Positions 1 to 38,389 of a DNA stretch of 38,389 nucleotides are shown here, in pieces. A program made the position numbers and the translations under genes. Origin of the DNA: Deltaproteobacteria bacterium CG_4_8_14_3_um_filter_43_13 (lineage in GTDB: Bacteria; Desulfobacterota; UBA8473); contig PFIF01000184.1 of the NCBI GenBank assembly GCA_002782605.1, forward strand, positions 1-38,389, read 5' to 3'. The notes beneath the pieces are model-generated. The model ran no database searches and had not been told where the DNA came from. It saw only the letters and a list, made by a program, of their open reading frames with translations. Each line of letters begins with the position of its first letter. Position 1 is the stretch's first letter.

Positions 1-58
1 TTCCGGAATGAATAACTTCAGACCCCAAAGTGTAACTTAAATATCTTTAAAAATTGTC

Positions 59-754
59 TTGACAAATGGGTCCACCTTAGAATCCGCAACATCCACACTA
101 AACCAGGCTATCAATGCCCTAAAGTTTTACTACGGGACTGTCCTTAAGAAGAAATTTATATATGAGGTCAAAAGACCTCGGAAAGATAAAAAGCTGCCAA
201 TAGTTTTAAACAAAGAAGAAGTTACAAAAATCATTAATTCAGTAAATAATCTGAAACACAGGGCAATCCTGATGCTTGTATATTCTGCTGGATTGAGGGT
301 TGGAGAAGTGGTAAGATTAAAATTAGAAGATATCGACAACAAGAGGATGTTGATTCATATTAAAGGTGCAAAGGGTAGGAAGGACAGATATACAATGCTT
401 TCGGAGACAGCTCTGGACATTTTAAGGAAATACTGGAAGGAATATAAGCCTGTTAAATGGCTTTTTGAAGGAGCAAGAACAGGTAGATATTTATCCACAA
501 GAACAGTCGAGAAGATTTTAGAGTATGCCTGTGAAAAGGCCGGTATAAGAAAAGACGTTTCAGTACATACCCTAAGACATAGCTTTGCCACTCATTTACT
601 TGAAGGGGGAACTGATTTGAGATATATTCAAGAATTATTAGGACATACAAGCAGTAAAACAACTGAGATTTACACTCACGTAAGTACCAAGAGCATTGGA
701 AAAATAAAGAGTCCATTGGACACTTTAAAGCTTGAAGAAGGAGGTGGTGATTGA
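59..754 (+). CDS. Tyrosine (phage-integrase family) site-specific recombinase, probably 5'-truncated remnant
   Basis: ORF with a TTG start. The catalytic-domain motifs read directly: ...GLRVGEVVRLK..., HTLRHSFATHLLEGGTDLRYIQELLGH, TEIYTHV (R..HxxR..Y). Only about 45 aa precede the catalytic domain and an in-frame TAA lies at 38-40, so most of the core-binding N-domain is missing. There is no IntI-type insertion between the patch II and box II regions. Confidence 0.85.
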   Translation: MTNGSTLESATSTLNQAINALKFYYGTVLKKKFIYEVKRPRKDKKLPIVLNKEEVTKIINSVNNLKHRAILMLVYSAGLRVGEVVRLKLEDIDNKRMLIHIKGAKGRKDRYTMLSETALDILRKYWKEYKPVKWLFEGARTGRYLSTRTVEKILEYACEKAGIRKDVSVHTLRHSFATHLLEGGTDLRYIQELLGHTSSKTTEIYTHVSTKSIGKIKSPLDTLKLEEGGGD

Positions 755-800
755 CAAAAATTGTCAATGGTAGAGGGTTCTTTGGGATTCCGCCAGAGTT

Positions 801-866
801 GGTATATCCGAAGTACTTCGGATATCACCCCAAATTTAGGGGTATATCCGAACCTGTTCGGTTATA
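801..866. repeat. Two palindromes headed by the direct repeat GGTATATCCGAA
   Basis: GGTATATCCGAA occurs at 801-812 and 841-852. Positions 804-825 form a perfect 22-bp palindrome (ATATCCGAAGTACTTCGGATAT). Positions 843-866 form a 24-bp palindrome with one mismatched pair (core CCGAAC-ct-GTTCGG at 848-861). Confidence 0.7.
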
Positions 867-875
867 AACAAGTTA

Positions 876-884
876 TGTGATAAT
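876..884 (+). promoter_or_regulatory. Candidate extended -10 promoter element (TGtGATAAT) for the TA operon
   Basis: TGTGATAAT at 876-884 lies 38 nt upstream of the ATG at 923. The second palindrome (848-861) occupies the -35 position. This is a motif match only. Confidence 0.3.
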
Positions 885-922
885 GGGGTGCGTGAGGACA
901 GACAACAAATGAGAGGATATAG

Positions 923-1204
923 ATGTTTGACCGCATTTTGAAAGAGATGCGAGACAAGATACGTAGGCGGGAATACATAATGTCAATCCACGCTGAAGAG
1001 GAGATGAACGATGATGATCTGTCCATCTTTGATGTTGAAGGTTGTATTCTTACCGGAAAGATTTTGGAAAGACAGAAGGACAAAGTCACTGCCGAGTGGA
1101 AATATCGAATAAATGGACAATCTCTTTCCGGCGGTGAAGTTGAAGTTGTAGCCAAATTGAGTCCAACAGGCAAGTTGGTTATTATTACAGTATATGTGCC
1201 ATAA
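923..1204 (+). CDS. DUF4258-family protein (putative toxin of a type II TA pair)
   Basis: 93 aa, with a GAGAGGA ribosome-binding site before the ATG. The pattern ...YIMSIHAEEEMNDDDLSIFDVEGCILTGKILE... matches the DUF4258 layout as I recall it (H-A-x-E-x-M then a short beta-rich body). It sits 6 nt upstream of a zinc-ribbon partner gene. Confidence 0.65.
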   Translation: MFDRILKEMRDKIRRREYIMSIHAEEEMNDDDLSIFDVEGCILTGKILERQKDKVTAEWKYRINGQSLSGGEVEVVAKLSPTGKLVIITVYVP

Positions 1205-1228
1205 CCTTCTATGGAAGGAGGGAGAGAA

Positions 1229-1456
1229 ATGATTTGTGATAATTGTGGGAAACAAGGTGCGCGCATCCGCAGGGTTGCTAGGACTTACGGTAAGGGCAGG
1301 GACATATTGGTCATAGAAAATGTCCCTGTTATTACATGCCCACACTGCGGAGAAAGTTATCTTGAGGCAGAAACACTTCATGAAATTGAGCGTATTAAGT
1401 TGCACAAAAAAAGTTTTGCAGTTAATCGCTCAGTTCCAGTTGTCAATTTTGCTTAA
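1229..1456 (+). CDS. YgiT-type (MqsA N-terminal-like) zinc-ribbon protein, putative antitoxin lacking an HTH domain
   Basis: Two CxxC pairs are present (CDNCGK ... CPHCGE). GGAGG lies 8 nt before the ATG at 1229. The ORF track starts at 1211, which has no ribosome-binding site. The short length leaves no room for the MqsA C-terminal HTH. Confidence 0.65.
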   Translation: MICDNCGKQGARIRRVARTYGKGRDILVIENVPVITCPHCGESYLEAETLHEIERIKLHKKSFAVNRSVPVVNFA

Positions 1457-1480
1457 AGAAAATAATCCCGCACCCCACTC

Positions 1481-1605
1481 CACATAACAAGCGCACAGAC
1501 GGTTTAAAGAAAAAGAAGCGTAAATATTTGACGGCTGTCACGGTGCTTGCAGAGACAACCGACGCGCCAGCCGTCAAACATCGCCCGTGCGCAAAACGTT
1601 AGGCG
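1481..1605. repeat. Imperfect inverted-repeat element with attC-like termini
   Basis: The outer arms are CACATAACAAGCGCACAGACGG (1481-1502) and CCGTGCGCAAAACGTTAGGCG (1585-1605). They share TAAC / GCGCAC blocks in inverted orientation. An inner perfect 11-bp inverted repeat is TTTGACGGCTG (1527-1537) / CAGCCGTCAAA (1568-1578). Confidence 0.5.
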
Positions 1606-1634
1606 TCATTGGTCACCAAGTAAAAAGGAAATGA

Positions 1635-1842
1635 ATGACAATAGAAGGGATTAGGGATAAAATAAGGAAAAGAAGTTCTCATTATTACAGTATATGAACC
1701 TGATGAAACTGAATGGATTGATTATAGAGTCAGGAGGTGATTTAAAATGAGATGCGTTTTTTTGCGGGGGCAAGGTAGAAAAAAGTTTAAACCTGTAAAG
1801 ATTCTTGAAATTCCTGTATTTGATTTTGCTGAAAGTTGTTAA
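1635..1842 (+). pseudogene. Decayed second copy of the DUF4258 / zinc-ribbon TA cassette
   Basis: The ATG at 1635 gives MTIEGIRDKIRKR..., compare MRDKIRRRE in the intact toxin. A +1 frame from 1675 then gives VLIITVYEPDETEWIDYRVRR*, compare the intact C-terminus KLVIITVYVP. So there is an internal deletion and frameshift. AGGAGG then precedes the ATG at 1747, giving MRCVFLRGQG... One fewer T in the T7 run would read MRCVFCGGKVEK, a CxxC start. The second CxxC pair is absent. Confidence 0.5.
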
Positions 1843-1969
1843 GGTTGGAGACCAACGGTGTGTAACACGTTGCAAAAGACTTACATCCAAACCATTAGGG
1901 CTTCTTTTCTAACGGGAACGATACCCACCCCCAAGAATCCACGACAAAATTATAACTATTCGTAAATTC

Positions 1970-3664
1970 CTATATAACAATGCGGCGAATATATTCCTGG
2001 GCAGCCCGTTCCCATGAGAAACTACGCCTGATATGGTTTATCCCTTCTACCAGCATCCTGTAATACAGTTCAGGAGTATCTCTATAGACTTGAACACCAT
2101 CTACGATGCTGAGCATAAGCTCGCGGGCCATTGATCGAAAAAGAGGGTATCTCTTACGCTGTTCGACCCGGTCTAACCCTCTGCCTTTTATGTCATATTC
2201 GGCAGCGTTAATTCCTCTCCAATCATCAACGGCAGATTCTATGTTGTCTCTCTCTCGAAACAGGATTCCGGTGGGTGTGGCAGAAGCAGTGTGCCAGCGC
2301 TCGCTCCTGACCTGGACAGATCGGGTGAAGGACGAGGCAGATCGAAGGGGGACAATTTGCTGGACAATCCCTCCGGATGCTCGACCAATCCCAACAGTTC
2401 CATTCAAATAGAATTCGTTAGCCATTCCGAACGGCTCATATAGTGAGGGCATGACCCCATAGGCAGCTCCCTGTAGAGTAGCGAAAAAGCCCTCTTGAAA
2501 CAAAAAGGGAAGCACGAGGACACTTCCAGAAAATCTTTCCGACATCTTTTTCAAGAAGTATAAACCTTCCAACCCCTCATCTCCCGGGATTGGGAAGAAG
2601 AAAAATCGTGCTTTTCCCCCTTTTTCCAAAAACTCTGTAATCCCACTCGCTGCAACATCATAACCTTTCTGGCGGGGATCATCCCGCCCTGCCATGACAA
2701 ACCATGGAGAGTCATCTCGTCCAAACCTTTTAAGGTCACCCCAGATAGGTTTGTCTTCTGAAGGGACAAATCTATCCAGTGCATGAAGGGCTTCTTTTCT
2801 CCTGATAGTCTTCCATTCGTGCACCGTAGCGAAATTGCCCCGTATCATCTCAGCTAAGATGCCTTCATTAATTGCAAGGCTTGCAAAAAGACCGTTGTCA
2901 ACCCCAAAAAGCCTTGGTTTCAGAATGTCCTTGAGATGGGGTGCCATGACTTCAGCCTGGAGAGGATCTTCCGTTAGGTCCATGGCGAATTGGCTTGATA
3001 CGGTGAAGACATGCCGTTCGACAAGGGGCAGAGCCCGTTGCAGTATAGTTTCACCCGGGCAAGAGGCAGGATCAATTCCCACCTGTAAAAGGTCAGCATT
3101 TGTAACTCCGCTGTCATAGCTGTTGTGAAGCGTCAGATACAGCTCTTGATTCCTGTTCTCTCTAGTCAGAGCTAAGGCTGTGGTTGCTGCTTCCCAATCC
3201 TGTATCATGACCTTCCAATGGTCTGTCTGGTCTGTGTTGTCAAGTATGCGGGCTATAGTTGCACCGAAAAACAGGGAGTCCCTAAGCAGAATTCTTGAAA
3301 TCTCTTCCTGCGTCTCCCCTACGTCATACGGATGGCGTCTTCCTGCAAAGAACCGGCTATCTACTGGTTTTAAGAAGTACCATGCCCACTGGTATCGATT
3401 ATCATTGTATCGATAGACCTCTACAGGGACATTTTTATTGTCAAATGGGACATTAATGCTAGCCATGAGTTTGATCCTGTTATCCAGGGATGATATCTTC
3501 TCGATTTTGTAATGGAATGGCGTGATAACAATCGTATCCAGACCAGAGACTTTTTGAACATAGCCGGGTAGACGCCCCATTACTGCAGCAATCCCTCCGC
3601 AGGGAGCAAAGGGAGTCTCATATGTAACAAAGGCTAATTTCACAGACATCTGCTCTACCCTCAT
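1970..3664 (-). CDS. Divergent glycogen/starch-synthase-like glycosyltransferase (GT-B, GT5-like)
   Basis: These motifs align to GlgA landmarks. ETPFAPCGGIAAVM corresponds to KxGGL. QDWEAAT corresponds to HDWH. GVDNGL corresponds to NGID. AGRDDPRQKG corresponds to RLxxQKG. PSLYEPFGMANEF...GRASGGIVQQI corresponds to EPCGL...TGGL. At 564 aa it is longer than typical GlgA. The start may be the ATG at 3649 (MSVKL...). Confidence 0.75.
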   Translation of the reverse strand: MRVEQMSVKLAFVTYETPFAPCGGIAAVMGRLPGYVQKVSGLDTIVITPFHYKIEKISSLDNRIKLMASINVPFDNKNVPVEVYRYNDNRYQWAWYFLKPVDSRFFAGRRHPYDVGETQEEISRILLRDSLFFGATIARILDNTDQTDHWKVMIQDWEAATTALALTRENRNQELYLTLHNSYDSGVTNADLLQVGIDPASCPGETILQRALPLVERHVFTVSSQFAMDLTEDPLQAEVMAPHLKDILKPRLFGVDNGLFASLAINEGILAEMIRGNFATVHEWKTIRRKEALHALDRFVPSEDKPIWGDLKRFGRDDSPWFVMAGRDDPRQKGYDVAASGITEFLEKGGKARFFFFPIPGDEGLEGLYFLKKMSERFSGSVLVLPFLFQEGFFATLQGAAYGVMPSLYEPFGMANEFYLNGTVGIGRASGGIVQQIVPLRSASSFTRSVQVRSERWHTASATPTGILFRERDNIESAVDDWRGINAAEYDIKGRGLDRVEQRKRYPLFRSMARELMLSIVDGVQVYRDTPELYYRMLVEGINHIRRSFSWERAAQEYIRRIVI

Positions 3665-3676
3665 AACCTGCCCACT

Positions 3677-4939
3677 TCAGGCATTGTCAGCATCCACAGC
3701 TTTCAGAAGCTTAACATATATGTCTGGAATACTATAGAGGACGCGGTTCCAGGATGGGATTTGTGTATCCTCGTGTTTTTCTCCTGTCTCTTTCCACGTA
3801 GTCCACAGGAATTCGTGAAAGTACCATGCCGTGAGCTCTTCTTCATGACGATCAAAAACCAGGTCATTCACTTCTGCATCGTCGCTGTATTGCTTAATGA
3901 ATTTGAGGGCATTCTGATAGTAGGTTTGCCTCACCATTTCCACGAACGCATCATCAAGGACAACCCCGTTAGAGCGCATATAATTGAAATAAAATTTGGC
4001 GATATCTATTACCATGCGGTGAAGCCCTTTCGTCCTGTCGTCAGGCGAGAGAACCTGATGCTTGTGTTCGTAATTGGAAATGAGATCAATCTGGGCAATC
4101 TTTCGAGGGATAACCCTGTGGTAGACCTCCGAGAGGGTGCTTACCTCGAGTCCCCAATCGTAGGCGATATTTATCCCCCGAGCCAGACGCGCGGTGAAAC
4201 TAACCTCACCGGCTAAGGGATAATTGAATGTTCGGTGGTAATTAAAGAAAGATTCCAATTCGTGGTATCCACGGTCGTGCATGACCTGTTTCATAGTATC
4301 CACAAAGGGTATCACAAAGAGACGCGTAACTCGTCCCTTCATGGTTCGTTCTGTCGGAGAAATTCGCAGGTAGTATCCTTTGCAAAACTCAAAATCGTTG
4401 TTAGGATTTGCTGTAGGTTCAATGAGCCTTCCCAGAAGGAGTCGGTTATATGTAAGAATATCACAGTCATGAAGGGCTATCACATCGCTGTCCTCCCGGG
4501 CAAAGAGATAGCCCAGGGCAAGCCATACTGACTGCCCTTTCCCCTGGACACCGGTAGGGATTTTTCTTTCACTGATATCACTGAGTATACCCTGAATACG
4601 CAGACCATCGACCCATAGGATTTTGACATCCCTCTCAGGTGTAATTAGTTGTCCAAAGTATTCTTTTGCCTCTTTGAATTTGCTTTCCTCTATGGCACCT
4701 CCCAGAGCCACTACCACACTGTTGAGGTAGCGAACTTTCTGGATTTCATCCACTATTAGGTCAAGAACCTGGGGATTCAGCATCTCAGAATAAAGACACG
4801 GAAGAAGAAGGCTGATTCTGGTATGGCGGGAATACTCCTCAAGTTTCTGTTCAAGCCCTATGAGATATTCTTCACGGTCAAAGACATCATAGAGCGCATG
4901 GAGGGTGGTGATTATTCCTTCCTGGTGAAAATCTGACAT
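3677..4939 (-). CDS. Retaining GT-A glycosyltransferase, glucosyl-/mannosyl-3-phosphoglycerate-synthase-like
   Basis: The N-terminus is MSDFHQEGIITTLH. The motif GKGQSVW is followed by the DxD-type HDCDI. An AGGAGG ribosome-binding site precedes the start. The family assignment is from remembered GpgS-type N-termini and GKG..DxD spacing, and is not verified. It is 12 nt from the GlgA-like gene downstream, so likely in the same operon. Confidence 0.55.
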   Translation of the reverse strand: MSDFHQEGIITTLHALYDVFDREEYLIGLEQKLEEYSRHTRISLLLPCLYSEMLNPQVLDLIVDEIQKVRYLNSVVVALGGAIEESKFKEAKEYFGQLITPERDVKILWVDGLRIQGILSDISERKIPTGVQGKGQSVWLALGYLFAREDSDVIALHDCDILTYNRLLLGRLIEPTANPNNDFEFCKGYYLRISPTERTMKGRVTRLFVIPFVDTMKQVMHDRGYHELESFFNYHRTFNYPLAGEVSFTARLARGINIAYDWGLEVSTLSEVYHRVIPRKIAQIDLISNYEHKHQVLSPDDRTKGLHRMVIDIAKFYFNYMRSNGVVLDDAFVEMVRQTYYQNALKFIKQYSDDAEVNDLVFDRHEEELTAWYFHEFLWTTWKETGEKHEDTQIPSWNRVLYSIPDIYVKLLKAVDADNA

Positions 4940-5071
4940 GAAAAATTCCTCCTTTCTCGGTTGTAATCCACCAAGGATTGGTAGAATATGCTCAGGTTCA
5001 ACAGCATAGTTTTAATTAGAAATATAAACGGTGATTGTTATCGAGGGAGTAAAAAGGTCATTCAGCTCTGA

Positions 5072-5269
5072 CTAGGATTTTTTGGATGTAAGGATTCTCA
5101 AGAACCAGCCCGTAATCAGACCAACAATAAAGGCACTAAACAACAGAACGATTCTTGACATTGATATCTGCCAGAATAGAAACTTTACATCAATGACCTC
5201 AGTATTTTGAAGAAGAAAGATCACAAGGAGAGCTACCAAAACTAAAACGATTATGGTTTTGATTTTCAT
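5072..5269 (-). CDS. LapA-domain (DUF1049) small inner-membrane protein
   Basis: 65 aa with two TM helices and the pattern ...FLLQNTEVIDVKFLFWQISMSRIVLL...GLITGW, typical of LapA_dom proteins. Confidence 0.6.
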   Translation of the reverse strand: MKIKTIIVLVLVALLVIFLLQNTEVIDVKFLFWQISMSRIVLLFSAFIVGLITGWFLRILTSKKS

Positions 5270-5334
5270 CCGAAATGCACCTGCTCTGTCATTGCTAGCC
5301 TCGACAAGTCGGGGCGAAACAATTCCATCCTTTT

Positions 5335-5360
5335 CAACAGCACACTTAAGTGTGCTGTTG
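5335..5360. repeat. Perfect 11-bp stem hairpin with a TTAA centre (CAACAGCACAC-TTAA-GTGTGCTGTTG)
   Basis: Read directly from the sequence. It shares the CAACAGC...CTTAAG...GCTGTTG frame with the hairpin at 15897-15930. Confidence 0.7.
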
Positions 5361-5440
5361 TTGGGGCCGCTCGCCTATAGCGAACTCCCTCGCAAAGACA
5401 TTTTCCTTGTCCTTTGTGTTTCTTTGTAGATATAAGGGTT

Positions 5441-5746
5441 TCATTTCTTAAAAACACCAAAAAATTTATCTACCATGGATTTCTCAAGTTTTGACAGAGC
5501 TTCAAGCTCTCCAGCATCAAGCCATATACCTTCACATGAAAAGCATTTGTCTATTTTTATATTTCTGTAGTCAATCTCCGCAAGCTCCATCCCGCATTTG
5601 GGACACCTCATATAATGAAGTTTTTTCAGCCTGTCTTTTTCCCCTTCAGCCAGTTTCTTCTGCTGTTCTTCCATCATCTTCTTTTTCTTTTCCATCTCAA
5701 CTCTGATGAAATACTCTTCTTCGGATTCACTTGGTTTTCGTGGCAT
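5441..5746 (-). CDS. zf-TFIIB-type zinc-ribbon protein
   Basis: The C-terminal half is MRCPKCGMELAEIDYRNIKIDKCFSCEGIWLDAGELEAL. This is the CPxCG...C..C.GiWlD.gEL signature of PF13453-type proteins. The N-terminal half is Lys/Glu-rich and coiled. Confidence 0.7.
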   Translation of the reverse strand: MPRKPSESEEEYFIRVEMEKKKKMMEEQQKKLAEGEKDRLKKLHYMRCPKCGMELAEIDYRNIKIDKCFSCEGIWLDAGELEALSKLEKSMVDKFFGVFKK

Positions 5747-5826
5747 AGAAACCTCCTCAGTTCGAAACGTTATAATAAACAGGTATTATATTACCTTAGA
5801 ATAGATTTACACACAAGAAAAATATT

Positions 5827-5869
5827 CAAATCCTAATATCAAATATCGAAACAAATCCTAATATCAAAT
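5827..5869. repeat. 18-bp perfect direct repeat CAAATCCTAATATCAAAT x2 (period 25 bp)
   Basis: Copies lie at 5827-5844 and 5852-5869, in the AT-rich 283-bp region upstream of the zf-TFIIB gene. Confidence 0.8.
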
Positions 5870-5975
5870 GACCAAAATTCAAAACACAGTTTAGAACATT
5901 AGAATTTCGGAATTTGGATTTATTGTAAACATTTTAATGAATCGTACTACCAGGGGATATAAATGATGGGTAATT

Positions 5976-6009
5976 AAAAGGCATGGTCATACAAAGCCCC
6001 ATGCCTTTT
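5976..6009 (-). terminator. Candidate intrinsic terminator after the small secreted-protein gene
   Basis: AAAAGGCATGG (5976-5986) and CCATGCCTTTT (5999-6009) form an 11-bp stem with a 12-nt loop, about 20 nt past the stop at 6030. A/T tracts sit on both sides, so it has a bidirectional shape. Confidence 0.5.
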
Positions 6010-6029
6010 AATTTTTAACAGATTTGATA

Positions 6030-6356
6030 TTACTTGGAGATTGATTTGGCAGCCATAGTATCTTTGACGTAACTACATTTTACCTTATCGCCTACCTTAA
6101 TATCAGCCAGAGCCTTCTTTTCCTTACCTATCTTTACCACAGTCTCAGGAGCTACATTGAGGGTAATCTCCTCAGGAGTCTTCCCAGCCTTTTTAATCGT
6201 AATGGTACCGGCATCTACCTTTGTAACCTCACCCTTTGCCACAACTACTTTCTCTTTTGGGGCTTTGGCGTCTTTCTTTGCCTCTGCTGCGAAACTGACA
6301 CCAGCAAGAAATACCACGGTGATAATAAGTGCCAGAACATAAGATATTTTTCTCAT
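6030..6356 (-). CDS. Small secreted/periplasmic Lys-rich protein, function unknown
   Basis: 108 aa with a signal peptide, MRKISYVLALIITVVFLAGVSFA-AEA. A GGAGGTG ribosome-binding site precedes it. A sigma-54 type promoter lies about 50 nt upstream. Confidence 0.65.
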   Translation of the reverse strand: MRKISYVLALIITVVFLAGVSFAAEAKKDAKAPKEKVVVAKGEVTKVDAGTITIKKAGKTPEEITLNVAPETVVKIGKEKKALADIKVGDKVKCSYVKDTMAAKSISK

Positions 6357-6407
6357 TCTTCTTCACCTCCTTTCTAATAATGTATTAGTGTATAAGTATA
6401 AATAAAG

Positions 6408-6424
6408 AAGCAACTTTTATGCCT
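6408..6424 (-). promoter_or_regulatory. Sigma-54 (-24/-12) promoter
   Basis: The minus strand reads aGGCATaaaagTTGCTt. GG and GC are separated by exactly 10 nt, as in the consensus TGGCAC-N5-TTGCW. It sits between the sigma-54 activator gene and the small secreted-protein gene. Confidence 0.55.
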
Positions 6425-6452
6425 ATTTATAAATTGAAGGAAAATCAATGAG

Positions 6453-7883
6453 TTAAGTTTTGAATCTAAAATCCATTTTCCCCATTTGGGAAACCTTTCC
6501 TTCCCATTTGGGAAAATCTCCTTTTATCTCTAATTTCTTAATCCTGTACCAAAGGGTTTTATAGCTTAAGCCCAAAAGCCTGGCTGCCTTAGTAATGACG
6601 AAATCAGATTTTTCCATAGCCTTAACGATCAAATCCCTCTCCAGATCATCCAGAGATATCCCCTCTTCTGGGATGTCCAGTTCAACCTTTCCCATAGTGT
6701 AAGAACAGGGATGTGTCGTTATTGAAAAATCTTTAACCTCTAAAATCTCCCTCTCGGATAGGAGCACTGCCCTTTCTACGGCAGATTCCAGTTCTCTTAC
6801 ATTGCCTGGCCAATGGTACTCCATCAATAAACGAAGGGCATCCTTAGAAATTCCTTTAATTTCTCTCCTGAGGGAATGATTGAATCTATCAATAAAATAC
6901 TCCACTAATGCCGGTATATCGGTAATCCTATCCCTTAAGGGAGGAAGTAATACGGAGACCACATCTAACCTGTAATAGAGATCGGCTCTAAACCTCCCTT
7001 CTTTTATCTCCTTTTCCAGGTCCTTATTAGTAGCCGTTATTATCCGTACATCTACCTTGATGCTTTCTCTACCTCCCAGTCTTCTTATCTCCTTTTCCTG
7101 AAGTGCCCTCAGTATCTTCGCCTGCATGCCGGGACTGAGGTCCCCAATTTCATCCAGGAAAAGAGTGCCTTTGTGTGATGCCTCAAAAAGACCTTCTTTT
7201 CTCCTGTAGGCACCGGTATAACTGCCCTTTTCATAGCCAAAGAGTTCCGAGTCTAAAAGGGTTTCCGGAATAGACGCACAGTTTATCGCCTGGAAAGGCA
7301 TTTCCTTTCTGGGACTGTTATAATGGATTGCCTTTGCTATCAGCTCCTTTCCTGTACCACTCTCCCCGGTAATCAAGACCGTGGAATCGCTGGGTGCTAC
7401 CTTCTGGATTAACCTGAAGACCTCTTGCATCTTCTCATGCCTTCCAATGATATTCTCGAAGCTGAACCTCTCTTCTAATTGCTGTTTAAATAAGAGGTTC
7501 TCCCTTACCAGCCTCACCTTTTCAAAACCCTTTTTGATACTGAATAGCAATTCATCCCGGCCTACCGGCTTAAAGAGATAGTCAAAAGCCCCCAGTTTCA
7601 TTGCCTTTTCAGCAGAACTCAATGACCCGAAGGCAGTAATGATAATCACCGTTAAGTGGGGGGACTCCTTCAGGAGATTTTCCATTAGATCTACCCCATC
7701 CATATCAGAGAGCTTCAGATCAGTTAAAACCAGCGAACAAAGACTTCCCCTGAATATTCTCAATGCATCTCTACCTGTAGCAGCAGTCTCTACCTCGTAT
7801 CCTTCTTCTTTCAAGATGAGTTTAAGGATTTCCAGTTGAGATCTATCATCTTCTATTACAAGGATCGCACCTTTCTTCATCAC
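6453..7883 (-). CDS. Sigma-54-dependent response regulator (NtrC/ZraR/AtoC family bEBP)
   Basis: It has a receiver domain (ILVIEDD..., LTDLKLSDMDG). The AAA+ domain carries Walker A GESGTGKE, a GAFTGA-loop variant GSYTGA, and ...FLDEIGDL... A Fis-type HTH is present (ITKAARLLGLSYKTLWYRIKK). There is a 4-nt ATGA overlap with the kinase gene. Confidence 0.9.
   Translation of the reverse strand: MMKKGAILVIEDDRSQLEILKLILKEEGYEVETAATGRDALRIFRGSLCSLVLTDLKLSDMDGVDLMENLLKESPHLTVIIITAFGSLSSAEKAMKLGAFDYLFKPVGRDELLFSIKKGFEKVRLVRENLLFKQQLEERFSFENIIGRHEKMQEVFRLIQKVAPSDSTVLITGESGTGKELIAKAIHYNSPRKEMPFQAINCASIPETLLDSELFGYEKGSYTGAYRRKEGLFEASHKGTLFLDEIGDLSPGMQAKILRALQEKEIRRLGGRESIKVDVRIITATNKDLEKEIKEGRFRADLYYRLDVVSVLLPPLRDRITDIPALVEYFIDRFNHSLRREIKGISKDALRLLMEYHWPGNVRELESAVERAVLLSEREILEVKDFSITTHPCSYTMGKVELDIPEEGISLDDLERDLIVKAMEKSDFVITKAARLLGLSYKTLWYRIKKLEIKGDFPKWEGKVSQMGKMDFRFKT
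6477..6514. promoter_or_regulatory. Tandem dyads (CCCATTTGGGAAA x2, 22-bp period), candidate enhancer (UAS) for the sigma-54 promoter
   Basis: CCCATTTGGGAAA occurs at 6481-6493 and 6503-6515. The second copy is the dyad TTCCCA-tt-TGGGAA (6501-6514). The dyad centres lie about 63 and 85 nt upstream of the -24 GG. Both lie within the last 20 codons of the regulator gene. Confidence 0.4.
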
Positions 7884-9286
7884 TGCCTCCTTAGTTTGAC
7901 CTTTACTTTAGTCCCCTGATTAGGATGGCTTTTAATGCTAATTTCTCCTTTGTGTTCCTCAATGATCCGTTTGGTAATAGCCAGCCCCAATCCTATCCCT
8001 AGCTCTTTTGTGGTAAAATACGGCTCAAACACCTTCTCCAGGTCTTCGGGTCTTATTCCTTCTCCGGTATCCTCAAATTCCACTTCTATAAAAAGGTCGG
8101 AGTGAGACACCCTGATTGTTAGCTCTCCGCCTAAAGGCATTGACTGAATGGCATTCACGATTATATTCATAAGGCAGGTCTCCATCTTATCTCTGTCCAC
8201 CATGCAAGGAGATTTGAGCGGAAAGGAGTTTTTTACCATTATTCCCTGGGCATTGATCCTTTCTCTGGTAAGGGCTAGAACCTCTTCCAGTAAAAATACC
8301 AGATCGGTTTCCCTCAAATTCAGTTTAAGAGGTCTGCCATAATCCAGAAGATCCTCTATCATCCTGCTTATACGGGAGATCTCACCTTTCATATTGGAAA
8401 CCAGGGGATGAAACTCATCATCTGGAGAGAGTTTATCTTTTATATGGTCTATGCTTAAGCTGATAAAATTCAGAGGATTTCTTACTTCATGGGCAATCCC
8501 GGAGGCAAGTTGCCCAATAGCAGAAAACCTCTCGGCTTCCTTGAGCCTTTCTTCAAGTTCCCTTCTTTCCCGTAGCTGTTTCACCATCTTATTGAAGTTT
8601 TCTACCAAAAGACCGACTTCATCTCTCTGTCTTGTGGGGGGCAGCTCTTCAAGATTACCTTCAGTTATCCTTTGAGCAGCCTTAGCTACCTCTTGAATAG
8701 GTCTGGTATATCTCCAGAACAGGAGAAAGGACAATACTATCCCAATGCCAAAGATCAGGGCAGTCACCAATAACCTTTGATAATACTTCTTCCTCATGAG
8801 TTTATTGAAGTCTTCTAAATCCGTATTGATACGGATATAACCCCGGTGTTCTTCTCCTATGATTACCGGAATGATAACACCCCACTTTTTCTCACTACCG
8901 AAATTTTTATCGAGGCTTGCCTCCGTTATCACACTATCAGACAAGGGACTGACCTTTGTGCCCAGTTTTTTGGGATCAGAGCTGGCGATCACCTCATCCG
9001 CGTTGCTGATAATAGAGACCTCCTTAATCCCCTTTCCCCGGAGTTTCTTTATGTAGCTGCGAAGACGCACCTCAGAATCGTCTCCCTCCAGGGTTAGTTT
9101 TTCTACACTCATCCTGATGGCCTCAGAAATTCCTTCGGTATGGCTGCCTAACTTCAGCACCATATCTTTCTTCCCCTGGACATAAAGAACCGACAATGCC
9201 AAAATTGTAAGTAGGGATAAAAAGACAAAGATAAAAAGGAGCTTTGTCCTTAGATTCATATTAAAGCTACCAAGAATTGTCCTCAT
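7880..9286 (-). CDS. Sensor histidine kinase (two TM segments, periplasmic domain, HAMP, HisKA, HATPase)
   Basis: The H-box is SGIAHEVRNPLN. The N and G boxes are NIIVNAIQSM, EDTGEGI and GIGLGLAI. A HAMP-like segment follows the second TM segment. An AAGGAG ribosome-binding site precedes the start. Confidence 0.9.
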   Translation of the reverse strand: MRTILGSFNMNLRTKLLFIFVFLSLLTILALSVLYVQGKKDMVLKLGSHTEGISEAIRMSVEKLTLEGDDSEVRLRSYIKKLRGKGIKEVSIISNADEVIASSDPKKLGTKVSPLSDSVITEASLDKNFGSEKKWGVIIPVIIGEEHRGYIRINTDLEDFNKLMRKKYYQRLLVTALIFGIGIVLSFLLFWRYTRPIQEVAKAAQRITEGNLEELPPTRQRDEVGLLVENFNKMVKQLRERRELEERLKEAERFSAIGQLASGIAHEVRNPLNFISLSIDHIKDKLSPDDEFHPLVSNMKGEISRISRMIEDLLDYGRPLKLNLRETDLVFLLEEVLALTRERINAQGIMVKNSFPLKSPCMVDRDKMETCLMNIIVNAIQSMPLGGELTIRVSHSDLFIEVEFEDTGEGIRPEDLEKVFEPYFTTKELGIGLGLAITKRIIEEHKGEISIKSHPNQGTKVKVKLRRQ

Positions 9287-9310
9287 TAGATTCTCCTTAT
9301 TACTAACGAG

Positions 9311-9435
9311 CCAATTGCAAAAGTCTAAAGTCTTAGCACACTGTCATTCTGAGCGAAGCGAAGAATCTTGTAAAACCAATATGTTATAAGACCCTTCACT
9401 TCGTTCAGGGTAACAAAATAGGGACTTTTGCAATT
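9311..9435. mobile_element. 125-bp MITE-like element with perfect 14-bp terminal inverted repeats
   Basis: The terminal repeats are CAATTGCAAAAGTC (9311-9324) and GACTTTTGCAATTG (9422-9435). An internal imperfect inverted repeat is CTGAGCGAAGCGAAG (9348-9362) / CTTCACTTCGTTCAG (9393-9407), matching at 13 of 15 positions. There is no coding capacity. Confidence 0.55.
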
Positions 9436-9480
9436 GCATCTAACACATGATTTTGTGCTTGGGCATGGTCTCTCTGTTGC

Positions 9481-12400
9481 CTAATAATCCCATTTCCAGT
9501 TTAGTCCTATTCCTCCCTGGGCATCCTTACCCACCTCACTGTCTAATATTATGTTCGGGGTGATTTCAAATTCCGCGGAAACCTTGTCTTTTGAAGAACC
9601 CACACCTTTTTCTGCTTTAATGTAAATGTCCTCCCCCAGGTTTTTTCCAATAATAACCGAGGTATCACCAGCAGATTCCTCTGATTGTACAACAGCCAGT
9701 TGATCTACACCCAGAAGCTTCCGGGTGTATTCCATAAAGTCAAGGGCATTGACACCACCACCCGTCAGGGCTTTTATTGCACGTGCAAGCTGAAAAGCCT
9801 GAAGGGGGGTAATACGAGTTGTGCTGCGACGAAAAAGAAGGTGTGAAAGCACCTCGTCGGATGGCAATGGTGGATCCGATTCAAGAGTCACCCGTGGTGA
9901 CGACAGGTCTCCTGAGATGTGCACACGTGTAGTCATATCGGTACGTCTGTTCTCGGCTGTCACATCTAAGCTCATGGAGGATGGAACTGTGCCATTGAAA
10001 GCGAGTTCTCCTTTGATCAGGGCGAACCGTTTGCCAAACAAATTGACGTTTCCGCGGATGACAGACATATCACCTCTAATAGCTGGGTTTTGGAGGCTTC
10101 CTTTAACGTGAAGTGTCCCTTTCCATTCTGAATCCAGCCCTCTGCCCCGCACAAATACACGTCCCGGAAGTTCAACCTCCAAATTTAGGCTTAGCCTTTG
10201 AGCCGTACTAACTGGGGCAAGTTTTTGCCGATGCATCTCATTATTGGGCAGATTGATTTCCACAACCTCCAGTTCTGTGATTTTAGGGGTAAAACGATCG
10301 GGAATTCGTATCTCTGATGTCCCGACAACCAACCTGCCTCTGGACACAACATCATTAAGGGAGCCAGAGAGTGTGATGTGTCCTCCCATTGATGCAGTCA
10401 GGTTATCTTGGCGAAGCAAGGTTGCCTTGTCAAGATTGACATCCAATTGAAAAGGGGACTCCTTAGTGAATAGAAGATCAAGCCAGCCCTCTGCAGAAAT
10501 GATACCATCCTCACCGTCTGTGGCGCGAGCTTCCTCCAAAACCATCTTACGCCCATTTGCTTTCATAAGAACATGGATGTCTTTGAGGATTGTTCCGCTG
10601 CGTACGTTTTCATAGGCGGCTTTTTCAATTCGAGCAAAGCCAGTGATTTCAGGCGCATCTGTGGTGCCTGCTAAACCAAGGTCAACGGTAACGTAGCCTT
10701 CAATGCTTTGATCTTCCATCTGGAGTAACATTTGGATTAGGGCAAGGTTGATTTTAGCGGCGAGTTGACCTTTGACCCTGGCATCAGGTAATAGCGAGAA
10801 GGCGAAAGGTGAAAGTGAAAAAATTACGGGAATCTTAAAACTGGCTTTCATCGTTTTTTCGGCAATGCCATCAAGGGAGACATCAATCTGTAAACTATCG
10901 CTTTTAACTTCTGCTTTGGCTGCTACTGTCGCAGGAAGAATATGCTGGAACTCCATCTTCCGCCATTGAACTCCCCTGAGGTTAAGTTCAACCTGCCCTT
11001 CAGGGTCAGCAGGCGTACCCATTATTTTAAGCCTGCCGTCTGCCAATCCGATAAAACCGGGGTATCCAACCAGACTGATTGCATCCAGGGGCAAAGCTTC
11101 AAAATCAGCGGCAATAGCCAGTTTACCAGTCAACAAGCTCCCCGATGCCTCCAGATGTCCGTAGCCTAACTTTAGCGCAAGCTCTTTAATTGTGTAACCA
11201 CTGGCTGAACGTAGAATAGTCGCTGGACGGGTAAGCGCCACAGGGTACTCTCCATAACGTCCCTGTAAGAGGTCAAATCTGTTCTGCTGTCCTTTTTGTA
11301 AAAGATCCAATTTCCCCTGTCCCTCAACCTGGAAAGCTTCTCCACTTCGCCCATTTGCATGAGCCTTAAAGGTTACCCTTTGCCCATCACTTACAGCATC
11401 TGCTTCCATGGTTTCAAGTATAAAACCATCCCTTTGAAAAGCCTTGATCTTTACCTCCGCAGTGCCTTTGGGAACATTCAGGATATCCATTAAAGAGGCG
11501 TTAAGCCCTACTTCCCCGGACTGTCCGAAACGGGTCTTAAGTTCCCTGCCATTGAAATGCACAACGACATTCTGTCCTACCTTGTCCAGTGCAAACCGTG
11601 CTTTAAACATTGCTTTACCGCTGACATCTTCTCCTAACAAATGGGACAATAAAGAGATATCCTCAGATCTCCCTTGCAACGAGCCTTCCGCCATCATCCT
11701 ACGGAGATCGAGGCTGAGATTTCCCGCCACCTTTGTCCCTGGGGTTGACAGCGAAATGTCAGAGAGCTTCAACCGATCGCCCTGTAACGCAAAATCGCTC
11801 ATAACATCCAGCGTATGATCCTTCAGTCGGATTGCCATCTGTAAATGGCCCACCGGCTTCAAAGGAGGGCCTTCAGCACTAAGGATGGCCTCTATGTGCT
11901 GAAACCCCACGTTTTCAACGATGATGTTGCGCCCAGTCGTTTTGACTGCAAACCTCAGTTCCGAAGGAGACCCTCTCACGTCTCCCTCTATTTCTAGCGA
12001 ACCCCGGAGTGGATACCCGAGAGACTCTGATAGCTCTGCAAGTTGCGGCATGGCCAATTGCCATCTGCCCCGAATCCCCCTGGTGTTAAAATTGAATGAC
12101 CCATCAGCTCTTAGCTCTGCGGTCTGGGTAGCAAGACGCAGGTTTGAGATTGTCAGTTCTTTACCTTTGGATAATTCGAGTGTCCCATCGTAATCGATCT
12201 CGGAGGCAATTGAGGAAATACGTGGAAATGAATCCAGTTGGAAACCAGTCATTCTCCCCTTGATATCAGCAGAAAGAAGGCGAGCCTTCCAGTCTCCCTC
12301 CAATCTTGCACGCAATCGAGTAGCTCCTTTAAGGCTATTAGCCTGGTGCCCAGCAATCACTCGAATGTCCCCCGTCTCAATGTCTACATTGGCCAGAGCC

Positions 12401-13845
12401 AGCGATTTCGTAAGATTAATATGTCCTGAGAGTGCCAGGGCAATATTTTCTCCTTTAAGCTTAAGATTCCTGATAGAGATAGCCTTCTTAACAGGAACAT
12501 CCATCTCTACCATCCAATCGAAATTAGTCAACGGCAGAGGCTGTAAACCCGGGTAAATGAACCCTGATGCCCTCCCTTTTCCTTTCACGCATACCCCGGG
12601 AAAAGGCAAAGAAAGAGGTCCCAGAAGCTCCATATGGAGATCACCCCCAAGATGGCCTATCTGAACCTCCGATACCTTCCCTTCATCCAGCGACACGGAG
12701 AAGGCTGCATGGGGGTTCCGCAATGACCCAAAGAGGCTGCCCTGGACAGCCAGCCTTCCAGCTAATCTTGTGCCGGTCACTGCCCCCATGGAGGTAATAT
12801 CCCTGATTTTAAACCCGAAACCACCATTTATGTTGTGATCTTCCATTCCGAGACTTCCCGTTAGCCAAAAATCGGCGTGCCCTGTCTTCAAGGCCAGGTT
12901 GTCAATGATAAACGTTTTTTTGTTTACAAAGCGCAGGGACAGAGAGAAAAGGTTTTTATCACTCAGTAATGGCTCAATTACCGGTGGCAGAAGGGATGAA
13001 TTGACTCTAAGATTGCCATTGGCCACGAGCGTATAATCCTTTTCTGCTCTTAAACGGATTTCGGCATCAAGGGCACCAATGGAACCGGCATTTCCAGTCA
13101 ATCGCCCCTTCCATGCCTTGATATGTCCACTACCGTCAAGAGTAATAGCAATAGGACCATCTGACCCCAGAGCAGCAGCCACCAGACCACCTTCCTCTTC
13201 TTCAACCATGCCACGAAGTTCCAGCACAGGTGGTTTACCTCTGATTACCACTGTTACTTGAGCCATAGCTTTTGGGCCGTCCGTCCTATATGCACGAAAA
13301 GATGCGTCTATCCCGGTCATGGAGTCAGAACCGGCCATCTGACCGTCTATGGTGAAAACCGCCCTTTCCCCAACAATCGCTTTGCCCAAATTCAGCCGTT
13401 CCACTGATAAATGCTCCAGGATCAATGAGCGAAAGGCCTTGGGCCACCTTGGCAATTTTATCTCTTTGCCTTCCCGGAACTTAGGCGGCAGACGCTCCAA
13501 TTGTATGGCAGCGGCACTGAATTCGAAAATCCGCAGGTGCCCTCGAAGCAAAGCGGCAGAAGACCATCGCAAGGTGATATCCTTCACAACCAGCCACTCT
13601 CCATCGAGATCGCTGATGGCAAGACGGTCAAGCCGAATATTGAAAGGGATCAGACCATCGATCTTACCGAGCTTCACCTGAGCATCAGGGCCTCTGCTCA
13701 AACCTGAAGCGAGCCACACTGCCAGTTGTCTCTTGCACATATCCGTCTGTGCAAGTCCGAAAATAATGGCGATAAGAACGATTAAGGCAGAGATTACCCC
13801 TGCTATCCATTTCCCTATTTTGATAACACGTTCTTTTAATTTCAT
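9481..13845 (-). CDS. tamB: Translocation and assembly module subunit TamB (AsmA-like, DUF490 C-terminus)
   Basis: 1454 aa. It has a single N-terminal TM anchor (WIAGVISALIVLIAIIFGLA), a long beta-rich repetitive body, and a C-terminal ...GIGLNWKWDY end. It starts 4 nt after the Omp85-family gene. Confidence 0.85.
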   Translation of the reverse strand: MKLKERVIKIGKWIAGVISALIVLIAIIFGLAQTDMCKRQLAVWLASGLSRGPDAQVKLGKIDGLIPFNIRLDRLAISDLDGEWLVVKDITLRWSSAALLRGHLRIFEFSAAAIQLERLPPKFREGKEIKLPRWPKAFRSLILEHLSVERLNLGKAIVGERAVFTIDGQMAGSDSMTGIDASFRAYRTDGPKAMAQVTVVIRGKPPVLELRGMVEEEEGGLVAAALGSDGPIAITLDGSGHIKAWKGRLTGNAGSIGALDAEIRLRAEKDYTLVANGNLRVNSSLLPPVIEPLLSDKNLFSLSLRFVNKKTFIIDNLALKTGHADFWLTGSLGMEDHNINGGFGFKIRDITSMGAVTGTRLAGRLAVQGSLFGSLRNPHAAFSVSLDEGKVSEVQIGHLGGDLHMELLGPLSLPFPGVCVKGKGRASGFIYPGLQPLPLTNFDWMVEMDVPVKKAISIRNLKLKGENIALALSGHINLTKSLALANVDIETGDIRVIAGHQANSLKGATRLRARLEGDWKARLLSADIKGRMTGFQLDSFPRISSIASEIDYDGTLELSKGKELTISNLRLATQTAELRADGSFNFNTRGIRGRWQLAMPQLAELSESLGYPLRGSLEIEGDVRGSPSELRFAVKTTGRNIIVENVGFQHIEAILSAEGPPLKPVGHLQMAIRLKDHTLDVMSDFALQGDRLKLSDISLSTPGTKVAGNLSLDLRRMMAEGSLQGRSEDISLLSHLLGEDVSGKAMFKARFALDKVGQNVVVHFNGRELKTRFGQSGEVGLNASLMDILNVPKGTAEVKIKAFQRDGFILETMEADAVSDGQRVTFKAHANGRSGEAFQVEGQGKLDLLQKGQQNRFDLLQGRYGEYPVALTRPATILRSASGYTIKELALKLGYGHLEASGSLLTGKLAIAADFEALPLDAISLVGYPGFIGLADGRLKIMGTPADPEGQVELNLRGVQWRKMEFQHILPATVAAKAEVKSDSLQIDVSLDGIAEKTMKASFKIPVIFSLSPFAFSLLPDARVKGQLAAKINLALIQMLLQMEDQSIEGYVTVDLGLAGTTDAPEITGFARIEKAAYENVRSGTILKDIHVLMKANGRKMVLEEARATDGEDGIISAEGWLDLLFTKESPFQLDVNLDKATLLRQDNLTASMGGHITLSGSLNDVVSRGRLVVGTSEIRIPDRFTPKITELEVVEINLPNNEMHRQKLAPVSTAQRLSLNLEVELPGRVFVRGRGLDSEWKGTLHVKGSLQNPAIRGDMSVIRGNVNLFGKRFALIKGELAFNGTVPSSMSLDVTAENRRTDMTTRVHISGDLSSPRVTLESDPPLPSDEVLSHLLFRRSTTRITPLQAFQLARAIKALTGGGVNALDFMEYTRKLLGVDQLAVVQSEESAGDTSVIIGKNLGEDIYIKAEKGVGSSKDKVSAEFEITPNIILDSEVGKDAQGGIGLNWKWDY

Positions 13846-13849
13846 GACG

Positions 13850-15700
13850 TTAGAATGCCTGTCCCAAACTGATATAGATATGGAAGCGATCGTCTATCGT
13901 ATCTCTCCGGTTAAGGGGTACGGCTACATCAAGGCGGAGAGGGCCAACAGGTGTGAAATACCGTATTCCTGCCCCTGCACCCCAACGAAGGGGTTCCGAC
14001 AGATCGGGAGTTGCCGAAGGTGAGGCGTTTCCTCCATCCAGGAAAGCAACAAAGCCTATAGTGTCTGTAACCTTTGTACGCAATTCCAGAGAAACTTCCA
14101 TGAGCGATCTTCCCCCGGTCGGTTTGTTTTCCTCAAGAGGGCCCACCGACTGATAAGCATAGCCACGGATAGAGTTTCCACCTCCTGCATAGAAGCGTTC
14201 ATCCGCCGGAATTGCATTGCGAGACGCCCCTGCCATGGATCCAAAGGCAGATCTGCCGGCCAACACTACGAGGGGTTTCTCTGTGAGTTTAACATATTGA
14301 CTGTAGGTTGCATATCCCTTTACAAACCCCAGATGGTCTCCAAATGTCCCATAAAATGGCATAAACTGCAAAGTAAGCCGCCTTCCACGAACCGGATCGA
14401 GAAGGTTTTCGCTTGTATCCCAAGCAAAGAGTGCCGGAAGAGATAAAAGCCCAAATCTCTCTTCCTCCCCCAACTGCTCTACCAAAGATGCTTTGTAGGC
14501 CAAACCGCCCCCCAGCCTTATTTCCTTGGCAAACAGACGTTCAATATATACAGAGGTGCTGAGATTACGGCTGGTAAAGGCATCAGGATGGTCATCGGCA
14601 ATACGGCCTTTAAAGAGAAGGGATTGATCCTTTCTAATAAAGTCAGGCTTGCGGAATTCACCTTCTGCGGCATAGGTGATAGCCGAAGCTGTTCCCATGA
14701 GATCCAGACGTTCCCCACCCCCTAAGAAATTTCTGTGCTGCCAGGAAACTTTTGTACCTGCCCCCTCGTCTGTACTGTAGCTGACGCCAGCCTTAATGGT
14801 GCGGTGCTTTCGCTCAACAACTGAGATAACCACGGGCAGGCGACCTGCTTCGTTTATGGTTTCACTGGTTTTTACTTCTACAGATGCAAAAAGGTCTGTT
14901 GCCAGGAGACTCTTTTGAGCATCCGTCAGAATATCAACATTAAAGCGGTCACCCTCTTTCCATGGAATCTTCCCGCGTAGAAATATCTCATCTACCGATT
15001 TGATCCCATTGATCTCTGTATGCCCAAAGCGGGCCGGTGGACCTGGATTAACATGGAAAGCAACTGAAACGATCCGCTCCTTATGATCTACCACCACCTT
15101 CCTATCCACCATACTTGGGAAGGAAAACCCATTCTTTTTGAACCAATGGATAAGCGTCCTTTCTGCATTGAGGATTGAGTTGCTTTTAGCCGGATCTCCC
15201 AACACCAGACCAAGTTCCCGATTCTCTGGCAGCCTAGGACGAAGGGCATCATACTCCTCTGGAACTCCAACATTGATGGATTTTAGGATATAGGGATGTC
15301 CCATATCGATCCGAAAGGTGACCCGTATGGGTTTGTCTTCCGCTTCGATTTCCGCTGTTACCTTTGCTCCATAATACCCCTGGGATTTGAGCACCTTCAA
15401 GAGCAGGGGAATATCTCGGTTCACCCGGCGCTGCAAAAGGTTCAAGGAAGCCGGGGGACGTTTTTGAAGAGAAAAAGTATCCGATACTGCCTCCAGAGTT
15501 TTACGCAGCTCACGGTCTGTGACACCTTGAACGCTGACGTCATATCGAATCCCAATATCGGCGCTCAGTGTATTTGGAAAGGAAAGGCTTATGACAAAGA
15601 GTATTTCCATTACCAATTGACATAATACCAGAGACCTCCACAGAGGTAAGACCAGCCGCTGTTTATGTCTTGGTTGCTTTTCAAAAGGTATTTTTAACAA
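13850..15700 (-). CDS. tamA: Omp85-family outer-membrane protein TamA (POTRA domains plus beta-barrel)
   Basis: POTRA-like repeats are followed by a surface-antigen barrel ending ...HIYISLGQAF (terminal aromatic residue). It is paired with tamB. The start is ambiguous: TTG at 15700, or ATG at 15610, which gives a signal-like MEILFVISLSFPNTLSA. Confidence 0.85.
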   Translation of the reverse strand: MLKIPFEKQPRHKQRLVLPLWRSLVLCQLVMEILFVISLSFPNTLSADIGIRYDVSVQGVTDRELRKTLEAVSDTFSLQKRPPASLNLLQRRVNRDIPLLLKVLKSQGYYGAKVTAEIEAEDKPIRVTFRIDMGHPYILKSINVGVPEEYDALRPRLPENRELGLVLGDPAKSNSILNAERTLIHWFKKNGFSFPSMVDRKVVVDHKERIVSVAFHVNPGPPARFGHTEINGIKSVDEIFLRGKIPWKEGDRFNVDILTDAQKSLLATDLFASVEVKTSETINEAGRLPVVISVVERKHRTIKAGVSYSTDEGAGTKVSWQHRNFLGGGERLDLMGTASAITYAAEGEFRKPDFIRKDQSLLFKGRIADDHPDAFTSRNLSTSVYIERLFAKEIRLGGGLAYKASLVEQLGEEERFGLLSLPALFAWDTSENLLDPVRGRRLTLQFMPFYGTFGDHLGFVKGYATYSQYVKLTEKPLVVLAGRSAFGSMAGASRNAIPADERFYAGGGNSIRGYAYQSVGPLEENKPTGGRSLMEVSLELRTKVTDTIGFVAFLDGGNASPSATPDLSEPLRWGAGAGIRYFTPVGPLRLDVAVPLNRRDTIDDRFHIYISLGQAF

Positions 15701-15762
15701 ATCCGCTCCATCTCAGTGTAATATGAAAAAAGACGAGTATTTCTTAAGGTTTTTTATTAAAT

Positions 15763-15978
15763 ATTAATGTAACTACTCAGGTCGCCACTAAGGCACAAAG
15801 ACACAAAGGTTATTTATAAATTTCAGCTCACTATCTGACAACTTTGATAATTAAAATTATCAGGAAGGTATTATATAGTTGTCCTTTTAAAGAGAACTTA
15901 CAACAGCGGGCTTAAGCCCGCTGTTGTAAGCAATTTTAGTGCCTTGGTGTCTTAGTGGCTGAATAGTTACATATTAAT
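15763..15978. repeat. About 216-bp long imperfect palindromic (MITE/REP-like) element with a perfect 15-bp-stem core hairpin
   Basis: The ends are ATTAATGTAACTACTCAG..CCACTAAGGCACAAAGACACAAAGG (from 15763) and the inverted GTGCCTTGGTGTCTTAGTGGCTGAATAGTTACATATTAAT (to 15978). The core is CTTACAACAGCGGGC-TTAA-GCCCGCTGTTGTAAG (15897-15930). Confidence 0.65.
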
Positions 15979-16080
15979 TATATCACGGTTAGAATACTTT
16001 TGTTTGCAAGATTTTCCAGACCTTGATTTTTTTATAATAAAAGGTATTCTATAGAAGAATTCTGTGATAAAATATTATTT

Positions 16081-16108
16081 TTGCTATCAAAAGAAAAAGC
16101 AATATAGT
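16081..16108 (+). promoter_or_regulatory. Candidate sigma-70 promoter for glgB (TTGCTA-N16-TATAGT)
   Basis: The -35 TTGCTA is at 16081-16086 and the -10 TATAGT at 16103-16108. If real, it argues against the TTG start at 16108 and for the ATG at 16159. Confidence 0.3.
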
Positions 16109-16158
16109 TGCTATACAAGCCGAAGAAAGAGAGGACTGGCGTATATAAGCCTGAAAAG

Positions 16159-18087
16159 ATGAAAGACAAAACAGGAAATGTCCTGCACGGTGTAAGCCTT
16201 CTTACTGACCACGATGTTTATCTCTTTAAAGAAGGAAACCATTTTAAACTCTACGATAAACTCGGCTCTCATCCAATGACCATCGATGGAAGAAAGGGAA
16301 TCCTCTTTGCAGTATGGGCGCCAAATGCCGAGACGGTGTCGGTCATTGGAGATTTTAATGGATGGAAGCCGGATGTGCATCCCTTGAAGGTAAGGGGGGA
16401 TGAATCGGGCATATGGGAAGCTTTTGTCCCTGGCGTTGAAAAGGGGACTCCTTACAAATATCACATTGCCTCCAGATACAATAACTACAGGGTTGACAAA
16501 GGTGACCCCCTTGCTTTTTATTGGGAAACCCCTCCCAGGACGGCTTCAGTTGCATGGGATCTGAGTTATGAATGGGGAGATGACGATTGGATGAAAAACA
16601 GGCATAAATTCAATGCCTCTGATGCTCCCTTTGCCATATACGAAGTACATCTTGGTTCGTGGAAAAGATGCCCTGAAGAAGGAAACAGGTTTCTCACCTA
16701 TAGAGAAATAGCCCATTGTTTAACAGAATACGTAAAGGAGACAGGGTTTACCCACGTTGAATTATTACCGGTTATGGAGCATCCCTTTTATGGATCATGG
16801 GGGTATCAAACTGTAGGATATTTCGCACCAACAAGCCGATATGGAACTCCCCAGGATTTTATGTATCTAATAGACTATCTCCATAAAAATGGGATTGGAG
16901 TGATATTGGATTGGGTCCCTTCCCATTTTCCAACGGATGAACACGGGCTTGCCTATTTTGACGGAACCCACCTTTATGAACATGCAGACCGAAGAAAGGG
17001 ACACCATCCCGATTGGGATACCTATATCTTTAATCTGGGAAGGAATGAAGTCAAGGAATTCCTTATCAGCAGTGGTCACTTCTGGCTGGACAAATACCAT
17101 GTTGACGGTTTCAGGGTAGATGCTGTAGCGTCAATGCTGTACCTTGACTATGGAAGAAATGATGGAGAGTGGATACCTAACAAGTATGGGGGAAATGAGA
17201 GTATCAAGGCTATAACCTTCCTGAAGAGGTTCAACGAAGCGGTCTACAGGGATTTTCCCGATGTCCAGACAATAGCGGAAGAATCTACAGCATGGCCAAT
17301 GGTTTCTCAACCCACGTATGTGGGAGGTCTTGGCTTTGGAATGAAATGGAATATGGGATGGATGCATGATACCCTGGATTATTTTTCCAAAGACCCCCTT
17401 TACCGGAAGTACCATCAAAATCAGCTCACCTTCAGTATATGGTACGCATTTTCGGAAAATTTTCTCCTTCCCCTCTCACATGATGAAGTTGTCCATGGAA
17501 AGGGAGCCCTTGTTGGAAAGATGCCTGGAAATGAAGAACAAAAGTCAGCAAACCTTCGGCTCTTGTTAGGATACATGTATGGCCACCCAGGAAAGAAACT
17601 GCTCTTCATGGGAGGAGAATTTGGTCAGTGGAGAGAGTGGAATCATGACGAGAGTTTAGAATGGCATGCCCTTCAATATCCCTCTCATCAGGGAATACAG
17701 AGGTGGGTTAAAGACCTGAACCTCTTTTACAGAAACGAACCTGCTATGCATGAACTGGATTTTGCGATGGAGGGTTTTGAATGGATAGATTTTCATGACT
17801 GGGAGCATGGGATCATAAGCTTTATAAGAAAGGGCAAAAACACCGACGCCATTATCCTTGTTATCTGTAACTTAACACCTATCCCAAGATATAAATATAG
17901 AGTTGGAGTCCCTCGCGGTGGTTTCTGGGAAGAGGTCATTAATAGTGATTCAGAAGTGTACGGAGGAAGTGGACATGGGAACCTCGGCGGTGTTGAAGCC
18001 ACTCCGGTACCAGCCCATGGAAGAGATTATTCCATCTCTCTAACCTTACCTCCTTTGGGGGTTCTGTTTTTTAAGAGTGAAACGTAA
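16159..18087 (+). CDS. glgB: 1,4-alpha-glucan branching enzyme (GH13)
   Basis: Motifs seen are [54 protein letters not shown] and [12 protein letters not shown], which are GH13 regions I-IV of GlgB. The ORF is open from TTG 16108. The ATG at 16159 is preferred. Confidence 0.9.
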
Positions 18088-18185
18088 ATTTCGGGGAACG
18101 GAGTGTTGTTGTATTTTTTAGGTCTCCCAAAGAGTTGGTCGATGAAAAGGATTCAAGAGGTCAAGGATTCAAGGATTCGAGCGAA

Positions 18186-18254
18186 ATGCTTAAAAATTAC
18201 AAAGAATTAAAGGTCTGGCAAAAGTCCTATCACCTATGTTTGATGGTTTCTTAA
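18186..18254 (+). pseudogene. 5' fragment of a four-helix-bundle (23S rRNA intervening-sequence type) protein gene
   Basis: It encodes MLKNYKELKVWQKSYHLCLMVS*. The NYKELKVWQK(S/A)Y..L string is the canonical N-terminus of this family. It is truncated after about 20 aa. Confidence 0.55.
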
Positions 18255-18280
18255 AAAGTCAGGAAACCCTCTTCCTTGTC

Positions 18281-18343
18281 ATTCCGGCGAAAGCCGGAAT
18301 CCAGTAATTTCAAGCACTTTTAGACTCCGGCTTTCGCCGGAGT
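18281..18343. repeat. Mirror-image pair of GC-rich hairpins (ATTCCGGC-GAAA-GCCGGAAT and ACTCCGGC-TTTC-GCCGGAGT)
   Basis: Positions 18281-18300 and 18324-18343 are approximately reverse complements of one another. This is a common intergenic repeat type that translates as ..IPAKAGIQ.. / ..PAFAGVT.. Confidence 0.7.
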
Positions 18344-18500
18344 GACGGAATTAAGACTTTTTGCGAAGCCATCAAATTTGTTCATTATAGAAAAGTGGTC
18401 TCGCTGGAGCGAGACAAAAAGAAAAGCATATATCATATAACAGCGTATATCTGGCATTGTTTTGCGCTCAACCCTGCAATCAACACACAAGGGGACAACC

Positions 18501-19289
18501 ATGCAAATGAGCACCGAAGACTTGACCGATCTTCAAAGAGCTAAACAAGTTCTCGAAAACCCGATCCTTGCGGTAAAAATCACCAATATTATCGGCAGCC
18601 CAATTGAAAAGGGCATGGATCTTTTGCCCGACAAATGGTCGGAGGCCGTAAGCCACGCAACCAAGAAGGCACTCGATACTGCCCTAGACGTTGCATTACT
18701 CACACTCGACAAGGATTCTGGGGGTCAAGCTCAGAATATTTGGCACAAGGTTGCTGTGGGGGTCTCGGGTGGTGTTGGTGGAGCTGCCGGCATCCTAGGT
18801 TTAATAGTCGAACTGCCAATTTCGACCGGCATCATGCTCCGGTCAATCGCAGACATTGCTCGTGGTCAAGGAGAGCAATTGAATCTGCCTGAGGTGAAGC
18901 TTGCCTGTATTGAAGTGTTTGCGCTTGGAGGAACAACATCTAAGGACGATGCCTCCGAATCTGGTTATTTCGCTGTTCGGGCTGCCCTCGCTAAAGCGGT
19001 TTCAGAAGCTGCAGAGTTTATTGCGGAAAGGGGCATTGCAAGAGAAGGCGCACCTGCTCTCGTTCGCCTGGTTTCTCAATTAGCGGAGCGCTTTGGAATC
19101 ACTGTCTCTGAGAAGGTAGCTGCACAGGCCATCCCAGCGATCGGTGCTGTCGGAGGAGCGTTGATCAATTTGTTGTTCATAGACCATTTCCAAGATATGG
19201 CAAGAGGTCACTTCAGCGTACGCAGGCTTGAAAGAAAATACGATCCGGCAACTGTTAAGGCCGCATATCTTTCGCTTCCGAACAAGTGA
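18501..19289 (+). CDS. EcsC-family protein
   Basis: The N-terminal part is ...ENPILAVKITNIIGSPIEKGMDLLP... The glycine-rich core is GVSGGVGGAAGILGLIVELPISTGIMLRSIADIARGQGEQL, as in EcsC (PF12787) proteins as I recall them. The ORF is open from TTG 18462. The ATG at 18501 has an AAGGGGA ribosome-binding site. Confidence 0.65.
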   Translation: MQMSTEDLTDLQRAKQVLENPILAVKITNIIGSPIEKGMDLLPDKWSEAVSHATKKALDTALDVALLTLDKDSGGQAQNIWHKVAVGVSGGVGGAAGILGLIVELPISTGIMLRSIADIARGQGEQLNLPEVKLACIEVFALGGTTSKDDASESGYFAVRAALAKAVSEAAEFIAERGIAREGAPALVRLVSQLAERFGITVSEKVAAQAIPAIGAVGGALINLLFIDHFQDMARGHFSVRRLERKYDPATVKAAYLSLPNK

Positions 19290-19299
19290 ATCTCGTTTA

Positions 19300-19435
19300 G
19301 CGCATAACACGGCAAACAACGACGCTGGTAATAGTCATGAGTAGTAAAAGCCTCGTTCAACACTTTTGTTTCACAAGGAATTTGTCTATTCGTAGTTCGC
19401 AAAAGTGCTGCGTTGTTTGTCCAAACGTTATCTGC
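19300..19435. repeat. Second imperfect inverted-repeat element of the ..ATAAC...GTTA.. type
   Basis: The arms are GCGCATAACACGGCAAACAACGACGC (19300-19325) and GCTGCGTTGTTTGTCCAAACGTTATCTGC (19407-19435). They flank about 80 bp and resemble the element at 1481-1605 in architecture. Confidence 0.45.
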
Positions 19436-19497
19436 TCAGTGCGGGCAGGGGAGACCATTTTTTAAAAAACTTATTTATGTTATGAGGAGTTAGTAAA

Positions 19498-19722
19498 ATG
19501 GAGATTGCTAATAGAATAATAGTTGATGAGAAGATTAGATTTGGGAAGCCCGTTATAAAAGGTTCACGGGTTCCGGTGGATTTAATTATTGGAAAATTGG
19601 CTGGTGGCATGACCTATGATGAAGTTATGTCTGAATACGACTTAACGAAAGAAGATATTTTAGCTGCATTAGATTATGCTGCAAAACACCTTTCAGATGA
19701 AGAAATCAGGGCTATAGCTTAA
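19498..19722 (+). CDS. DUF433-domain protein (putative antitoxin)
   Basis: 74 aa. IRFGKPVIKGSRVPVDLIIGKLAGGMTYDEVMSEYDLTKEDILAALDYA is the DUF433 pattern. A GAGGAG ribosome-binding site precedes it. Only 1 nt separates it from the next gene. Confidence 0.75.
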   Translation: MEIANRIIVDEKIRFGKPVIKGSRVPVDLIIGKLAGGMTYDEVMSEYDLTKEDILAALDYAAKHLSDEEIRAIA

Positions 19723-19723
19723 G

Positions 19724-20089
19724 ATGATTAAATTTGTAATTGATGAAGACATGCCAAGATCAACAGCAAGGGTTTTAAAAGCCAATGGTTTTGACTCCTT
19801 AGATGTACGGGATTATGGTTTGAGAGGTAAAGATGACGAAGAGGTATTTGAATTTGCTCAAAGAAATAATGCCATACTATTGACTGGCGATTGGGGATTT
19901 GGGAACCTCTTACATTTCCCAGTAGGGAGTCATTTAGGGATTGTCATTGCTCATTTCCCTAACGAAATATCCTCTGCTGAATTGAATAATCAGATACTCA
20001 AAGCTTTTAGGAACCTTACAGAAGGTGATTTTAAAGGCAATCTCATTATTCTTGAACCAGGTAAACTAAGAATTAGAAGGAAACCATAA
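19724..20089 (+). CDS. DUF5615-family PIN-like protein (putative toxin)
   Basis: 121 aa. MIKFVIDEDMP...LKANGFDS......DEEVFEFAQRNNAILLTGDWGFGN matches the DUF5615 (Mut7-C/PIN-like) pattern. This family is the usual partner of DUF433. Confidence 0.7.
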   Translation: MIKFVIDEDMPRSTARVLKANGFDSLDVRDYGLRGKDDEEVFEFAQRNNAILLTGDWGFGNLLHFPVGSHLGIVIAHFPNEISSAELNNQILKAFRNLTEGDFKGNLIILEPGKLRIRRKP

Positions 20090-20111
20090 TTAGTAAGGAG
20101 TAACCCCCATA

Positions 20112-22541
20112 ATGGATAAGTATATATGCATCCATGGACATTTTTACCAGCCGCCAAGGGAGAACCCATGGCTTGAAGAGGTAGAATTTCAAGACGGAGC
20201 CTATCCTTATCATGACTGGAATGATAAGATAACCGCCCAGTGTTACAAACCTAATACAGCTTCCCGCATCCTTGATAAGGACGAAAGGATCGTTGATATA
20301 GTAAACAACTATTCAAAAATCAGCTTTAACGTGGGACCGACCCTTGCTTCCTGGATGGAAAGAAACAAACCCGAAGTCTACAAGGCTATCCTTGAAGCTG
20401 ATAGATTGAGCATAAAACGGTTCTCCGGACATGGTTCGGCAATAGCCCAGGTATACAACCATATGATTACACCCCTCGCAAACAAAAGGGACAAATACAC
20501 CCAGGCAATATGGGGGATAAAGGACTTTCAGAAGAGGTTTGGAAGATTCCCTGAAGGAATGTGGCTTCCCGAAACTGCCGTTGATATAGAGACCCTTGAA
20601 GTATTGGCAGAGCTTGAGATAAAGTTCACCATCCTCTCTCAAATACAGGCAAAGAGAGTAAAGAAAAAAGAGGAGAGCGAATGGCAGGATGTCAGCGGAG
20701 GAAGGGTTGACCCGACAATGCCTTATCTATGCACCCTTCCATCAGGAAGGAATGTAAACCTGTTTTTCTACGATGGGCCTATCTCTCGGGACATTGCCTT
20801 TGGAGAGTTGTTAAACAGCGGAGAAGCCTTTGTCAGGAGACTGCTCTCTGCATTTAATGATCAAAGGGGCAGGACACAGCTTGTCCACATTGCAACGGAT
20901 GGGGAGACGTATGGTCACCACCACCGCTTCGGAGATATGGCTTTAGCTTACTGTCTCTATCTTATCGAGTCAAATACCCTTGCAAAGATAATCAATTATG
21001 GAGAGTACCTTGAAAAACACCCTCCAACCTACATTGTTGAAATCTTAGAAAACTCATCCTGGAGCTGCTGTCACGGAATAGAACGGTGGAGAGACAATTG
21101 CGGCTGCAGCACAGGAATGAATCAGGGATGGACCCAGGCATGGAGAAAGCCCCTAAGAGTGGCGATGGACGCGCTGAGAGACAGACTCGTACCGCTCTAT
21201 AAAGAAGAGGCATCAAGGTATTTAAGTGACCCATGGAAAGCAAGGGACGACTACATCGAGGCTATACTGGACAGATCACGGAAGAATACAGAAGGGTTTC
21301 TCAGAGAACATTCTGTTAAAGCCCTTTCAACCGAAGAAAAGATAAGAGTCTTAAAGCTTCTGGAGATGCAGAGAAATGCCATGCTCATGTTTACAAGTTG
21401 CGGCTGGTTTTTCGACGAGATATCCGGAATCGAGACTACTCAGATCATGCAATATGCAGCCAGGGCTATCCAGCTTACAGAGGAACTGTTTGACATATCC
21501 GTTGAAGAAGATTACCTTTCAACCCTTGAAAAGGCACCTACTAATATACCGAAACTGGCAAATGGCAGAAGGATATATGAAACCCTTGTCAAACCTGCAA
21601 TGGTTGACCTCATGAGGGTTGGTGCCCACTATGCCATATCCTCCATCTTCGATGGATATTCTAAAAGCACTGCCATATACTGCTATACCATCACTAGAGA
21701 GACATACAACCTGAGTGGGGCAGGGAGGTTAAGGCTTGCTACAGGAAGGGTCAAGGTAGTCTCGGACATAACATGGGATCAAGAATATGTATGCTTTGCC
21801 GTGCTCCACCTGGGAGAGCATAATGTCATCGGAGGGATTAGGATTAATGTAAACGATGAAGTCTTCTCAATGATGTACAGGGAATTAACAGAGGTTTTTG
21901 AAAGAGGAGATATCTCCAAGGTCATAAGGGCCATGGATAAACACTTTGGCGTGAATAACTATTCTCTCTGGCATCTCTTTAAGGATGAACAGAGAAGAAT
22001 CTTAGATCACATCCTTCGTTCAACGCTAGATGATGCAGAGGCTTCGTTCCGTCAGATATACGAGGATAATTACGGTACCATGAACTTCTTACATGAAGTC
22101 TCTTACCCCCTTCCAAGCCCACTTCTCGCGGCCACTGAGCTCATCCTGAATACGGACATAAGGAAAGTCCTTGAAGAAGAAAAACCAGATTTAGACAAAC
22201 TGAAACAGCTGATAAGCGCGGTAAAGAGATGGACTGTGAATATTGACAAACCAACCTTGAGTTTTGCTGCAAACTCTATGATCAATACCCTCAGCGAAAA
22301 GTTAAACTTGAATAGTAATGATCTATCAATTATTGAAGCCCTTGAGCATACTATAAGACTGTTGAGGTTATTACCACTGGAGTTAGACCTGTCGACTTCC
22401 CAGAATATCTACTTTTACATAGGGCAGACGATCCTTCCTGATAAGGTGAAAGAGAGAGAAGAAAGTAAAGATGAAAAAGCGGAGAAATGGCTGGATGCTT
22501 TTTATAAATTGGGGCTTCAACTACATGTGAAGGTCTTATGA
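20112..22541 (+). CDS. GH57-family glycoside hydrolase with C-terminal DUF3536-like extension
   Basis: Motifs seen are ICIHGHFYQPPRENPW, GMWLPETAV (nucleophile Glu region) and IATDGETYGHHH (acid/base Asp region). It is 809 aa. An AAGGAG ribosome-binding site precedes it. Confidence 0.85.
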   Translation: MDKYICIHGHFYQPPRENPWLEEVEFQDGAYPYHDWNDKITAQCYKPNTASRILDKDERIVDIVNNYSKISFNVGPTLASWMERNKPEVYKAILEADRLSIKRFSGHGSAIAQVYNHMITPLANKRDKYTQAIWGIKDFQKRFGRFPEGMWLPETAVDIETLEVLAELEIKFTILSQIQAKRVKKKEESEWQDVSGGRVDPTMPYLCTLPSGRNVNLFFYDGPISRDIAFGELLNSGEAFVRRLLSAFNDQRGRTQLVHIATDGETYGHHHRFGDMALAYCLYLIESNTLAKIINYGEYLEKHPPTYIVEILENSSWSCCHGIERWRDNCGCSTGMNQGWTQAWRKPLRVAMDALRDRLVPLYKEEASRYLSDPWKARDDYIEAILDRSRKNTEGFLREHSVKALSTEEKIRVLKLLEMQRNAMLMFTSCGWFFDEISGIETTQIMQYAARAIQLTEELFDISVEEDYLSTLEKAPTNIPKLANGRRIYETLVKPAMVDLMRVGAHYAISSIFDGYSKSTAIYCYTITRETYNLSGAGRLRLATGRVKVVSDITWDQEYVCFAVLHLGEHNVIGGIRINVNDEVFSMMYRELTEVFERGDISKVIRAMDKHFGVNNYSLWHLFKDEQRRILDHILRSTLDDAEASFRQIYEDNYGTMNFLHEVSYPLPSPLLAATELILNTDIRKVLEEEKPDLDKLKQLISAVKRWTVNIDKPTLSFAANSMINTLSEKLNLNSNDLSIIEALEHTIRLLRLLPLELDLSTSQNIYFYIGQTILPDKVKEREESKDEKAEKWLDAFYKLGLQLHVKVL

Positions 22542-24034
22542 TGAGACGAGGAAGCGGTATACTTCTTCATGTATCATCCCTACCTTCATCATTCGGCATT
22601 GGAGATTTGGGACCATGGGCTTACCGTTTTGCGGATTTTCTTGCTGAGACCAAACAGAGTTTTTGGCAAATCCTTCCCTTAAACCCTGCCGAACCGGCTC
22701 ATGCCAACTCCCCATACCACGCCATATCTGTCTTTGCCAGCAATCCACTGTTAATAAGCCCAGAGCTTCTGGTCCGCGATGGCTTCCTTGCCGAAGAAGA
22801 TATTGAGCCATCACCCAATTTCCCCGGGGAAAGGGTAAATTATGAAGAGGTTGTTGCTTATAAAAAAATGCTTTTTTCTCTGGCATACCAGTGTTTCAAA
22901 AAAGGGGGAGCCAATCATGAATATGAAAGGTTTTGTCAGGACAATTCCCATTGGCTCACAGACTTTGCCCTTTTTCTCACCCTCAAAGCCCATTTCAACG
23001 GAAAGGTGTGGAGTGAATGGCCTTCTGAAATAAGGGATAGGAAAAAAGAAGCTCTACAACCGTTTAAAGAGGAGCTTTTGGATGAAATGGAGTTTCATAA
23101 GTTCCTTCAGTACATATTCTTCAAACAGTGGTTCTCGCTAAAGCTCTATTGCAATCAGAAGGGCATTCATATCATTGGAGACATCCCCTTTTATGTGGAA
23201 TACGACAGCGTAGAGCTCTGGACTAATCCCGATATGTTTAAGCTAAATGGAGAAAAGAGACCTTATGCTGTTGCAGGTGTTCCGCCCGATTACTTCAGTG
23301 AGACAGGGCAGCTTTGGGGCAATCCTGTTTATCGGTGGGATGTCTTGAGGGAGAGGGGCTATGATTGGTGGGGTCAAAGGATAGGATATAACTTAAAATA
23401 CTTTGATCTTGTGAGGATTGATCATTTCCGTGGCTTTGTTGGGTATTGGGAAGTTCCAGCAGGCGAAAGCACTGCTATGAACGGAAGATGGGTTGAGGCA
23501 CCCGCAGAAGACCTCTTCAATACTCTGCTTAAGAAGTTTCCCTATCTACCCATGATTGCAGAGGATCTGGGTGTAATCACCCCGGATGTACGGGAAGTGA
23601 TGAACCGTTTTGACTTTCTAGGCATGAAGGTGCTCCTTTTCGCCTTTGGTAAAGATATTTCTACCAACCCCTATATACCTCATAATATCGTGAAAAACTG
23701 TGTTATATACACAGGGACTCACGACAACAATACGGTGAGGGGATGGTTTGAAAAAGAGGCAACATCGGAGGACAAGAGGAGACTATTTCAGTATCTGGGG
23801 CATGAGGTGTCAGTAGAGGATATTCACTGGGAAATGATCAGGCTTGCCATGATGTCAGTCGCAAACATGGCCATATTCCCAATGCAGGATATCTTAGGTC
23901 TCGGGGAGACGTCCAGGATGAATCGACCGGCAACAACACGGGACAACTGGATATGGCGGCTTATGTCTGAACAGTTGACACCGGGCATTGCTGCAAAACT
24001 CCTGGAGATAACCGAAATTTATGGAAGGGCATAA
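22538..24034 (+). CDS. malQ: 4-alpha-glucanotransferase (amylomaltase, GH77)
   Basis: Motifs seen are RGSGILLHVSSLPSSFGIGDLGP, ...VRIDHFRGF..., IAEDLG and YTGTHDN. It has a 4-nt ATGA overlap with the GH57 gene. Confidence 0.9.
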   Translation: MMRRGSGILLHVSSLPSSFGIGDLGPWAYRFADFLAETKQSFWQILPLNPAEPAHANSPYHAISVFASNPLLISPELLVRDGFLAEEDIEPSPNFPGERVNYEEVVAYKKMLFSLAYQCFKKGGANHEYERFCQDNSHWLTDFALFLTLKAHFNGKVWSEWPSEIRDRKKEALQPFKEELLDEMEFHKFLQYIFFKQWFSLKLYCNQKGIHIIGDIPFYVEYDSVELWTNPDMFKLNGEKRPYAVAGVPPDYFSETGQLWGNPVYRWDVLRERGYDWWGQRIGYNLKYFDLVRIDHFRGFVGYWEVPAGESTAMNGRWVEAPAEDLFNTLLKKFPYLPMIAEDLGVITPDVREVMNRFDFLGMKVLLFAFGKDISTNPYIPHNIVKNCVIYTGTHDNNTVRGWFEKEATSEDKRRLFQYLGHEVSVEDIHWEMIRLAMMSVANMAIFPMQDILGLGETSRMNRPATTRDNWIWRLMSEQLTPGIAAKLLEITEIYGRA

Positions 24035-24051
24035 ATAGGAGGAGACACCTG

Positions 24052-25380
24052 ATGCACTATGACACAGCCCTTAGGGGCTACACGTCGAAGCGAATCGAGG
24101 AGATTGAATCCGCAGATATCCTGATAGGGATCCCCTGCTATAACAACGAGCGAACCATCGCCCACGTGATCCAGATGGTCAGTCATGGCATGGCCAAGCA
24201 CTACAATGAACGAAGGAGCGTAATCTTCATTGCCGATGGGGGCTCCACAGACGATACCAGGGAGGCAGCCAAGGAGTTTGAGATCAAACCGTGGCAGGAG
24301 AAGATTGTCTCTATTTACCGTGGCTCAGCGGGAAAAGGGACAGCCCTCAGGTCTATCTTTGAGGCTGCGAAGCGGCTCAGTGTTGAGGCGTGCGCTGTAG
24401 TGGACTCAGACCTCAGGAGTATCACATCGGACTGGGTGCAATATCTCCTGGACCCGGTTATTAGCAGGAAGTATCAGTTTGTGTCACCTGTCTACCTCCG
24501 GCACAAGTACGACGGAACTATTACTAACAATATCGTATACAACCTCACTCGCACCCTTTATGGAAAGCGCATCCGACAGCCCATAGGGGGAGACTTTGCT
24601 TTCTCAAGGGATTTAGCCGGATTCTATAGTGATCAGGACGTTTGGGGAACGGACGTGGCCCGGTATGGGATAGACATCTGGATGACCACCAACGCTATCA
24701 CTCAAGGGTTTAGTGTCTGCCAGTCCAATCTGGGAGCTAAGATCCACGATGTCAAGGACCCGGGACAGCACCTGGGCCCCATGTTCCGTCAGGTTATCTG
24801 GACCCTTTTTTCCCTCATGGAACGCTTTGAAACCTACTGGAAAGAGGTCAGGGGCAGCAAACCTGTTGAGACTTTTGGACACGAAGAATACGTGGAGCCT
24901 GAGCCTGTGGTTGTTAACGTAGAGGTAATGATAGAGAATTTCAGGACCGGCTTCCAGCAGTTCTCTTCCCTGTGGAAGGAGATATTCTGCAAAGATTGTT
25001 TCGACGAGATCACAAAGAGTTACGAAATGGATTCGAGCCATTTTCATCTCTCCACCGATGCATGGATTCAGATACTCTATGAATTAGCAGCTACCTTCCA
25101 TGCTTGGCGCATCAACCGCAACAAGTTGATCGACTTAGTTACCCCCCTCTACTATGCCCGGGTAGCCTCCTTCGTCCAGCAAACCCGGGAGATGTCCTTA
25201 CAGGAAGCCGAGGCACTGGTAGAGGAGCAGGCTATAAAGTTTGAGGAACACAAGGATTATCTCATCGAGGTATGGAATAAGAAAACTGAGGAGACAGCAG
25301 ATATACTTGCCAAGTTTGAAAAGGGACTTCGCAAAGAAGGGGCTGAAGAGAAGCAGAATAAAAAGGGGAGGAGACAATAA
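24052..25380 (+). CDS. GT-A fold glycosyltransferase (GT2/GT81-like), specificity unknown
   Basis: Motifs seen are ADILIGIPCYNNERTIAHVI, ...IADGGSTDDT..., GKGTALRSIF and VVDSDL (DxD). It has a C-terminal helical extension and a Lys-rich tail. An AGGAGG ribosome-binding site precedes it. Confidence 0.6.
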   Translation: MHYDTALRGYTSKRIEEIESADILIGIPCYNNERTIAHVIQMVSHGMAKHYNERRSVIFIADGGSTDDTREAAKEFEIKPWQEKIVSIYRGSAGKGTALRSIFEAAKRLSVEACAVVDSDLRSITSDWVQYLLDPVISRKYQFVSPVYLRHKYDGTITNNIVYNLTRTLYGKRIRQPIGGDFAFSRDLAGFYSDQDVWGTDVARYGIDIWMTTNAITQGFSVCQSNLGAKIHDVKDPGQHLGPMFRQVIWTLFSLMERFETYWKEVRGSKPVETFGHEEYVEPEPVVVNVEVMIENFRTGFQQFSSLWKEIFCKDCFDEITKSYEMDSSHFHLSTDAWIQILYELAATFHAWRINRNKLIDLVTPLYYARVASFVQQTREMSLQEAEALVEEQAIKFEEHKDYLIEVWNKKTEETADILAKFEKGLRKEGAEEKQNKKGRRQ

Positions 25381-25413
25381 ACAAACGAAGATAACAGAAA
25401 GGAGGGGAGAGCG

Positions 25414-26631
25414 ATGAGGGACGTCCTAGCAATGATCATGGCAGGGGGGGGCGGACAGCGGCTTTATCCATTAACCCGTGACAGGGCCAAACCGGCAGTC
25501 TGTTTCGGAGGAATATACCGCTTGATCGACTTCACATTAAGCAATTGCATCAATTCAAGAGCTCGAAAGATTGTGGTCCTGACCCAATACAAATCCCTGT
25601 CACTGGAGCGGCATTTGAGGTTGGGGTGGGATATGTTAGATTCAGAACTTGACGAATATATATTTCCGATCCCTGCCCAGATGAGGACCAGCGGGGAATG
25701 GTATAAGGGGACGGCAGACAGCATCTATCAGAATTTATACTTTGCCGATACAGTAAATCCCCGGTATTTCCTGATCCTCTCAGCGGATCATGTGTACAAA
25801 ATGGACTATTCCAAAATGCTCGCCTTTCATCAAGAGAAAGGCGCCGATGTTACTGTGGCCGCCATAGAGATCGATCAGACCGTCGCATCTCGGTTCGGTA
25901 TACTGAAGGTGGATGAAGAAGACAGTGTGATAGGTTTTGAGGAAAAGCCTGAGAGAATCGAGGTTTCACCCGGCAGCAAGCAGTCCCTCTTTGCCAACAT
26001 GGGGGTCTATATCTTCAATAGTGACATCTTAAGAGAATCACTTGAGGAGGATGCCCATAAAGAGACCAATCACGACTTTGGCAAGGACATTATCCCGGAG
26101 ATAATCCACAAAGCGAGGGTCTTTGCGCATAACTTTAGAGATGAAAACAAGAAGGAAGCCAAATACTGGAGGGATGTTGGCACCATCGATGCTTACTTTA
26201 ATGCCAATATGGACCTGGTTACACCGGATCCAGCACTGAACCTTTATGACTCTGACTGGCCCATACGTACCTATCAAGGTCATTACCCTCCTGCCAAGAC
26301 CGTCTTTGCGCAGGAATATCCTGGTGGAAGGTTGGGTATCTGTCTCGATTCTATGGTCTCAGGGGGATGTATAATTAGCGGCGGCAGGGTGCAAAACTCT
26401 GTCCTCTCTCCCCGTGTTAGAATCAACAGTTACGCTGATATTCGGGAATCCGTTTTGATGGAAGGTGTAGAGGTAGGCAGACATTCTAAGATCAGGAGGT
26501 CTATCATAGATAAAAGAATAAAGATACCTCAAGGAACAGAGATCGGTTATGACCTGGAAGCGGACAGAAAGCGGTTTTTTGTAAGTGAGTCAGGGATAGT
26601 GGTTATACCTAAAGGCACTAAAATTCCATAA
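25414..26631 (+). CDS. glgC: Glucose-1-phosphate adenylyltransferase
   Basis: Motifs seen are AMIMAGGGGQRLYPLTRDRAKPAVCFGGIYRLIDFTLSNCINS and ...WYKGTADSIYQN... The C-terminal part is a left-handed beta-helix region. Confidence 0.9.
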   Translation: MRDVLAMIMAGGGGQRLYPLTRDRAKPAVCFGGIYRLIDFTLSNCINSRARKIVVLTQYKSLSLERHLRLGWDMLDSELDEYIFPIPAQMRTSGEWYKGTADSIYQNLYFADTVNPRYFLILSADHVYKMDYSKMLAFHQEKGADVTVAAIEIDQTVASRFGILKVDEEDSVIGFEEKPERIEVSPGSKQSLFANMGVYIFNSDILRESLEEDAHKETNHDFGKDIIPEIIHKARVFAHNFRDENKKEAKYWRDVGTIDAYFNANMDLVTPDPALNLYDSDWPIRTYQGHYPPAKTVFAQEYPGGRLGICLDSMVSGGCIISGGRVQNSVLSPRVRINSYADIRESVLMEGVEVGRHSKIRRSIIDKRIKIPQGTEIGYDLEADRKRFFVSESGIVVIPKGTKIP

Positions 26632-26847
26632 TCAGTCAAATAGTCCACTCAGCGAAATACCTTCTTGAAATACCTTCTTTCTTAACACCATCCCCGAAGA
26701 TACAATTAGTTCGCCCTGAAAAATTCCCTTTTCCAAACATTTGAATAATTCTGAAGTTTCCTGAGTTTTTATACACAGTGTTTCTAGCCCATTGAAATAA
26801 ATGAGGGAAAAAGGGTAAGCGATGATATGGTTATAGCTATTGATCAT
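26632..26847 (-). CDS. Hypothetical 71-aa ORF (weak)
   Basis: It is the only open frame in the 353-bp gap between the convergent glgC and metF genes. I recognise no motif and see no clear ribosome-binding site. Confidence 0.2.
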   Translation of the reverse strand: MINSYNHIIAYPFSLIYFNGLETLCIKTQETSELFKCLEKGIFQGELIVSSGMVLRKKVFQEGISLSGLFD

Positions 26848-26984
26848 GGGGACATCCGAAAGAAGTATGGGGAGAAGATGGAGTATATAGCAAAGATTCG
26901 TGATGGTAGTGAGAAGGAGATTGAAGAGGGTTACTGGTACATGTCAACGGCGGGTTGGTTATGCGAGGGGTTATCTTCCCATTC

Positions 26985-27872
26985 TCAGACCAATCTTGCA
27001 GCGGCCATTATATCGGGCACCAGCTCCTCTCTCCCTATAGCCATGATGTGCACACCGTCACACATCCTCTCCTCCTGAATCCGCATGATCATACGGCCGG
27101 CAATCTCTATCCCCTTTTCTATAGCCCTACCTTTAGGCGCGGAGGCCATTTCATCGATCGGCTCCTGTGGTACGTTGACTCCGGCAACGTTCTTATTCAT
27201 AAACCGTGCCATAGGAGCGGAGGTTAGAAGGATGATGCCGGCTAGTATCTTTGCGGGAAACTGTCTGGCGTAGTCCATAAATTGTTTAAATCTGTCAAGG
27301 TCGTACACTGCCTGGGTCTGGATAAACTCGGTGCCTGCCTCAATCTTCTTTTCAAATTTTATAAGCTGGGGCTCGAGAGGGTTGGCCTCGGGGGTAACTA
27401 TAGCGCCGGCACAAAAAGAGATGCCTCCATCCAGGTCGTTCCCTGCCAGGTCCTTCCCTCTTTCCAATCTTCTGATCGCCGCCAACAACTGACTCGAATC
27501 CAGGTCAAAGACGCTCTTGGCCTCTTTGTGGTCACCCAGAAGGACTGAATCACCCGTGAGACAAAGGACATTATGAATCCCTCTGCTTGAGGCAAAGAGA
27601 AGATCTGCCTGTAATGCCAACCGGTTCCGGTCCCTACAGGTCATCTGCAATATGGGTTCTCCGCCCATCTCTTTGATCAAGAGAGCACCTCCCAGGGAAG
27701 GAAACCGCATAACCGAACTCTGATGATCTGTAATATTTATGGCATCCACCTTATCTTTCAGAAGCTCGATATGGTGGACCATCTTCTCCAGATTTGTCCC
27801 TTTCGGTGGCGCTACCTCAGAGGTAACCACAAATTTGCCCGATTCCAGTGCCTTTTTAAATGAGGAAACCAT
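26985..27872 (-). CDS. metF: 5,10-methylenetetrahydrofolate reductase, small acetogen-type MetF
   Basis: 295 aa. KFVVTSEVAPPKG contains the catalytic Glu context. Also seen are ...INITDH..., LCLTGD (the Asp of the folate site) and a TIM-barrel pattern. It follows metV. Confidence 0.85.
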   Translation of the reverse strand: MVSSFKKALESGKFVVTSEVAPPKGTNLEKMVHHIELLKDKVDAINITDHQSSVMRFPSLGGALLIKEMGGEPILQMTCRDRNRLALQADLLFASSRGIHNVLCLTGDSVLLGDHKEAKSVFDLDSSQLLAAIRRLERGKDLAGNDLDGGISFCAGAIVTPEANPLEPQLIKFEKKIEAGTEFIQTQAVYDLDRFKQFMDYARQFPAKILAGIILLTSAPMARFMNKNVAGVNVPQEPIDEMASAPKGRAIEKGIEIAGRMIMRIQEERMCDGVHIMAIGREELVPDIMAAARLV

Positions 27873-27926
27873 GATCTTCGAATCCTTTCCTTCGAAAAAG
27901 TATTAAATCGTTTACAGTCCACAGTT

Positions 27927-27943
27927 AAACGGTTAAACCGTTT
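27927..27943. promoter_or_regulatory. 17-bp palindrome AAACGGTT-a-AACCGTTT in the metV-metF gap
   Basis: It has perfect 8-bp arms and lies 55 nt upstream of the metF start. It is related to ACCGTTT-containing motifs at 36187-36198 and 32433-32460. Confidence 0.4.
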
Positions 27944-28017
27944 TTAAAACCTGCACCAGAGAGCGGGAAAGGGAATTTTTAAGTGTGAACTCGTCAGACT
28001 TCATTAGAAACCTTGCC

Positions 28018-28671
28018 CTAAGATGCTGAGATCACTAATTTCCCAGGCTTAGGCTCTCCCTGGTGATTCCTGGGCTGTTGAAACCTTCTCATGGCATCCA
28101 GAGTGCCTAAGTCCTTTAAACGATTATATATCAAGGTCCAGGCGCAGTCCTTTGCGCTGTCTATCTCACACTTTCCATTGTTGGTGCCGCCACAGGGGCC
28201 ATTCACTAAACCCTTATGGCACGAAGTAACAGGACAAATCCCGCCTGTTTCACCAAGTATGCATGCCCCGCACTGGAGGCATATCTCGTCAAACTGACCT
28301 AAAGCGGTTTCCTTCCCGATAAACAGGGTATCCAGTGCAGGGACAACCAGCTTCTTTAACTGTCTTGCCACGGTTTGGACACCGAAGGCACAGGTCATTA
28401 TGAAAAGCACATCTGCCTGAGCTATCTGTTGACCGTATTTACTCAAGGCATCTCCAGTCAAGTTGTCACAGGCAACAGGCAACACCACACCCCCGGTAAT
28501 CAGCTTGCCCTTATCTGACAGCCTTTCCTTCATGGCTTCCACTTCAGGCTCTCCACCTGTGTGTGTCAAAGTAACGCATGTCCCGCATCCTATTATGAAA
28601 ACCCTTCCCAATCCCTCGAGAAGCCGCAGAATCTCCTCTTCTGATTTTTGTTGTGTAATAGACCTGATCAT
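28018..28671 (-). CDS. metV: MetV (MTHFR C-terminal-domain / zinc-ribbon Fe-S subunit)
   Basis: The Cys-rich C-terminal half is CLQCGACILGETGGICPVTSCHKGLVNGPCGGTNNGKCE, typical of MetV. It has a 4-nt overlap with the upstream gene. Confidence 0.8.
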   Translation of the reverse strand: MIRSITQQKSEEEILRLLEGLGRVFIIGCGTCVTLTHTGGEPEVEAMKERLSDKGKLITGGVVLPVACDNLTGDALSKYGQQIAQADVLFIMTCAFGVQTVARQLKKLVVPALDTLFIGKETALGQFDEICLQCGACILGETGGICPVTSCHKGLVNGPCGGTNNGKCEIDSAKDCAWTLIYNRLKDLGTLDAMRRFQQPRNHQGEPKPGKLVISAS

Positions 28672-31600
28672 ATTGTTGTCCTCTCCTTTTCCAAGTCACA
28701 TCTGAGGCATCTCATAGCCTCACGGTAGGCCTGCTCTTTAGAAAAGCCTTTCTCAACTTCCCGGAAGTCTTTCACCCTTTCCTCTGGTCTCTCGAGTTCG
28801 ATATTGATTCTTGGCCTTTCTTCAGTTGTTTCCTGGTCCAGCGCCAGGCCTGCATCCTCCTTCATGGATGTCTTCTCATCTACGATCTCTATGCGACCTG
28901 TATCACCTTGAAGGTATTTATCTATAGCAATGGATGCCCTCCTCCCCAGGGCTATGGCATTTATCACAACACTTGGACCTGTAGTAAAATCGCCCCCTGC
29001 AAAGACCCCCGGGACATTCGTCGCCAGACGGTTTTCCTCCACCTCCAGACTGCCCCACAGGGCTCGCTCAAGCTGGCTGTCTTCAGACAGGAAAGATATG
29101 TCAGGGGCCTGTCCAACGGAAATAATCACGGCTTCAGCATCCACCATCAGTGCTGTTTTCTCATCCACACTGATACGGGAACGGCCTTCTTCGTTGAAGA
29201 CGGTGATGCTGCGTGCGAACTCCATACCGGTTATCTTCCCGTGCCGATGTATGATCCGCTTCGGCGCCCAGGAAGGATTGATGATGACCCCTTCCTCAAT
29301 GGCCTCCTCAATGTCTTTTTCCCAGGCCGGCATCTCTTCTTTGGTTCTCCGATAGAATATCTGAACATCCGATGCGCCCACCCGCAAGGCGGTTCTGGCA
29401 ACGTCAAAAGCCACATTTCCTCCCCCGATAACGATAACCTTTCCTTTCAGTTCTATATTCTTACCCAGTTTTACATCTCTCAAAAACTGAAGACCGTAAT
29501 ATAGCCCTTCCAGACCCTCTTCTTCGCCCGCGATCTCGATCCGAAGACTTGCATGGGCACCCGCTGCAATAAAAACAGCGCCATACCCTTCTGCCATCAA
29601 GTCATTGACTGTATGCCGGGCATCAATCGGGGAGTTATAACGGATATCTACCCCACGGCTCTCGATATAATCCACCTCTTCTTCAATGACCTTCCGCGGT
29701 AGGCGAAACTCAGGGACAGCAATCCCCAGCATTCCGCCGGCAACCGATTGTGCCTCGAATACCGTCACCTTATAACCCATTTTAGCAAGAAAATAGGCAC
29801 AGGTTAAACCGGCGGGCCCTGCGCCCACTACGGCAATTTTTTTATCTTTAGTTGCCTGAAAAGGCTCACTTGCCCGTCCTATGTGTTCGAAGTACCAGTC
29901 CGAAGCAAAACGCTTGAGTGATCTGATAGCCACGGGATCGTCCAGCTCACCTCGACGGCATTTCAACTCACATGGATGGATGCAGATACGTCCGCACACT
30001 GCAGGAAAGGGATTCCTCTCCCGGATAATCTCCACGGCCTTTTCGTAATTGTTGCGTGCTATGGCTGCTACATAGTTTGGCACATCAATACCTGCAGGAC
30101 AGGCATGCTGGCAGGCTGAGATAACCATGGAATCACATGTTGCCCCTTCACAGCGGTGTTCCAGGATGTGGTCTTCATATTCCTTCATGAAATAGTTCAG
30201 GGTAGAAAGGGCAGGTTTGGGGCACGTCTGGCCAAGCCCGCAGAGGGATGACTCAGTAATCGTCTCCCCGAGTTCCTGTATGGTCTTGATATCCTCGAGT
30301 CTACCCCTGCCCTGGGTGATGCGGGTCAGTATCTCCAGCAACTGGGTTGTACCCACACGACATGGGGTACACTTCCCGCAGGATTCCGCCTGGGTAAAGC
30401 TCAGGAAAAACCGGGCGATCTCCACCATACAGTTGTTCTCATCCATGACCACCATCCCGCCTGATCCCATAATTGCGCCTATCCGCTGTAGGGTATCGTA
30501 ATCTATAGGCAAATTCAAATACTGGGAAGGCACGCATCCGCCCGATGGCCCCCCCATCTGCACCGCCTTGAACTTTCTCCCCTTGAGGATACCACCGCCA
30601 ATATCAAAGACCACCTCTTTCATGGTCACGCCAATGGGAACCTCCACCAGACCGGTGTTATTCACCTTACCTACCAGCGAGAATATCTTTGTGCCCTTAC
30701 TCTTTTCTGTACCTATCTCTGTATACCACCCAACCCCATTTTTGATAATCAACGGAACATTTGCCCATGTCTCCACGTTATTGATATTGCTGGGTTTCCC
30801 ATCCAGTCCTGCCTGAGCAGGAAACGGCGGCCGGGCCCTCGGCATTCCCCGCTTCCCCTCAATAGATGACATCAGGGCGGTTTCCTCGCCACAGACAAAT
30901 GCCCCTGCACCCTTCTTCAGGGAAATATCAAGGTTAAAACCAGCTCCCAGGATATTTTCCCCCAAAAGTCCCCGCTCTCTCATCTGTTCTAAAGCAATAC
31001 CCAAGTGCTCGACTGCAATGGGGTATTCCTCCCTCACATAAATATACCCGTATTCTGCCCCTATGGCATACGCTCCGATGAGCATCCCCTCAAGGACAGC
31101 ATGGGGGTCCCCTTCCAGAACTGAACGATCCATAAAGGCTCCGGGGTCTCCTTCATCTGCATTGCAGATTATATATTTGGGTCGTCCCGGTGCCTGACGG
31201 GCAAATTTCCATTTCAGCCCTGTCGAAAAACCTGCCCCACCCCTGCCTCTCAGTTTTGAGTCAGTTACATCATTTATTACCTCTTCAGGGGTCATACTGG
31301 AAAGGGCTTTGCCAATAGCCCCATATCCTCCAGCGGCGATGTAATCCTCAATATTGGTAGGATCAATCTGCCCGCAATTGGCCAGAACCCTCCTCACCTG
31401 TTTGCCGAAAAAGGGGATATCTTTTTCACATGTAATCTTCTCCCTACTCTCAGGATCTGTATAAAGGAGTCGCTCTACAGGTTTGCCATGGATAAGGGTT
31501 TCGGAGACAATCTCAGGTACATCATCCGTCTCCACCTTGTTATAGAAGATATTATCAGGGTCAACAGCCATAACCGGCCCATTTTCACAGAAACCCCTGC

Positions 31601-31802
31601 AGCCTGTTTTCTTTATTTCTACCTTATCTTCTAAACCACTGATGGTGAGTTCTTGTTTGAAGGCATCAATGATTTTGAGAGATCCTCCAGCACGGCATCC
31701 TGTGCTACAGCATACCTTGACAACCTGCCGTTTAGGGTCACGTTTGCTGAGGATGTTCTGCCGAAGGGCCTCCAGATCTGAAGGGCTTTCAATCTTCTTC
31801 AT
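28668..31802 (-). CDS. NuoF/HydB-like FMN-NADH subunit fused to a GltD/NfnB-like FAD-NAD(P)H oxidoreductase module
   Basis: At the N-terminus is a thioredoxin-like 2Fe-2S domain (CCSTGCRAGG...CRGFCENGP). The NuoF core follows (GRGGAGFSTGLKW, GEETALMSSIEGKRGMPR, ESCGKCTPCRVG...LCGLGQ). Next is the GltD-type Fe-S region (CQHACPAGIDVPNY...CGRICIHPCELKCRRG). Two Rossmann motifs follow (KKIAVVGAGPAGLTCAYFL and KVIVIGGGNVAFDVA). The total is 1044 aa. Confidence 0.85.
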   Translation of the reverse strand: MKKIESPSDLEALRQNILSKRDPKRQVVKVCCSTGCRAGGSLKIIDAFKQELTISGLEDKVEIKKTGCRGFCENGPVMAVDPDNIFYNKVETDDVPEIVSETLIHGKPVERLLYTDPESREKITCEKDIPFFGKQVRRVLANCGQIDPTNIEDYIAAGGYGAIGKALSSMTPEEVINDVTDSKLRGRGGAGFSTGLKWKFARQAPGRPKYIICNADEGDPGAFMDRSVLEGDPHAVLEGMLIGAYAIGAEYGYIYVREEYPIAVEHLGIALEQMRERGLLGENILGAGFNLDISLKKGAGAFVCGEETALMSSIEGKRGMPRARPPFPAQAGLDGKPSNINNVETWANVPLIIKNGVGWYTEIGTEKSKGTKIFSLVGKVNNTGLVEVPIGVTMKEVVFDIGGGILKGRKFKAVQMGGPSGGCVPSQYLNLPIDYDTLQRIGAIMGSGGMVVMDENNCMVEIARFFLSFTQAESCGKCTPCRVGTTQLLEILTRITQGRGRLEDIKTIQELGETITESSLCGLGQTCPKPALSTLNYFMKEYEDHILEHRCEGATCDSMVISACQHACPAGIDVPNYVAAIARNNYEKAVEIIRERNPFPAVCGRICIHPCELKCRRGELDDPVAIRSLKRFASDWYFEHIGRASEPFQATKDKKIAVVGAGPAGLTCAYFLAKMGYKVTVFEAQSVAGGMLGIAVPEFRLPRKVIEEEVDYIESRGVDIRYNSPIDARHTVNDLMAEGYGAVFIAAGAHASLRIEIAGEEEGLEGLYYGLQFLRDVKLGKNIELKGKVIVIGGGNVAFDVARTALRVGASDVQIFYRRTKEEMPAWEKDIEEAIEEGVIINPSWAPKRIIHRHGKITGMEFARSITVFNEEGRSRISVDEKTALMVDAEAVIISVGQAPDISFLSEDSQLERALWGSLEVEENRLATNVPGVFAGGDFTTGPSVVINAIALGRRASIAIDKYLQGDTGRIEIVDEKTSMKEDAGLALDQETTEERPRINIELERPEERVKDFREVEKGFSKEQAYREAMRCLRCDLEKERTTI

Positions 31803-32301
31803 CTATAACATCCTTTAATTTTTCTTTCTCCTCTTTACCGTACTCTACCAGTATGTTATTTACCTTTGGTGGAGAAAGTTTCCCAAAGTAGGCTCTATTG
31901 ACCATCGTAGTAGGTGCAAGGGCACATGCCCCAAGACAGGCGGTAGTCTCAAGGGTAAACTGATAATCAGAGGTGGTCTCTCCTTCATTCAGCGCCAGCT
32001 CTCTCTTTACCAATCTCAGGATACTCTGACCGCCTTTGACATGACAGGCCGTTCCGCGGCATACTCTGAGTACGTATTTACCCTTAGGCTTTACGGAAAA
32101 TCCTGAGTAAAAAGATATTACTCCCTGGACCTCGGTTGGAAACAGTTTCATGGCACTGGCAATCAAATTAATGGACTCTGGCGGGACATAACCGAACGTT
32201 TCCTGAATATCCTGCAGCAGAGGAATAAGCCCCCATTTCTCGTCTCGGTGTTCGCCGATGATGGAGGTGAGTTTATCCCAATCGATCTCTTTCGGCTTCA
32301 T
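31789..32301 (-). CDS. NuoE/HydC-like [2Fe-2S] subunit
   Basis: 170 aa. The motifs RVCRGTACHVKGG...TTACLGACALAP give the C-x4-C-x35-C-x3-C pattern. It has a 14-nt overlap with the NuoF-fusion gene. Confidence 0.85.
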   Translation of the reverse strand: MKPKEIDWDKLTSIIGEHRDEKWGLIPLLQDIQETFGYVPPESINLIASAMKLFPTEVQGVISFYSGFSVKPKGKYVLRVCRGTACHVKGGQSILRLVKRELALNEGETTSDYQFTLETTACLGACALAPTTMVNRAYFGKLSPPKVNNILVEYGKEEKEKLKDVIDEED

Positions 32302-32336
32302 TCGTTTTCTCCCCTATCCCTAAACCTTCTCAAGTT

Positions 32337-32505
32337 GTAACTACTCAGACAGGCACAAAGGCACAGAGCACCAAAGGCACAAAGTATAGTTCAGTTATCA
32401 GTTATCAGTTACCAGTTATCGGTTAATTATTAACTGTAAACTGTTAACCGTAAACCGTATTTTTAGTGCCTATGTGCCTTTGTCTCTTTGTGCCTGAATA
32501 GTTAC
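32337..32505. repeat. About 170-bp long imperfect palindromic element with a central array of ten 7-nt units
   Basis: The ends are GTAACTACTCAGACAGGCACAAAGGCAC... and the inverted ...GTGCCTTTGTCTCTTTGTGCCTGAATAGTTAC. The centre (32391-32460) is TCAGTTA x3, CCAGTTA, TCGGTTA, ATTATTA, ACTGTAA, ACTGTTA, ACCGTAA, ACCGTAT, with dyad symmetry about 32429. The right arm overlaps the last 12 codons of the FdhA-like CDS. Confidence 0.7.
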
Positions 32506-35199
32506 CTCAAATTTAACTCGACAGGTCTTCCAGCCCAATGAGTCATGCCTGGAAAGCTGTGCCAGGTTGATAAGATTCCGTGAATCGTTGTCATTAAAAG
32601 CCACTGGGACAAATATCAGCCCCGCTATTAATCCATCTCTCAGTCTGATCCCTCTCTCTACTGCCCCATATCGGGAAATGACCCGAACAGCGTCCCCATC
32701 ATGCAAATTTAATTTTGTCCCATCTTTGGGGGATATCTCTATCTCTCCCTTCAAATCAAACTCCTGAATACGCTTGGAACGGCTCGTCCGAGTACCGCTT
32801 CCCAAATGGTAACGGTAAGACCCGAGGATAGCCGTCAAAGGATAAACATCATCAGGCACTTCATCTTCGGTGGAAACAACAGGAGAAAAAGGAATCAAGT
32901 CTCCTTTCCCATCGGGGCGGAAGCGAGCCTTTTCACTCGTTTCCCTGATCCAGGGCGTGTATCCATGCCCACCCGGATCCGCATACATAGGCACAGACCC
33001 AATGATTTCTTCCCTTACCCTTTCCAGAGAACTGTAGTGTTTGGAATACCCCATCTTTTCAGCAAGAAGGGCCAGGATTTCCCAGTCAGGTTTGGCATCT
33101 CCCGGTGGAACTACTACGGGTGTAAAGGTTTGAATCCTTCCTTCCATATTCGTAAATGAACCGCCCTTTTCGCAGAAAGCGGCGCCTGGCAGAACCACAT
33201 CTGCAATCTCGGCGGTTTCGTTTGCGAGGATATCTTGAACCACTACAAAATCTAATTTCTCCAGGGCACTGCGAACCCGTTCAGGTTGAGGGAGACTCCG
33301 GAGGGGGTTTTCCCCCATGATGTACAATGCTTTTAGGTTGCCTTTCTCGGCTTCCTCGATCATTCTGACCATATTGAGACCTTGATCGGGCGAAATCTTT
33401 GCCTGCCATACCCGTTCCCATTGTTTTCGCGTTAAATCATCACTCAGAGACTGACCACCCGGCAATCCGTATGGCACCGCCCCCATATCCTGTGCACCCA
33501 ATTGATTGTTTTCCCTTGCAAGAATATACAGACCGGCCCCTTCAGTTCCAAGGCTTCCGGTCATGAGTGAGAGGTTAATGATAGCCTCTAGACACTCCCG
33601 CCCATATCTCTGCTGCAGGATTCCATGCCCAACCACGAAGGCAACCTTTTTCCCGTGTAACAACTCGGCAGCCTCTTCAATAGTACCCACATCTATAGAT
33701 GTTACCCGGCTAATTCTGTCAATGTCCAGGGAAGAAAGCCCGCGACGGTACAGGTCAAACCCCTCTGTAAACTGGATTATGAAATCAGAGGCGTATGCCT
33801 TTTTCTGGTACAGCAGCATAGCCAGAGCGTTGATCAATTCAAGGTCGCTCCCGGGAAAAACACGGAGCCAGATAGATGAGAAGTCCACCAATTCCGTGCG
33901 CCTTGGATCAGCAACTATTAAGGGAATGCCCTTCTTCGCAGCCCTTTTGAGATAATAGCTCACCACAGGAACCGAGTGATTTGGGTCCGCACCAAGAACA
34001 AAAATGGCATCCTCTTTCTCCAGCCGAGCAAGGGGCTGAATACGGTACCCCCCGTCTGTTTTTTCATCAATGAGATTCAAGAGGGACTGCCCGGACACAT
34101 AGCCACCATTGTCCACGTTATTTGTTTCAAGAACAACCCTTGCTATCTTTTGAAAGAGGTAATTTTCCTCATTTGTGCATTTGGAGGAACCTAAAAATGC
34201 CACGTTTTGTGGGCCGTTTTCCCGTTTGATTTCAAGAAGCCGTCTTGCAACAACCTCCAGTGTCTCACCCCATGAAGCGGAAACCAGCTCGCCATCTTTG
34301 CGAATCAAAGGACTGCGCAACCGTTCACTGGCATTGAGAAAGTCATGGGCAAAGTGGCCCCTGACACAGAGGGTTGCCCCATTAACCGTGTCGGATATGT
34401 GTGATGGGTTGACCTCTATAACCTGTTCATCCACAACACCCATAGACAGAGAACAGCCTACACCACAGAATCCGCAGATAGAACGAGATTCCCTCTGAGG
34501 AGTACCTACGTAACGTGTATTATTCGGGGACAATGCCCCGGTGGGACACATTGACACACAGGTGCCGCAAAAGGTGCAGTCAGAATGCTCTAAGCCCAGA
34601 TCATGAAGCGCGACAGGGCGGGATTTAAAGCCTCTCTGGTTATAATCTATTGCCCCCACAACAACCAGTTCATGGTCTGCCCGGATACACTTTCCACACA
34701 GGATACATTTGGAGAGATCCCTGATAATGAAAGGATTTGCCTGTTCCAGTGGTTTGTAGTTGGGCATAGGGTAAAGGTTTGTCTCCCCTATACCGAGTTT
34801 AGCGGCTATCTGACGCAACTGACAGCGGTTCCCTTTGCTGCAAAATATACAGGACTCCGGATGTTCAGCGATCATCAGCCTGACTATATTCCGCCTGTGC
34901 TTATTTACACGGGGTGACTCTGTCAGGATACTCATGTCCTGGGCCACTGGCGTAACACATGACGCCATGATACGGCCGGCCTTCTCATCTTCTACCAGGC
35001 AGAGACGACAGGCGCCAAACGGTTTAAGGTCAGGATGATAGCAGAGTTTGGGAATCTGTATACCGTGCTGCTCTGCAGCCTCCAGAATGGTTGTTCCGGG
35101 CGGACAGGTGATATTTCTCCCATTAATGGACAGCGTTATGTTTTCCAAAAAACTAACTCCTTTTGGATTCGGGGTCAGACCCGTAGCAATATAACCCAA
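32470..35199 (-). CDS. FdhA/NuoG-like Fe-S plus molybdopterin-oxidoreductase-fold subunit lacking the catalytic Cys/Sec-His
   Basis: The cofactor motifs seen are: 2Fe-2S (CYHPDLKPFGACRLCLVE), a His-ligated 4Fe-4S (HPESCIFCSKGNRC), 2x[4Fe-4S] (CILCGKCIR, CTFCGTCVSMCP), and a MopB 4Fe-4S (CGFCGVGCS...LCVRG). The protein has the MopB body and a C-terminal barrel. At the FDH active-site position it reads NNVDNGGYVSGQS instead of NNVD.CAR(L/V)(C/U)H. The likely true start is TTG 35148, with AAGGAG 8 nt upstream, giving MENITLSINGR... Confidence 0.8.
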   Translation of the reverse strand: MGYIATGLTPNPKGVSFLENITLSINGRNITCPPGTTILEAAEQHGIQIPKLCYHPDLKPFGACRLCLVEDEKAGRIMASCVTPVAQDMSILTESPRVNKHRRNIVRLMIAEHPESCIFCSKGNRCQLRQIAAKLGIGETNLYPMPNYKPLEQANPFIIRDLSKCILCGKCIRADHELVVVGAIDYNQRGFKSRPVALHDLGLEHSDCTFCGTCVSMCPTGALSPNNTRYVGTPQRESRSICGFCGVGCSLSMGVVDEQVIEVNPSHISDTVNGATLCVRGHFAHDFLNASERLRSPLIRKDGELVSASWGETLEVVARRLLEIKRENGPQNVAFLGSSKCTNEENYLFQKIARVVLETNNVDNGGYVSGQSLLNLIDEKTDGGYRIQPLARLEKEDAIFVLGADPNHSVPVVSYYLKRAAKKGIPLIVADPRRTELVDFSSIWLRVFPGSDLELINALAMLLYQKKAYASDFIIQFTEGFDLYRRGLSSLDIDRISRVTSIDVGTIEEAAELLHGKKVAFVVGHGILQQRYGRECLEAIINLSLMTGSLGTEGAGLYILARENNQLGAQDMGAVPYGLPGGQSLSDDLTRKQWERVWQAKISPDQGLNMVRMIEEAEKGNLKALYIMGENPLRSLPQPERVRSALEKLDFVVVQDILANETAEIADVVLPGAAFCEKGGSFTNMEGRIQTFTPVVVPPGDAKPDWEILALLAEKMGYSKHYSSLERVREEIIGSVPMYADPGGHGYTPWIRETSEKARFRPDGKGDLIPFSPVVSTEDEVPDDVYPLTAILGSYRYHLGSGTRTSRSKRIQEFDLKGEIEISPKDGTKLNLHDGDAVRVISRYGAVERGIRLRDGLIAGLIFVPVAFNDNDSRNLINLAQLSRHDSLGWKTCRVKFEVTIQAQRDKGT

Positions 35200-35247
35200 A
35201 TGTCGGGTCAGACCCCAACCTGACTTCTGAGTCCTGAGCTTTTTTGA

Positions 35248-36123
35248 CTATCTGAGTTTCGCCGCATCCAGATAGTACCTGAGCTTTTCTTCCCCGCCTA
35301 TGGTTATAATATGAATCCCCTGACAGATGTCTTTAATGCCTGTTACTATATCAGCAAAAAGATATATACTGGCCTTTTGCTTGTCTGAGGCTTTGGCTAG
35401 TTTTTGGATAATCCACTCCGGCACCAATCCTGACTTGAAGTGTCGGTTGAGAAATCGGCCCATGCCGGCTGTCCTCAGAATCATGACTTCTGCAATTACC
35501 GGAACTCCGAAGGTCCCGACAGTCTTTACGAATTTCTCAAACCGATCCAGATCGAATACCGGTGTTGTCAAGAAGTACCCGGTACCTATCCTCGTCATCT
35601 CCTCCATTTCTTTCATCTCTAGCTCCGGAACGTTTTTACCCCAGCAAGATTCAACACCCGAGCCCAATATGAATTCGGCTTTGTAAGGAAGTTCCTTGCC
35701 GTCGACTGTGCGGCCTTCCCGAATGTGTTCCAGAACAGAGGCTAATTTCCCGGAATCAACATGGAAGAACATTATCTCCTGAAGGCTATCCCCTGTAATC
35801 CGGTAGTCTTCAGTGAATACAAGGAGGTTTTCTACACCTGCTTCATGGGCAAGTATGAGGTCCTTTTGTAGTTGTAAACGGTTCTTTTGCCGGGTTGAAG
35901 TCTGATATATAGCCTCAAATCGGTTCTGTTTCAGAACTTCACACGTCTTAATCGTATCCCCCACTATCCCCTCAATCTCAACCTCTGATACGGAAACCCC
36001 GTCAACACGCCCTCGCACCAGATTGAAAGTCTTGACAATGCCTTCCGGCTCCTCATCGATAGGTGCCTGGATTTCAGTTGTAACCAGAAATTTCCTTTTT
36101 GCCAAAGCTTCTCTCAGCTTCAT
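35248..36123 (-). CDS. Divergent MetF (MTHFR-family) paralog
   Basis: Using the ATG at 36123, which has AAGGAG 6 nt upstream, the length is 291 aa. MKLREALAKRKFLVTTEIQAP parallels FKKALESGKFVVTSEVAPP of MetF. FTED parallels LTGD. The ORF track's extension to GTG 36174 is unlikely. Confidence 0.7.
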   Translation of the reverse strand: MKLREALAKRKFLVTTEIQAPIDEEPEGIVKTFNLVRGRVDGVSVSEVEIEGIVGDTIKTCEVLKQNRFEAIYQTSTRQKNRLQLQKDLILAHEAGVENLLVFTEDYRITGDSLQEIMFFHVDSGKLASVLEHIREGRTVDGKELPYKAEFILGSGVESCWGKNVPELEMKEMEEMTRIGTGYFLTTPVFDLDRFEKFVKTVGTFGVPVIAEVMILRTAGMGRFLNRHFKSGLVPEWIIQKLAKASDKQKASIYLFADIVTGIKDICQGIHIITIGGEEKLRYYLDAAKLR

Positions 36124-36211
36124 CAGCAGCTCCTTTACTGTCCTGGAAGGTAATCTTCTGTGGTAACCGTTCACGGTTCTCAGTTTACCGTTTACGGTTT
36201 GTATTCAATGA

Positions 36212-36241
36212 ATTATATAAAGCTTGGAGCATTTTTGCCAA
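36212..36241 (-). promoter_or_regulatory. Candidate sigma-70 promoter of the metF2 operon (TTGGCA-N18-TATAAT)
   Basis: On the minus strand, the -35 TTGGCA is at 36241-36236 and a perfect -10 TATAAT at 36217-36212. The palindrome ACCGT-tt-ACGGT (36187-36198) lies just downstream of the predicted start site. Confidence 0.45.
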
Positions 36242-36294
36242 CTGCTAACCGCAAACCATAAACTGTGAACAGATACCTTTTGTTGGTGTATGAA

Positions 36295-36870
36295 TCAGGG
36301 CAACCCCAATAACCGGCTTACCTCTTGCTTCAACTGGGGCAGAGGTAAAGGCTTGGAAAAACACACATCTGCACCGTACTCCTTCATCATCCTGAATTTC
36401 TCTTCGTCCAGATACGCTGACAAGACGATAATAACCATGTTCCTGGTAGCCTCATTGGACTTAATCTTCCTGCACACCTCATACCCCTTAATATCAGGCA
36501 TCATGATGTCCAGTATTAAAAGGTGCGGTTTGAAGTGACTTACCTGAAGACCTGCCTCAAATCCATCGGAAGCAGAAACAACATCATAATCATGTTCATC
36601 CTCTTCCAATGCCTGAACAATCGTTTCAACGATGATGGGGTCGTCATCCACCACAAGTATTCTCTTTCTCTCTTCCATTTGTTCATCTTCGGGGATTGGA
36701 ATCCCCTGCCTTTGCATAAAATCTTCAAGATCCAGCTTCTTTATACGACGATGCCCCCCCACGGTCTTGTATGCCTTGATATAGCCAGAATCTATCCAGT
36801 TGATAATGGTCTTGGGGGAGACATTACAGTATTTGCTGGCCTTGAAAACAGTTAATACAGCATCCATCAA
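36295..36870 (-). CDS. Response regulator with N-terminal excisionase/MerR-type HTH and C-terminal receiver domain
   Basis: The N-terminus FKASKYCNVSPKTIINWIDSGYIKAYKTVGGHRRIKKLDLEDF is an excisionase-family HTH. The receiver follows: KRILVVDDDP...HLLILDIMMPDIKGYEV...VIIVLSA. Confidence 0.8.
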   Translation of the reverse strand: MMDAVLTVFKASKYCNVSPKTIINWIDSGYIKAYKTVGGHRRIKKLDLEDFMQRQGIPIPEDEQMEERKRILVVDDDPIIVETIVQALEEDEHDYDVVSASDGFEAGLQVSHFKPHLLILDIMMPDIKGYEVCRKIKSNEATRNMVIIVLSAYLDEEKFRMMKEYGADVCFSKPLPLPQLKQEVSRLLGLP

Positions 36871-36927
36871 ATGGCTCCTTTTGTTTTTCTGTTATTGCTA
36901 AATTTACTATTATTATAGTTTTTACTA

Positions 36928-37023
36928 ATTGTCAAGTAAAATTTTGGGGTAGATTATTTATTTATTATAATTATTATATTTATTTCTATTATTTCTATTA
37001 TTGATTGTCAAGTAAAATTTTGG
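36928..37023. repeat. 20-bp perfect direct repeat ATTGTCAAGTAAAATTTTGG x2 (76-bp period) in an AT-rich spacer
   Basis: Copies lie at 36928-36947 and 37004-37023. On the minus (coding) strand each contains TTGACA. TATTTCTAT is also tandemly duplicated at 36981-36999. Confidence 0.75.
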
Positions 37024-37052
37024 TTATTTTCGACTTTTCTATTGTGACAGGA

Positions 37053-38389
37053 TTAAATAGAAGGGATAAAAACAGGGAGGCTGATGGTAAAGGTTGTTCC
37101 AGAACCCACCTTGCTTTCTACTTTAATATCACCTCCATGATCTTTTACAAACCCATAGCAGACAGACAGGCCAAGGCCAGTATCTCTTGCACCATCTTTA
37201 GTAGTAAAAAAGGCATCAAAAATCTTACTTATATATTCTTCTTTTATACCGATCCCTGTATCGGCTATCTGAATCCGGACATTGTCTTTACCGCCATTAG
37301 TCTTAACTGTTAAGGTTCCACCTTCTGGCATAGCATCTCGAGCGTTCGAGATTATATTGAGAAAGACCTGCCTAAGTTGATTCTTTGATGCATAAACCTT
37401 TCCCAAACCTTCTGCAAAAGAGGAAGAGACCCGGATATCGTGTTCCCGCAGTTGTTTCTCATGGAGAAGCAGTATCTCATCAAGCATTGTATTGATATCT
37501 ATGGGATGCCTTTCTTCCTCATCAGGCCTGGAAAAAGAGAGCATCTTGCGGAGCAGCTCGGACAGTCTCACCGTCTCGGAAAGGGCCATATCCAGAATCT
37601 TTCTTCTCTTGTTCTCAGGAGAAATCTCCGTTTTCATCAATTCCAGGGTATTCATGATTCCATAGAGGGGATTGTTTAGTTCATGGGCAATCTGAGAAGT
37701 CAGACGCCCCATGGCCGCCAGCTTTTCTGACTGCAATAACTGTTCCTGTGTCTGTCTCAGCCTTCGTTCCATCTCCAGGCTCTCCCCCAGGTCTACAAAT
37801 ATCCCTACAGAAGCAACTTCATTCCCTTTCGCATCGTAAATGATGGATGCCGAAAGGTTCCCCTCAACAATTTGGCCATCCTCTCTCACATAGGTTATGG
37901 GGTATGCTCTCAATTTGCCCACACCACCATAGTCTGGACCTCGCATCATTTGCATTACTTTTCTGGCATCCCCTTCTGAATAAATCTTTTCGATGCTCAT
38001 CTTGCCGATCACATCCTCTGCCTTACATCCAAGTGCCTCTTCGGAAGCCCGGTTCCAGATGATGATATTCCCCTTCATATCGGTCGCCATAATAGGGTTT
38101 GGCGAACTATGAATAGTCTTGTTCGGAAAATCATGTGCCTCCCTGAGTTCTTTCTCCATCTCTTTTCGCTGAGATTGATCCACATTGATCCCTTCGTACC
38201 CTAATACATTACCATCCTGATCATAGCGAATATGGCTTGTGAGTAAGACCGAAATAGCCTTCCCATCTTTCCGTTTAAAATCAACCTCATAATCGATCAC
38301 ATGACCTTTTCGCTCGATCATCTCCTGAAATCTTTGACGATTTTCAGGCATCAAATAGAGGTCTCTGGTTATATCAATATCCAGGAATT
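37053..38389 (-). CDS. PAS-domain sensor histidine kinase (5' end beyond the window)
   Basis: It has two PAS-like segments. The H-box is SQIAHELNNPLY. The N and G boxes are NIISNARDAM, DTGIGI and GLGLSV. The reading frame stays open from 38354 to the window edge (..FLDIDITRDLYL..), so the gene is partial. Confidence 0.85.
   Translation of the reverse strand, partial: FLDIDITRDLYLMPENRQRFQEMIERKGHVIDYEVDFKRKDGKAISVLLTSHIRYDQDGNVLGYEGINVDQSQRKEMEKELREAHDFPNKTIHSSPNPIMATDMKGNIIIWNRASEEALGCKAEDVIGKMSIEKIYSEGDARKVMQMMRGPDYGGVGKLRAYPITYVREDGQIVEGNLSASIIYDAKGNEVASVGIFVDLGESLEMERRLRQTQEQLLQSEKLAAMGRLTSQIAHELNNPLYGIMNTLELMKTEISPENKRRKILDMALSETVRLSELLRKMLSFSRPDEEERHPIDINTMLDEILLLHEKQLREHDIRVSSSFAEGLGKVYASKNQLRQVFLNIISNARDAMPEGGTLTVKTNGGKDNVRIQIADTGIGIKEEYISKIFDAFFTTKDGARDTGLGLSVCYGFVKDHGGDIKVESKVGSGTTFTISLPVFIPSI

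Follow-up and report, generated by a model that had tools for sequence, protein, structure and literature searches.

A conserved Desulfobacterota gene cluster predicted to encode a MetFV-type methylene-THF reductase with a rearranged Bfu/Stn-type electron-transfer partner

On balance, a six-gene cluster from Deltaproteobacteria bacterium CG_4_8_14_3_um_filter_43_13 (GTDB Desulfobacterota; UBA8473) appears to encode a multisubunit, MetFV-type, NAD(P)H-linked methylene-THF reductase/methyl-THF dehydrogenase that has a rearranged Bfu/Stn-type electron-transfer partner. We infer the physical complex, its substrates, its direction and its energy coupling from sequence. The original prediction had called this combination undescribed, which turned out to be too strong, as Yi et al. 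2021 (Microbiol Spectr 9:e00958-21, PMC8515935) had already flagged metFV together with nuoEFG. In the short passages of that paper that concern the arrangement, nuoEFG homologues are reported to precede metFV in Dethiosulfatarculus sandiegensis, the arrangement is called widespread in Desulfobacterales and Chloroflexi, a speculative, possibly bifurcating ‘X type’ MTHFR is proposed from it, and MetFV of this type would be expected in phylogenetic group III, alongside that of D. sandiegensis. The gene order of the X type, with NuoE, NuoF and NuoG homologues upstream of metFV, was found in the window and in 40 genomes, and by this measure the locus is almost certainly a member of the X-type MTHFR. 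Those few sentences of Yi et al. do not describe the GltD fusion on NuoF, the loss of the ferredoxin-like domain or the dead formate dehydrogenase site, and likewise do not describe MetF2, the two-component system or the relatives with an active FdhA. We found no biochemical characterisation of an X-type MTHFR in the literature.

Gene content and junctions of the cluster

The window, meaning the whole stretch of DNA that was analysed, comprises 38,389 nt (GenBank GCA_002782605.1, contig PFIF01000184.1), and domains were called by Pfam and NCBIfam profile searches of its ORFs. The ORF list contains six minus-strand ORFs running from 36123 to 26985 in the order metF2, FdhA-like, NuoE-like, NuoF::GltD, metV and metF, and the ORFs and their domains agree with the identities that the original prediction had assigned to six same-strand genes. 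The features are as follows.

37053..38389, minus strand: PAS/HisKA/HATPase sensor histidine kinase (Pfam)
36295..36870, minus strand: response regulator, HTH_17 DNA-binding domain at the N terminus and receiver domain at the C terminus (Pfam)
36212..36241, minus strand: sigma-70-like promoter match, TTGGCA-N18-TATAAT
35248..36123, minus strand: metF2, divergent MTHFR-fold paralogue, 291 aa (Pfam MTHFR, 51 bits)
32470..35148, minus strand: FdhA/NuoG-like (BfuA-like) scaffold, 892 aa (909 aa from the alternative start at 35199)
32351..32495, no strand: 7-8-nt tandem-repeat arrays (TRF and sequence)
31789..32301, minus strand: NuoE-like/BfuC-like [2Fe-2S] subunit, 170 aa (Pfam/NCBIfam)
28668..31802, minus strand: NuoF::GltD fusion, 1044 aa (2Fe-2S_thioredx, Complex1_51K, NADH_4Fe-4S, Fer4_20, Pyr_redox_2)
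30144..31802, minus strand: BfuB-like part of the fusion, aa 1-553
28668..30143, minus strand: GltD/NfnL-like part of the fusion, aa 554-1044
28018..28671, minus strand: metV, Fe-S subunit of MetFV-type MTHFR, 217 aa (DUF5981, PF12225, 118 bits)
26985..27872, minus strand: metF, catalytic MTHFR subunit, 295 aa (Pfam MTHFR PF02219, 133 bits)

Two junctions had been described as overlaps, and both can be read directly in the sequence: the NuoE-like and NuoF::GltD genes share 14 nt (ATGAAGAAGATTGA, 31789-31802), and the NuoF::GltD gene and metV share 4 nt (ATGA, 28668-28671). In this genome the cluster is also broken by 145-171-nt intergenic regions with promoter-like matches, which counts against reading it as a single complex. 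The promoter-like site that had been proposed to precede the six genes is indeed present in the 171-nt intergenic region upstream of metF2 and, matching at 11 of 12 positions, is the best match in a scan of the region. It is lineage-specific, however, and not conserved in orthologous loci; in most of these the gap between the response regulator gene and metF2 is 14-75 nt, so that the transcription unit may start further upstream. The tandem repeats occupy the whole 168-nt intergenic region between the FdhA-like gene and nuoE and extend 26 nt into the end of the former. The most likely start of metF2 is ATG 36123, which follows AAGGAG, rather than GTG 36174, and that of the FdhA-like gene is TTG 35148, also after AAGGAG, in agreement with gene callers on sister contigs.

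MetF and MetV both carry the features expected of a MetFV-type MTHFR. Alignment to Thermus thermophilus MTHFR and to the MetF and MetF2 families indicates that the MetF motifs are intact (Glu in SEVAPP, Asp in LTGD and Gln in TQ), and MetF is 70-89% identical between loci. MetV, encoded directly upstream of metF, has the NGPCGG motif and Cys-rich Fe-S sites; a PDB search returned no match to a MetV homologue. MetF2 is 28% identical to MetF and retains the beta1 Glu and the Asp of ‘TED’ in the family alignment, with Thr replacing the Gln of ‘TQ’. Of 2674 matches to MetF2 below the threshold, the 120 that score best are 77-100% identical to it, and almost all are 291 aa long. The ORFs of the window include no hdrABC/mvhD or rnfC2 adjacent to metVF, consistent with the predicted absence of these partners, and neither the ORFs nor the domain searches revealed Wood-Ljungdahl genes beside the cluster in the window, a result that weighs against the favoured reading.

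The Bfu-type core, its GltD module and its linkage to MetFV

The likeness to HydABC/Bfu enzymes and to Stn that the original prediction had named is borne out by comparison with known structures. The best PDB matches of the NuoE-like subunit are BfuC proteins (HydC, 155 bits; NiFe-HydC, 148; NfnC, 136), with 112-156 bits against BfuC chains and ~92 against NuoE, and aa 27-560 of the NuoF part score 646-771 bits against BfuB chains and 357-380 against NuoF chains of non-bifurcating complex I. For both proteins, respiratory and formate dehydrogenase homologues are much poorer matches. The BfuB-like part is predicted to hold a thioredoxin-like [2Fe-2S] cluster (C31, C36, C68 and C72), an FMN/NADH site, the B1 [4Fe-4S] cluster (C475, C478, C481 and C521) and a Zn hinge (C458, H545, C551 and C556). 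The B1 cysteines, the three cysteines of the Zn hinge and its Bfu-specific histidine are invariant in 74/74 homologues, as are the ligands of the N-terminal [2Fe-2S] and of the BfuC cluster. Homology to BfuB stops at aa ~560, directly after which the Fer4_20 domain of GltD begins. This module has predicted ligands for two [4Fe-4S] clusters (C564, C568, C603, C607, C611 and C615, together with the C-terminal C1032 and C1035), an FAD site and an NADPH-type site (GGGNVAFD...FYRRTKEEMPA). It is closest to the GltD insert of Caldicellulosiruptor saccharolyticus (Csac) NfnA (351 bits against residues 103-567) and of Sporomusa StnC, with which it has the NADPH-site motif in common.

In Bfu enzymes, the C-terminal ferredoxin-like B3/B4 domain of BfuB is the site of ferredoxin reduction. 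We did not find this domain, with its two CX2CX2CX3CP motifs, in the fusion protein, and we found no ferredoxin gene or other ferredoxin-like domain in the cluster. As judged from the alignments, the GltD module takes the place of the B3/B4 domain; classical Bfu-style bifurcation to ferredoxin therefore cannot simply be assumed. The original prediction had overlooked this replacement, along with the homologous clusters that have an active FdhA.

With BfuABC the cluster shares the FMN/NADH site, B1 cluster and Zn hinge of BfuB, the [2Fe-2S] cluster of BfuC and the A1/A2 clusters of BfuA, but not the B3/B4 domain. With StnABC/NfnABC (Nfn-Bfu; Sporomusa ovata, C. saccharolyticus and Thermococcus sibiricus) it shares a BfuB/BfuC-type core, a GltD-like FAD/NADPH module of the same lineage with two [4Fe-4S], and a catalytically dead formate dehydrogenase-like domain at the end of the large subunit, which the Stn structure paper describes for StnC as FdhF-like. 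In those enzymes, however, the large BfuA subunit carries GltD as an insert and the ferredoxin-reducing B3/B4 domain is still part of BfuB, whereas here GltD is C-terminal on BfuB and genes for MetV, MetF and MetF2 are attached. The HdrABC-MvhD-MetFV of Moorella and Sporomusa and the RnfC2-MetFV of Acetobacterium also set a MetFV core beside an NADH-binding flavin/Fe-S module, but the partner modules are unrelated, being Hdr/MvhD or RnfC2 there and Bfu-type NuoEF with GltD and a dead FdhA here. For the Moorella-type MTHFR, bifurcation is suspected and unproven, according to the part of PMC8515935 that treats it.

Forty species-level Desulfobacterota genomes, with fusion proteins that are 60-81% identical, have this gene order, and the linkage of MetFV to the Bfu-type genes is beyond chance; a lack of conservation, which the original prediction had named as a refuting outcome, is clearly not what is seen. 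Among assessable loci, MetV comes after the fusion gene in 36/36 and MetF in 26/26; ahead of it are NuoE (35/35), the FdhA-like gene (27/27) and MetF2 (22/26). We estimate that nuoF::gltD and metV meet to within some 10 nt at about 30 of the 33 loci. Divergence of the fusion protein is correlated with that of MetF (r = 0.83), MetV (0.82) and NuoE (0.75), and the cluster has matches in hundreds of Desulfobacterota genomes and metagenomes. The two-component pair, which the original prediction had passed over, is part of the conserved unit: in about 22 loci the response regulator gene (74-84% identical) is the next one upstream of metF2, and in about 20 a sensor kinase orthologue of the same orientation (65-77% identical) stands directly upstream. 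The kinase ORF in the window is probably cut by the window end; the gene call on a sister contig is 636 aa.

The domain inventory of the FdhA-like/NuoE/NuoF::GltD trio, which is that of StnABC/NfnABC down to the dead FdhF-like domain, would also fit two enzymes that are only co-regulated. The trio would then be a domain-permuted Stn/NfnABC-type NADH/NADPH(/ferredoxin) transhydrogenase and MetFV an ordinary ferredoxin-dependent two-subunit MTHFR, with a shared location because both serve Wood-Ljungdahl redox balance. Stand-alone MetFV of clostridia such as C. ljungdahlii is active with reduced ferredoxin alone, as the relevant lines of PMC8515935 report, so MetFV need not dock onto its neighbours, and NuoE with NuoF::GltD occurs apart from MetFV in many other phyla. 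In those phyla, however, the pair is always found with an extra catalytic partner, which is an active FdhA, a Glu_synthase-domain protein or HdrA-MvhD, suggesting that it is a core that serves a neighbouring catalytic module. The unfailing position of MetV after the fusion gene, with stop and start codons that usually overlap or abut, and the absence of the B3/B4 domain that the Stn/Nfn-Bfu reaction requires also speak against two enzymes, and we regard this reading as plausible but unlikely.

A second alternative keeps the complex and removes the bifurcation. The enzyme would be a dual-specificity NADH/NADPH:methylene-THF oxidoreductase, functionally like the RnfC2-MetFV of Acetobacterium, in which the Bfu-type features are evolutionary leftovers and the two nucleotide sites work in parallel. 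This would suit the prediction of both an NADH-type (FMN) and an NADPH-type (FAD) site and the lack of a ferredoxin component in the cluster, and NADH-dependent, non-bifurcating MetFV complexes are known from the part of PMC8515935 concerned with them. It would not readily explain why all Bfu-specific ligands are invariant in the 74 homologues. NADPH and NAD+ would also be short-circuited if the FAD-cluster-FMN wire had no guard, and in the oxidative direction, which complete oxidisers use, the reaction is endergonic when NAD(P)+ is the only acceptor (PMC6295475). We consider it distinctly unlikely.

The FdhA/NuoG-like scaffold

The large subunit contains Fer2_4, NADH-G_4Fe-4S_3, Fer4 dicluster, Molybdop_Fe4S4, Molybdopterin and Molydop_binding domains (Pfam/NCBIfam). 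It is predicted to ligate a [2Fe-2S] cluster (C36, C47, C50 and C64), a His-ligated [4Fe-4S] cluster (H96, C100, C103 and C109), two ferredoxin-type [4Fe-4S] clusters, in one of which an invariant Asp158 substitutes for the fourth Cys, and a fifth cluster, [4Fe-4S] (C225, C228, C232 and C261). These ligands, which include those of the A1/A2-type [2Fe-2S] and His-ligated [4Fe-4S], are invariant among the linked orthologues. The original prediction that the catalytic Cys/Sec-His is replaced proved correct: Cys386-His387 of Rhodobacter capsulatus FdsA aligns to Ser-Gly (S369-G370 in the 909-aa ORF, S352-G353 from the TTG start). In 36 orthologues, the Cys/Sec position is occupied by S, Y, N, F, A or P or falls in a deletion, and the catalytic Arg motif of formate dehydrogenases is not retained in the protein. 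From these residues we conclude that the Mo/W-pterin active site is lost. Sister clusters of Dehalococcoidia and Planctomycetota with NuoF::GltD retain an intact FdhA active site, so that the scaffold has probably arisen by degeneration of a formate dehydrogenase.

The layout of NuoE, NuoF and FdhA subunits and the Fe-S chain of the large subunit are those of Fdh-Bfu/FdsABG, from which the cluster differs in the lost Cys/Sec-His and Arg, the invariant Asp ligand, the changed gene order and the attached MetFV. That it encodes an NAD(P)+-dependent formate dehydrogenase of this type that merely lies beside metFV is hardly credible, despite the ~40% full-length identity to R. capsulatus FdsA (E = 4e-140) and the intact FdhA of the related clusters, given the altered catalytic residues and a TIGR01591 score of 516 bits, under the cut-off of 666.

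Proposed mechanism and its meaning

In the MetFV-type complex that we favour, the MetF flavin would interconvert methylene-THF and methyl-THF, and electrons would pass through the Fe-S clusters of MetV to the five-cluster chain of the BfuA-like degenerate formate dehydrogenase. This chain would lead to an FMN/[4Fe-4S]/[2Fe-2S] site that would bind NAD(H) in the NuoF and NuoE proteins, the BfuB/BfuC-like pair, and the GltD-type dicluster/FAD/NADP(H) module would sit on the BfuB Zn hinge, in the position of the ferredoxin-reducing domain elsewhere. In Desulfobacterota with a reductive or an oxidative Wood-Ljungdahl pathway, the complex would connect pyridine nucleotides with the methylene/methyl-THF couple (-200 mV). 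NAD+-dependent oxidation of methyl-THF is endergonic, and a coupling device is expected (PMC6295475); this uphill reaction could be driven by a second, lower-potential donor, reduced ferredoxin or NADPH. The dedicated PAS kinase and response regulator probably control expression. In five genomes, an HdrL-MvhD-MetV-MetF cluster adjoins the orthologous locus a few kb off, so the X-type-like cluster is not necessarily the catabolic MTHFR.

More tentatively, and with considerable doubt, the enzyme may be bifurcating or confurcating independently of ferredoxin, with GltD-FAD-NADP(H) in place of the low-potential arm, which leads to ferredoxin in every characterised Bfu enzyme (2 NADH + NADP+ + methylene-THF <-> 2 NAD+ + NADPH + methyl-THF). 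Run oxidatively, the enzyme would use NADPH, at about -380 mV in vivo, to drive the NAD+-dependent oxidation of methyl-THF (-200 mV), which is otherwise endergonic. If so, NuoE/NuoF::GltD would be a modular Bfu branch in its own right, one that in other phyla also serves active FdhA, a glutamate synthase-like protein and HdrA-MvhD. The cluster offers a natural experiment on the Bfu mechanism, as the ferredoxin arm is swapped for a pyridine-nucleotide flavoprotein and the flavin/bicluster junction is retained, and a structure of the complex would apparently be the first for a MetV subunit.

Which electron carrier serves the methylene-THF/methyl-THF step, and whether the step conserves or costs energy, is a standing question for acetogens and syntrophic acetate oxidisers, as stated in the passages of PMC8515935 and PMC6295475 on this step. 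Sulfate reducers that are complete oxidisers, for which the step is necessarily uphill, face the same bioenergetic question, and much of the carbon oxidation in the seabed is attributed to related Desulfobacteraceae. The cluster, abundant in Desulfobacterota, highly conserved and with five or six defined protein products, is a good candidate in this respect and could reveal by what means such organisms meet the energetic cost of this central Wood-Ljungdahl reaction.

Organization of the cluster and its surroundings

We found all six open reading frames of the original prediction on the minus strand, and both of the gene overlaps that it described are present in the sequence. Searches of Pfam and NCBIfam gave the domain assignments listed here.

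Genes of the cluster (Pfam/NCBIfam matches) and the block adjoining it
35248-36123, minus strand: MetF2, weak MTHFR-fold match (51 bits)
32470-35148, minus strand: FdhA/NuoG-like five-cluster protein (FdhA-like) with Fer2_4, NADH-G_4Fe-4S_3, Fer4 dicluster, Molybdop_Fe4S4, Molybdopterin and Molydop_binding
31789-32301, minus strand: NuoE-like, thioredoxin-type [2Fe-2S] protein
28668-31802, minus strand: NuoF::GltD fusion protein (1044 aa), with a NuoF part (N-terminal 2Fe-2S_thioredx, Complex1_51K, NADH_4Fe-4S) and a GltD module (Fer4_20, Pyr_redox_2)
28018-28671, minus strand: MetV, DUF5981
26985-27872, minus strand: MetF, MTHFR (133 bits)
16108-26631: glycogen/starch metabolism block (GlgB-like branching enzyme, GH57, GH77, GT2 glycosyltransferase, GlgC-like nucleotidyltransferase)

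The nuoE and fusion genes overlap by 14 nt (ATGAAGAAGATTGA) and the fusion gene and metV by ATGA, with a purine-rich ribosome-binding stretch before each overlap. Two start codons were corrected: ATG 36123 for metF2 and TTG 35148 for the FdhA-like gene each follow AAGGAG, match the gene calls on sister contigs and are most likely the true starts. Identical proteins are encoded on groundwater-metagenome contigs, for example GenBank PEVP01000125 (GCA_002779785.1), labelled Deltaproteobacteria bacterium CG2_30_43_15 or CG12_big_fil_rev_8_21_14_0_65_43_10; near-identical cluster members, at 90% identity or more, carry the label Desulfobacterales or Desulfobacteria.

The remaining genes of the window encode glycogen metabolism, TamB/Omp85-type proteins and a sigma-54 two-component pair; the window lacks Hdr, MvhD, RnfC and acs genes, in line with the predicted absence of Hdr, MvhD and RnfC partners. 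The glycogen/starch block is ordinary and syntenic in sister contigs. An 83-aa ORF on the plus strand (26827-27078), antisense to the 3′ end of metF, is called by gene finders on sister contigs; it has no Pfam match and is probably spurious.

Conservation of the linkage and its regulators

When we scanned one genome per GTDB species, the fusion protein proved to have more than 548 relatives, and 40 of the best 80 form one clade (60-81% identity), labelled almost entirely as Desulfobacterales, Desulfatiglandales or unclassified Deltaproteobacteria/Thermodesulfobacteriota. The same arrangement recurs in one Dehalococcoidales locus (L045), the fusion protein of which is 59% identical. Among loci whose contig allows judgement, MetV follows the fusion gene in 36/36 and MetF follows MetV in 26/26, while NuoE precedes the fusion gene in 35/35, the FdhA-like gene precedes NuoE in 27/27 and MetF2 precedes the FdhA-like gene in 22/26. 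We estimate that the fusion-metV junction lies within ~10 nt in ~30 of 33 loci. Divergence of the fusion protein correlates with that of MetF (r = 0.83), MetV (0.82), NuoE (0.75) and the FdhA-like protein (0.61). Given the conserved order, the tight junction and these correlated divergences, the cluster is therefore a single inherited unit and not a chance neighbourhood, and the linkage of MetFV to NuoE, NuoF-GltD and FdhA-like proteins that the original prediction put forward recurs across genomes.

The conserved unit extends beyond the six genes first proposed, because a PAS histidine kinase and an HTH_17-receiver response regulator (65-84% identity) are kept directly upstream on the same strand in ~22 loci. 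The response regulator (36295-36870) has an unusual domain order, with an N-terminal HTH_17 (excisionase/MerR-like) and a C-terminal receiver. The promoter that had been read as strong, TTGGCA-N18-TATAAT at 36241-36212, is indeed the top sigma-70-like match of the region, but the gap between regulator and metF2 is only 14-75 nt in most loci having the pair, and this promoter is therefore limited to the lineage of the window. The operon may start upstream of the kinase. A sigma-54 promoter in TTGGCAAAAATGCT was rejected by eye, as its GG-GC spacing does not fit. No RNA element, THF and SAM riboswitches included, matched Rfam at the gathering score across 26600-37100, and the gap between the FdhA-like gene and nuoE contains no small ORF of at least 20 aa.

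Within the cluster, three long intergenic regions (32351-32495, 27905-27945 and 36160-36265) are inflated with 7-8-nt tandem repeats, the units of which include TCAGTTA x5, AACCGTA x4, AGGCACAA x4 and GTGCCTTT x4; orthologous regions in other genomes are far shorter. Between metV and metF, the window, L001 and L006 share a segment of ~90 nt (27909-28002) that takes in some of the repeat-like sequence. The sister contigs L002 and L003, otherwise nearly identical, lack it, and the difference is a strain-level indel.

Cofactor ligands of the core and its partners

The NuoF part of the fusion protein (residues 27-560) matched BfuB subunits from bifurcating enzymes of known structure (NiFe-HydB, FeFe-HydB, NfnB and StnB) at 646-771 bits; its scores were 357-380 bits with complex I NuoF and 295-420 bits with FDH beta subunits. 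The NuoE-like protein shows a parallel pattern, with BfuC as its best match. According to recent cryo-EM papers, the Bfu bifurcation site consists of FMN, the B1 [4Fe-4S] cluster and the C1 [2Fe-2S] cluster, and adjoins a Zn hinge of three Cys and one His; this His occurs in virtually all Bfu-family B subunits and is absent in non-bifurcating homologues. Ferredoxin is reduced at a ferredoxin-like domain at the BfuB C terminus, B3/B4, which has two CX2CX2CX3CP motifs. In an alignment of the window fusion protein with 74 homologues, the ligands of B1 (C475, C478, C481, C521), of the hinge (C458, H545, C551, C556) and of the N-terminal [2Fe-2S] cluster (C31, C36, C68, C72) are invariant or, in the MetFV-linked clade, fully conserved.

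The B3/B4 domain is missing from the window fusion protein: BfuB homology ends at ~aa 560, and a GltD dicluster domain follows directly. Six N-terminal Cys and an invariant C-terminal CxxC (C1032, C1035) give this module eight predicted ligands for two [4Fe-4S] clusters, and an FAD motif and an NADPH-type motif are present. The module is closest to the GltD insert of Csac NfnA (351 bits), Tsi NfnA and Sporomusa StnC, with NfnSL-L and GltD well behind. A poly-G tract in the fusion gene (30549-30555), coding for M-G-G-P, is G7 on the minus strand in the window and several contigs and G8 in at least 13 contigs assembled from further samples of this population, among them L087-L089 (4644-7779). 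With G8 the gene falls into two ORFs of 454 aa and 592 aa, the remainder being identical; candidate explanations are an assembly artefact, a loss-of-function allele and a slippage-prone tract.

On balance, we favour the reading that the cluster encodes one complex joining MetFV to pyridine nucleotides. In the main alternative, a permuted Stn-type transhydrogenase and a ferredoxin-dependent MetFV would have no more than their regulation in common. StnC comprises a [2Fe-2S] domain, GltD and a NuoG part and ends in a catalytically inactive FdhF-like domain, and StnAB forms the bifurcating core (Stn structure paper); the likeness to Stn drawn in the original prediction is correct, and the window cluster holds the same inventory of parts. 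It differs in that GltD sits on the BfuB C terminus, rather than in BfuA, and in the addition of MetFV and MetF2. The alternative is weakened by the ferredoxin arm missing from the trio and by the invariance of the tight metV junction.

The FdhA-like protein conserves every ligand predicted for its five clusters, one [2Fe-2S] and four [4Fe-4S]. In one ferredoxin-type motif, CxxCxxCxxxC, the sequence reads CILCGKCIRAD, with Asp158 of the 892-aa protein (34675-34677) in place of the fourth Cys. This Asp is invariant in 27/27 linked orthologues and L045, and the position is Cys in 5/6 active-FdhA relatives, which suggests an Asp-ligated or [3Fe-4S] cluster peculiar to the linked clade. Ser-Gly stands where R. 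capsulatus FdsA has its catalytic Cys386-His387; across 36 linked orthologues the stretch reads S/Y/N/F/A/P or is deleted and the Arg motif is lost, which upholds the predicted replacement of the catalytic Cys/Sec-His. In view of these active-site residues, we reject a genuine formate dehydrogenase. The NuoE-NuoF::GltD-FdhA clusters of Dehalococcoidia and Planctomycetota retain DHCARLCHA and PLRGQNNVQ, and the simplest history would start from an FDH-type enzyme adjoining metF that ceased to be catalytic and was turned into a wire.

All three catalytic motifs of MTHFR (Glu, Asp and Gln) are present in MetF. In MetF2 the Glu and Asp remain, but most loop motifs are altered (ITD→VSE, TQ→TT, EAG→RIG). 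It is nevertheless predicted to be functional, because the altered positions are invariant inside the MetF2 family and the best 120 of 2674 matches lie at 77-100% identity, almost all with a length of 291 aa. Possible roles are those of a second folate site, a flavin-free paralogue or an adaptor. A search of the PDB found no homologue of MetV and no solved MetFV structure on which docking could be modelled.

Related systems and a candidate mechanism

The NuoE/NuoF::GltD pair occurs across many phyla beside partners other than MetFV. It is followed by a short BfuA (2Fe-2S/dicluster) and a 525-aa Glu_synthase-domain protein in loci L048, L051, L056 and L059 (~13100-15500), from Acetothermia, Aminicenantes, Thermoplasmatales and Zixibacteria, and by an HdrA-MvhD fusion in an Anaerolineales locus (L047, 13086-15913). 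In a Dehalococcoidales locus (L078, 8196-16096), an active-type FdhA cluster closes an acs operon in which acsE, metF and a DUF3786 gene come before it. A second, Hdr-type MTHFR cluster lies convergent and a few kb downstream in L011 (16411-22767), L013, L026, L031 and L044. It encodes a 1402-aa GltD-HdrA fusion (‘HdrL’), MvhD, MetV and a MetF 40-44% identical to that of the window; two distinct MTHFR systems are therefore neighbours in several related genomes.

The original prediction took the arrangement to be undescribed, but Yi et al. 2021 (PMC8515935) had drawn attention to it in a few sentences, as a speculative, possibly bifurcating X-type MTHFR; they noted nuoEFG homologues ahead of metFV in Dethiosulfatarculus sandiegensis and described the arrangement as widespread in Desulfobacterales and Chloroflexi. 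In the literature that we searched, we found no characterisation of this enzyme beyond that mention. We found no subunit-level statement in the Desulfobacteraceae proteogenomic papers, and a figure legend in the D. autotrophicum paper calls the enzyme “MetF-ABC”, unexplained. The main text of the 2022 Bfu classification contains neither a MetF-linked type nor a BfuB fused to GltD, and leaves the modular NuoE/NuoF::GltD sub-family unnamed. In the literature searched, we did not find described the exchange of GltD for B3/B4, the systematic decay of the FDH site in comparison with active relatives, the Asp ligand of the FdhA-like protein, MetF2, the dedicated two-component system or the modularity of the NuoE/NuoF::GltD core.

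The inventory of cofactor ligands, the homologies and the synteny are the established part of the mechanism that we propose. MetF-MetV would give or take electrons through the FdhA-like cluster chain to B1 and FMN, the site of reaction with NAD(H). The GltD module would occupy the spot where the mobile C1 normally passes low-potential electrons to B3/B4, and thus FMN/B1/C1 is proposed to form a three-way junction of NAD(H), NADP(H) and methylene-THF. Ferredoxin might still dock at the GltD diclusters, as in NfnSL, giving a classical NAD(P)H/ferredoxin/methylene-THF bifurcation. Alternatively, NADP(H) might be the low-potential partner in a ferredoxin-free reaction that would be near equilibrium at in-vivo potentials, or the enzyme might have dual nucleotide specificity alone, without energetic coupling. 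We do not rank these possibilities firmly, and each fits a reversible enzyme in organisms running the pathway oxidatively, the direction in which reduction of NAD+ by methyl-THF is endergonic (PMC6295475).

Judged from its genes, the system is real and strongly conserved, and is best classed as a putative MetFV reductase and Bfu-family enzyme. The cluster is well suited to work on the energetics of the methylene-THF step, a long-standing question.
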